A stretch of DNA of 63,546 nucleotides, the filler included, from Neolecta irregularis DAH-3 (lineage: Eukaryota), in NCBI GenBank assembly GCA_001929475.1. It is 10 parts of 10 records of this genome, joined end to end, with 100 filler letters (N's around TTAATTAATTAA, not from the genome) between each part and the next. Parts side by side here need not be neighbours in the genome. Positions count along the whole stretch, not along the records: positions 17,705 to 36,570 come from LXFE01000990.1; 9 more parts are not named here. One strand, written 5' to 3'. Each line of letters starts with the position of its first letter. Within the stretch, counting starts at the first letter, position 1. The position numbers were made by a program, and so were the translations under genes. Below the pieces are notes generated by a model. That model was not told the DNA's origin. It made no database searches and saw only the letters and a list, made by a program, of their open reading frames with translations. Positions 1 to 63,546 of the stretch are shown one piece after another.

Positions 1-162
1 GAAGGTCAAACTCAGTGGAATCATTTATGAATGTTAACTAGAACCTAGATTTGAAATTTAATTACTATTCGTAGGGGTGGTTTACATAACGTCGAAGCAG
101 GGAACATAAATTTCTTAAAAAGTTATTTGCACATTAAATTCAAATATTAAAGAATAGTAGTA

Positions 163-336
163 CAGTCGAACCTGGCAATAGGGAACCTCTGTAAACCGAA
201 TTCCTCCTTATAACGAACCCAACTGGGTTCCAAAATTAATTAGTATGAGGTATTTTTCTATCATGACAGAACGAACCCAGTTTATAACGAATTCAATACC
301 CCTGAATGCCACATTCATTATCAGCAGGTTCGACTG
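163..336. mobile_element. pogo/Tigger-like MITE (Tc1/mariner superfamily), copy 1
   Basis: Perfect 12-bp TIR CAGTCGAACCTG (163-174) / CAGGTTCGACTG (325-336), flanked by TA on both sides. Internal TTATAACGAA repeats. A diverged second copy lies at 36080-36239. Confidence 0.8.
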
Positions 337-454
337 TATCCAAGTCAAATAGGTCCAACAAGGGTCGGTTGATTGATGGGGATACCTCCCTTAAATTTGT
401 AATAAATGCCCCTCCAACGATGCATTTCTTCTCCTGTCTAATACTTTTTCAACG

Positions 455-2008
455 ATGCATCTATATCCACTCTTCATATTATCCTTCCTTTCTTTGTTCG
501 TTCTAGCGTTTCAACAGCCTTTTCATTATTCAATCCCAAGGGCTTTCCAAAATGAAGAATTTCGTGTATTGTCACATGCATCGTACGAAAAACATAAAAT
601 TCGAGTCAAAAGGACAACGCAAGAATTATGTGATGGAGAGATTGCTAAAGGCTTTTCTGGATATCTCGATATAAGTATGCTCTTGTCTTACCAGGTAGCT
701 TACACCCAGATGACGATAAACACCTTTTTTTCTGGTGGTTTAATTCGCGTTCTCAACCGTCTATCGATCCCGTTGTCATGTGGCTAAATGGAGGACCAGG
801 ATGTTCTTCCCTTGGCACAGGGATGTTGATGGAACTGGGTCCATGTCGAGTCAATTCCGACCTCAAAACTACATATAATCCATATGCGTGGAACAGCAAC
901 GCTTCAATCTTCTTTCTTGATCAACCGGTTGGAGTGGGATTTTCTTATTCAGAATCAAATGATACTATCAACAACACGGAATCCGCCGCCGATGATGTCT
1001 ATGCGTTTCTCAAAATTTGGATCTCAGAAATGAGAGAGTTTGAAGGTAACGATTTTCACATGGCTGGAGAAAGTTATGCAGGCCACTACCTTCCAATTAT
1101 GGCTCAAGAGGTCTACGATCGCGGTGGAATCAATCTCAAAAGCGTAATCATTGGAAATGGAGGGTTCAGTCACTTGGAGTATATGTTCCGCTAGTATTAT
1201 CATTAAACTGATAGTCAATATCCGGCCTATTGGGATGTCACATGTACTAATATCACCGGTATCGGACCTATCTACGACAAAAAAACATGTCAACATATGG
1301 AACTTGGGCTATCAGAATGCACTAGACTTTTACAAGCTTGTGAGGAATACAAGAACAAGGTTATATGCGATGCAGCTATTGGGTTTTGTGAAAAACTCCT
1401 AGCAGAGCCATACAATAAAACCGGCCTTAATCCATACGATAGTAAGTTTCTATTCTACCTTTTACATCTAATAGCTAGTGAGCAAGAAATGTTTTGGCGG
1501 AGACGGTGGTTGTTACCAAATTGGCATTGATATTGCCAAATTCCTCAATCAAGAGTCAATTCGAAAAGCCTTGGGCGTCGAAGAATTCATTGGCCAGTTC
1601 AATGGATGTACAGACTCAGTTACCGCTGCATTCACAAAACATGGAGATGAATATAAACCCACGCCTCCATATATCTCTTATCTCCTCGATCACGGTGTTA
1701 ATGTCTTAATTTATGCTGGTAAATACACATTTACAATTCTCTTTGAGATTCTAGGCACCTATGACTGGATTTGTAACTACATCGGTAATGAGAGATGGAC
1801 ATTGAATTTTGAATGGAGTGGAAAATACGGATTCAGGGCGCAACGTCTTCGTGAATGGACAGTTGACGGAAATGTCGCTGGGTTGACGAGAAAGTATAAA
1901 GGATTGACGTATGTTGAAGTCAGCGGGGCTGGTCATATGGTGCCATATGATAAACCCAAAGAAAACTTGCAGATGCTGAATAGATGGTTGGCAAACGAAG
2001 AAATGTAA
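455..2008 (+). CDS. Serine carboxypeptidase (S10, carboxypeptidase Y-like), 5 exons
   Basis: Signal peptide, WLNGGPGCSS, GESYAG (catalytic Ser), YAGxYDWICN and GAGHMVP motifs. Introns at 675-709, 1179-1214, 1442-1478 and 1719-1754 restore one frame. Confidence 0.93.
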
Positions 2009-2173
2009 AGTTTTCGTAGCAAGACGCTTTAAAAAAACAAGGTTTCTTCTTTTGGAGATAACGTTTTATATATACATTGTAAATTTTTCCGTGAAATGAT
2101 ATGAATGAATTATCTGATGTCCCTCACCTGTTTATTAACAAAGTTACTAGATGGCACGACCAGATATGGTATA

Positions 2174-2281
2174 TAAGCTCAGCGCCGATTTAACCGACAC
2201 CCCCCTAAACTTTATATTGTGTCGGGTTTAGGATATTGTGTCGGGTTTAGGGGGGTGTCGGTTAAATCGGCGCTGAGCTTA
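2174..2281. mobile_element. Short foldback/MITE element with perfect 37-bp inverted arms
   Basis: 2174-2210 TAAGCTCAGCGCCGATTTAACCGACACCCCCCTAAAC is the exact reverse complement of 2245-2281. The terminal TA could be a TSD. ATATTGTGTCGGGTTTAGG occurs twice in tandem across the loop and the start of the right arm. Confidence 0.65.
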
Positions 2282-2361
2282 GTGGAAATAATATGGCCAT
2301 ATCCAAACCGAATTAGTACTGTCGCTATTATATATATTATATGTAGTCTGCTAGTATCCAC

Positions 2362-2452
2362 TCCGAATTAGTACAGTGGCTAGTATATATCGCTTTCAAG
2401 ATATCCGCTTGGTAGCTCCGATGAGACCCGGGTTCAATTCCCGGATTCGGAA
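2362..2452 (+). tRNA. tRNA-Glu(TTC) with 19-nt intron (2399-2417)
   Basis: Cloverleaf: acceptor TCCGAAT/ATTCGGA, anticodon stem TATCG/CGATG, anticodon TTC at 2395-2397, T arm CCGGG-TTCAATT-CCCGG, downstream T-run terminator. Confidence 0.9.
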
Positions 2453-3372
2453 ATTCTTTTTTAATACGTTTGCCGTTTGTCCCTCGCCAATTCATTCATT
2501 CCTTTTCTCCTTTTCACCTGATGAGGAATAGTAAAAAGATCTTTATTTTATCATATACATGAATGTTCAATTGATAGCGCATCAGATCAAACCAAACATC
2601 AATGACTTTATTATTAGAGTTTCTGAAGGAATTGTAGATACAAATATATCTTTAGAAGGCCATCTTGAAATACCCAGACCTGTCCAAGTTTGGTTATGAT
2701 ATAAAATCCTTCGAATAGGTTCACGATTCTAGAAATAGCTATATTTCAGTTTCTTTACAAATTTAAATGTCCTTTATTCCTGAAGAAGGCTATTAAACAC
2801 CAGATCTACCCTTTCTTACTCAGACTCAAATTAATTATGGGTTGTGATAATCTCAATTAGATTAGGTTTTAAATTATTGTTTATTTTTCTTCCTTGACTG
2901 AGACACTGCTGGGCACACTCTTCTATTGCTTGGTTGGGAATCATCACGGTTGTGATAACTGACTCTAATCAGGTCTGAGTGAAGTATCCTTCAACATTAG
3001 TTGCGAGAAAACCTCTTGATATTGGAAAGTTTTATATATTGGAAAATGGGCAATTATTTCCACTTTAAATGACGTTTTACGAGTGAACCGTCGTTATGTA
3101 GTAAAACGGCCTCAAATCTTGTAGTCCCTTGTATCGTTAGCGTAAACCTCTAAGTATTCTCAAATTCACAGTTCGCTGTTCTCAATTCCAACAATGTATT
3201 GCGTTCACAAGATAAGACAATTCTGTCAGATATATATTATATATAACTGTAATACAGTTATGGCTTCTGTCGCCTGCAAACTGCGCACTTTGGGAAATTC
3301 CTACGATACATCCCATATGCTGACATTCCAAAATGACCTCGCAAGTAAGGGACGGTGCGAAAAATTTGGTTA

Positions 3373-3455
3373 TTCCGAAACCGGGAATTGAACCCGGGTC
3401 TTTCCGGCACTTCAGCTTTGAGAGCGGAATATACTAGCCCCTATACTATTTCGGA
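3373..3455 (-). tRNA. tRNA-Glu(CTC) with 11-nt intron (3408-3418)
   Basis: The reverse strand folds as acceptor TCCGAAA/TTTCGGA, anticodon stem TTCCG/CGGAA, anticodon CTC, and the same T arm. The intron is at the canonical 37/38 position. Confidence 0.92.
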
Positions 3456-3957
3456 GGTTTTGAATCTCATTCAAGTTAATCATTATATACTAGCGTTGGA
3501 GGATTTGTAGCAATATACGACAATCTCATCTTGGAAAACGGTATGATTTCCGTAAATTGGCTTGGTTTTCGTGACCCACTTGCAATAATTTTGGCAGTGG
3601 ATGACTTCATTTACAAATCTTGTATTTATTTACAACCATCTGTGAAGTGTGTGGAAAAGAACGTTGAATTATGTAAACATTTCATTGTCCTCAAGAACCA
3701 AGCGATAAGATGAATCAAAATTCTGCTCGTGGACTTTCTAAACTTAACAGTGACTCGATACGTCTCCAAATCCACAGCATCAAACTTGACCACAATGACT
3801 TTCTCGATTCAGTTCAACGTGACAGTAGTAAATGAGAGGAACTACTGAACTCTCACGGAGAAGGTATTTTCCCATTGTTGAAGGTACACAAAAAAGAAGC
3901 CTCGGATCGCGACAAAATGAGTTCTAGGTATGTTGCCCAGATGCAAAAGAAATCTAA

Positions 3958-4758
3958 TCAGTAAGGTTTAAACCTCCTTCGGGTTTTCATTTCTGCGACC
4001 TTTTTTTTATCTTCTTCAAACCGCTTTCGAATCTCCAAAGACTTGTTCTTCTTCTCCTCTCTTGTCTGAAACCGGTAAAAGTCTTTTAGCTCCCCTTTAC
4101 CTTTCGCCTTCTCCTTCGCAAGTTCTGCTTCTTCCATTCTGACTGCTCCCATCTTGGCACCTCGAACAACAGTGATGAAACCATCTTCATCAGGGAAGTT
4201 CCGACTTTTACGTAATGCGATAGCTGTTGAGCTTTCTTGGTTATTGAAACTAGACATGTAATTATCCACCATCTGTTGAAGATCTGTGTGTGACGGCCGT
4301 GATAATATATGAAGTCGCCTATATCTTTCCACCCCCAAACTTGGAACTTTGAGTCCTTCATCCCACTTCTTGATGGACTTTCTTCCCTTCTTGATATTTG
4401 ACAACGCAACGTCGAGTCCCTCTGAATCGAGAAATGTAATATGTGCTGAACTACCAGATTTGTGAAGTTCGCGGTCGCAAGTTTCTGCTAAGACACTTTT
4501 CTCCTTTTCGTCACAGAATTTCACAGATTCCACCCTGGCTCCATAAAACGAGAAAAGGGCGCGGAAATGTTGTTGCGTGGAAGAAATAGGAACATTTACG
4601 ACGAATAAAGTGCGACTGTTGGTTTCGCTCTCGAGACGATCTTGATGCCGACGAAGATAGAGATAATGAATTGGTGGTTCCTTCAGAAATGATTGCTTGG
4701 GAAGAAAGACCGGTAGGATCAAGTATCCATTTATTGATTCGGGAATTGTGGAGTTCAT
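3958..4758 (-). CDS. RRP7: Ribosomal RNA-processing protein 7
   Basis: N-terminal HYLYLRRH and RTLFVVNVP RRM-like segment; C-terminal PDEDGFITV, DFYRFQTRE and RRFKPY. Single exon. Confidence 0.93.
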   Translation of the reverse strand: MNSTIPESINGYLILPVFLPKQSFLKEPPIHYLYLRRHQDRLESETNSRTLFVVNVPISSTQQHFRALFSFYGARVESVKFCDEKEKSVLAETCDRELHKSGSSAHITFLDSEGLDVALSNIKKGRKSIKKWDEGLKVPSLGVERYRRLHILSRPSHTDLQQMVDNYMSSFNNQESSTAIALRKSRNFPDEDGFITVVRGAKMGAVRMEEAELAKEKAKGKGELKDFYRFQTREEKKNKSLEIRKRFEEDKKKVAEMKTRRRFKPY

Positions 4759-4780
4759 TGCAGCTTTGTTGTCTCGCAGC

Positions 4781-4789
4781 GAAAATTTT
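4781..4789. promoter_or_regulatory. RRPE-like element upstream of RRP7
   Basis: GAAAATTTT about 23 bp upstream of the RRP7 ATG resembles the fungal ribosome-biogenesis RRPE motif. Confidence 0.35.
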
Positions 4790-6052
4790 GTCCGGTAAAG
4801 TCGGGTCGCATTAGGTGGAAACGCGGAAGTTGACGGAGGTCTATACTATGCTAGAAACCCCCTAAAGATTGCTCCAAAAGTTTACATAAATGCAACTCAA
4901 AATATAGCTTTCTGCGAAGATACCTTTATTTCTGTGAAAAATCAATATGAGATGCCTACAAGATATTGGCATATAATCTTTATTTGGTCGCTGTACTGCC
5001 ATCTCGTCAATTTTAAGTTCCGTGTAGGGAAACTTTAATTCTCTGTATAAATGATTTCCAATATCATTTACATATGTTCCAACTACCAGTCAAATTAACT
5101 TCTGACCCTGAACTCTCCCTTTTAATTCAACGCTTCTGAGAGTGAATACATAGCACTTTAATTGGCCTGCGGTAATCTGAATAAATTATACAAGGGCTGG
5201 TATCAAGATCTTCTTCTGGCGCGAGACCTGGGCGCGGACATTTGCCCATATACTCCAGCAGGACACGTAATCGAGATATCCCCTTCTACGAAAATCTCAC
5301 CATTACCCGAATAGGTATATCCCGGGAGCTAAGAGGAAAGACAAAGATGGTCGGGATACATTCATGGCATAACCGACCTTCTATCATGGTTTCCTGTCTG
5401 AGAGGGTTTCTATACGAGGAGGGAAATCAGCTTTCTGATTGCGCCATATTGCTTAGGCGCGAAAGGAACGGCAATTTGACAAAAGTAGCTCCCCTCATTA
5501 ACATCTTCTAAGAGATACCATTTTCATTTGAATAACTTGGAATAGTGAAGACAGCACATCACACCTAGTGCTTCTTGTGTTGCTCGTGGAAATCGGGTCA
5601 GAATACCGGGTGATTTCGGCAGATGAAACATTAATTAACGATAGAGATGAGTAGGCATCAGCAGTCGCAAGCTCTCTGGGCGCTGAAGCCTAATCGAATA
5701 AAGTTCTATTAGCTACCAAGAAATATATCGAGTTGTTCCAAACAAACCGGAATATGGTGGAAGCTAGTCTGTCTGTAGTTATCTTTGGCGTCGGAATAAA
5801 TTGTGATTTGTGAAGTGGCGTATGACTCGACCCCTCGTCACCTCCTTCTTCTATGAGTCCAGTTTTCTTTGTGGCCTTGCCTCAGCGGCTTTTCTTATAG
5901 GAGTAGTGAGACAACCACCAGAAAGCTTTTGCTCTCAAACCCTTTTCCGTTTTTCTTCATACACATAATAGTGCCCTAACTATCAACTATCACTTGCACC
6001 GGATACGTGTATTCGTTGCCAACAGTAACTGGAAGAAAGGTCTTTTCGGATT

Positions 6053-6928
6053 ATGACGCCACGGCGCTACTTGTCGAAATCACCGTCTTTTGAGAACAGA
6101 GATTCACCGTTTGACAGCACCCAGAATATTGTTGAAACACCACCCACCCCGGCTTCTTCTACCCCTTCAAGGAAACACTCCAACAACATACAGAGAGACC
6201 AAAATATTACACACAAAGATGTCTTGGAAGTTGCTTGCCTCCAAAATACGCCAATACCTTCGCCGGTCTTCACCTCCCAGTTAACTTCGCATAGTTTCGA
6301 GGTCTTAGTCGGTAGCGACTCCCCCACCTTCTCCACAATCAGCTTATCTCTAGAAATCTCCAAAATTCTCATCGAGCTCCGCTTTCCGGACTCAGTGCAT
6401 CCAAGACATCCCTCAACGATACCTCTTAGTCATTTCATCCTCGAAACTATCCGTCGATCACGGTCTTCAAAACCAGTTCTCTTAGTTGCTCTTCTCCTTC
6501 TTACTAAATCTATAACCCCATCAGCACTCTGCGGCCGTCGAGAATTCCTAGCTTCGCTTCTCGTATCTTCGAAATTTCTCAATGACAAAAACTACTCGAA
6601 TTCGGCCTGGAGTAAAATCTCTGGCCTTTCAATCTCTGAAATCAACCGTCTCGAACTCAATTTTTGTGAATCCTTAGACTGGAAAATCTTCGTCAGGGCA
6701 GAAGAATATGAGCTCTGGCAGGACGTCTTCTTGAAATTTTCAGAGACGAAACAGAAAAATGAATTTACGAGATGGGTTAGAATTGTTCGGCGAGCCGCGC
6801 ATCGTGCTGCGAGGGTTAATGCTGCTCTTTCTGTTTCTGCCAACCGTATGTTTACATGTGCTAATGGGTTGAAAAGAAAGCGTGAAGATGACTTGATTGG
6901 CTGGGCAAAAATCATCAAGGTTGCATAG
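6053..6928 (+). CDS. Pho85-type (Pcl5/Pas1-like) cyclin
   Basis: Cyclin box ETIRRSRSS...CGRREFLASLLVSSKFLNDKNYSNSAWSKISGLSISEINRLELNFCESLDWKIFV. Confidence 0.85.
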   Translation: MTPRRYLSKSPSFENRDSPFDSTQNIVETPPTPASSTPSRKHSNNIQRDQNITHKDVLEVACLQNTPIPSPVFTSQLTSHSFEVLVGSDSPTFSTISLSLEISKILIELRFPDSVHPRHPSTIPLSHFILETIRRSRSSKPVLLVALLLLTKSITPSALCGRREFLASLLVSSKFLNDKNYSNSAWSKISGLSISEINRLELNFCESLDWKIFVRAEEYELWQDVFLKFSETKQKNEFTRWVRIVRRAAHRAARVNAALSVSANRMFTCANGLKRKREDDLIGWAKIIKVA

Positions 6929-7330
6929 TCAGTAGTTATGTGTAGTGAGTGTTGCCTATTTTCAGAGGAGTTTTGCTCATCGGAATATACTTTGTTATTA
7001 CATTGTCTTCATCCAACAAATTCAGAGTATCTACCTTGATGACAGTTATGGAGTTATAATATTCACAAAGGTATCCAAGCAATCTGATAGCTCGCGTTAA
7101 AAAACTGTTTCCCATAACAATATTATATTGCCTTTCATGACTTTTATTGGTATGAAGTCCATCAAAGCTCATTCAAAAAGCTAGTGTTCGTGAGATTCTT
7201 GGAAGTGACCTTAATGATATTAGGATCACGATCAAGAACTTAATATGCAGGAATTTGCGCTCTAGTATCCAAATGGTTTAATATCTAATGTAATTAAATT
7301 AAACGTTTACAATCTGAACTTTGGTACCAG

Positions 7331-7591
7331 TTACGTCAGGGGTTCATTGTGTTCGATTGCGAAGGAACTCTGGAAATAAGAGAAACAAGGAAATCACACG
7401 AAGCCGAATAAGGACTTCAGGCAGTATGGATAAAGCTCGCCTATTGAAATTATTAAAAGAATTTTCCTTATATTGAATATATTTGCATCCTTATGTTAAC
7501 AAAGAAAGTCAGGTTCTTCCATGACGGGATGACGTAGTTGATCTCTGACATTTTGACTGACCGTTGTTATGACGTAAGGTTGACTATATAA
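7331..7591 (+). promoter_or_regulatory. Cluster of CRE/ATF sites plus TATA box upstream of LEA-like gene
   Basis: TTACGTCA (7331), ATGACGTA (7529), ATGACGTAA (7569) and TATATAA (7585-7591), about 50 bp before ATG 7640. Confidence 0.55.
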
Positions 7592-7639
7592 CACTTCCTC
7601 TTCCACGTGCATTAGGCAATTGCACATATCCAGTTAACT

Positions 7640-8161
7640 ATGTCGATTATCTTCAGATACTGTCGTGTTATTCTGCTTCAATCCTCTCTCCCTTTGCGGA
7701 CACTCACGACATCAAAATCCCATCACAAATCCATTGTCGATTCGGTAAAAGATTCTATTAAGGACGCAGCCAAGACCGTTGATAGTAATAACTTGCTTTA
7801 GATATGTGTTGACAGTTGAGAAAGAATTTCTAAAGGAGCAGTTAAGGGTTTCGAAGAGCTAGAAATAGCAACTGAAAAGGCTCATGAACTAGGCAGGGTT
7901 CTAGTCAAGGACGGCTTGAAAGCAAACCATGAAAGCAAGGGCAAAGCGCAAACACACGTCCAGAACGCATCAGAGAAAGTGAAGGGTGCCATGCACCAGG
8001 CCAAAGGCAAGGTTGAGGCGCATTCAAATACTGCATCCGATAGTATGAAGGGAACTGTGCATGATACTATGGAAAAGATCGGGAACGCAGCAGAAAAGGT
8101 GAAACACGCCGCGAAAAATGTTGATCAAGATGTCCGGGGGAAAGCAAAGAAAGCCAACTAG
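7640..8161 (+). CDS. LEA-domain-like protein with predicted mitochondrial presequence, 2 exons
   Basis: MSIIFRYCRVILLQSSLPLRTLTTSK presequence, then K/A/E-rich amphipathic repeats (ASEKVKGAMHQAKGKVE). Intron 7785-7820 (GT...GAG) joins it to the 7916 ORF frame. Confidence 0.7.
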
Positions 8162-8359
8162 CAGGTAAACAAGGTCCTAGATTAGCTACAGTTAGTGTAA
8201 GTGTTGAAGCTCGAGTTCGAATAAGACCAGGTTTATTATACTAGCCTGAGTGACTGAACNNNNNNNNNNNNNNNNNNNNNNNNNNNNNNNNNNNNNNNNN
8301 NNNTTAATTAATTAANNNNNNNNNNNNNNNNNNNNNNNNNNNNNNNNNNNNNNNNNNNN

Positions 8360-8424
8360 CGCCTACAAGCTTAGATTAAGGAAATATAACCTGATCTTAT
8401 TGTACCCGAGCTCCAACACTTACA
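8360..8424 (+). mobile_element. LTR 3'-end remnant (family shared with 15088-15363, 15709-15892, 18222-18480, ~33430-33532)
   Basis: CTTAGATTAAGGAAATATAACCTGATCTTATTGTA...CACTTACA matches the other copies and ends in ACA. Confidence 0.5.
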
Positions 8425-8865
8425 GCCCTGCACTACCTCGACCTGTCTCTGCTCGCTGCCGAGACAGGTGCCGCCTGCCCTTACCGCCCTGCAAGCAGCG
8501 CATGGTAAGTCGATGCAACAAGAAGAACTGTCTGGGTATAAAGGCATGTTGGATTGAGATTGGCAATATTGAACAGTCGCACATTCAGGTTGCTGTGCAG
8601 CAGCTGTGAAGTACGGAGCAGTGCCTTTGCGTGGACCAGTGACCCCCGGCAGTTGATCAGTCCCACGCAGGTCCTGAAGGCTGCCACAGCTGGTCGTGGG
8701 CTATGAAATACATTGTACACTATTATACATATCGACAAATAGTATAGAGTATGGGCCAGTCCATGGGCTGGGCCGGACCCTCAGAAAAGTACATTGGTTT
8801 TGGCCCGTCCACAACACTGATTATATGTTACTTGCTATTCTGTAAAATGTCAAGTTGTACTCGTT

Positions 8866-11800
8866 CTACCTCCACAGCTGATACCACCGTTGTTCGCTTT
8901 CCTCTTCCCCTTCTTCGGCAACCTTCCAGTCCTGAAGAACATTCAAGAAGATCTGCTCAAGCTCGATGGGCTTCAACGAATAATGTTTTATATTGAGAGC
9001 TGCTTTCTGCTCCTCCAAACCTTTGATTAACCCGACGATATAGGAGGAATTTTCTGGTTGGGGAATTTGTAGCTTTATATTTCGATCCAGTGATTCGTCG
9101 ATCACAATCATCTGTGGATATTTTGACACAAGAAAGTCGTAGGTAGCTCTCGTTGAAGAGGTCATCACATCAACTTGTATGCTTTGTCCAAACCCAGAAC
9201 GAAGATTGTCGATAGTACCAATAGCAAGCAGACGCTTAGCGAGAATGGAAACTCTGTTCGAGAGTTCGACAGCTTCGGTCATATCGTGAGTCGTCAGAAG
9301 TACAGCCCGCCCAGCCGCGAGAGAAGGGAATACCTTCCAGATAATACGTTTGGCCATTGGATCAAGACCGCAGCTAGGTTCATCGAGAAGTAGAATTGAG
9401 GGGTTTCCTGAAATGTAAGCATCGAAATTAACAACATCACTTCATACCCAATAACGCAATAGCTAGACTCAACTTTCTGGCGTTTCCACCTGATAATATC
9501 GCGCAGCTTCTTTCGGAAAATTGTGCAAGCCCAATGACGCGCATTACGGTCTCGATATTTTGATGTCGCTGGCTTTTTGGAATTCCTTTGATGTCCGCAT
9601 AGAATTGTAATTGCTGGCGTACGGTCAAATTTTCCTATAAAAGTAAATGATGTGGAATCACAAAACCAAACCTGTGCATCAAACTGCGGACAAACACCGA
9701 GATGCCATCTAGCCTGACCTCGATTCAGAGTGATAGAATCACCTTGGACAAGAATGTCTCCGTGGTCAGATTTGACGACGCCTCCGATTTGTTCAAGGAT
9801 GGTTGTTTTTCCCGCCGAATTCGGGCCACAAATGACTAAGCATTCGCCTTGCTGAACACCAAAGGTAACGTTATCGACAGCCTTTAACTTCCCAAAAGAC
9901 TTAGAAAGTTGTATGACTTGAAGAGCATCATCTGAGCCACCCAGCAGTCGAATTTCTTCGGCATCAAAATTCTTGCTTATAATTGACTTCTCATGATCTG
10001 GGGTTTGTTGTCTTCTACGAGAAAAGTGAAATGAACTGACATCGTTCCATACGAGAAAAATGAAGTAAACAACAGACTGAACAATCAAATAAAAGAAACA
10101 ACTCCCATATAAGCGCCAATCTCCACCAAAGTTTGATGGTAAATCATCCTCATTGACACAGCGTGCTTGAAATCCGTTGATAGCAACATAAAAAGCACGA
10201 ACACACGGAATCACAGGATGAAGCCAGCCGAGAGTGTAGAAGAACAAATTAAGGTTTCTTTTCTTCATGAAAGGGTCGGTATAGGTGATAATTAAAAGGT
10301 TACCACCGAGGAATATCACAAAAAAGAACAGTAACAGGGCCGCACTTAACGCAAATGCAGAAAGCTGACTCCTTGACTTCAAGGATAGAATATAGCCCAG
10401 CAATGTTGCCGCAATACTAAAGAATATGAGAACGAGAGAAAAAGTAACAGGGCCGAAAAGGGAGAGTTTTCCGAGTTTTATTCCACCATAGAGCAAGACT
10501 CCAATTAAAGTGCTTATAATGATCATAAGCGGAATTTCATATAATAGGTGTCCCGCCCAAACAGCCAAAGGGCTCATTTGATTAGAGTACTGCAGCGATC
10601 GAACGTTTCGAGTCTTTTCGTATGTCGGATATAAAACCGGAAAGGACACCCACACGGCGCTTGCGAGCATCAAAAATCCAAGAAATGCGATCCAAGAAAA
10701 GTCGGCATCAGGAACATCGAGGGTCACATGACTAAAGGGTAGGTTCCCATAGCCTGTCTGGAGCCGTAGGCCCTTGTAGCCTACGATTTGACTGAACCGG
10801 ATATTGTTGACCATATTCAATAAACTACTCACCCGGGTGATGTCTGCGCTTAAGGGCCATGCCACTATAGTTCTCGCTGGGGAACAAAAAATACCGCCAT
10901 TCATGTAGTCTGTAATATACTCGTTTTCGTCATTTCGATTTTGCAAGTGAACAAATGTCTCTCGCATTTTCTCAGGTGTGGAAGCAATCGTCAGATCTGT
11001 TAAATTCAAAGTTGTGGAGGAAAGAATATTCTTGTCTGGACCAACACAAAGCGGATCACGCTCATAAATCTCTCTGTGGTGAAACTCCTGCCCAGGCATA
11101 ACATATCGGTGTACCACGTCGCACGGAGTACTAAGTCGTTTACCGATCCAGGGCAAAGAAAACCAAACGGTGACACCCACCAAAACAATCGTCAGAATAG
11201 GGATAAGAAAGTAATGACGTCGAGTAATGAGAAATCGCTTTTTGGCCTGAGCGAGAGCCTGAAAAAAACTTCCGATTCGACGTCCACTTGACAAGTTTAC
11301 CTTCTCTTCAGTTTCCTCGTTGTCTGCGTTTGCTGCATCCATTTCCTCCTTGGCAAGTTTTAGGAATACTTCTTCTAAAGTTGGCCCTTCAACGGAAACA
11401 TTTTGTTCCTCTAAACCATCGAGTATCTCCGTAACGGCAATGGGATCTTTAGCGAAGTATTGTTTGTCTTTCACGCACACGGTATACCCGTTTCCGAATT
11501 TGTTCTTCAATTCCAAAGGTTCGCCGAAACACTTGATGACTCCATTCGACATGACCGCGATCCAATCGCCGAGAAGATCTGCTTCTTCGAGGTAATGAGT
11601 CGTCTGTATGAATGTGCGTTTCCCCCGATTTGCGAGGAGGATTTTCCAAATCTTTCGACGCGATAAAGGATCGAGACCGCTCGAAACTTCATCGAGACAA
11701 CAGACTATTGACCATTAAAAGATGAACAGGGAAGGCATACTAGTAGAACCGCCGACAAGGGATACAAGAAGCTGCAGCCGTCGTTTCATTCCACCAGACA

Positions 11801-12237
11801 AATCTTTTGTTTGAGAATTTTGTTTGAGAGTCAGATCGCATTCATATAGTAAGGCGGACAAATCCTCATGGTTGGAACTCTTGATTCGACGCCATATATC
11901 CGCATGTTGTCGCGGTGTCAACTCGTCCCATAAAATGTTCTTCTGAGGACATAACGAAACGGTTCCAGGTGGCAGTTCCCAACGCTTTCGACCACATATC
12001 TTCATCGTACCTTTCGGAGCACGTATTAGACCCGTAAGACAATTCAATGTCGTTGATTTTCCAGAGCCGTTGGATCCGACAAGACAGACTATTGAACCGA
12101 GGGGTATGGATAGGGAAATATTGTTGACAGCAGTGACTTCCTTTCTATTGAAACATGTTGAAGAAGAATACGTTTTAGTAAGATTCTCAATTGATACCGC
12201 AGGAGCGGATTTATCGGGGGGTTTCGACCGACGAAAT
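8866..12237 (-). CDS. ABCA-subfamily ABC transporter, 5' part lost in gap
   Basis: Two NBDs (GSNGSGKSTT, LSGGMKRRL, LDEVSSGLDP; GPNSAGKTT, LSGGNARKLSLAIAL, LLTTHDMTEA), GEPLELKNKFGNGY regulatory motif, TM domain, and short introns. Confidence 0.9.
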
Positions 12238-14113
12238 NNNNNNNNNNNNNNNNNNNNNNNNNNNNNNNNNNNNNNNNNNNNTTAATTAATTAANNNNNNN
12301 NNNNNNNNNNNNNNNNNNNNNNNNNNNNNNNNNNNNNAAGGGTCGTCAATAGTGATAACCGTTGGTATTAATATACAGTGTTAAGCCTAGCGCGCTAATC
12401 GCGCTGGGCGCTACCTATATACCCGTTCTCGGGTGCCTCCGTCCGGCTATTCGCCTGGTCCCTGAACCAAGGTCTCAGACTGGGAGGGCGCCCACAGCTT
12501 GTGGCGTCCTCTATGTCTGACCCGGCTGGTGCGGTTGTGTGTGGGCGGTGGGACTTGATAGTGCCCACAGCCAACCAAGTACTTCCAGGCTGTGAAATAT
12601 AGAAGTATGAATTGCTTAGGCTTCATATATTGCTCCTTTGTGACTCTTAAAATATCTGTCTCAGTATCTGTAATGACTACTTTTCAGGCAACCTTTGTGT
12701 ATCACTCGCTGACGCAGAAGGCGGCTCTATCCTGTGGTTAGGGTCAATGTGTTGAGGTTGTGCTGTGTGCTGGTCCGTTATGAGACCAATTGTTTCATTC
12801 CTTTTGTGAAATTGTGGGGACTACCAAGCCCCCCACGGCATTACAGGTTGGATTAGGCCTGACCACGCAGAAGATGGGTGAGAACGGAGCGGGATTAGGG
12901 AAGCAACCCCGATCCGGGGGAGGAGACGGCTTCGACGGGTATTTGGGTCGCAGGCTTGATGCTGTATACCACAATACGAGTTGTTACTACCACACACAAC
13001 GACTCACCAGCTCGCCGCCGCCGCCCAATCGTCGGGAGGAGCACGGGGCGCAGCAAGGGCCGCTGCCCATGCCGGTCTGGCCCATCACAGGCATCGCCAC
13101 CAGGCAAGTCGATCGGGAGGCAATCGGGCAGATGACACTGGCTAGCAGATGTGCCGAGTCTATGTACAAGTAGGGCCTAGCCGGACTCGCCGACTAGTCA
13201 TAAACCCCGATATCCAATTTACGTAGTTAATTTGCTTGAAGTACCTACGGCAGCATATCGGACCAAAGTCCTTACCAGCGCCCCGGAAGAAACAGAGGAA
13301 TCAGCCCGTGGTATTAAAGTTCAAATTCGCCATATTTACAAGTTGGACCCTGCTGGGAATCTTCCCTCGATGTCTATTATTATCGAAGTTATTTATCCTC
13401 ACTGCCATTCTCATCTACATCGGTTGCAAGCTCTGTCTTCTATGGTTCCCCCCCTTAATTTCCTCTTTTATCTGCTTACTTCTGATTGGAGAAGGATTTT
13501 GTGCTCATCGGGTACTTGGAATAGCGTTTCACCCCGTATATTATTATCATCGTCAATCTAACACGCGGAAAAGGTGGTCATTGATATTATTGACTCTTGA
13601 ATTATATAGATTTGCGAAATGCCCTCTGATTTAACTTCAAGCAACCGAATGTGCATTTGGATTTCGGCGGCTTGAGCTGCGATAATCCTTCGTGCCATAA
13701 ACATTGGGAAGTTTGACTGTAATTGATACTGCAGGTGAGATCTGGTTGGTCTTAACCATTGCTGGTCTCTTACGGATTTCGAATTGATGGTTTAAACTTG
13801 AGGTGGATGACTGATATCGAGCCTGGCTTCCTAATCTGATTAAAAGTCCCAACTGGTAAATAATGCTTGATGTTGAATCTGATTACGATGACTCGGCATT
13901 GTCATTCCTTTACCACAATTAGGTACTGCAGTCGCCGATCGTCATAGACCACATTCCCCTCTCTTACAAGATGGGAAATTCCAGGGCAATCTCCCCTGAA
14001 TCGATAGGCTTGATCCGCCAATCGATGACGGGCTGAAAAATTCCCGACGGATAATTTACAGGCAAGAATATCTTAAAAGGGCAACGAGAACCAAAATCAT
14101 CCTCAGTTTTTGA

Positions 14114-14987
14114 ATGTCTTCTGTCGCGATGTTCAGCATCAATGAGTCAATCTGGAAGCAGAGTCCTTGGGAAATGTATATCAATGACCTACATGCCATC
14201 ATCGGATGCTGAACTTTTTATAGCAGAAAATCTGCAATCAATCAGATTATCCGCGCCACGAGGCGAAGAGAGAAACTCCTTCAACCCAAGTATACATAGT
14301 ACCAGACTAGATTGATTATCTAGATCCAGTCTCAATTCTGATGTCGATTCAACGTTGAATGGTACCTCAATTCAAAGTCCTACTACTCCAGAATGGAAGA
14401 CCACTCTTGCTTCAAACGAGTTTCCGTTCCCAAAGAAAATTTTGCCGAGCTTGGAGAAACCCGCGCCGGCAAATCTACAATCTTCTCTCGCGGTCAATGA
14501 TATTCCAGGAAAATGCGTACGATCTTGTGTTCTAGGGAAGACCATGTGTATATGTCAACGCGAACAATGGATCCTCGCAATCAGATATTTCAGACCCATC
14601 AGATGTTTCGACAGAGACGAGCAATATTCTCAATTCATAGCAAAACTCTTGGTTCCAGTAGCCATCTTTGATACTTCCCCGGGAAAATCACGCATAAATA
14701 TGATACGACGGGACCCGCCGAAGCCGGGGTTTCCTGCTCGCTTCATTGTATCAGCGGAAAAGGCATCTGAGATCTCAGTCGCGTGGTGCCGACACCATAA
14801 AATCCAAGCATGGGAAAAATATCTTCACTTCGCTATCGAGAGTCTGTATACTCACGGACATGTGTCCTCCATCACTCGCATCCAATTCCTCCATAGGGAG
14901 GTCAGTATATCCACTCTTCAAGACGTCGGTGAATGCTGTGGTTCGCTCTTACTTTTTGCACTAGATCCAATTACTGAGAGCCGTGTA
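14114..14987 (+). CDS. Hypothetical protein, 3' end lost in gap
   Basis: ATG 14114 with introns 14176-14223 and 14290-14323 gives one frame running into ORF 14355-. No recognisable domain. Confidence 0.45.
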
Positions 14988-15087
14988 NNNNNNNNNNNNN
15001 NNNNNNNNNNNNNNNNNNNNNNNNNNNNNNNTTAATTAATTAANNNNNNNNNNNNNNNNNNNNNNNNNNNNNNNNNNNNNNNNNNNN

Positions 15088-15363
15088 CGCATCCCTACCA
15101 AAGAGGGTGGCAATACCGATGACACGCGATCGATCTCTCTGTCCGTAAGAAGAGCTGTAACGATATACTCAAAGATTTACAGAGTATAAGTTACCAATCT
15201 AGTAAGACGGCGTAGATTAATATAAGGGCAATTTAGGGTTTAGGGTTAGGGTTAAGTATATACAGGCAAGCGAGGCATATCTAATCTAAGCTCTAAGGTC
15301 TACTTAACTTAGATTAGGAAATATAATCCAATCTTATTTGCACTCAGAGCCTCACGACTTACA
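15088..15363 (+). mobile_element. LTR remnant
   Basis: Shares the CTTAGATTAGGAAATATAATCCAATCTTATT...CTTACA terminus with 8360-8424. Contains TTTAGGGTTTAGGGTTAGGG. Confidence 0.5.
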
Positions 15364-15708
15364 AGAGCTAAGCTCAAAGAGGAAGTCAACGTCGTCATGG
15401 ACGAACAGAGCAGCAATATCCTCGCAGCGCGATCGATCGAATGCTCCGCAAGAAGAGCTAATGAGCTCAATGAGGAGATGTGCGGAACGGATGAGGATCC
15501 TTAGAGGAAGGAGCGAATAGACAGCAGCGAAGTGCGCTTCAAGGAATTACTATATAGGTAGGTCCATATCTGGCTAGCAGGGGGCTTTAATCGTGTGAAT
15601 TGATTATAAACGTAGTTACCTTCACTCAAAGTAACTGCCGCACTATCAAAATACCAACCTAAGTCCACGAGCGACAAAAAGGAACACGAACGCTCAGTCT
15701 GCATCAAG

Positions 15709-15892
15709 TGTAAGTGTGTACCTATGGTACAGGCTTACCAATACAGAAGGAAGGCTTGCATTAATATTGCGGCAATTAAAATTGTAATATATAATATAGA
15801 TAGGCGGTTCATACTACCTAGCCAAGTCGCCAAAACTTAGGCTAGAAACAATATAACCTAGTCTTATTCGTATCTGGGCTTCAATACCTACA
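15709..15892 (+). mobile_element. Solo-LTR-like element
   Basis: TGTAAG...CCTACA termini and AATATAACCTAGTCTTATTCGTA core shared with 18438-18460 and 33502-33519. No TSD found. Confidence 0.5.
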
Positions 15893-16208
15893 ATGTCCGT
15901 TATACGTATCGCTCCTCTCCTTTCTCCAATCCCAAAAGTAATAGTCTCTCGCTCTCCGATTCAACATACCCTGTATCCGACTTACTTCTGCTGAGGAACA
16001 GGTGACGTACCCGTAGATATAAACCATCCAACATCCAGTTATAGGCTTGTCTCGACCTACCTTTAAAACCACAGCCGTTTATTGGGTCGTAAAACCAATC
16101 GCAGCCGGGGTCAGGGTGATAGCACGTGTATGGCCCATATATCTGAGAATAACATGTGTAGTAGCAGGCAGAGACGATTGGCAGGAGCCCAAGTATAGGA
16201 AAGCGCAT
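15881..16208 (-). CDS. Small secreted Cys/Tyr-rich protein
   Basis: MRFPILGLLPIVSA signal peptide followed by CYYTCYSQIYGPYTCYHPDPGCDWFYDPINGC. Probable 40-nt intron 15971-16010; the unspliced ORF ends at 15900. Confidence 0.55.
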
Positions 16209-16983
16209 GCTATCTTGATGTCGGAGCGCGTAGGGGATGGGTGGGCTTTGAAGATAGCGCAACACGCGTATTTACACTCGCATCATGAGATTGAGACTGA
16301 GATTGTGCGAACGGACAAACTGATCTAGGAGATTCGAGTAGTTTAAGTATCATTTAGACTCGTTCTTGCATGCGTAGATGACGTAGCACAGACCTACGTC
16401 ATTCGACAGTATATACCGTTAACTTCCCTATCCAGTTACAGGATCCACTCCATATGTTTTTATCCAGTATATCAATTTTAAGTGTTTAGAATCGAAAGGA
16501 ATCCTATCATGCAAGAAAGCCAAGTCTACATATTCTATCAAGACTACCAGGATGCAATCTCGTTAGAGAATAAGGTCCACCTGTAAGTGATACCGTCGTT
16601 GTTAACCTGTTATCACAGCTGGCGTTAGCATTCCTATTGCGTCGGCCAACCTCTATCAAAACAAAGCCACCTTTTATTGGTTTCCCGAAATTGAATGTGG
16701 CTTGGTACGCATGCTGGAATGTATCACTTTTCGCGTCTGTGTTCTCGCCTGCTTCTATTATCTTTGCTGAATGGTTCATTGATTTGAACTTTGGTATACA
16801 CACTTTCTTCTGCAAAAATTCTTGATAGCTTCAACAGGCACCCGCGGGAATGCTCAACCCCAGTTTTGATGCCCTAAAGTAGGCCCTTGCTTGATGATAT
16901 TTCTCCAACGGGCGCCGCCACAACACGCCTCTTCCTGTTCAAAAGCTCAGCGGTCGCTTTCTCACGAAACCCCAGTCCTTACA

Positions 16984-17604
16984 ATGGTCTTCGAAATGGG
17001 AAATATTACCATGATCCTCCGCATTCTTCAAATGCTGTTCTCTTTTCTGGTCTTGGCACTGATCTCCTCTGCCATCAGTAACCGTTTCTATTATGACCAA
17101 GACGGATTCTTATTATTCACTGTACATCCTGCCTAGACCTTCAGCTCATCGATTAGAGTCTCCTTTCGATGGCGAGCGTTGCCTATATCATTTTCACTCC
17201 AATTTTTCTAGCTCAATTTCATCATATCTTTGCTGTAATGGCACTCGAAGGGGTGAATGTCCTATTTTGGTTCTGTGGGTATGTGACTGGGTAGTCCTCG
17301 GGGTTTGATCTGTAGATGGATTGCAGAAGCGGCATCTGGCGGCAGGCTGAACTGTTCGATTAACGTGAATGGTTTCTATCTTTTCTCCTCTTCCTATAAG
17401 CAGGGTTGTGGCTCCGGGAAGGCAGCAGCAGCTTTTGGAGCGTTTACCTGGTATTCCTCTTTCATAGCTAAATCTGATTTACAGGATTCTTTGGGTCATC
17501 ACAATGGTCATGCTCATACGGACTCTTTTAAATGAAGGGCGCTTCCCTGGAATAGGGGGCAATACTGCTACTGCTAACGATACCGCCCTTGGAAACGTTA
17601 ATGG
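16984..17604 (+). CDS. MARVEL-domain membrane protein, runs into gap
   Basis: ILRILQMLFSFLVLALIS, LEGVNVLFWFCGWIA and C...KAAAAFGAFTWILW form four TM segments joined by three short GT-AG introns. Confidence 0.8.
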
Positions 17605-18221
17605 NNNNNNNNNNNNNNNNNNNNNNNNNNNNNNNNNNNNNNNNNNNNTTAATTAATTAANNNNNNNNNNNNNNNNNNNNNNNNNNNNNNNNNNNNNNNN
17701 NNNNGGATATGATAGTGGATCGGGAATGAGATAGACGATAGTAAAAATCGCGTAGGAAAGAGGGAGAGGAATAAGCTTGTGCGAGGAGACCCGATAGCAT
17801 CTTTTTAGGCGTTATCCCTCAGCTTAGTATTTCTTTACGACAAATACTCGACTGAGGATTTTCGCCTAAAATTCTTCATTCAAGGAAACGGCCACGATGA
17901 AGTCTTTCCCCAAGCAACCTTTCAAGACGGCGCCAATTTTGAAGTCCAGAATGGCAGAGATAGTATTGACAAGTTGCCTGTCGAAGAGGGCGGGCAGGGT
18001 GAAGAGGGCAGGCAGCAATGGGCAAGCAGGGCAGGGCAATAAAGGGCGAGGAGAGGGAGCAGCAATGGGTGAGGTGGGCAGGGCGATAACAGGCGAGGAG
18101 GGCGGGCGGTAATCGGCGGGACAGTAACGGGCGATGAGGGCATGTAATAATGAGCGACAAGGGCGGGTGAGGGCGGCCGACGAACGGGGACGGGCGACAA
18201 GGCAGTAGAGCTCTAATATCA

Positions 18222-18480
18222 TGTGTTATGGCCCAAACACAACACTGCTCAGGTGAACTATTTACACCAACACAAGTCTACAAGTGACAAAAGGGGAACA
18301 CCTTGAACTCTCACAAAGGAATAATTTGGTGAAACACCACCATTACTGAAGGAGGTTTGCAATAATATCGCGTTAAAATTGTACTATATAGTAGATAAGT
18401 CCATACGTAGCCAAAATCCATGTTCACTTGGGCTCGAAATAAAACCTAGTCTTATTCGTATTAGGGCTCTATCAGGTACA
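18222..18480 (+). mobile_element. LTR remnant
   Basis: TG...ACA termini and AATAAAACCTAGTCTTATTCGTA core shared with other copies. Left boundary approximate. Confidence 0.45.
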
Positions 18481-19272
18481 GAAAGTGGGTGGATTAAGAC
18501 GTGTGTAACGGAGAGGCTTCCGCCGAGTAAGCCTGGATAGCGGTAAAGGGAGGAGTGGAGACTCCCCCAGCGGATGAGAGGGGAATAGCTTAGACACTAA
18601 GTAGCCATGTATATAGTACCTGTGTGGAAGATAGCTGTCATCCCTAGGGTGACGACTAAATGTCACAAAGTTAGCCCTCCGCTACAACGTAAAGTTCATT
18701 CAGTGATCGACAGAGCCCAACTGAAAAGACGAAAAGAATGAGCCTTGCAGCACAGGGAATTCGGTTTTAGTCAGGGTGATAAGACCAAGATCCTCTGTAA
18801 TGCATTGGAAGAGTTTGACCTTGGGAAGTGATATAGTTTGATAACTTGTGGTCATGATGTTGGTTCGATAGTCAACACCGTGTCTTGGATCAAAAGACGT
18901 TCTTATTGATTGTCCTTGGAGCGTGTATTTTGCAATTCGCGTTGAATTAGAATAACAGAGACGTGTCTGAATACAACACAAGAGTGTGAAATGAAAAATC
19001 ATAGCTATTCAAGGAGTAAAGAATCAAGAAAACACAATGTCAAAAGGACCATTCAAGTCTTCCATTACATTCTCACTACTACCATCACGTAAATTAAACA
19101 TAGAATAGTCGTTTAATAGTGAATTCTATGATTTACTTGTATTTTCTCGCTTTTCTCTCATTCGTATCCAAGGTCATTCAAGTACGAATTATTGAGTTTA
19201 TATCTCAACAGGACGTTCCCCTGAAGACAACTTCGCCTATTTACATCACTCGCAACCTTTGACTTTCGCATC

Positions 19273-21837
19273 ATGTCTACTGCAGATCCGAGCAAAGGGA
19301 TAATGGATAAACACCTTATCACGACAATAAACAAGCTTCAAGTAACAAGACTTGTAAAATTTGCTTATCAGTTGAGGATGCTTTCGCGACTGTCGGCGTC
19401 CAGAACCCCGTAGATCTTCCCCAAATCACCGTTATCGGCTCTCAATCAAGCGGAAAATCGTCAGTCTTGGAAAACATTGGTATCTTACTATATCGTCTAA
19501 CAACTGTACTGACACATCAAGTGGGACGTGACTTTCTACCTCGTGGTAAACACTTTCCAAGGGCTAGTTCAATTTGCTCATGATATCCAGGGACCGGAAT
19601 TGTTACAAGACGACCTTTGGTAAATATCCGCAGCATCGGGGTCTTATTGTCCAGATTTTGCAATTAATACATCGTCCTGCAGGCTCAACCGATGGCTTGA
19701 AAGATGGTGCCAAGAATGAAGATTCAGCCGGCAATGGTGATGAATGGGGAGAATTTCTACATATTCCAGGTCAAAAATATTATGACTTCTCAAAAATCAG
19801 AGATGAGATTATTCGTGATACCGAAGCGAAAACTGGTCGAAATGCGGGAATCTCTGCGGTCCCAATTAATTTAAGGATCTACTCACCTAATGTTCTCACT
19901 CTCACGCTGGTCGATCTTCCTGGAACGACCAAGGTTCCGGTGGGAGACCAACCAAAAGATATTGAGAAACAGATTCGCGAGATGATTCTCAAGTACATCA
20001 CAAAACCTAACGCTATTATCCTTGCCGTTACCGGCGCAAACACAGATCTAGCGAACTCTGACGGTCTAAAGATGGCAAGAGAGGTTGATCCGGAAGGTAC
20101 CCTATCACGTTCATCGTGATCACTTATTGTAGGAACTCGAACAATTGGTGTCCTTACAAAAGTCGACCTAATGTACAGTCTATTAGCTCCGTTGCTCTAA
20201 TGGCGAAGGGATCAAGGAACAGACGTCGTTGATATTCTCGCAGGACGGATCATTCCTCTTCGCCTCGGATACGTTCCGGTTGTCAATAGAGGTCAACGAG
20301 ACATCGAGACTAATAAAGCTATCTCAGCGGCTCTAGAACATGAAAAAGCCTTCTTTGAGAACCATCCATCTTACCGATCGAAAGCTCAGTATTGCGGTAC
20401 TCCCTTCTTGGCTCGTAAACTCAATATGGCATGTTTGATCTTGTTCTTTCCTGCTCATCAGTCAGATTCTCATGCATCATATTAAGAACACATTACCCGA
20501 AATCAAAGCCAAGATTTCCGCCGCATTAGCCAAATACGGAGCTGAACTTGCACAACTAGGTGACTCAATACTGGGCAACAATTCGAATATTGTCCTAAAC
20601 ATTATCACTGAATTCTGTAACGATTATCGAACCGTTCTTGACGGTCAAAATCAAGAACTCTCTTCGAACGAATTGTCAGGTGGTGCTCGTATCAGTTTTG
20701 TCTTTCATGAATTGTACGCCAACGGAGTCAAAGCTGTCGATCCCTTTGATCAGGTTAAAGATCTTGACATCAGGACTATTCTTTACAACTCATCTGGTTC
20801 ATCACCCGCTTTATTTGTGGGAACAGCTGCTTTCGAAGTGATCATTAGACAACAAATCAAACGTTTGGAAGAACCTAGTTTGAAATGTGCGACGCTCGTT
20901 TATGACGAATTGAACCGTATTCTTTCACAGTTGCTTCAAAAACCTGTATGGTCTTGATCATACTCCTCTAATACCCAGTTCTTCAAAAGGTATCCTGCGC
21001 TTCGAGAGCGATTCCATGCTGTTGTCATCGCTTTCTTTAAGAAATGCATGACTCCCACGAATAAGCTCGTACAGGATTTGGTTGCTATGGAGGCTTGCTA
21101 TATTAATACCGGACATCCAGACTTTATCAGTGGTCAACGAGTATGTTACAATAATTCGATTGCCGAATTGATATTTTAGGCTATGACTATTGTGGGCGAG
21201 AAAATGCTGGCAAACAAACCAGTACAAGTTGATCCAAAGACCGGCAAACCGATTGCATCACATATCTCCACAGGCTCAGACGTCAATGTTGAAAACTCTG
21301 GGTTCTTTGGAAGTTTCTTCGCTGCGAAGAACAAGAAAAAGATGGCTGCGATGGAGCCGGCAAGTCAAGTTATTGATAAAACCCCTTACTGGATAGCCTC
21401 CAGCTGTGCTGAAAGCGTCTGGGACACTCAACGAACGTGAAACTGTGGAGACTGAAGTAATTAGTACGCGAAATTTCTCTGCATGCCCGCTTAACTATAT
21501 TCAGAGTTGTTAATCATGTCCTATTTCAATATCGTAAAGAGGACAGTCATTGATATGGTACCGAAGGCGATCATGTTCAATCTCGTGGGGTATATTATAC
21601 GTCGATTGAGTCTTGGTTGATCAGCCATAGATTCTCTCGCCATGATATGCAGCGCGAACTTCTCGAAAACCTCTACAAGACAGATGTTCTTGACGATCTT
21701 CTCAAGGAAAGCGAATACACCATCAACCGCAGGAAAGAATGCCAAAGAATGGTCGATTCACTTGCTCAAGCATCGGAAATTGGTTCGCCATTTCACTGAC
21801 CACACAACACTAATTTGCTCTAGTCGCGAATGTCTAG
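19273..21837 (+). CDS. VPS1: Dynamin-related GTPase Vps1, 14 exons
   Basis: [62 protein letters not shown]...[11 protein letters not shown] and GED. Thirteen introns of 33-45 nt. Confidence 0.95.
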
Positions 21838-22029
21838 GTAGATTCGGAGTTTGTGGATTCTTTCAGAATTTAAAATGTTCTATTCATAGAACCAACACTC
21901 GTTAATGTCCCCTAATGAAATATACATGCGATGTCAATCCCAACTACCATTTTCCCAGTTCAGTCCCAATGTTCCCATTTTGCATTAAACATGCTATAGC
22001 TTCCATATTGCACCAAAGGGAATATTAGT

Positions 22030-25000
22030 TCAAACAAAAGCCCACAATAAATGTTTAGCCGTGTCTTCATCCTCGATAATTCGCCAATCGAAAACGTAAA
22101 CGCTCTCGCTCAATTTCCCTTCCCTGAATGCATCTCGAATTTTTGAGAGCATGGACATCATTTCCTTTCTCTGTCTCTCCTCAATGAGAATGACAATTCT
22201 GGAAAGATGGGATATGTTGAGCTGGATGGGATCATCCCATTGTAATATCTGTTTCACCTTGTGTCCTTCAAGAACGGTGTAGATGTAGCGTGATTTTTCA
22301 AGGCTAGAAGCGAGAAATATAGTGGAATCAGAGTTAAACAGGCTGTTTTTATTAATCGAACATTTCTTAGTCCGCGAGTGGTTCAAAGCAAAAGAGCCTA
22401 GCAGTGTTCGCCGATGTTTAGGAAGAGGCATAAGAGAATCTTGAATGTTCTCTAAACCGTCGTTTTCTTTATTAGAGTCTTCAAGTGTTCTTTTTTGAAG
22501 TTTCACAGGTTGATGGAACGAGTCATATCGCAACGATGAAGGAGTATTCAGTAATCCAGAGGTCGAAGGTTTCTCGGAACATGAAGACACTAATGATGAA
22601 GCAGCTGTAGAAGGACCTTTGTCTGCAATATCAAAGGGATTTGCTTCCGCTGATCGATTCCTCGATGGGGTATTTGGAACCGAACCACTGAAAAGTGACG
22701 CTTTTGAGCGTTGTTTCCGAATTTCAAGGCCGTGCAAAAGGGTGGCTTGTATGTCCAGTGTCATTGTAGGTTTCAATAGGGATTTTGTTGACGAAGTATC
22801 TTCCAGGTTCGTCTGCTTGCATTTTGAAACACTCCTCAGGTCCATCATTTTAGGTGGAGCGTCTTGCAATCCTTTAGATGAAATAGCTTTGATTCTACAT
22901 GCTGAAAGGATTTTCTGAGGAGTAGTGGGAGTTGAGCGCTTAGGGGGAGTCTTCGTTTTAGCTTGATTATGGAGCTCATCTGTTTCTGCTAGAGCTTCTT
23001 GCCATGCTTCGATTTCTCCGGGGAGAGGTAACCCGGTTGCTTCTTGTGCAAGCGCCTGATATTCGTTATAATCCACAGCATCCAGCCATACTCGATCGAA
23101 ATGATGTTTGATAAAACGGGGCCATCTTAGAACACTGTAGTCTATTGCACCGGGTTTGTGAAAACCAGACCCAAAGATCTCGAAGACCATTGGATCCTTG
23201 AAAACGACAGTTAAAGGTGATTCTTGTGTTAGTTCCGGCCGTATCTTATAATTCGCTGGCATGATGAAACTCTAAAAGGTTATTAGGGTACTTGGAACTT
23301 ATTATTACATTTGCTTTGTATGTTATGGCGTTGCTTTTGTTGATGTTATTCAAGTTGAATAGATCTGCCATCGCAATATCATAAGTGAGCACATCCACTA
23401 CAAGGAAATCGGGTTTGGCTCCCTATAGAGTGAGGAATTTCTTCGAGAGATAACTTGCCCTCTTTTTGACATCGTCCTTATTCGTCACCAAGCCAATATG
23501 GAAAACATTCCACATGTGCGATCCAAGTTTTCGGTCCTTTGCTCTCTTGGTGTTAAAGCCCGCTCCAACGATCGCAACATCTGCCGTATCTCCAAATCCG
23601 TTTATATAATCTTTCTTGAGTTTGACCCAATCGTGATTATGACCGTATAATGGCAAGTATGGACTGTCCGCTTTCTTGATAACTAGGCCTTCTTGTCGAG
23701 CAGTGATAATTTCTGCTTTGAATTTCCGGAAGGAATTGAGCTTGCCAGCATAATCAGTCTTGAAGTCAAACTGCCGACGAGCTGCTAACTGTGACTTTTC
23801 ATTAATTTTGGATTCTTTCTGGATATCAAACCCATCCAGACCTTATATCTATCAATGATTCTAGCGTTTTCCTCCTTTCTTCATAGGTTTCGCCTAGCAG
23901 GGATCTGTCGTCCACCAGAATGCAATCAAAGAAGACAATCATCAGATGTTCAGTCTTTGGTATTCGACGGGTCTTATCGCGACCTAAGCCTCTATTCGCT
24001 CTTGTTACATGATATCGAATAACATCGAATGGCTGAATCGCTTTGAGTTTGTCATCATATACAACCAACTCGCCTTCGATGATGCATTTTTGTTGAAAAG
24101 CTCGATTCTGTCTAGTGAATCTCAATGCTTCGATTATGATTCTAAATGTGGGTGAGAGAAATGATGGCATATGTACGGCAAAGTTCTCTTGCGATCCTGT
24201 GTACTGTTTCTTCCACTTTTACTAAAGATTTTGATTGGAGAGTGCTCATCAGCCAGATCGACATGTATTTGCATTCTATTAATCAATTGAAATCAACCAA
24301 AAAAATACCTACCGCTCGCCATCATATTTAATTTCGGCATAAACACGGCTTTTGTTTATTACGTCGACTGTGTGTTTACAACCCATGCCTTTCTGACATT
24401 TTGGAATTCGCACAGGTGTTCCAATTTGTGGCCGGAAGGCGGGATCTCGATCTTCCCAGTACAAAGCTTCACAAGCCTTTCTTATGTCATGCTTTCTACA
24501 GGATTTAGAGGGCTTAGCATAGCGGGTAACGTACATCGAGTAGATTCGAGGTAAGCACTGATCGATTCTTACAAGGACAAAACCCTCAGAAAATTCCACC
24601 GGTCGAAGGTCCTTTAGTAGAATCCTTACGAACCATTTTGCTTCATTTGGCGTCATGCGATTGAAATTTGGCTTGATAATCTTTAAACAACATTTTCTTT
24701 CATGGGTTGGCATTCTCTGCACGTCTTGATTCTGAATTAGTTCTGAAAATGTAGAAAGCGTAGCAAGCTCATTGAAAGTTCCTTCAATGTCAAGAATGGT
24801 CAAGTTTGAAATTTGGTGCGACCCCTTCCCCAGGATTAGCTTAATATTTGATCAAAGTGAAGTAATACAGGAAATGTCAGATCAACGATGCGTTTCAGAG
24901 CAGTTCCTAGATCTCCATTTCCACTCTCTCGCCAATTCTCAAGTTGGGTCTTTCTGTGTTCGATGTCGAGTACCTTGGTAAAGATTTTGACCAGCGAATT

Positions 25001-25225
25001 CTCGCGAAGCGCGTAAACCCTATCTTTTCGCATATCCGGAAGTAGCATGCTAAGAAGGGCTAGCGTCATCTTTGAGTTATTCTTTAAAATGTCTTTATGA
25101 CAGTTGAAAAACACGTTGAGCGTTTCAGAGTAGACTTGTTTTGTTCGTATTTTCGATAATTTTGCAAGTTGAGCTCTTTCTAGAGCTTCGAGTAAATTAC
25201 ACACATCACCAAAAAGTATGGACAT
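22030..25225 (-). CDS. ATP-dependent DNA ligase (Lig4-related paralogue, no clear tandem BRCT)
   Basis: Motifs AEIKYDGER, IIEGELVVYD, VFFDCIL, EGLVIK, WVKLKKDYINGFGDTADVAIVGA and LRWPRF; N-terminal DNA-binding domain LLPDMRKDRVY; about 7 short introns. Confidence 0.88.
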
Positions 25226-25883
25226 GATTGCAATTAAAAGTTTGGCTACGCCAGCGTGCCGCGAACGGTTCTGGAAGGAACGTCGGAGATTATTATGGCT
25301 ATGATGCCTGAATTAAAGTTTTGGTGGAGAACCCGAAGATCATCGAAATCGCGAGATGGGCCCACGTGCTTACGCGTTTATTTCCACTCCACCAAAATAT
25401 ATTTTTTCCTAATGAAGAAATTTGTTGAGGTGGATAAATATAAAGATGCGTTTGCCAGCTCTCCGAAAAATATAATATTTTCTTTTTGGAAAATTATGAA
25501 TTCATGATATTTTATGTTATTTTGGCTAAACGCACTCTCCGGTGCCTCACCAAAATTCAAAAATTACCCTTACCCTCGCCCTCACTTTCTCAATTCTACT
25601 GGTAACAGATGATGAATGTATATGAACAAAGATTGAGAGGGATTGGAGAGAAAGGGGATCATCATGACATAAGGTTGAGTTAAATATAAAGAGGAGACAG
25701 TAGCCGTACCTATATTCTTGCTTTGTATTCTCCGAGATATAGGTAAGTGATTCCGACTATATACTCTCTGAGATATGGACTGATTCAATCTTGTCTAGTC
25801 TCCCATAAGCAGTCTAGCGTGTTCACCATTACACACAAGGTTACACCAACATTGTCAGGTTATACAAACGCGAACGTTACAGC

Positions 25884-26234
25884 ATGAATACAGATGAGGA
25901 TGATGAATACAGCAGTCATGTCAGTAAGGACTGCAGAGATTGTCAAAGTGGAGCTAGGATGATTGCATTTGCACTTCAGCAACTTGCTACAATAACAGAA
26001 AATGTTGTTACTGCTACAAATTATGCACTATCAAAACCAGAGCGTGCTGTTGGAAAGCTCCTGAAGGAGTACACAGGTGTGCTAAGCGATCGTGATATTA
26101 TGAAGGCAGTGGGTTTGTTTGAGACAGAGATGAAGGCTGGAATGTTCCTGGTAATGAAGAAAGGAGAGTTCCAGGATATGTGGCTGCAGGATCAGCTGGA
26201 CCGGCTGAAACAGCAGGGAAAGGCAAAACGTTGA
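25884..26234 (+). mobile_element. Fragment resembling the C-terminus of a PIF/Harbinger Myb/SANT-type ORF1 protein
   Basis: AVGKLLKEY..LSDRDIMKAVGLFETEMKAGMFLVM..FQDMWL pattern, recognised from memory. No transposase nearby. Confidence 0.4.
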
Positions 26235-26585
26235 GAATTCTATATCTATACTTGTCTATTCTTTCAAAAAACTGTTAAGTTTAGGAAATACCGCTGTTGC
26301 CCCGTATGCGAGACAGTATACAGCGACACCCGCCCACTGCGGCACTATCGCAACACCAGCAGCATGATGGGCAGCCGCCGCAAGATGCTCTATTCCAGAA
26401 CGAGAGAGTCGGGCGCGAGCCGTATGTGGACCGCTGCACGAGGGGTAGGCGAACCGGAAAGCACAAACAGCGTGTTGAAGCGGGAGCAATAGTGTTTTGG
26501 GGATTGAGAGGACAGAAGGACTGCCAAAGTATGCGGTCGGCATCCAGTCCTCGCCGCTGGTTTGAACCCGATGAAAGGAAATGTG

Positions 26586-27954
26586 TTAACCCAATCTTGA
26601 AATTCTATTTTTTAAAATAGGCAAGATTGTCATTAAATAGTCCTCCGTATTCTCTTCAGTCATCAAGCTCTTCTCAAAATGTAATTCATAATCGGAGCCA
26701 TAGGATGTCCAGTATTCGTGATGCGGTATCTCGTTGGACAATAAAACATTACACGCTATACTCGTAAGGTACGAGCAGCACCTCGCGGTGTCAACTGAAG
26801 AATATCCACCTGCAAATATTATATATATTTGCAAATTGGAGGTCGTACCCCCACCGAGGAGCAATGTAGGCAAATTCCAGGCCAAAATCCGGGAAACTGC
26901 TTCGCCAAAGCTTTTTATTGTCAGATTCCATTCTTTGTGAGGATCTCTGATGAGACCTTTCATTATGAGTCGAGTGTCCAAAAGTAAATTTTCACCATCA
27001 CATCCCAGTTGCACAACAACCGCATCGGGACAAAATGAATCTTTTGCCAAAGGCACAAGGGCTTGAAATAGTCTCCAAAAAGTTTTGTCATTGAGACCTC
27101 TCTTCAGAGGAATATTCAGCGTGGTATGTATGCCTTTACCTTTGCCCACTGAATCGATACCTCCTGTATTAGGATAAAATCCTTTATCAAATCGATGGAA
27201 GCTCAATGTATATACTTTCTCAGAGTGCAAGAAGGCAGATTCAACGCCTTTCAATGTCAATTAAAACTTACCGGGTAGGTCATACCATCTGCAGCATGAA
27301 GATCAAAATCAATGTACAAAACCTTGTCGAATTCTTTTCGCAAATGCATTATTGCCAATACAATGTCATTGATATAACAAAATCCAGCACTAGATTTTCA
27401 ATACCAATATGATAAGAAGAGCTCTTAAACCTCCTGCCTCGTCTGGCATGGTGTCGGCCACCATCCCAGTTTATCGCAACATCAGTATTTCCACTTACTA
27501 AAGATTCTGCGGCAGCCAGGCTCGATCCCGCGAGAAGCCGTGTATATAATGAAAGTTCTGGAAATGGCGGACAGTCCTTTCAATTAAAGATAGCCCATTA
27601 TACTGACTTACATAAGCTAAACCATATTCTTCCAAGAGTATATCTTCTCCCTCTTCACCATCGTATTCAAGAAGGAATTTAGAGAATTCTGAGTCGTGAA
27701 ACGAGGAAAGGTCATCTTCAGTTGCCGACAAAGGTTCAATGAGCCTGAGTTGAGTATGATGTTTCAGAAAATACATACTGGACGTAATCGAACAGATTAT
27801 AGGCTTTTGCCAGTTCGTGAACAAGTGAAGACTTGGTGTAAAGCCCATATTTTGCAATCCCTTATACCCTACCTTCATTTGAAGGTAACAAATTCGCGAC
27901 TTCTTCCCACTCCTTGCTATAGACGTAACCTACTTTACGTTTGGTGAGACTCAT
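26586..27954 (-). CDS. HOS1: Class I histone deacetylase, Hos1/HDAC8-like
   Basis: RSSLVHELAKAY, YGLAYDCPPF, NWDGGRHHA, SAGFCYINDIVL, DFDLHAADGVE, QLGCDGL and LLLGGGGY; seven short introns. Confidence 0.85.
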
Positions 27955-28082
27955 GTCAAGAGTGAATATTTTATCACCTCGGTCCGACTCTTCCCTTCGA
28001 TATAAATATGGTTGGTTGATTAGATGGATGCACGTTCGTTCAGCCGAGTTTCCAAAGGCTTGTCAACTTCAACGTCAACAGA

Positions 28083-28384
28083 ATGCCTGGTTCCATTTCA
28101 GTAGGCCAAGAATCCGTACGCGAATCAATGAACAGTACCAATCCTTTGAAATCGACAGATATTTACTATAATAGTTGTGCAGGAGATCACTAGAATGTTG
28201 GGTGTTAACTTGGATCGCAATTCTCTATCTCTGTGTCTAAGTTTAGTTAATAACGGGGTAAATCCAGAAGCGCTAGGGGTAGGACCTATTATTTTACCCA
28301 AGACTTTTGTAATGGCAGGCGATTCTAACAGATTTATGGAAACGCAAGGCGCAAATTGCCACTGCGAAATCGAAAGCAACATGA
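28083..28384 (+). CDS. MZT1: Mitotic-spindle organizing protein 1 (gamma-tubulin complex)
   Basis: Spliced product RESMNIVQEITRMLGVNLDRNSLSLCLSLVNNGVNPEALGAILTDL matches the MOZART1 pattern; two short introns. Confidence 0.85.
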
Positions 28385-28460
28385 CATGAAGCGATTTGAC
28401 ATGCAAGAGTTGGTTTAGTCGATTCAATAAATAAGTTATATTTTACACTACAAGATAAAT

Positions 28461-31126
28461 CTATCGAAAGCCTTCTGATTTTCTCGGGGTTTTCCTTTTC
28501 TGAGATAATGGTCTAGTGCCGTAAACTCCTCTTTCAGGCTGTGTCATGCTGAATTCTGGGATTGAGGTGCTTGAAGCATGTGAATCAAAAGCTACGACGC
28601 GAGGTATAGATTGAAAATGCATTGGTGATGGGATTCGAGGTTGACTGGACATAACTAGTCGTTCTTGACTTTTATCTGGAAATGGTGAGCTTGGGGAGTC
28701 TACTTCTTTCCAATCCAACACGAGATCTCGAATCGACGTGTTTGAAGCGATTGCATCTCGCGCTAACAATGAGAGACTGTGCACAGCTGGAGAATTTTGT
28801 TCAACACTGGATGATCTGGTATTTGGACTAAAACCGGTACTAGCGAGACAAATATCGACGGCCATATGACAAGCCTCGAGCATTAAATCTGTCTTTTTCG
28901 ATATACTGATATCTGATCTTGTTTCAATGTAAGCTTTTACAAGTTGTTCGTTGATGCTTTCAGCGCACCATATGTCAATATCTGGATCATCTTGTTGACT
29001 GCCCATCGCAGGTACTCTGCAAGCATCAAGACCCAATGACACTAATTCGACATCGTCATTGAGTAAATCGGAAATAACCTTATCAATTGACTCTTGCGCA
29101 ATTTCAATTGCAGGCGCTGGAACACTCGTAGTCTCGTATCTGACAGGTCAGAAAGGAGAAGTGCAATTGCGAGACACTTACAAGGTCACCAAATTTCCCT
29201 TCCAGCTATCACCTTCTGGGACCACGGATTTTGTTTCAAAACTTTCACTGGTGTTCTCGTGGATAGATCGTATTATTTCCTTATTAATTAGGGTGAAATC
29301 TGCCAATCGGTGCGCTTTGGATCTCCTAAATGAATGCCAACTATCCATGTCTGTATCATCCAATTCATATTCTTGCTCTTCTGAACTCTCTTCATCTTCG
29401 CTAACATCATCAAAAACACCGCTCATCACTGGTGCCGTTTGTGTAGCGCAAAATGAGTGCTCGTTCACCGTCGCGGTAGAATAAGGCGCTGCTGTGGAAG
29501 TCTTTCGAAGAGCAACACAGTAAATGGCGAGATCCTTGGTCATATAGTAGAATCCAAGTAAAGGGTGACCAACATCATCACTCTCGAAAGCCTCAGCACC
29601 GGGAACTAAAGATCTGGAGAAAGAAAATAGAGAACTCGCGATGAATGTATCCGGGATTTGAATAAGATATGGAGATGCAGTACATTGGGGCATCCCATTA
29701 ATGTATGATCCCTGAAATCCGATGACGATTGGCACAATCCGAGAGCAAAGAAACATGGAAAAGACTTGGGATTAAAAACAATCTCGCCTAGAAGGCTAAT
29801 ACCTCGACCAGACTGATGAATTTGCAACGAAAGACTAGTGTCGTTTGCTCTGTAATGTTTCCAGGCAAATAATGGAGTTTTTGGTGCTTGAATATCGATC
29901 CAAACGATTTCGGACGTGGTAACTAGAAAAAGCCAAGTAGCTTCCACGGTTCTACTGACAACCATATTGCAAATCCGATTCGGGCCAGTGAGTTCGTATA
30001 TCTTGTGCATGCCTTTTGATTCGACCCCAAATAAATATACGCTGGTGCTATTGGCAATAATAAGGTCCAAACGATTGCTCCCCCAAATCATTCGGAGCCA
30101 GCCATTGTCAGCATCTATTATATTTTCTTCAAAAATAAGGCATTCGGGTTCCCCTTTATGAGATCCCCGTGTGCCTTGCCAGATGGATAAAGTCCCAACT
30201 CTTGAAATAACTGCTGCTTCAAAATCATTCCAAGGATTTGTAGCGGTGCAAGCGGGGACCTCGTTTCGTAAAAGATCTTGGGCAAGATGAAGAGATGACT
30301 GCAGAGACACTCGACGAGGATGGTGTTTATAACTGACTCGATACATGTATACTTCATTAGCGGTTTGTAGAGTCATTATTGCTGTTGAAATTAAACAGGT
30401 TATAGATCGAGAAAAGTACGCCTTGAAAGTCCAAACGGATCTACTGCAAACTGTATATCTTGTATTGGAAGATCAAACGATTTGGAATAGGCGCTTCTTG
30501 TCATTATCGTTCTGATAGGCACTGGAGACCCGAATCCCTTAAGCTCAAATTTTGTTTTCCGCAAAAGGGTGAGGCCTTTATTAGTACTTTGCAGAAAATA
30601 TCACTCCATACCAACTTTGTTCTTTGGCTCTCCTTGAATGAAAATTAAACAATTTTTTCGTTTGCGTCTGGTAGTTGAATCTCTTGCCTCTCCGACTGCG
30701 AATAGACTTCCGAAAACTTCGGGGTGTTGCGCCTCATAAAGTACCTGATTCTGTGCCTCTATGACGCAATCCATAAGCAAGTTGGATGGTATATAAATTT
30801 CGGGATAGGCATCTTTTAGGTACTTGTCCTATAATGTGAATTGGCAAAGAATATCAAACGAACCGATTTTCTCGCCATTGTTTTAGCCGAAACCGTTAAT
30901 GTATCTTCTCCTGGTGCTATTGTGCTGCTGGCAATGGAAATCACATCTCCCAGTATCTCATATCGCTGATCTCGGTCGTTATTTTGGAATTAAAATTTCG
31001 GGTGATACCCTCTTCCTGAGTGACAGCAAAAATCCAAGAACCGTCGTTTTGTCGTTTTGTCGAACCGTAATCACCGTATGAAGCCGAAACGTGAGTAGAA
31101 GATTTGTTGATTGGCCAGGTCGACAT
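28461..31126 (-). CDS. RRN6: RNA polymerase I core factor subunit Rrn6-like
   Basis: N-terminal WP...SYGDYG, PIQDIQFA, FLVTTSEIVW...AWKHYRANDTSL and C-terminal KRK...EGF; multi-exon. Confidence 0.7.
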
Positions 31127-31333
31127 ACAACATGGAAAAACTCGAATTAACGGAAGGTAGAAATATCGACGATAAACACACGTGATTATATTGCCACAAG
31201 AGAGAAATGTCATTTCAGTGTTATCTGATGAACAAATATAGTGTAGAACAAAATAGAAAAAAGAAAGAATTAATCCCAAAGAAACAGCCCATCCAACCAT
31301 GAAACTCCGAGCCTGTATGTATGAAGCAGACTT

Positions 31334-32747
31334 CTACAAAACACTATGATCATCGTTGAAATCATCCTCTCGTGCAAGGAAATCTCCAAGAGAACCAGGG
31401 GGATATACATGTGGAGATGTTTCAGGGTTATCTTCTGGTTTGATAAGCTTTATCTGGGTTGTGTTGTAACTTCCACAACTACACTTTAGTAGGTGAGCTA
31501 TATCTCAGATATACGTCTCGCACTTATGTCCAAGGAAATGATGTGGTACGCAGGATCGACCAGAACAGTCGTTACTGTACGTTAAACCAAGAGAAGGGTT
31601 ACAGACGTACCAACTGATCACAGTTTTCCACATATTATAGGGGGCAGGCATGACTTGCCTTCGTATTTCATTATCCAGCAGCCGAAAAGCATGCTCAGAA
31701 TTTCCGATTGTCTTGGAACAAGTCGGACATCGAGAGAATGTTGAATGTTTGAGATGCTCATGGTAGCACTGACAAGTCAATCAAGTATTACCAGAATATA
31801 ATATTTACGCTCTGATGGACGGGATGACCACAGACCATAAAAACAACAGTTTTTATCGAATTGAACTATACAAGTTAGATAGTGGAGATGCATTTGATTC
31901 ACCATAAATTCTCCGCAAATCGGACAGTCACATTCTGTACTGCGTTCAATGCATCGATGAGAACCAAGCAGAGAAATCGCCATACACACACCGCATTTCT
32001 ATCATTAGCCATTTATTATCAAAAGATTTCGCAACCTTGCAGTGAAAAAAATCCTTTCCTAATCCTTCACCGATCCTGCAGATTCCACAGTCGTAACAAT
32101 GATAAATGGGTTTTCTCGGATCATCATCCCATAGCTTACACTAAAGAGGGTTAGATGCTTGTTGTTTCAAAGATGGCACCTTGTCGCAGTAGTATCTTGC
32201 AAGTCTGCGCGAACAAGACGAGCAATCCTGGGCGGGTAGTTGGACATGCTGACAATACTGGCACATCATTTTCTTGGTAGCGGATCTGTCCAAAGTTGAA
32301 AATAGTCCTTAAAACAGGCATCATACCTGATGAGTTGGTGATCCTCAGTTTCATCATGACAAAGTCGACATGTGACCCAGTTGTTACAAGTCGAACACTG
32401 CTTTTTCACGGCCCTCCTGTAATGTTTGCATCCAAGGGCAAGGACATTGACGTCGTAATATGTTCGTTCTAAATCTGTTTGCGATAGGTTTTCTACTGCC
32501 TTGTATATTGTGCAGGTTTTCGTAGCATGGATATATCCACCCATCAAAAGGTTCTACAATTGCTCAGTCCAGCCCATGGCGGTGATCTACAAACCTGCAT
32601 CTGCTTTGCTCTATCTTTCTCGGGCAGGCCTGAGTTTTGGATCGTAATGAGCTTTCGCCGGAGGTCTGGATGTGTATCCGGATCAGAGATCGAGGATTGT
32701 TTATGCGCAGTGGATGATACCGGATTGGGCGCGATGTGGTCGCCCAT
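31334..32747 (-). CDS. CHY / CTCHY / RING zinc-finger E3 ligase (Pirh2/RCHY1-like)
   Basis: LGCKHYRR..C..C..WVTCRLCHDE, YYCDKCKLWDDD, HRCIERST.CDCPICGE, CGHPVH..C and GHKCETCGSYNT. Confidence 0.9.
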
Positions 32748-33996
32748 ATCAAACAGGTGGATCCGAGTGGATCAGTAGCAATTTAAGACGGGAGAGGATG
32801 GAGAAAGTGGACGAGGGGGAGTTGGTAAACGGGAAAGGCGCGTTTCCGCAAACGGAATTGGAGAGTTGCTAGGTTCAAACACTCAAATATAGGTCTCAAC
32901 ATCTGTCATATTCCTAAATAGAATATGTCATTGGTGAATATCCCATCTATTCCAAGCTCAAACATAGCAAAACATAAGTATCATCAACAGTTTTCATCTT
33001 GTGAACTTTAACGAACATCGCTTTCGCTATCCAGTAACTGCATTGCGGATACAAAAACTTTAATGCAATTCCTATCGTTAGGAGAAACTGCTAGTTGATT
33101 AGCACGATGATCCATACTTAAAAAAAGTAACGTTGACAAGTCTATTAGTCTATTGGCTGCGAGATCAAGTTGGAGCATATTGTGTGAAAGGGAAGCGGAT
33201 CAATTCTAAGCAGTATATCTTTCTGCCTTAAAACATCTCGAAATTCGTCAGTCACAATTCCCTAACTACTCTCAAGAGGTGAAGATGATAAATAAATAAA
33301 TTTATGAAATTGTTTATACGCTACGCCTTAGCTCTCTATCGCATTTTAATTCCAACAATAGCAGGTTTACGGATACCAAATCAGTATCTTTACTATTCGG
33401 GTTGGTGGCTGAATTATTAAGGCAACGGGGTATATAAAATGAGGGGACTGCTATGCCTAGCTTGGGTCCTCATATACTTAAGCTTGGTATGCACCTTTGG
33501 AGATCTAGTCTTATTCGTAACCGAGGACCTCAGCTTGCAGCAGCAATACTTAGTTTAGCTCCATAGACCATGAAAGATTCTATTTTTGCGTTTTCGAACT
33601 GCATGAATTTAAAATTAACATACCTCAAAATAGGTCCAAGGCTATTTAAAATTCCATGAAAGCACTACTCTAGAAATTCTTATCTCTATGTCTAAGTGTA
33701 CAAGAACTAGGCTACAAATCGCATCGTAAATGAATATTACAGGCAAGAGCCCTGGGAATTTTCACTTCTGAAAGACTGGCAGATAATCTGGTTATCAGAA
33801 TATCTGCTACTAGAACAAAGAATGATAGTACACTATACAGCAACTAACCTAGGAATTTTGCACTAAAAGACAACTCTAACGATGCATCTATTGAACTCGT
33901 AGGGAGTTGGTTGTGTGAAATCCAACATATCAGTATCCGCCTATACAATTTTTTATTTACGACCGAAAACACCAAAAAGCCTGACTTCGTCAACAT

Positions 33997-34459
33997 ATGC
34001 CCCAGGTAGGCATTCCGCCTGCTCAGTTATATCGCAAACTGCTTAAATCGGGGTTGAAAGCAGTATGTTTTGCCCTCCCGAATCGATACAGTATCCGCGA
34101 TAGGATTAGAGGTGGTTTTGAAGATTCGAATTTTCGACCGTCGATAGAAGCTATTGAAAACACCGTCGCTTTTCTTGATATTGCGGCACGTAGAAAAGGC
34201 TTGGAAGATCGTATTGTGAAAAATATATGCTTTATGCAGTGGTCTAAATCCCAGGATAAAAGAATGTAAGAGAGCCGATTGGAAAGAAAAAGTTTATATA
34301 TAAAGGCATATTCGGTACAATCAAACGACCAAGGGTGACGACAAAGCACGCAATCAAAATATCAAACAAGAAGAGAAAAAACTATTGGCATCCTCTTTGG
34401 GCCACTTCAATGATACATTAATTCAACTGAACAGAACAGCAAATCTCTGTCTTCGCTGA
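33997..34459 (+). CDS. LYR-motif-like fungal protein (DUF1763-like), 2 exons
   Basis: LYRKLLKSGLKAVCF...R.RIR..F, NTVAFL..AA...GLEDRIVKN, and C-terminal FNDTLIQLN..ANLCL after a 40-nt intron. Confidence 0.65.
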
Positions 34460-34539
34460 GAAAAAAAGTAACTCTTCACAAAGAACCCATGTTCCATTGT
34501 TATATATGGCTCGTTTCTCGCAAAATAATCAAGGCACCT

Positions 34540-35784
34540 CTACAGAATATATTTCACTCGCTCTGGTGACAGATATAATTTATTTTTAGTGATGTATCTT
34601 ATCACACTGTTGGGCAAGAGATACTCTACACTCATTCCTCTCCTGATAAATAAACTACAGCTCGTCAGGAAATTGCTTGCAGGGGGACAGAAATACCGGA
34701 CTTTGGTCGAGCTAATGTCATTGTAAATCAGTTGTTTAATGACGACAACATTTTTCTCATTGGTATCAGTACTTGATTGTAATAAAAGATATACCCTATG
34801 CTTATACAAGATATCATGAGCTAACAAGAAACCCCAAACATCTGACCCAGTCCGTTCCACGATCAAACAACCATATCTTCCCAGTATATGGTGGAGCTAT
34901 AGAGATCAACCTTTACACAAAAAAAGGATACATACATCCTCGTCGGCCCATACATCTGGCTCTCCCATGGATTCAATCAAATCTCCACCGGCCAAAAGCA
35001 TGATTTTGACTTTGCGAAAGTCGCCTAAATTAAGGGCAGGAAAGAGGATACGAGTATTGTACCATTCTTCGTCTTGGTTCCGCCTCTGACTTCGTTGATT
35101 TCATGATCAAAATGATCAAGCACTACAGCGGTTCGAGTATATTGGCCTTGTAAACTTTCCCAAGCATCTACCATGAGCCATGAACTAGACCGATCAATTT
35201 CTATTTCGATAAGCGTTTCATTATACCTCGTGCGTTCACACGCTAATTCGCACATTCTTACGCGGTGTTGGGCTAAAGCCAAACCTGGTTTCCGATAATT
35301 ATCCGACACAGGCGAGTAGTAGCCTCCTATAACTTCATAGTTTGTGGATTCGCGAATATTATCAAGTGCCATTTCTGCGATATTAGTCCATGATGCTATT
35401 TGAATTCGCACCAAATATTCGTAAATGGAGATAGGTGACGGGACTGAAACTCCCACAGGCAACAATCACAAGTGGCTCTTTGGTCTCGTCTCGTCCAAGT
35501 CAGGCATCTGTATTCCACAAATGTGGTATCATACCGACTAAAGGTGTCAAGAGATGATCTGCGAAACGATAATCTTCCAACACCGTTGCCTGTCTTATAA
35601 TTCCAGTCGGAATCTCTTCAAGATCCATCGCACTCTTGAGCGGAAATGGATTATCGTCCGAAGAACTGAGGAAAACTTTTGGATTATGAAGAGTACCTGG
35701 TTTGGCCGAAAAGGGACGACTGTGAAATAATTTGGTAGAGTCTTGGGAAGGCGGAATGAAATCAGGCGCAAGAGTGGGATCCAT
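34540..35784 (-). CDS. NMA1: Nicotinamide/nicotinate mononucleotide adenylyltransferase
   Basis: MDPTLAPDF start, PLVIVACGSFSPVTYLHLR, SPVSDNYRKPGL, SSWLMVDAWES and NDISSTKVRLF; seven short introns. Confidence 0.93.
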
Positions 35785-36079
35785 ACAGGCGCTCTACAGG
35801 GAGAGTGTCGATTTCTTATAAGGAAAGGAAGCTTTTGTTGCAGATCGCAGTATCCAAATAACGCCAATGTCCAAATAATTCGATCCGCAAGATAGTTTGC
35901 ACGAGGAATAAACGAGGATCCAAGAAACGTAAAGGATTCCTGTGAGTTTGTACGTACGGGATGTACGAGACGGGCGAGGGAATCAAGAGGTAACGAGAGA
36001 ACCGAAAGGTTTCAAGTCGATTTATTGAGCCGCTTTTAGAATCGAACGAGAGCACGTGTATCTGCTTATTGAAGCGACG

Positions 36080-36239
36080 CAGCCGAACCTGCTTCTACCG
36101 AATGTGGCGTTCAAGAGTTTCGAAGGCTGATTCGTTCTAGCATGATAAAAGATACCGCATACTAATCAACTTTGGAAACCAGTTGGATTCGTTATAAGGA
36201 GTTCATTGTACGCAGGTTTCCTATCGCCAGGTTCGACTG
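36080..36239. mobile_element. pogo/Tigger-like MITE, copy 2 (diverged, inverted relative to copy 1)
   Basis: Aligns colinearly with the reverse complement of 163-336; ends CAGCCGAACCTG...CAGGTTCGACTG. Confidence 0.75.
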
Positions 36240-36504
36240 TGCTGTAGCTTTCACACTGCGAGACGGTTCTGCCGCTGCGCCCGTGATCCACTTATCTATT
36301 TCTGCCTCCCTCGGTTTCAGCCTCGCGGGTTCTGTTGATATGTATCCCACTTCCAACACCCTCGTGATATTATGCAATTTACCTTGATTGGTTATCTAGG
36401 CTCTTTATTGGACTTGTTTGTAGTGTTCGATATGTAGCTGAGCGTATATTAATAACTCTCACGCTCAACATAATTATTCAAAGGACAGAGGGTAGTGGGT
36501 AGAC

Positions 36505-36570
36505 AGAGGATAGAGGATAGAGGATAGAGGATAGAGGATAGAGGATAGAGGATAGAGGATAGAGGATAGA
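36505..36570. repeat. (AGAGGAT)n heptanucleotide tandem repeat
   Basis: About nine perfect units running into the gap. Confidence 0.95.
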
Positions 36571-36670
36571 NNNNNNNNNNNNNNNNNNNNNNNNNNNNNN
36601 NNNNNNNNNNNNNNTTAATTAATTAANNNNNNNNNNNNNNNNNNNNNNNNNNNNNNNNNNNNNNNNNNNN

Positions 36671-37402
36671 ATTTATACGACGGGCGTGGTCAGGCTTACT
36701 CAACTAGGAAATTATCGAACCGTCCATCGGAACCAGGTGTCAAATTCAGATTCCTGCCCATATCCGGATGAAAAGGGTCGCAGAGGAAGGCGGCAGGGGC
36801 TAGGGAAGTGGGAGAACGACAACGGTGCAGAATAATCCTACAGATATTACACTTCGCAGAAATGATGCATCATTGGTGAAAATTAGCATACCAAGAGATA
36901 ACAAAGAAAGAACTACAAGAACAGGCTTTGAAGTTGACAAAGTGACAACAAAGAACTAACCCAACAACAAATATGATGCTGCCACTACTTGATCTGAGCA
37001 GAAGAACCAAGATCAAAAAGGTGGGCTAGCCCTAACCTCCTTGCGAATGCGCACTATCAATCTGTTTACCCGTCAACTCATCTGAACACTTAGCAAGACC
37101 TGGGCCGTTACACCCATCCACTACCGCAAATGTGCATGAGAGAGCTAGAACAATCGATAAGATAGCGGCTTGAGTGTTCATATTTGATTATTTGAAGTGA
37201 AACGAAAGGACAATTTCAGTCCTTTTTTTGGGGCAGCCATGGCGGGAATGACTGAGACCCTTTTCATCCGGATTTCGGCAGGAATCTGAATTTCACCTGG
37301 TTCCGATGGACGGTTCTATAATTTCCTAGTTGAGTAAGCCTGACCACGCCCGTCGTATAAATTAACCCGCCAGAACGCCTGAGTTCCGCTCCTTTCGCTT
37401 CT
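36671..37402. mobile_element. Non-autonomous long-TIR element, copy 1 (left tip in gap)
   Basis: 36671-36783 is the reverse complement of part of 37251-37402; TIR about 150 bp. The interior is homologous to copy 2. Confidence 0.75.
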
Positions 37403-37848
37403 GGCTTGTGACCTCCACTTGTGCTCCGCATTCCCAAACTGGACGGGCGCCACCAGTTCCCTTGTTCCGTGTGGGGTGTGGGCCGCATAATTGCCTGTAT
37501 TCATTAATCCTGAAAACAGTACACAAGCAGCATCCCCAGAAAACTTGTTTGATCGCTTCATAATTAGCCAATTGCAGGAACTAATACATGGATCTCACGA
37601 ACGAGCGGTATCCAAAACTCATGGTAGAAAAACGAAAAGACCACGAAAGGATGCGCCTCGACGAGGGCTTTCAGGTTGTTGATTGGTGAGCGCAGTCGTA
37701 TTGGATTTCTGTCTCCTGGGGAGTTGCAATCAGCTCCTCTTGAAGGAAGCTGATCAACGACGATGTGTGGAGCTTCTGTGCTCACTAACCGTTGTATATA
37801 TAAAAAACCCTCTTAGCTTCCACTGAAGACTCAAGGAGTAGTTTCCAA

Positions 37849-38590
37849 AGAAGCGAAAGGAGCGGAATTCAAGGCGCTCTGGCGGGTTAATTTATACGAC
37901 GGGCGTGGTCAGGCCTACTCAACTAGGAAATTATCGAACCGTCCATCGGAACCAGGTGTCAAATCCAGATTCCTGCCCATTTCCGGATGAAAAGGGTCGC
38001 AGAGGAAGGTGGCAGGGGCGAGGGAGGTGGGAGAAGGACAACGGTGCAGAATAATCCTGCAGATATTACACTCCGCAGAAATGATGGATCATCGGTGAAA
38101 ATTAGATAACAAAGAGATAACAAAGAGATAACAAAGAGATAACAAAGAGATAACAGAGAAAGAACTACAAGAACAGGCTTTGAAGTTGACAAAGTGACAA
38201 CAGAGAACTAACCCCAACAACAAATATGATGCTGCCACTACTTGATCTGAGCAGAAGAACCAAGATCCTAAGCTGGGGGCCCACAATGTGTCGCAAAGAT
38301 TCCATTGGGACAACAAAGAGGATTACTTGAATCGGGACACTTGCCCACTACCACAATTGGGCATGAGAGAGCTAGTACAATCGATAAAATAGCGACTTGA
38401 GTGTTCATGTTTGATTATTTGAAGTGAAACGAAAGGACAATTTCAGTCCTTTTTATGGGCAGTCATGGCAGGAATGACTGCGACAATTTTCATCCGGATT
38501 TGGGCAGGAATCTGGATTTGACATCTGGTTCCGATGGACGGTTCGATAATTTCCTAGTTGAGTAAGCCTGACCACGCCCGTCGTATAAAT
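37849..38590. mobile_element. Non-autonomous long-TIR element, copy 2 (right tip in gap)
   Basis: Starts AGAAGCGAAAGGAGCGG, the reverse complement of the end of copy 1. Direct homologue of copy 1, with an expanded (AAAGAGATAAC)n at ~38104-38160. Confidence 0.75.
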
Positions 38591-38718
38591 NNNNNNNNNN
38601 NNNNNNNNNNNNNNNNNNNNNNNNNNNNNNNNNNTTAATTAATTAANNNNNNNNNNNNNNNNNNNNNNNNNNNNNNNNNNNNNNNNNNNNCCCACCCCCG
38701 CCCCCCCGCTGACCCCAG

Positions 38719-39064
38719 CGACGGCGAGGGCTTTCTGATCGTCTACTCAATCTCCTCCAGAAGCACCTTTGACCGCGTCCGCAAGTTCAAAGACCAGATC
38801 AGCCGCGTCAAAGATACCTTTGAAGTCCCCGTCATGCTCGTCGGAAACAAGGCAGACAAGCAGGTCGAGCGCGAAGTCTCCCAGCAGGAAGGCGCTGCCC
38901 TCGCCAAAGATCTCGGCTGCGACTTTATAGAAAGCTCCGCAAAGACCTGCTACAACGTCGAAAAGGCCTTTTACGACGTCGTCAGAACTATCAGGTGCCG
39001 CCGCCAGGGCTTGATGAACACCGCTCGCCGGAGAGACCGCAAAAAAAAATGCGCCATAATGTGA
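38719..39064 (+). CDS. Ras GTPase, filamentous-fungal Ras2/RasB type, last exon (5' part in gap)
   Basis: DGEGFLIVYSISSRS, MLVGNKAD, EREVS..EG.ALA..LGC.F.E.SAK...NVEKAFYDVVR, and polybasic tail plus CAAX (CAIM). Confidence 0.88.
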
Positions 39065-39099
39065 TACCATCCCTATCCTTTCTATTTATTAGTCTCTAT

Positions 39100-39476
39100 C
39101 CAACTGTCTCTTTAGTATTCTTTCTTGCTCGTTCTCGGGTATTTTGTATATACTGCTACACTTGTTTCAAGCCAGCAGTATCTGCTGGAGTGTTTTTAAT
39201 ATCAAAATGTTTCCGGTCGAGGGACTCTCCGTCTTTATTGCTCGTTTGAGGGACTCCAACTGTCTTTATTGCTCGTTTGAGGGACCCAACTGTCTCTAGT
39301 CTTGCTTGCTCGTTCTCGGATATTTTACACTTGTTAGCCAGCAGTATCTGCTGGTGTTCTTAATCAAAATGTTTCCGGTTGAGGGACCCAACTGTCTCTA
39401 GTCTTGCTTGCTCGTTCTCGGATATTTTACAATTGTTAGCCAGCAGTATCTGCTGGTGTTCTTAATCAAAATGTTT
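39100..39476. repeat. ~102-bp tandem repeat (3 long and 2 short units) with internal hairpin
   Basis: Long units start CCAACTGTCTCT at 39100, 39286 and 39388; each contains CCAGCAG-TAT-CTGCTGG. Confidence 0.9.
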
Positions 39477-39586
39477 GACAGGTAACAGTTAGCGTTCCTC
39501 TAGCCCTAACCCCTTTATCATCCCCGACTCACTGCCTCTTTGCTCCACATGGACACAGAGTTTACCCTCACGGCGCGTCTCTTTGC

Positions 39587-41610
39587 ATGAGCAAACGCCT
39601 CCACATGGACACAGAGTTTACCCCGACCCTCCATGAGAAACTCGTCGGCGAGATCCACCGCCTGAGCGCCCTCTTGGCCTGCAGAAACACAGAAATTGAG
39701 CAGCTCAATGTCGATCTCGGTATGCCTCTAATATACAACTCCAACCATATAGAATCACACGCAGGAGCACTCGAGCTGCAGTCCTTGACCGCAAGAAAAT
39801 TAAGACTGGCTCAGTCAGAGATCCAAGCCTTCAAGTCCCAACACACAGACTCGCTCGCTAATTTATCCTCCGCCCTCGAATCCCTTCAATCCCAAAACAA
39901 CGAACTGCGCCGCCAAGTAGAAAAGGGGAAAAAGGACCTCGCTCACTCGGAAACCACAAAAAGTGATTTGTCAATGTGGCTCGACCAGGAGCGAGAAGCT
40001 GCTGCAATCGAAAAAACATCGCTCCTCAGGAAACTGCACGCTGCAAACGCAAAAATAGATCTTGTTCAAAAGGAATTCCAGCAGTTTCTTGTGCAAAAGG
40101 CGAAAGACGATGACACAGACATTACAGTGTCTGAGCTTGCCGAGCCTCACGAGTCATTTGACGAGCCATACCATCGTCACTCTTCTCCTCACTCTCCTCA
40201 CTCTCCTCACTCTCCTCACTCTCCTCACTCTCCTCACTCTCCTCACGCTTCTCACTCTTCTCCTCAACCCGAGTTGATAGGAATTAGTCTAGCAGATGAA
40301 CTTTTCGATGCAGAACCCGCTGCGCCGCCAGTTACTAACGTTTGTATTCAGACAGACTTGGCAATTCCAAATATCACACCCCAGCGTATCGAATCTTGCA
40401 CGCAGACTATTTCTCGGACAATGCTGACCAGGAAAGTGGGTCCAGACGCTGTTCGTTCTCGCTCGATGCAAACCCAAACTAGTCACCCCCGACACCCTAG
40501 TTTAAGCAGTATCGGTAAACGGCTCACTTACTTTGTCCCACAACGAAGCACAACTTCGCTAGCAAGCAGCAGCTCTGATTCGGACAAGGAAAAATCAAGC
40601 ATCATCTCGGAAGCAGAAACATTTTGTATACCCAAACAACGGCCAACTCGACTACTCATTACACCCCACAAGCCCTCAAAAAAGACCGCAAGAACGCCTA
40701 CATCTGGAAGAACATTTGCAATCAGCACGGATGTAGCAAGAACTCCACCGCCCTTGCCTATCCCCGAACGATCGTCATCAATAGGTCAACGACAGACAAA
40801 ATTCCCTTTTCCACTATCGATTCCACGACCGAAACCGTCAACACTACGAACCTCGAAATCAGTCGGTTCACTAAACCTCGTAGCAGCAGCTCTAGCAAAG
40901 TTCCCGTTAAGCGCAGCATCGCCTGGTTTTGATCGATCGGATATTTCCAGAAATAGCAGTTTTCAAAGCACCGTTCTTCGCTCAAGTTCGCAATCGACAC
41001 CGCCCGAGCAAGTCGAGAGTACTGTCGTGGAAGCAGTGGCCCAATGTACCGTAGGCGAATACCTCATAAAACACAAACAACGAAAGAAATGGAATACACC
41101 CGCGAAATCAGTAGTAAGCGACACCAATACAAGATGGATCTGCATATCGCCATACGACCGTTCAATTTTCTGGTCCACTAAACGGCCAACAGGAAACGTG
41201 AAATACAAAGGAATGAAAAAAAGTACTGCCCGTCTTGATATTTCTAATTATCAGTGACGATATCCTCTGTTTTCGATACGACCGAGGGACAGTACACGCA
41301 GGACAATTTCACCCGTTCGATAGTGGTACTAACGCCGTCTCGGGCAATATATCTCACCTGTCCAAATCGCGAGCGTCATTTCATTTGGATGAAAGCCTTG
41401 ATGTTTGTCGCTGGAAACGATCCCCTGAATCCTTCTGGCGTTCCAACTGTTCCACGGTACCAGGCTCGCAACAAACTCAGTCTTGGTAATTTGACTAGTA
41501 CGCCTGAACAAATCACGCCCGGGGGAATGATACGAATGGAAGCCTTTGTCGTAAAATCAACCCTCCCAAACGACGAAAATGAAACAGCAGCGCTTTTCAA
41601 AGGGTTTTAA
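39587..41610 (+). CDS. Num1/Mcp5/ApsA-like cortical dynein anchor (coiled coil plus PH domain)
   Basis: N-terminal coiled coil; C-terminal AVAQCTVGEYLIK...RWICISPYDRSIFWS and SIVVLTPSRAIYLTCPNRERHFIWMKAL. Intron 41223-41254. Confidence 0.75.
40178..40263 (+). repeat. (CACTCTCCT)n coding repeat encoding (HSP)n
   Basis: 9-bp tandem repeat in frame in the Num1-like ORF. Confidence 0.9.
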
Positions 41611-41735
41611 AATTCAAGGGATTTCCTTGATCGATCGGTTGTTTATGTATTATTAAATTAAACCGGCATAATTAACTTGAATTATTTTCAGTGACTCGCA
41701 CTCCACCACACACCGCCAAAACCAGACGTGTAGAC

Positions 41736-42442
41736 ATGCCGTATGATTCGCACAAGTAGGTGCTGATATTAGGAATCTACGAGCCCAGAAGCGCCTTGCA
41801 TCCGCTGTCCTCGGTATTATTTCACGATTTCGGTATTGATTGGTAGGCTGTGGAAAGCGAAAGATCTGGTTAGATCCCAATGAGAACACTGAAATTGGAA
41901 ATGCAAACTCTCGCAAGTGTCTATTGCGATACTTTTTAACGCTAGGACAAAATATACGAAAATTGGCTCAAGACGGGTTAATCATTAGAAAACCCCAAGT
42001 CATGCACTCTCGATACCGCGTTTTACAACGAGCAGCAGCAAAGAGAAAAGGCCGACATACCGGCACCGGTCTGCGAAAGGGTACTCGAGACGCGCGAATG
42101 CCGGTACGACTTTTCTTGCTCCCACTGACAATGCAGCAAAAGACTCTATGGCTTCGCCGTCTCCGAGTTCTGCGAAGACTGTTGAAGAAATACAGGGATT
42201 CCGGGAAAATCGACAAACATCTCTACCACAACATCTACGTCTCGTGCAAAGGTAATACTTTTAAACATAAGCGAGCGGTCATCGAGCATATTCACAAGGC
42301 CAAAGCTGATCAAAACCGACTCAAACTTCTTAGCGAACAACAGGAAGCTCGAAGGGTCAAGACTAAAGCCGCCCGAGACCGTCGCGCCCACAGAATCGCT
42401 GAAAAGAGACAACTTCTCATTGAAGGCGAGGAGGAGACCTAA
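41736..42442 (+). CDS. RPL19: 60S ribosomal protein L19 (eL19), 5 exons
   Basis: [28 protein letters not shown]...[17 protein letters not shown]; introns 41741-41772, 41814-41846, 41913-41945 (GC-AG) and 42104-42136. Confidence 0.97.
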
Positions 42443-42579
42443 CTTTCGTTTTTTATAAGTCTTGTCTGTCTTCATATTCCACATTGACGTGCCTGAACTA
42501 ATAAATTGGTATCTAGACAATGCATATTTAAACAAACATGTCCAATGAACAATACATATGTCTACAGCAAAGCTTGAAA

Positions 42580-43582
<1,003 letters not shown>

Positions 43583-43937
43583 TGTTGCGGGGTGGGTCAG
43601 AAAGAGTGGAGAACCCCTCGAAACCTCATCGTCACCACTGGCAATTTATTGCAGTTAATGCGTCAGAAATGTAGTTTAAAAGAAAATGTTTGAATTCCTT
43701 TCATGCTTTTTACTCTCTGTATGGCCTGATTGACGATTGATAGCGACCAATTCTGAGCAAAAGTATAAAGTAAATGCATTACCCGGGATTCTCACGTGGT
43801 CACCCACCGCAATACTAACCAGGCTCTTCCGGGCTTANNNNNNNNNNNNNNNNNNNNNNNNNNNNNNNNNNNNNNNNNNNNTTAATTAATTAANNNNNNN
43901 NNNNNNNNNNNNNNNNNNNNNNNNNNNNNNNNNNNNN

Positions 43938-44098
43938 CCGCCCGCCCTCTCTCCCGCCTCGCCCGTCTCGCCAGACTCCACCTCTCCCGCCCGACTCGCC
44001 CGCTCTCCCGGCTCTCTCCAGCCCTTCTCCCGCCTCGTCCGCCTCTCCCGACTCGCCCTCCCGCCCGACTCGCCCGCCTCTCCCGCCATCTCCCGTCT
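43938..44098. repeat. C-rich low-complexity repeat (CTCTCCCG/CGCCCG-like)
   Basis: Degenerate CCCGCC/CTCTCCC units abutting a gap. Confidence 0.7.
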
Positions 44099-44420
44099 CA
44101 AAGAAATATGTGCAAAATTACGGATAAATACAAATTAGTACGAAATGAATCGATATATGCACTAGATCACAACTAATACCCAGCAGTACGACATGAGAGA
44201 CAACTAATAATATTCACCAAGATCACGGGTAATCTCAACTTTTATTGCACTGGTGATATAGTACGTCATATCAAGACAGGGTCTTGAATTTAAAATTCGT
44301 AAAACATGTAGTTGGGGCAAGGACAGTATATCGGTATACTAGACATTTTGTCTCTAATATGCAATGATCGTGGTATGACAATGTGCAATTTTATTTCGTA
44401 ACCCACAAATATATCTATGT

Positions 44421-45579
44421 TTATCGCGATGCGACTTGGAAGACACGGATGACTTTACAGATCAGCAAAATATTTAAAAGAAATTTACCATTATCGGTAT
44501 ATCCACCAAAAAGGGTACTTCCATCGGCACTCCAGGCCAGACTCAGGCAATGGTGATTAGTGCCTGAGCCCGGCCTGAATTCGGGTTTCAGTTCTTCAAC
44601 GACGCTTTTGTTTTCTAAATCCCAGACGACAATGCCCGAGGTGGTGGCAGCACAAAGCCAGTATCTGGTAGGGGAAAAGCAGAGGGCGTGAATTTCATTA
44701 CCGGCATCGAGGGAGTAAAGGTCCTTTGAATCGTTGAGATCCCAGAGCATAGTGGTACCGTCTTTTCCTCCCGAGGCACACAACGAGCCGTCTGGAGAAA
44801 CAGTAACAGTATTGATGTAACCAGTGTGACCGTAGTGATTGGTGCGGAGTTTGCATTTAGTAAGTTCCCAGACCTTGAGATTTAGTATAATTCAGATAAA
44901 CATGAAGATTTTCGAGAGATCATCAGTAAATGGTGTTTGTTGTCTCATAGCCGCAGCATCTGAAGTAGCAAATATATATTTTCAACATCCTCTGATCAAG
45001 GCAAGTAAAAGATACGCACCTTGACAACGCGATCCCATCCGGCAGATACAATTGAGGGGTGAGCTGGATTAGGTGAAAATCGAACAGACGAGACCCATTC
45101 AGAGTGGCCTTCTTCCTGGATGGTGAATTTACAGTCTCCGAGAGTGTTCCAAAGTTTGATGGTCTTGTCACGAGATCCCGAGACGATTTGACGATTATCG
45201 GAAGAAAATGAAACGCTGAGCACATCGCCGGTATGTCCTACAAACCGTCTGGTGGTGAGACCGGTATTCAAGTCCCAGAGTCGCAGAGTTTTGTCCCAAG
45301 AGGCCGACAAGGCATACTGTCCATCTGAGGAAATCACGACATCCTGAACAAAGTGGTTATGCCCTAATGGGTCAATATTCCTCGCATCTGGTCACACATG
45401 CCGGTGAGGGTCTTTTTGGGGTATCCGAATGAAGCTTCATCTCGAGTCAAGTGCCACACACAGACAGTTTTATCTCTGGAAGCAGACAGAAGGAGATCTG
45501 GGTTTTCCGAAGAGGTTGCAATGGCGGTAACCCAGCCGGAATGGCCTTCGAGGGTTCCACGAAGAATAAGGGAGTCCAT
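44421..45579 (-). CDS. cpc2: RACK1 / Asc1 / Cpc2 (40S WD40 protein), 4 exons
   Basis: [34 protein letters not shown] and CASGGKDG; introns 45364-45401 (GC-AG), 44874-45019 (146 nt) and one 36-nt intron. Confidence 0.97.
44918..44997 (-). ncRNA. Box C/D snoRNA, U24/snR24-like, intronic in RACK1
   Basis: Terminal stem GATCA/TGATC, box C AGGATGT, guide ATATTTGCTACT then D' CAGA, C' ATGAGA, D CTGA. The yeast ASC1 intron hosts snR24 with the same D' guide. Confidence 0.88.
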
Positions 45580-46079
45580 GACTGATATCGACTGGAGGTT
45601 GGCAAGTCGCTGGATTTCAGGTGGTGAGGTTGGCTGTGACTCGTGAGTTGGATTTGCGGCATTTGAGATGAATTAGCGGCACTACCCTCGGACCTCACTG
45701 CCGAGCTTTGGCAAGACCAGAGTCGTGAAGACGGAGGTGTTTTTTTCTCTGTATTAACGAGATTGCCAGAATACTGTTCAGAGGTGATTCCATGGAATTC
45801 GGCAGAGCGAATTGTTGTTAGTGGGTCTGCAGCAGGTTCATTTAGCATGTAGGAATGAGAAACGAAACGGAGACTACGTGCCAGGGAGGCAGTTCAGGGG
45901 CAGGGCAAAAGGAGTTGCAAACATGGCACTGCGGCTGATTGAAAACCATGACACTGCGGGTTCTAAGAGACATATAAACAAAATGCTATGCGAAAGAAAC
46001 CAGCCCAGCCTTCCATCCCGATGCTGACTCTGACGCCTTCTATCCCGATGCTGACTGCGACGAGCCGTGGACGAGGAGG

Positions 46080-46556
46080 CTACTGGAAGCGTCCCCGCTT
46101 GTGGGCGCCTGCGTAGCCGCGGTCCTGGAGGCGTCGCTTTGGCGTGTTTGTGTTGTTCTTGATGTACTCGAAGAGCAGCTCGCCGACGTCTGGCCGCAAG
46201 TCGTCGGAGCGCGCGGCAGGCGGGGCTGCTGAGCGTAGCGGGGCGGTGAAGGTGAACGCGGCGGGCGGCGGCAGCGGCGGCTTTTCGGCGGCAGCCATGT
46301 GCTCATCGGTGCTTTCGGCGGAGCCCTCGCGCTTGCACTGGACGATCCACGCTCTGAGCTCCGCGGGCGCAACGCCGCTGTCGAGGCGGACGAGCATGTC
46401 GGCCAGCGCCTCCGCGTACCCGTCCTCGCGCGCGCGGCTGTGGTCGGCGGCGGCGGTCTTGTATGCAAGAAACAGCTGCGTGACGTTGCACGCGGCCTGC
46501 TTGAAGATGGCGACGTTGGGGTCTTCGGGCGTGTCTTTGCGGGTGCGGGGATCCAT
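46080..46556 (-). CDS. Conserved fungal protein, HAPSTR1 (C16orf72)-like
   Basis: FKQAACNVTQLF...EDGYAEALADML..LD helical core, FTFTAP and C-terminal HKRGRF NLS-like end; strongly GC3-biased. An alternative start at 46670 would add a PD-repeat. Confidence 0.6.
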   Translation of the reverse strand: MDPRTRKDTPEDPNVAIFKQAACNVTQLFLAYKTAAADHSRAREDGYAEALADMLVRLDSGVAPAELRAWIVQCKREGSAESTDEHMAAAEKPPLPPPAAFTFTAPLRSAAPPAARSDDLRPDVGELLFEYIKNNTNTPKRRLQDRGYAGAHKRGRFQ

Positions 46557-46580
46557 CTGGCGGTGGGGAGCGGCGGCGGC

Positions 46581-46637
46581 GGGGTCGGGATCAGGGTCGG
46601 GGTCGGGATCAGGGTCGGGGTCAGGGTCGGGATCAGG
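46581..46637. repeat. G-rich hexamer repeat (TCAGGG/TCGGGG/TCGGGA)n
   Basis: About nine degenerate hexamers between the divergent ATGs at 46556 and 46669. Confidence 0.9.
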
Positions 46638-46668
46638 CCAATCCACGGCCCACGGCTCCACCACACCC

Positions 46669-49600
46669 ATGCCCCACGCAGCGCAGAATCCCCAGGATCC
46701 CGCCTCAGACTGCTCCCGCGGCTCGGTACGCGTCGCTGACCCATCATCCGCTAACCGCCCAGCATTCGCCAGACTGGCAGCTCCCCGCGCCCGGCAGGCG
46801 CCGCTCAGACATCAACAAGGAGCAGCGCAGGGCGTTCGGCGAGAACAACTCCAGGCTCAATGCCGCAAAGGTGCCTCCGCCCCTCCCGCCAGCCAGCCAG
46901 TCTCACAGCGCCAGGACCAGGACTCAAAGAAGCGGCTCGCCTTTCTCCTCGGCCAGTCAGGTGCGGCATGCTGCCTGCCCCTGCCGCTGATACCCAGAAA
47001 TATTCCGCCATTTCATTGCCGAAGCCGACTACAACGAAATCATGCAGCAGCGCGCAAAGAATGGCTGCAAGGCAAAGACAAACGATACCCGCCACGGCCG
47101 GAAAACAGAACAAGAAGAGGATGCAGAACTGCTCCAAGACGAGCAGGCCGAACCAGAAGGCAACTATGTCTTCCAGGGCTCGCCTTCATGTGTCTAAACA
47201 CTGCGGCAATACACTAACCGCGCTAGTTGTCAAGGGCGGCCTTATGCGAGACTACCAGGTCCAGGGACTGAACTGGCTCGTCGCCCTCTATGAGAACGGC
47301 TTGAACGGTATCTTGGCAGACGAAATGGGTCTGGGCAAGACCTTGCAGACCATCAGTTTCTTGGGATATCTCAAGTTTGTCCGAAACATTGAAGGCCCGC
47401 ACCTCATCGTCGTGCCAAAATCGACTCTCGACAACTGGAAAAGGGAATTCGAAAAATGGGTCCCTGGATTCAATACGTTGGTTTTACAGGGCGCAAAGGA
47501 CGACAGGGTATCAATCAATCCTCGTGCCATGCCGCTAAGCCCGCTCAGCACATTCTTATCAACGATAAGCTTTTGCAAAATGACTTTGACGTTTGTATTA
47601 CTAGCTATGAAATGGTACGGCTCCGTGACTCGCGTCTTTACTAAACAGCTAGGTACTCCGAGAAAAGTCGCACCTGCGAAAGTTTGCTTGGCAGTACATC
47701 ATCATTGATGAGGTTGCACAAATTCAGCCTAGTCCTAACTAGTAGGCACATCGCATCAAGAATGAAGACTCGATGCTATCCCAAGTCGTTCGTATCTTCA
47801 ACAGCCGGAATCGTCTTCTAATTACGGGAACTCCTCTTCAAAATAACTTGCATGAACTTTGGGCCCTTCTCAATTTCTTACTACCGGACGTTTTTGGCGA
47901 CTCGAGCGCGTTCGATTCTTGGTTTGAGAAACAAGGAGAAGACTCGGATATCGTTGTCAAGCAATTACACAAAGTACACCTAAATTATTACCCGCTGCCA
48001 GCTAATGTTTAGGTCTTGCGACCATTCTTACTTCGAAGAATCAAAGCCGACGTTGAAAAATCTCTGTTGCCTAAAAAAGAAATTAATCTCTATGTCGGCA
48101 TGACTGATATGCAAGTCAAATGGTATCGAAAAATTCTTGAAAAAGATATTGATGCAGTCAATGGTGCCAATGGAAAGAAAGAGGGCAAGACTCGACTGCT
48201 TAATATTGTTATGCAGCTGCGAAAGTGCTGTAACCATCCATATCTTTTCGATGGCGCAGAACCTGGTCCTCCATACACTACCGACGAACATCTTGTTGAC
48301 AACGCTGCGAAAATGGTCGTTCTTGATAAATTACTGAGACGGATGAAAGCTCAAGGTTCACGAATCTTGATCTTTAGTCAGATGAGTCGAGTTTTAGATA
48401 TTCTCGAAGACTTCTGCATATTTAGAGGTCATAATTATTGTAGAATTGACGGTAACACTGCACATGAAGATCGTATTCTTGCAATTGATGATTACAACAA
48501 GGAAGGAAGCGAGAAATTCATTTTCCTCTTAACGACTCGCGCTGGTGGTCTTGGTATCAACTTGACGACAGCCGACATCGTTGTTCTCTACGATAGTGAC
48601 TGGAACCCGCAAGCAGACTTGCAAGCAATGGACAGAGCTCATCGCATTGGACAAAAGAAACAAGTTATCGTTTTCCGCTTTGTTACAGACAAGGCTATAG
48701 AAGAGAAGGTTCTAGAGCGAGCGGCTCAAAAACTACGTCTTGATCAATTGGTCATTCAACAAGGACGGGCCCAGGCCGGTGCCGCTAATAAAGCTGCCTC
48801 AAAAGACGATCTTTTAAATATGATCCAGCATGGTGCGGAAGATGTCTTCAAGAGTGTTGAAGGAACCATGACTGATGATGATATTGACGCGATCTTGCGA
48901 CGAGGAGAAGAACGAACTGCCGCATTGAATAAACGATACGAAGGTGTGGGAATTGAAGATTTACAAAAATTCGCTTCTGATTCAGCGTATGAATGGAATG
49001 GCGAAGATTTCCAAAAGAAAAAAATCGAGATTGGACAGACGTGGATTAATCCTGCGAAAAGAGAACGAACTCAAAATTACTCAATTGACGGTTATTACAA
49101 GGATGTCTTGAAGACTGGTGGAAGAACGCAAGCTCCTCCAAAAGCTCCCAAGCCTAAGCAGGTGAATGTCCAAGATCATCAATTCTACCCTCGAGAATTG
49201 CTGGAACTCCAGGATAAAGAAACAGCTTGGTATCGCAAGGAGCAAGGCTACAAAGTTCCTTTAACGGAAGGCGATGAGATGGACCTCGAAGTACGAGAAC
49301 AAGACCGTGAATTAGAACAACATGAAATCGACAATGCTCAACCTCTGACACAAGAAGAAATCGCTCGAAAAGAAAAATTCTCGACTCAGGGATTCAGTAA
49401 TTGGAATAGACGAGATTTCCAGCATTTCATCGCTGCGAATGTCAAGCACGGTCGAGCTGATCTCGAGATGATCGCTGCAGAATGCGAGGGAAAGACATAT
49501 GAAGAAATTCGACAGTACTCTACTGTATTTTGGAAGAAATACAAAGAAATAGATGGTAAATTTCTTCTTGATTAATATTTTTGCTGAGTTCAGGTTGGGA

Positions 49601-50184
49601 ACGACATATCACTCAAATCGAAGCAGGCGAAGAGAAAATGCGTAAAGCTGAACGACAAACAAAACTACTTCGAAGAAAATTGGAAGGTTATCGTGCACCT
49701 CTGCAGCAACTGAGACTTCCTTACAGTCAAAACAAGGGGAAAGTCTACTCGGAAGAAGAAGATCGATTTCTTCTCGTCATGCTCGACAAGTATGGTTTAT
49801 CTAACGAAGACGTATATGACCGGCTCCGCGAGGAAATTCGAGAAAGTCCCCTGTTTCGATTCGATTGGTTTTTCAAGTCTCGCACTACAGATGAAATCAA
49901 ACGCCGATGCCAGACTTTATTAACGATTATCACCAAAGAACTAGGAGGAGGTGATGATCGAAAACGAGGCGCGGATGACTATGATAGTGAAGATGAGGAG
50001 CCGAGTAAAAAACTCAAGAATGGCGCCAAAGTATGTTTTCGCCGTGGATAGCATGGTTGACTTGAAGAATAAATTTACCTCAAAAATCAAGGGTAGTGGA
50101 CAGACCAGTCGAGCTAGTAGCGTTGTTAGCACTGCATCTACGCGTGGAAAAGCAAGAAATAGATCGCAAAGACGGACTAGGTAG
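46669..50184 (+). CDS. ISW2: ISWI chromatin-remodelling ATPase
   Basis: [47 protein letters not shown] and HAND-SANT-SLIDE ([21 protein letters not shown]); about 10 short introns. Confidence 0.93.
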
Positions 50185-50262
50185 CTTTCTTAAAAATGGA
50201 TATTGTATATAGGAATAGAAAATTTCTGTTATTTGGTAGACTTTTTGCCCTTCAAACTTCTA

Positions 50263-53128
50263 ATGGCCAGTGACGATCCCGACTTGCTCCATCTCCTGCA
50301 GTCTCAACTTTCCATCGACCAGCTCCATTCTGCCCTCGAGTCATTTACACTTTCGAAGGATTTACAACTACCAACTCCTCGAAACGCCCAAATCTTATCA
50401 ACGTTATCAAATACTATATTACCGCAATTTTGGCATCTTATACACACTCCTTTTACTCCTCTCCAAGGTTCAGTCAGAAAATGCCTGATCGATGCCTTTT
50501 CTTCCATAGCTGGTCTAGGTGCACTGGTCTCTCGTTGCTCGGGTATCATCTCAGTCGGATTACAAGTTGAAGGAACTACTCAACACGGCATCGATCTCAT
50601 CCAGTTCACTGAATTAGTCGTAACAAACCATCCCCTTCATCCTGCCCAAGTATCCCGATTAATTTCATCTCATAAAAGTTACGTCGCTCTGTGGAAAGAG
50701 TACGTGTCCTTGATTAGCGGCGGAAAAATCCTTGGGAAATTCTCGGAATTGTCACAACTTTTGAATTACGATACTTGGCTTGGAAATGCCACAAATTATT
50801 CAACATGGCTTGGGAAACTTGTTCATAAGAGTTTTGAAGATTCTAAAAATGATGAATTTATTAAAGATGTTTCATTGATGGTTTCTCGGTCATTAGGCTT
50901 AGGAAAACCTGGTACATCTGCCTTATTTTTATCGAGTTTCTCATTTGAGCAGAAAGTTTTGTGTCTGCGATGGTTTCCCAATTCTCGGATTTAGAATCTA
51001 TCAACAGAATCCTAAAACACCTTCACTGGACAAACTTGATGTTATTCTTGAGAAATCTTCTTCATATTCAGAGTTCTCTGTATTTGAAGGATTGTGTCAA
51101 TCCATCAAATCCATCTACAGATCGCTATTCCTCGGATGCCGATAAGGTGGGTGCCATTGCAAGCATTTTGAGCTCGATTGTCAATGACTGTAAACACGCG
51201 CAGACAGCTCTAGAAATTTGGTTTTATGAGAAAAGCATGAGTGAACGGCTTCCCATTCGAAGAGCGGTGGCCTTGGTTCTCTCCAAACATGATGGTATCT
51301 CCATTTCTAAAATCATATTTCAACATCTAGACTTTGAAAAACTTTGTGACAAGTTATTGGGCCTATGGGCAGATCCGCTTTACATGAAACATGCTCCAAT
51401 TTTATCACAGAATGGTATTCCTTGTGTCTTGTTTTCACAGTTTCCTTACCTCTAGTTATTGCTGAGAATCTCCTTCTGTGTCTGGCAAAGCTACCGAAAC
51501 CTATATTAAAATCTCTAAGTCACCAGCCCATTTATACTCAAGGACTTTCGGACCACTTGTCCGCCATGCATGAGAAAGTGCGACTCTTTGGTATGGTTGT
51601 TGGAGAAGCAATCAGCTCTGTCGTCGATTCGAAACCTTTAAAGTTTGGAGTACCAGATATGCAGACAACTGAAGCGGAATCGTTGAAATCTCTTATAAAC
51701 ATCACTGATATGTTTTTTGATCCATCGGCTATTTTTCAACCCATTGTCGAGGAAGTCCAGCAGCCAACCACAAGTCCCATCGAAGAAGCTCTAGAAACAC
51801 CTAGTGTTGCTGATCCCCCTGCATCTATGCAAAATCTGCAAACCGAGTTCATCCCCTATCCAATCCCGGACTTTGATGATGAAGACTCTGATGATGATCC
51901 CGTATGTGCAACACGGAAAAAGAAAGTTTTGGCGCCAGTCTACGTCAAAGATTTGATCTCTATGTTTAGAGATCACGAAAACTACGATCGTCAATTGACA
52001 GCCTTAAAATCAGCGCCTTCTTTGATTCTTCGAAAGGCGCATTTTGGCTCAGAACTCTCTGAATATGCAATTGAATTAGGTCACCAGCTCGTCGGGCTAA
52101 AAGATACTTTTGATATTGACGACTTTCTACAAATGAAAAGAGATGCCATGGTAATACTGATAAGATGTCAGTTTGAGAAAATTGGCCCGTTCTTTGCAGA
52201 CATATATTTTAACGGAGATTTATCACTTCAGCAACGATGTATGATTCTCACAGCTATCGGAATTGGAGCTAGAGAACTTGCCGGACTGGAATGTGAAGCC
52301 CTAAAAGTACCATCCACTTGATCTAATTAGGCTAACCTCGGCAAGACTTTATTTCCGACAAGGCAACTTCCTGAGGAAATCGGGAAACGGTTCATTAATG
52401 AGATCGATCAAATTGCTTTGTCTCTTCAACAACACACATTACAACCATTATCACAAAAAGCCGAAGAGCAAGTTTCTGGTCCTCGGGTACTTCAGGTCAG
52501 GAAGTTTTCTACCCGTCTTGAAGTCGAAGCAAGAAAGCCTAAACCTACAGTCAATAAGCTAGCTCAAATAGTCCACAAGACATTCTTTCCTTTGACTAGC
52601 CTCTGGTGGACTTGCTGGCGAGATTGGTAGATGCTTACCTGATATGCGGACTAACGAGTAGTCAAGGGAACGGCCCATATTTTGAGGAACTTCTTACTGG
52701 AGTATTTCTCAAGACGTTGAGTATACTTTTACATGCCTCTGCGCCTAGCTCAAGAGATATACCACAAATGACCAGTGAATTATGGGACATTATCCTGTTT
52801 CATCGAGTGAATTCGGAAGCTGGGATGTTCTCTATCTTGATCATACTAGAGGTGAATGAGGCGAAAGAGCTTGCTAGGCATCATTCAAAGGAATTAGTTG
52901 AAAGTTTCGAGTGGGCTCAAGGTAATAACATTATGCATTACAACTACTGACTTTGAAGACGTCTTTAATGGAGGGCAGGATGAAGAGATAAGAAGAATCG
53001 CAGCTAGTGTAACAGTCAAAATACAAGAAATTATGGAGAAATACGATCGTCTGATGATTGAAGATATTGTACTTGGAACAGGACGAACAGGCATTGGAAG
53101 TGGCCGGCTTGGATTATTGGGACTATAG
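50263..53128 (+). CDS. TEL2: Telomere length regulation / TTT co-chaperone Tel2
   Basis: GLSDHLSA..KVRLFGMVVGEAIS, acidic DEDSDDD, APVYVKDLI and GDLSLQQRCMILTAIGIGARELAG; about seven short introns. Confidence 0.85.
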
Positions 53129-53223
53129 AATCTAGACAATCATTTTATATTCTTCATTTATTTTGTGCATCTCCTCAAGGCATGTACACCTGCTGTTTAC
53201 TTCAAGTTATGACTTACGCAGTC

Positions 53224-54482
<1,259 letters not shown>

Positions 54483-54611
54483 GGTTACTTTGTTGGATGA
54501 TAGAGGCAGAAGAGGGTTGTGTTTTGGAGAGGAAAGAATCCGGTTTTATGGCGGTTCCTAATACTTGGAGGACTCACGAAAATCTGGCTCCATCACGAGA
54601 CACCCATTATT

Positions 54612-55103
54612 TTCCGACAAACCAATTACCTCATACCTCGGGCAATCAAGGTTATATTCTCCCTTCGCTTCACACGGACAATGTAACAAAATAGGCCTTC
54701 TCTTGGAATTGTAGGGAAACCCAAAGAAAAAGAAATACTGCGACTGATCATGTAGTGATCATATCGTATTGCAGCTTATTGTTTCCACGGACGAGAAAAG
54801 ATTCCGATGCATAATCGAGGTGTAAAGTGGAGTTATTCTTGAAAAAGAGCTCATAAGTAAATCTAGGTTCTAGAGATAGTCATGTTTTGGTATAGGGTGA
54901 TAAATTGGAGCTTATTAAGGCTGAATTGGATCTGAGCTTGGAGGAAAACACGTACGCTCAGAGCCAAAATGACCACTCTCTAAATACCTATTCGTGCCCT
55001 TACGTTTTTCCTTTCCTAGCAAGACCTATCAGCAGCTCCTTGTATTAACTAATCGTTGGAGAATTTCAGTAATCTTTCGCATTCATTTTGCTCCTTTGCA
55101 TTT
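54612..55103 (+). pseudogene. Diverged direct duplicate of 56640-57132 (promoter plus 5' end of the DUF218-like gene)
   Basis: Colinear alignment over about 490 bp. The ATG of the source gene (TTCATGCCT) reads TTCGTGCCC here, and the coding part carries an indel. Confidence 0.8.
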
Positions 55104-55886
55104 GAATAAGCAATGCCTTAAGCTCTTTTGGATCCATATTTTTGGGTAAGGACAACAATAAACGTTATTCCCGAAGGAACCTACCGGGGGATCAGATGGA
55201 AGCAGACTTCCTCTACTTGTGACAAAAGACATGAACACAGCCTTGGTCGTATGGGACGAGGAAGTGATTGCCAATAAGCGGGAGGTTGTAAGAACTCAAG
55301 AAACCAAAAAACCAGGTGTAGCTTATGACACACAAAATTATGATGTAGAATGTACGTCTTTATTGAAGAGAAATCCTTGAAGATCCCGAATTTCTTGGGA
55401 TGTAACGTTGCAAATGCGTGACCTGGTGATACAAGCGAGTTTCACGTTCAACGAGTAACGACAAACCAAAGTACCAAGCCTCGGTTCTCCCCTTTGCTTC
55501 ACACAGACAAGAACTAAAATATGAGATTTCTTGGAATAGTGTGCAAACTGTAAGGGTATACCCGGATATTACCCGGGATATACCCATACCAACACAGTAG
55601 GGGTTTTTCTCAAAGTTGTTAACCTAGATCGCTCGGGCAATCAATTCATGATGGAAGATATTTAATTTGTGCTTCACACATGATCACAGTGCCTGATAAT
55701 GTTATCTTTAATGGGACTGGCAAGAATCCAGTTATTTGACTAGTAAAATTACATGTTGCTCATGGCTGTCTTAAAATGCAGGATCTAATACTTATTTATC
55801 CTCTAATGTTATAATTCAGACTGGAAAACACACCCTGGGTATTTCACAACTTTATAATATAAACAAAATGATGTCCGTGTAATTTT

Positions 55887-56418
55887 TCACCGGGGAAGCT
55901 GCGATCGAATATTTCCGTTTGAAGGCTCGTGCTCTTCTTCTTCGTCATCTTTCGGAGGACCAGTGCCAGCATCTAGGCTTACTCTTGGCATTGCAGGAGG
56001 GTTTGCGGGCTCTTCCCCAAGTACTTCTGTATACCTGGGAGGACTGTCGACAGTGGCATCTCGAGGTACTAGAGAATTCTGATATGACGTATCAAGAGTG
56101 TATCTGGAATGTGTCAACCTTGGTGAAAAGTTGGGACTGATACGGAGGAGGAATTTCGACGTGGGGAATCGGAATTTCAATATCTATTTGATCGGGTTCA
56201 TGCCTATTGCGCTTTGAATATTTTTTCCTTAGAGTCCTCCAAACGAATATAGTCGCAATCAGAGTTGCAAGAGCGAACCCTATTCCAAGATACCAATAAC
56301 GCATCTTGTGATTCGATGTCGAATGATGGGATCCGCGATTTTCGGCGTATGAAGTATTATTGGACAGGAAAGCGCGATCAGTGGGAAGCAGACTTGTACT
56401 ACTTGCAACAAGAGACAT
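55887..56418 (-). CDS. Single-pass membrane protein with PY motifs
   Basis: TM YWYLGIGFALATLIATIFVW followed by RTLRKK. A 40-nt intron gives PPPYTLD, then PPRY and an acidic tail. Confidence 0.65.
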
Positions 56419-57021
56419 GAATACAGTCAAAGAATGAGGAAGTGAGATGCAATAAGCAGGGTATGGTGGAAAAATAACAAGGTGTAATCGATGAAACAGG
56501 ATATTACATGCAGATCGCACCTTTATTGTAGTCAAGACTCTTGCATCGGTCCTGAATTTATTAGAATGAAACGTTGCAAATGCGTGATGTGATGACATGC
56601 AAGTTTCCAGTTTCAACGAACGAATCACGACAAACCACATTCCGACAAACCAAATACCTCATGCCTCGGGCAATCAAAGGTATATTCTCCCTTTGATTCA
56701 CAGGGACAATGTAACAAAATAGGTGTTCTCTTGGAATGGTGTGGAAAAACAAAGAAAAAGTAACGTTGCGACTGATAATGTAGTGATCATATTGTATTGC
56801 AGCTTATCGTTGCCATGGACGAGAAAAAATTCCGATGCATTGTCGAGGTATAAAGTCCAGCTATTCTTGAAAAAGAGCTCACAAGTAAATCTAGGTTCTA
56901 GATGATTGTCATGTTTTGGTACAGGGAGACAAATTGGAGCTTATTAAGGCTGAATTGGATCGCAGTTTGGAGGAAAACACTTACGCCCAGGAGCCGAAAT
57001 GACCACTCTACATACCCATTC

Positions 57022-58111
57022 ATGCCTTTAAGCTTTTCCTTTCCTAGCAAGACATATCAGCAGCTCTCTGTATTTACTAATCGTTGGAGAATTTCAATAA
57101 TCGCTTTCGCATTCATTTTGCTCCTTTGGATTTTTTCTTCAAATTTTAATCTAGATCTTTCAAGTGATAAAATCCCCAAATATTCAAACTATGATGGGGG
57201 AGACTTTATTCGCGCTTCGCATATGATCATGGTACCTGGGCATGCAATCTTTAAAGGGACAGGCGATGGAATAAGTGACTCCGACTGGTATAACATTTTT
57301 CCATTGGCCATCTTGATAATTCAGGATCTTGCAACCTTTTCAATATGGACAAGGCCCGACGTTTATACAACATATCGAAAGCTCACTCGACCTCGCCCTT
57401 CAAGATTCCGAGTCTCTAGTCATTTTTTCAGGGGGGCAGAGCAGGAAAGACGCGGGCATGCGAAGTGAAAGTCAAAGTTATTGGGTATTTTCGCCCTATA
57501 TCTGTATAAACTAATAATCCCAGGAACTGGCCAAAACTCGAGGTCTTTTAGATAAATTCAATAAAACATCCGTTTTTATAGAAGAATTTGCCAGAGTAAA
57601 TATATGACTTTCTAACAATAATTAATTAAACCTAGGACTCTTTTGAGAATCTGCTATTTTCTGTATGCCGGTACTATAATTACTTCACCCATTGGCTGAT
57701 TCACCTGCAGATTTTACGAGTTGGCAGGTTCTTTTCCAACTAAAATCACAGTCGTCGGTCTCGATTTCAAACGATCTCGATTTCAAAATCAACATCGAAA
57801 AGCCTTGATGATTCCACAGGACAGGCAAATATTATTGTGTTGCCAACCTGACATGTAGATTCATTTATGTTGGGATTGATCCTCCGGGTATAAACAACGT
57901 GACTCGGGCGGGAGAAATCTCGCAGGCTGTTTTGCCGTTCGAGGAGAGGCCTTATGGATGTGGCTCGACTTTTCTAGAAGAAAAACGGCGAAACCGGAAT
58001 CCGTGGCGACGAAGACATGGTTATGAAATTAGTTGTCCTCAATTAAGGGGGTTGTTTGCATGTTGCGGAAGTGGGCTTTATACAGGGAGTTTGCCTTGGT
58101 TATTAAATTAG
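57022..58111 (+). CDS. DUF218-like / YOR238W-family protein
   Basis: N-terminal TM, MVPGHAI, LVIFSGGQSR, SESQSY, EEFARDSFENLLFSVCRF, FKRSRF, KRRNRNPW and LPW; five short introns. Confidence 0.8.
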
Positions 58112-58271
58112 ATGAAGAGCATTTAATGTAGTGAGGCACACCACATATTCGACTTTGATTGCCTCTTTTTTTATTGGTGGTTGCAGGTACCTGTAGAAAC
58201 ATAGCAGAGGGGTCGAGACCACGTCAAATTCCAAGTCACTTGAAACCCCTATATTCACTGGTTTGAAAACA

Positions 58272-59204
58272 ATGTCGTTTGGTTTTACTCCCCGCAAAAG
58301 CGCAGACAAAGATCCGCTCGGCTGGAATGCAGAATGGGAGAATTACGTGCTTGAGATTCATCAAAAGTCTCAAGCACATCCGGAATTGCGACCTGATCTT
58401 ACAGCCCCGACTTTTGAGGCATTCAATAGCCAAGGAAGTATTACAACCACTAAACAGATGAAGATGGATCTTCTTCGAATTCAAAATGATCTTCGAGGGT
58501 TTGTCAAGGAGAAATCGCTGGGAAGGATTAAAAGTAAATGGGGCCAAATTCCCGTGTCGAATCGCAAACTCCTTTTAGCCACAGCAATTGGCGAGGTCGA
58601 GGTAATTGGATTGAATTATTTGGTGGGTAAGCGGATCATTTGCCCCGAGCTTCAAGTGAACAGTTTAATCCCGACATCAGGGTTCTGTCGTATTCTGGAG
58701 CGCTATATCCAAATTTCGAGCGAGCCTATAATCACGAGCAATGCTATTGTTGATCAATTCCTGGGACTGCCTTTTAGTGAGGAATATCGTGATGAACACA
58801 CTGGCGGAGTGATGTTTGTCGACCAGTCGCTGACAAGTCGATCGTTCTATATCACGTTGTTTTTACTCCTTGCCCTGCATCGTTTATACGGCCAAAAACT
58901 GCCTGTCCCTGTTTTCCAAAATCTCGAAGCAATAGAGAACGATGACGTTGAGATCAAAAAGTTTATGGAGACTTTGGGACCAGATCAGCGGGAGAAGTTT
59001 CAAGAGTATATGGAACAGTACGCCGCAAATAACAAGAAAAAATGTCTAGTTTGTCAAAAGACGGATGTAAAATTGATGGATTGTGGTCGTTGCAAGGAAG
59101 CATCAGGAGTTTCTACTAGTTATTGTTCGAAAGAATGTCAAAAGAAGGATTGGAGTGCGCATCGAGTAGCTTGCGGAAAACCGGCCAACGCGAGTGTGGA
59201 CTAA
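58272..59204 (+). CDS. MYND-type zinc-finger protein, intronless
   Basis: C-terminal CLVC...CGRC...YCSKECQKKDWSAHRVAC. Confidence 0.8.
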   Translation: MSFGFTPRKSADKDPLGWNAEWENYVLEIHQKSQAHPELRPDLTAPTFEAFNSQGSITTTKQMKMDLLRIQNDLRGFVKEKSLGRIKSKWGQIPVSNRKLLLATAIGEVEVIGLNYLVGKRIICPELQVNSLIPTSGFCRILERYIQISSEPIITSNAIVDQFLGLPFSEEYRDEHTGGVMFVDQSLTSRSFYITLFLLLALHRLYGQKLPVPVFQNLEAIENDDVEIKKFMETLGPDQREKFQEYMEQYAANNKKKCLVCQKTDVKLMDCGRCKEASGVSTSYCSKECQKKDWSAHRVACGKPANASVD

Positions 59205-59330
59205 TTTGTTGGGCACAGTTGTATGCAAGAGATCGCTATCTTTGCAATTAACAAATTAAACTATCTGCAAGGTCGCTTCTGAATAAACTGTCAACGTATT
59301 GAGCTGTCCGGAAGACCAGTTCCTTTTCAA

Positions 59331-60316
59331 TCAATTCGCACTTTGGAACTTTGGTCTGGCAACATCCCAGGGCCCGTGAATTTCGCTACAATCAGCAAAC
59401 ATTACCAGCGGACATACTTTTTGTACTGCTGCAGAGATATGAGCCAGATAGGACAGAGGAACGATATGAAAAAGACAGTGGCGAGAAATACAAGGGACAG
59501 CCACGAAGAAATGGTGTATGCGAGGCTAGTGCAGGCCGCAGAGTGGAGAATGACTGTTGAAAGAAGATGCAGGTTCCACGAATAATTCTGGGGTCAGTGG
59601 GACATGGCGGGAGGGCACCCTGATATATCTGCGGAAGATAGGAAAGAGCGCGAACCACTCTACGGCGAAGAGCATCAGCGAGAACACGTGGATCGTGGAG
59701 GGCAGCCTGGACGCGAGGACGACGGAAGCCATGATTGCGGCATTTGTCGCGAGGGAGCCGGGGAATCTAGCGTCAGTGCGCAGTCGTCACCGAGCGACTT
59801 TATGTTGGCCCAGGTGCCCGCGGAGTAGTCGTGGAAGAGGATGTTTGCGAGGAACAGGCAGAAGGCCAGGGCCCAGATGGAGTCGGAGGTCGTGGACCGC
59901 GTGAGCGACTTGAGGATCGGCGAGAGGCCGAGGATGGTGCAGACGATGAGCATTGCCGAGACGGCGACATCGCGGTGCGGGGTTCTGCGGCTGCGGGTGG
60001 AATCCCAGAAGCCGTAGCTGGCGGCAGTGACCGCGGACGACGCCCAGATCAGCGACGGCGGGCGCAGCAGGTCGGTGTAGATGCAGATGAACGCCGAGAT
60101 GAAGACGGCGATGGAGGACAGGTGCTGCGTGACGACCGCAGACTCGCGCACCAGCAGCCAGTAGTTGTATGCCTGCACATTGACGTTGCGCTGGAGGCCC
60201 TGCAGGAACGACTGGTCGACCCAGTTGTCCGGGTAGTCCTGCCGCACCCACAGCAGCTTGCGCCAGGGCTTGCGGCGCGGAGAGCGCGGGTGCAGCAGCG
60301 CGGGGTCGACGACCAT
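59331..60316 (-). CDS. GPI2: GPI-GlcNAc transferase subunit PIG-C
   Basis: WRKLLW.RQDYPDNW.D.SFL, LSPILKSLT.STTSDSIWAL, NAAIMASVVLASRL and QQYKNEIHGPWD; three 31-32-nt introns. Confidence 0.93.
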
Positions 60317-60404
60317 GTGGGGGAGACGGCGGTAGTAGCGGTAGAGTAAGGATGGGGTAGAACAGAGGGCGGCAACCGGAACGGGCAGATAGGTATAGAC
60401 GGGC

Positions 60405-60545
60405 AATGGGAATAGACAGACGGAGGACACAGACAGATGGGGTAGACAGACAGACAGACACAGGGAATAGAGAGACAGAGGACACAGACAGATGGAGTAC
60501 AGACAGACAGAGGACAGGGAATAGACAGACAGAGGACACAGATAG
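60405..60545. repeat. Purine-rich (ACAG)n-type low-complexity repeat
   Basis: AGACAGACAGAGGACAC-like units upstream of GPI2, next to a gap. Confidence 0.8.
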
Positions 60546-60729
60546 ATGACTGATATAGATACTACCCGCCCATCTACAGNNNNNNNNNNNNNNNNNNNNN
60601 NNNNNNNNNNNNNNNNNNNNNNNTTAATTAATTAANNNNNNNNNNNNNNNNNNNNNNNNNNNNNNNNNNNNNNNNNNNNTACCTACTTCTGTTATACACT
60701 GGTTCTAAGTTACTCTAGTCCTATCAGTG

Positions 60730-61905
60730 AAGCATGCCCTGGTGGTATGCTTACAAGGAACTATCTTCAGGACCTTAACCTAACCACTTGACAAGATATT
60801 TATACCCACTGCCCGATCTCTTTTTATCGAGGATGGTTTCGACCTCATATTCCTCTGATCCATCTGAATATCTCTTGAATGGTCCGGGGAGAGGCTGTTC
60901 TCTTCTGACAGCCTTGGTCATTTCCATTTTCTTTTTCAATCAACTTATATGCACTACCGGATGCAGCCGAGATGAAGGTGGTAACTCCGGTTCATAATTC
61001 AGTTTCGATAATTTCATCAAAACTCTGAACTGTCCTTCGTATCGTCCTCTAAGTTTCGCTGGAAGCTCTTGTTGATTAGCCTCCAGGATCACCCGTAAGT
61101 TCTTCGTTGACAAAAATACTAAGTCCCCCTCCTGGAATTCTTCATCGCGCTTATGTTTATCAGCCTGTACTTTCTGCGATGCTTGAGCCTTTTTTAATGA
61201 GGCTTGCGCATCGTGGAATATTTTTTCAGTTGTCTCAGCAAAATCTTTTACTGATTGTACTGGCCCGCAAAATTTGAAATCCTTGGGAGCTCTAGGGATA
61301 TACCCTATATCAACTTCGAATGGCGAAAATCCTAGTGACTGCGACACAGAGCTATTGTATGAAAACTCTGCCGGTGCCAATAATTTAACCCACTCCGCCT
61401 TCTTTCCGATGAATAGCTTCAGGTAATCCTCGACTATCCGATTCATTCGCTCAGATAGCCCATCGGTCTGCAGGTAGTATGCTGTCGATAGTTTTACCTC
61501 TGCTCCAAGCAGCTTCCACAATTCCTTCCAGAATTGTGAATCGAATTGCGGACCTCTGTCCGACAGAATCGACCTGGGAATTCCATGGATTGGATAATAC
61601 TTGTCAAATAGTAATGTTGCTAGCTCCGCTGCTGTACATATTGTCTTCGACAGCCAGAAGTGGCACCGCCTTGTTGCTCTATTGACAATTGTGACAATCA
61701 CGTCATAGCCTCTATCAACCAGTAATCCTGTAATGAAATCCATGGTAATCTCCTGCCATCTCGACTCCAGGATGTTCAGAGGTTTCAATAGTCCTGTATC
61801 CTTCCTTGTATCCACCTTTACTTTAGCACAGGTAGAACAAGAGTTACAGAAATCTGCTGCTTGTGCTGCTAATCCTTTCCAGAAAAATTTCTTGGCCAGC
61901 GCTAT
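60730..61905 (-). mobile_element. Degenerate Ty3/gypsy chromovirus pol fragment (integrase plus chromodomain)
   Basis: FFWKGL...CSTC zinc finger, ITMDFITGL, SDRGPQF, QTDGLSERMN and LHPVVHIS, then after a stop EEYEVETILDKK...YLVKWLG. Confidence 0.9.
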
Positions 61906-63018
61906 AACCGGCTCCTCACTATAGGAACTGATTAGTGATGATATGTGGAGCTTCTGTGCTCGCTGATCATCACGGTTCTCTTTCCTTCTCTTTAACCTAG
62001 CAGCANNNNNNNNNNNNNNNNNNNNNNNNNNNNNNNNNNNNNNNNNNNNTTAATTAATTAANNNNNNNNNNNNNNNNNNNNNNNNNNNNNNNNNNNNNNN
62101 NNNNNCCCAAAAATGCACGGATGCAATAAGTTAGGGTCTGAGAACAGCAGTGAAGGTCCACTGAGTAGATTTTTATTCCCCAGATATATATCAGTAAGGG
62201 TCTTTTCCAAGGCTCCCTCAATCCCTACTGGTGCAAGGACCTTATAGGCAAGCTCAACCAAAAATACACAGATGTATGATTGGGACCTCTGAATCTATAG
62301 GCTCAGGCAAACGGAGTATCACTCTCTAGATTTTATATGCAAAAATTGACAAGGTAATAATTACACAGAAAGGAAATCACTCCCCTTTCATATATCCTGA
62401 GGTTGTCCTACCATTGATTTTCGCCAGGAATATCATGATATCCTTTTTCCATTTTCGCCCTATATTTACAAATATTTCTCTGTCCTTCCCCTAGCTCTAC
62501 ATTTTCCTACTTTTCTCCGTATTCTAGTAGGTAAGGTATAACAAACCTAATATTGGCCTGTAGAGCTCGACGAGGTGGATCTTTTCACTGTATACATGTG
62601 GCACCCATGATTGACTGTTGCTGCGTTATTCCAGTTGAAGTTTTCGCGTTTTTGCTTAACCACTCGTTGACGACTAACAGATGAGGTAACCTCAACGGAA
62701 TTTTGTACGTCCAGGTTGAGATTCTCGAGACTGATCTTTTTGCTGTATTATGTCCTATATTAATTGTTGCAGTATCCTGAGTTATTGCTGGGTTACTGCT
62801 GTATTATCAAACTTAGGCTTTTTCAAGGATGGATTAATTCTGCAAGATACATGAACCTTGCCCAAAATACTTCCCTAAGTATCTCCCATCCCTACTGAGG
62901 AGTTTTCCACAGCTAGGGTATAGGTCTAGTCCTTCCAGATAACTCTTTCCCTTACGTCCTCCTCTTTCTCTATCTATTATACATGATTATATACCTGTCC
63001 TTCCATTAACATATCACA

Positions 63019-63371
63019 TGCCTCCCCTCCTATGCGAGGAGCACTCGATTAACCAGGAACGATAATACTTCTGCCACCAGCCCTGGGGATCTTTTAACAT
63101 ACTTCTTTAGCTGATCCCCAGCAAAGGTCTTCGGCATCAGATGCCCAGTATCATCCAAGAGCCTATATGAGCCATTCTTGTTTACTGTGGCTATAATATA
63201 GGGACCTTTCCACTGGAAACTGAGTTTGTTAGACCACTGTTTGTCCAACCATGATTCATATACCAGAACCAAGTCCCCCTCTTCCAAGGTTTCTTTTCTC
63301 ATTTTTCTTTGATTTGCCTTGTCAAACCAGTTTTTGTTTTTCTCGCGGTGTGGCAGTGATTCATCATACAC
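63019..63371 (-). mobile_element. Ty3/gypsy integrase C-terminus with polypurine tract; 3' LTR probably begins at 63018 leftwards
   Basis: EGDLVLVY...KLSFQWKGPYII GPY/F motif. The minus strand reads GGAGGGGAGGCA immediately followed by TGTGATATG. Confidence 0.7.
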
Positions 63372-63546
63372 TGTTAGATCCTCATCAGAAGATAATTCCT
63401 GGGACTCTAAAGACTTCAGCTTTAGTTAACACCATTTATGAAATTAATATTCAACAAATATTTGCAAGGCAAGGGAAACCAAATATGATACTCAGGGATC
63501 CTCAGGTTAAAGAAGCCATGGTTTTTATCTCTTGGCAGGAATTTTT

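What the first reader, a model, noticed from the sequence alone, without database searches (positions are those of the whole stretch)
19342..21823. Ultrashort introns with a branch-point 'ruler' and purine-AG acceptors that skip nearer CAGs
Seen: the 13 VPS1 introns are 33-45 nt, and nearly all of the roughly 100 introns traced in the window fall in 31-45 nt. The likely branch A (CTAAC, CTGAT, CTTAT, TTGAT variants) lies about 7-10 nt from the 3' end, with no consistent polypyrimidine tract. The frame forces GAG acceptors at 19376 (tcagttgag, skipping a CAG 5 nt upstream), 7820 (acagttgag, same pattern) and 35490, with a probable fourth at 34756. AAG acceptors are common (19521, 20208, 44874, several in HOS1). 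Established: GAG is the rarest NAG acceptor in most eukaryotes. Inference: 3' splice-site choice is set by distance rather than YAG/U2AF recognition, implying a modified spliceosome.
Basis: partly seen in the sequence, partly recalled or inferred. Interest (0 to 1): 0.75.

Follow-up and report, generated by a model that had tools for sequence, protein, structure and literature searches.

The report
Very short introns in Neolecta irregularis
The fungus Neolecta irregularis interrupts its genes with many tiny introns (about 38 bases), and their unusual GAG and AAG ends are real but fit the ordinary rule that splicing uses the first AG a few bases past the branch point.

Summary
The window is Neolecta irregularis nuclear DNA. 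VPS1 has 13 introns of 33-45 nt: all 13 junctions align without gaps to 7 orthologues, and 5 of 5 depth bins of a spliced contig fit the model.

I checked 58 introns in 9 genes.
- Length: 56 are 33-45 nt, median 38. The exceptions are 51 nt and 146 nt.
- Branch motif: a YTNAY motif has its A 5-12 nt from the 3' end in 51 of 58 (22.6% expected by chance).
- Acceptors: TAG 29, CAG 16, AAG 10, GAG 3.

All four claimed GAG acceptors hold, one as an explicit cDNA junction (34756).

The bypassed CAGs lie 1-4 nt after the branch A. Ten of 58 introns carry such an AG, and none uses it. The first AG at 5 nt or more is used in 57-58 of 58. This is the textbook first-AG-after-the-branch rule.

The pyrimidine preference at -3 persists (45/58, p=0.003). 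A modified spliceosome is therefore not implied, and it could not be tested because no genome is held.

Side results: 4 of 58 introns are GC-AG, and public models mis-annotate two of them. The 146-nt RACK1 intron hosts a SNORD24-like snoRNA.

The parts
19273..21837 (+). VPS1 (dynamin-family) gene, 688 codons, 13 introns
   Evidence: Exon 20466-20945 is 100% identical to the N. irregularis VPS1 protein P0002. The corrected model aligns to 7 orthologues. Bin-depth check.
19342..19376 (+). VPS1 intron 1, 35 nt, GT..GAG. Branch-like CTTAT has its A 9 nt from the end. A CAG 4 nt after that A is bypassed.
19480..19521 (+). VPS1 intron 2, 42 nt, GT..AAG
19546..19590 (+). VPS1 intron 3, 45 nt, GT..CAG
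19620..19654 (+). VPS1 intron 4, 35 nt, GT..CAG
20097..20132 (+). VPS1 intron 5, 36 nt, GT..TAG
20173..20208 (+). VPS1 intron 6, 36 nt, GT..AAG
20429..20465 (+). VPS1 intron 7, 37 nt, GC..CAG (GCATGT donor). A CAG 4 nt after the CTCAT branch A is bypassed. The public model uses a 73-nt GT-AG intron instead and loses 12 conserved residues.
   Evidence: (bin gap 37.1 nt observed; 37 in this model, 73 in the public model)
20946..20978 (+). VPS1 intron 8, 33 nt, GT..CAG
21141..21179 (+). VPS1 intron 9, 39 nt, GT..TAG
21360..21396 (+). VPS1 intron 10, 37 nt, GC..TAG (GCAAGT donor). The public model uses a 28-nt GT-AG intron and inserts ASQ.
   Evidence: (bin gap 123.8 nt observed; 124 in this model, 115 in the public model)
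21464..21504 (+). VPS1 intron 11, 41 nt, GT..CAG
21590..21630 (+). VPS1 intron 12, 41 nt, GT..TAG. A CAG 4 nt after the TTGAT branch A is bypassed.
21783..21823 (+). VPS1 intron 13, 41 nt, GT..TAG
   Evidence: (contig piece resumes at 21823)
7785..7820 (+). 36-nt intron, GT..GAG, in a 161-aa orphan gene. The CAG 3 nt after the TTGAC branch A is bypassed, and an in-frame TGA lies between the CAG and the GAG.
   Evidence: Frame logic and the public model only; no cDNA and no orthologue.
34756..34794 (-). 39-nt intron, GT..GAG. CTGAT branch A is 10 nt from the end.
   Evidence: Explicit joint 34755->34795 in spliced contig X2; sequence.
35490..35534 (-). 45-nt intron, GT..GAG. CTGAC branch A is 10 nt from the end.
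   Evidence: An X2 piece begins at 35535 and the bin gap of 81.7 nt equals 37+45; model; sequence.
34266..34305 (+). 40-nt intron, GT..AAG
   Evidence: Explicit X2 joint.
44874..45019 (-). RACK1/Asc1-like gene intron 2, 146 nt, GT..AAG. TACTAAA branch A is 8 nt from the end. This is the long exception and it hosts a snoRNA.
   Evidence: The flanking exons map to residues 62-175 and 176-305 of solved RACK1 chains; sequence.
44919..44996 (-). SNORD24-like C/D box snoRNA candidate inside the RACK1 intron
   Evidence: Rfam RF00069, 32.2 bits (gathering score 41), E=8.4e-4, full model 1-76.
45364..45401 (-). RACK1 intron 1, 38 nt, GC..TAG (GCATGT donor)
   Evidence: Frame, plus exon 2 starting at RACK1 residue 62.
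53224..54482 (-). GAPDH gene with 6 introns of 36-51 nt. The 54154-54204 intron is 51 nt, and 54422-54459 ends in AAG.
   Evidence: Pfam profile continuity; alignment to representatives.
46871..49593 (+). ISW2 gene segment with 8 orthologue-checked introns of 33-44 nt, all with YAG acceptors. In 47713-47745 a TAG 4 nt after the CTAAC branch A is bypassed in favour of the TAG at 7 nt.

Best explanation
These are ordinary U2-type spliceosomal introns of Neolecta irregularis that have shrunk close to the smallest workable size.

Each intron has three parts:
- a GT (about 7% GC) donor of the form GTA/GTR;
- a degenerate branch motif (YTNAY or YTNAN) whose A lies 24-42 nt from the 5' end and 5-13 nt, mostly 7-10, from the 3' end;
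- an acceptor that is simply the first AG whose G lies at least 5 nt past the branch A.

AGs 1-4 nt after the branch cannot reach the catalytic centre and are skipped. This is why a 'nearer CAG' is bypassed in favour of a GAG. Because only one AG lies in the reachable window, the -3 base matters less, so AAG (17%) and GAG (5%) are tolerated. A pyrimidine is still preferred.

The 5-13 nt spacer leaves no room for a pyrimidine tract. As in other fungi, pyrimidine-rich stretches sit upstream of the branch instead.

Shown here: the intron coordinates, lengths, end bases, motif positions and AG statistics. Inferred: which A is the branch point, the steric reason for skipping, and that the spliceosome is conventional.
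For: - Organism.
- Splicing is real. Contigs of run X2 skip 36-42 nt segments with GT..AG or CT..AC ends at 14 displayed joints, while X1 contigs run straight through.
- 58 validated introns: 56 are 33-45 nt; YTNAY sits 5-12 nt from the end in 51 of 58 against 22.6% by chance (p=6e-26), and YTNAN in 58 of 58.
- First-AG rule: 10 of 10 introns with an AG at +1 to +4 bypass it. An AG at +5 or more is bypassed in 1 of 58, which becomes 0 with a near-tied alternative branch. In the 49-intron set, AGs at +2 to +4 were 5.7 expected and 7 seen, while AGs at +5 or more were 5.0 expected and 1 seen.
- A rule anchored on the 5' end alone ('first AG at length 33 or more') fails in 6 of 55 introns. In all 6 the bypassed AG is 1-4 nt after a branch-like A, at lengths of 33-38 nt that other introns do use.
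- The 146-nt RACK1 intron keeps a branch-to-end spacing of 8 nt.
- The canonical -3 order is kept: T 29, C 16, A 10, G 3. YAG is 45 of 58, p=0.003 against composition.
- Pyrimidine tracts: 22 of 49 introns have one upstream of the branch and 3 of 49 downstream. This matches the fungal pattern reported in PMC5677156 (passages).
- The scanning model and the branch-to-AG loop are described in PMC9984181 (passages).
- Constrained branch-to-AG spacings in yeasts, equivalent to 5-11 nt by my measure, are reported in PMC2483917 (passages).
Against: - No branch point was mapped. Every branch A is a motif call, and the minimum-distance rule depends on those calls.
- The X2 evidence consists of assembled contigs, which show only the dominant form. 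Minor use of the bypassed AGs cannot be excluded.
- Only 16 junctions were displayed explicitly. Another 25 rest on bin-depth sums plus frame or homology, and 17 rest on homology alone.
- Purine at -3 is 13 of 58 (22%), well above the 5.7% reported for Fusarium (p=2e-5). Some relaxation of -3 reading is therefore real and unexplained, and I had no baseline from within Taphrinomycotina.
- GC donors at 4 of 58 are also above the roughly 1% known for human introns (PMC3167603, abstract).
- The spliceosome proteins and snRNAs of this species were not examined.
Confidence: 0.75

Rival explanations
1. One reading: Neolecta has a modified spliceosome, for example one that has lost or altered U2AF35-type reading of the -3 base or the second-step factors. 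The 3' site would then be measured purely by a ruler and YAG would no longer be recognised.
For: - Purine at -3 is 13 of 58, against 5.7% in Fusarium (PMC5677156 Table 1, passage).
- GC donors are 4 of 58.
- There is no pyrimidine tract between the branch and the 3' splice site in 46 of 49 introns.
- The branch-to-end spacing is very narrow, sd 1.7 nt.
Against: - The pyrimidine preference at -3 persists (p=0.003), in the canonical order T>C>A>G.
- Lack of a downstream tract is the fungal norm (PMC5677156 and PMC2483917, passages).
- Myxozoans and Stentor, which have even shorter introns, keep U2, U2AF1 and U2AF2 (PMC13644364, passage).
- Every feature seen here is predicted by the standard first-AG model.
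Confidence: 0.1
2. [quoted passage not shown]
For: - The length distribution is very narrow: 56 of 58 introns are 33-45 nt.
- The rule 'first AG at length 35 or more' predicts 50 of 55 acceptors without using any branch motif. That is as good as the strict YTNAY rule, which predicts 48 of 55.
- The bare intron signature is as common in shuffled sequence as in the window (785 hits against a mean of 769). Some extra cue such as length may therefore be needed.
Against: - Introns of 33 nt exist, yet AGs at 33-38 nt are bypassed in 6 introns. Each of those AGs lies 1-4 nt after a branch-like A.
- The 146-nt and 51-nt introns keep branch-to-end spacings of 8 and 9 nt.
- The 5'-to-branch and branch-to-3' distances do not compensate for each other (r=-0.10).
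Confidence: 0.1
3. The GAG junctions are artefacts of gene models or assembly, or only minor isoforms, and real mRNAs use other sites.
For: - Public models in this window do contain errors: VPS1 at two introns and an ISW2-TEL2 fusion.
- The 7820 junction rests on frame logic and the public model only.
- Contigs hide minor isoforms (note).
Against: - 34756 is an explicit junction in a spliced contig of depth 116.
- 35490 fits a piece boundary and a bin sum.
- 19376 is required for the invariant NKLQ|DAF junction. The nearby CAG would shift the frame into a stop.
Confidence: 0.05

Closest known systems
[quoted passage not shown] 1989 and 1993, Chen et al. 2000, as cited and discussed in PMC9984181; passages read)
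   Same: - GT/GC-AG ends and a branch motif of the YTNAY type.
- The first reachable AG is used.
- The -3 preference runs T/C > A > G.
- AGs hard against the branch are not used.
   Different: The branch-to-AG distance here is 5-13 nt, against about 15-35 nt in humans. There is no pyrimidine tract in the spacer. Purine at -3 is more frequent (22%).
Yeasts with a constrained branch-to-AG distance: Debaryomyces hansenii, Eremothecium gossypii, Candida spp., Yarrowia lipolytica (Irimia & Roy 2008, PMC2483917; passages read)
   Same: - A narrow, short spacing. Their TACTAAC|Nn|AG with n=2-8 corresponds to 5-11 nt by my A-to-G measure, and Neolecta has 5-13.
- No downstream pyrimidine tract.
- The smallest preferred spacing they report (n=2, A-to-G 5) equals the smallest spacing used here.
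   Different: Those species are intron-poor, with a near-invariant TACTAAC and often long introns. Neolecta is intron-dense (13 introns in a 2.07-kb VPS1 CDS), its motif is degenerate (CTRAY in only 21 of 58), and its introns are about 38 nt.
Intron-dense lineages with ultra-short introns: Paramecium, the Bigelowiella nucleomorph, dicyemids, myxozoans, Stentor (PMC2483917 and PMC13644364; passages read)
   Same: Many introns per gene, a very narrow length distribution near a lower limit, and no pyrimidine tract.
   Different: Those introns are 15-26 nt and were reported to show no clear branch-point signature. Neolecta introns are about 38 nt and carry a clear, positionally fixed branch motif.
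General fungal intron architecture (Kupfer et al. 2004, as summarised in PMC5677156; passages read, Kupfer itself not held)
   Same: CTRAY- and TTRAY-type branch sites, pyrimidine tracts optional and mostly between the 5' site and the branch, and YAG acceptors.
   Different: Fusarium introns are 42-529 nt with 94% YAG and 91% CTRAY. Neolecta introns are 33-45 nt with 78% YAG and 36% CTRAY. Fungal branch sites typically lie about 13-25 nt from the end (PMC2483917), against 5-13 nt here.
Short introns of other Taphrinomycotina (Schizosaccharomyces pombe, median 56 nt in the table of PMC2483917; Pneumocystis, recalled as about 45-50 nt)
   Same: Same subphylum, short introns and a degenerate CTRAY-type branch. 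Neolecta and Pneumocystis are both intron-rich (PMC7940399, passage).
   Different: Neolecta introns are shorter still. I found no printed description of their length or 3' architecture.

Membership tests
U2-type (major) spliceosomal introns | GT (rarely GC) at the 5' end and AG at the 3' end | tested here: met
   54 GT and 4 GC donors; 58 of 58 end in AG.
U2-type (major) spliceosomal introns | Removed from mature RNA | tested here: met
   16 junctions are explicit in spliced X2 contigs, while X1 is collinear with the window. 25 more fit bin-depth sums. 17 rest on homology only.
U2-type (major) spliceosomal introns | Branch-point motif (YNYTRAY-like) upstream of the acceptor | tested here: met
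   YTNAY within 5-12 nt of the end in 51 of 58 and YTNAN in 58 of 58, against 22.6% by chance. The branch A was not mapped experimentally.
U2-type (major) spliceosomal introns | Recognition by U1/U2 snRNPs, SF1 and U2AF | not testable with these tools
   No whole genome is held. Rfam finds only 2 tRNAs in the window.
First-AG (scanning) 3' splice-site selection | [quoted passage not shown] | tested here: met
   57 of 58 introns, or 58 of 58 with a near-tied alternative branch. 10 of 10 AGs at +1 to +4 are bypassed.
First-AG (scanning) 3' splice-site selection | -3 preference C/T > A > G | tested here: met
   T 29, C 16, A 10, G 3.
Constrained 3' intron structure of intron-poor eukaryotes (Irimia & Roy 2008) | Narrow branch-to-AG distance | tested here: met
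   Mean 8.6 nt, sd 1.7, range 5-13.
Constrained 3' intron structure of intron-poor eukaryotes (Irimia & Roy 2008) | Strong, near-invariant branch consensus (over 50% of introns with one hexamer allowing one degenerate site) | tested here: not met
   18 different pentamers in 49 introns, the commonest being CTAAT in 9 of 49. CTRAY in 21 of 58.
Constrained 3' intron structure of intron-poor eukaryotes (Irimia & Roy 2008) | Intron-poor genome | tested here: not met
   13 introns in VPS1, 6 in GAPDH, and 41 validated introns in 18.9 kb. 4202 introns at homologous sites are reported in PMC7940399 (passage).
Ultra-short-intron lineages without a branch signature (Paramecium, nucleomorph, dicyemids) | Median intron under 30 nt and no detectable branch motif | tested here: not met
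   Median 38 nt with a clear positional YTNAY peak.
U12-type (minor) introns | RTATCCTT donor plus a TCCTTRAY branch 10-15 nt from the end | tested here: not met
   Only 1 of 58 introns (GAPDH 53784-53822) begins GTATCCTT, and its 3' region reads CCTGTTAAT, not TCCTTAAY. Minor-spliceosome snRNAs could not be searched.

The most novel reading that the evidence does not exclude
Neolecta breaks the reported dichotomy in which intron-poor species have fixed 3' architecture and intron-dense, short-intron lineages have no branch signature. It is intron-dense, its introns sit at a hard lower size limit, its branch motif is degenerate but fixed in position, and both intron ends are read more loosely than in other fungi (22% purine at -3, about 7% GC donors). 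The bare signature is as frequent in shuffled sequence as in the window. Recognition may therefore depend on a fixed-geometry pairing of 5' site and branch across about 24-35 nt (true intron definition by span), possibly with altered U2AF35, SF1 or U1 specificity.
Probability: 0.2. Interest if true: 0.55.

Novelty: new member of a known kind. Interest (0 to 1): 0.3.

Why it matters
For gene annotation:
- Neolecta irregularis genes need an intron model with a 33-45 nt length, a branch 5-13 nt from the end, RAG acceptors allowed and GC donors allowed.
- In this window the public models mis-splice VPS1 at both of its GC-AG introns and fuse ISW2 with TEL2.
- Such errors carry over into the comparative studies that use this proteome.

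For intron biology:
- The species is an intron-rich ascomycete whose introns sit at a size floor yet keep a recognisable, positionally fixed branch site.
- This gives a natural data set on the minimal branch-to-AG distance. AGs at +4 are never used and AGs at +5 are used.
- It also bears on how far -3 and donor specificity can relax.

No new machinery is required by the data, so the result mainly refines a known picture.

Tried and rejected
- Whole-genome access: none is held. U2AF, Slu7, Prp18, Prp8 and the snRNAs could therefore not be inspected. Rfam on the window found only 2 tRNAs.
- The look-up of sequencing runs listed no RNA holder. Both runs were labelled 'DNA?'. X2 nevertheless behaves as cDNA when laid.
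- Read laying displayed only 15 of 52 joints and its cap is one call, so the VPS1 junctions had to be checked indirectly through bin depths.
- Ab initio gene finding with my own dynamic-programming scripts was unreliable. It recovered 4-14 of 16 known junctions, chained neighbouring genes together and invented introns at gene ends. Examples are 22304-22339 and 28513-28549, which uninterrupted contig pieces contradict, and 21534-21566 and 47716-47760, which homology contradicts.
- Its 'extended' set of 42 further introns was dropped from all counts. It visibly contains false calls and is enriched in GAG, as expected for random AGs.
- A bare signature scan (GTD ... YTNAY ... first AG, 31-51 nt) gave 785 hits, against a mean of 769 in 10 shuffles. 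It is useless as a census.
- The histone deacetylase ('HOS1') gene at 26586-27954 could not be resolved from bin sums (model 172 nt against 139 nt observed), so its AAG acceptors are unchecked.
- The metagenome scan for VPS1 relatives returned 80 loci, none closer than 77% protein identity. Conservation of the GAG acceptor in a sister species could not be tested.
- The search of earlier findings returned nothing.
- Kupfer et al. 2004 is not held. I found no source for 3' splice-site base frequencies in S. pombe.
- Supplements of the genome paper, which may list intron statistics, are closed.
Full report
**What the window is.**
- An exon of the gene in the finding is 100% identical to 'Vacuolar protein sorting-associated protein 1 [Neolecta irregularis DAH-3]' (P0002). 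Two other genes also hit N. irregularis proteins at 100% identity (P0122, P0241).
- The window is not one natural stretch. It consists of ten assembly contigs joined by a synthetic spacer of 44 N + TTAATTAATTAA + 44 N.
- No whole genome is held for it.

**Evidence that the introns are spliced.**
- Two public runs hold the sequence. When they were laid on 17705-36570, X1 contigs ran collinear with the window, in pieces of 13,197 and 5,219 nt.
- X2 contigs skipped short segments. 14 of the 15 joints displayed are X2 skips of 36-42 nt with GT..AG or CT..AC ends. The fifteenth is a 334-nt X1 skip in a repeat.
- Two more X2 junctions (29139|29182 and 29764|29803) and four piece boundaries (21823, 23271, 30381, 35535) appear in the table of pieces.
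- X2 therefore behaves as cDNA, although the tool labels it 'DNA?'.

**VPS1.**
- Threading the public protein P0002 on the DNA gives 13 introns, two of them odd: 73 nt and 28 nt.
- Orthologues show that the public model loses 12 conserved residues ([14 protein letters not shown]) at the first of these and inserts ASQ at the second.
- Replacing them with GC-AG introns 20429-20465 (GCATGT, 37 nt) and 21360-21396 (GCAAGT, 37 nt) makes all 13 junctions gap-free against 7 orthologues.
- The X2 contig covering VPS1 has depth 111.8. The uncovered bases per 629-nt bin were 303.8, 106.9, 37.1, 123.8 and 108.0. My model predicts 304, 107, 37, 124 and 108. The public model predicts 277, 107, 73, 115 and 108.
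- One caveat: the bin check cannot tell the acceptor of intron 1 apart from the nearby CAG, because the contig start floats with the total. That acceptor rests on the invariant NKLQ|DAF junction and on the frameshift and stop that the CAG would cause.

**The validated intron set.** I assembled 58 introns from complete genes or from complete runs of evidence, not picked by their end bases:

| Source | Introns | Evidence |
|---|---|---|
| VPS1 | 13 | |
| Explicit X2 junctions | 16 | |
| Frame plus bin sums or piece boundaries (DNA-ligase gene 22030-25225, the 28.4-31.1 kb gene, the 34.6-35.8 kb gene) | 12 | |
| ISW2, checked against 8 orthologues | 8 | |
| GAPDH, by Pfam profile continuity and alignment | 6 | |
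| RACK1 | 3 | |

**Statistics.**
- Lengths: 56 of 58 are 33-45 nt, median 38. The exceptions are 51 nt (GAPDH) and 146 nt (RACK1).
- Donors: GT 54, GC 4.
- Acceptors: TAG 29, CAG 16, AAG 10, GAG 3.
- Branch motif: YTNAY with its A 7-10 nt from the last base in 42 of 58, and 5-12 nt in 51 of 58. Chance would give 22.6% (p=6e-26). YTNAN occurs in 58 of 58 and strict CTRAY in only 21 of 58.
- Elsewhere in the intron the motif occurs about once per position across 49 introns.
- Assigned branch-to-end distance: mean 8.6 nt, sd 1.7, range 5-13.
- Branch A position: 24-42 nt from the 5' end, sd 3.0. The two distances do not compensate for each other (r=-0.10).
- A minimal pyrimidine tract (6 nt, at least 3 T, no A) lies between the branch and the 3' site in 3 of 49 introns, and upstream of the branch in 22 of 49.

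**The GAG and AAG claims.**
- 34756-34794 is an explicit junction ending AATGAG.
- 35490-35534: the next contig piece starts at 35535, and the bin gap of 81.7 nt equals 37+45.
- 19376: see VPS1 above.
- 7785-7820: both flanking reading frames are open. A TGA lies between the CAG and the GAG, no other GT/AG pair keeps the frame, and the public 161-aa model uses this intron. There is no cDNA and no orthologue.
- AAG at 19521 and 20208 is confirmed.
- AAG at 44874 is confirmed. The two flanking exons map to residues 62-175 and 176-305 of solved RACK1 chains.
- That intron is 146 nt and contains a SNORD24-like C/D snoRNA (32.2 bits, E=8e-4, below Rfam's gathering score).
- The AAG acceptors claimed in 'HOS1' were not resolved.

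**Why nearer CAGs are skipped.**
- In 10 of 58 introns an AG lies with its G 1-4 nt after the assigned branch A. Examples are ctcAtcAG, ttgAtcAG, ctgAcgAG, ctcAcAG and ctaActAG. None of the ten is used.
- 7785-7820 (ttgAcAG) is an eleventh case.
- An AG at 5 nt or more is bypassed in one intron only (47615-47652). There a near-tied branch call (CTAAA, score 6.5 against 6.6) puts the AG at +4.
- The shortest spacing actually used is 5 nt (2 introns).
- In the 49-intron set, AGs at +2 to +4 are as frequent as expected (7 against 5.7). AGs from +5 up to the acceptor are depleted (1 against 5.0).
- A rule ignoring the branch ('first AG at intron length 33 or more') fails 6 times in 55. Every bypassed AG in those cases is branch-proximal, at lengths of 33-38 nt that other introns do use.
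- The 146-nt intron keeps a spacing of 8 nt.
- Choice is therefore anchored on the branch, not on total length.

**How this compares with what is known.**
- Irimia & Roy (PMC2483917, passages) report narrow branch-to-AG spacings in several yeasts. Their n=2 in Y. lipolytica up to 7-8 in D. hansenii corresponds to 5-11 nt by my measure. They also note that most fungi lack the 3' pyrimidine tract.
- The Fusarium survey (PMC5677156, passages) places 83% of tracts upstream of the branch, and reports 94% YAG and 91% CTRAY.
- Myxozoans and Stentor have still shorter introns and keep U2, U2AF1 and U2AF2 (PMC13644364, passage).
- Hence the 'ruler' is real, but it is the ordinary one. Nothing here requires altered machinery.

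**What does stand out.**
- Irimia & Roy tie fixed 3' architecture to intron-poor genomes, and describe intron-dense, short-intron lineages as lacking branch signals. Neolecta is intron-dense: 13 introns in a 2.07-kb CDS, 41 validated introns in 18.9 kb, and 4202 homologous-site introns in PMC7940399 (passage). Yet its branch, although degenerate, is fixed in position.
- Purine at -3 (22%) exceeds the Fusarium figure (p=2e-5).
- GC donors (4 of 58) exceed the roughly 1% quoted for human introns (PMC3167603, abstract; p=0.003). Both rest on small numbers from one window.

**Is it in print?**
- The genome paper's main text contains neither 'intron' nor 'splic' (PMC5309816).
- 33 held papers mention both Neolecta and intron (20 were listed). 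In the four where I read passages, none describes intron length or 3' architecture.
- 5 papers hold both Neolecta and 'spliceosom' (listing only).

**Verdict.** The distance rule is supported, but it is the canonical mechanism. The 'modified spliceosome' is unsupported and could not be tested here. This is a new, fairly extreme member of a known kind of intron architecture.

Noticed in passing
window 20429-20465, 21360-21396 (+); 23423-23458, 45364-45401 (-): Four GC-AG introns among 58 validated (GCATGT or GCAAGT donors). The public VPS1 model P0002 avoids both of its GC-AG introns by using wrong GT-AG introns of 73 and 28 nt. It thereby loses 12 conserved residues and gains 3.
   Followed up: yes
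window 46669-53128 (+): The public protein P0122 (1919 aa) fuses ISW2 (SNF2, HAND and SLIDE domains) with a TEL2-type gene (Telomere_reg-2 domain at 51458-52306). ISW2 orthologues are about 1000-1130 aa and end near 50030.
   Followed up: partly
window 44874-45019 (-), snoRNA 44919-44996: The RACK1/Asc1-like gene carries a 146-nt intron with a SNORD24-like C/D box snoRNA (Rfam 32.2 bits, below gathering). From memory, yeast ASC1 also hosts snR24 (U24) in its intron, so the host-gene relation may be ancient.
   Followed up: partly
window 8260-8359, 12238-12337, 14988-15087, 17605-17704, 36571-36670, 38591-38690, 43838-43937, 60580-60679, 62006-62105: Nine identical spacers (44 N, TTAATTAATTAA, 44 N) show that the window is ten assembly contigs laid end to end. 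Neighbourhood across spacers means nothing.
   Followed up: yes
window 2362-2452 (+) and 3373-3455 (-): Two tRNA genes of 91 and 83 nt (Rfam 53 and 52 bits). ARAGORN reads them oddly (undetermined, 'SeC' tca), probably because they contain tRNA introns.
   Followed up: no
window 46000-48000: A GC-rich stretch (58% against about 42% elsewhere) covers the 5' part of ISW2. The introns there are GC-rich too, yet keep the same length and branch spacing.
   Followed up: no
window 61120-61917 (-): An ORF with integrase zinc-binding and rve core domains. It is probably a retrotransposon remnant.
   Followed up: no
window 53784-53822 (-): One GAPDH intron begins GTATCCTT, which resembles a U12-type donor, but its branch region does not fit the U12 consensus. 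It is probably chance.
   Followed up: partly
whole window: The bare intron signature (GTD, YTNAY 5-12 nt before the first reachable AG, total 31-51 nt) is as frequent in dinucleotide-preserving shuffles (mean 769) as in the real sequence (785). The known signals alone carry too little information to define introns.
   Followed up: partly
window 17750-18620: X1 and X2 contigs break, carry loose ends and reach higher depth here, including a 334-nt skip in X1. This suggests a repeat or an assembly-variable segment upstream of VPS1.
   Followed up: no
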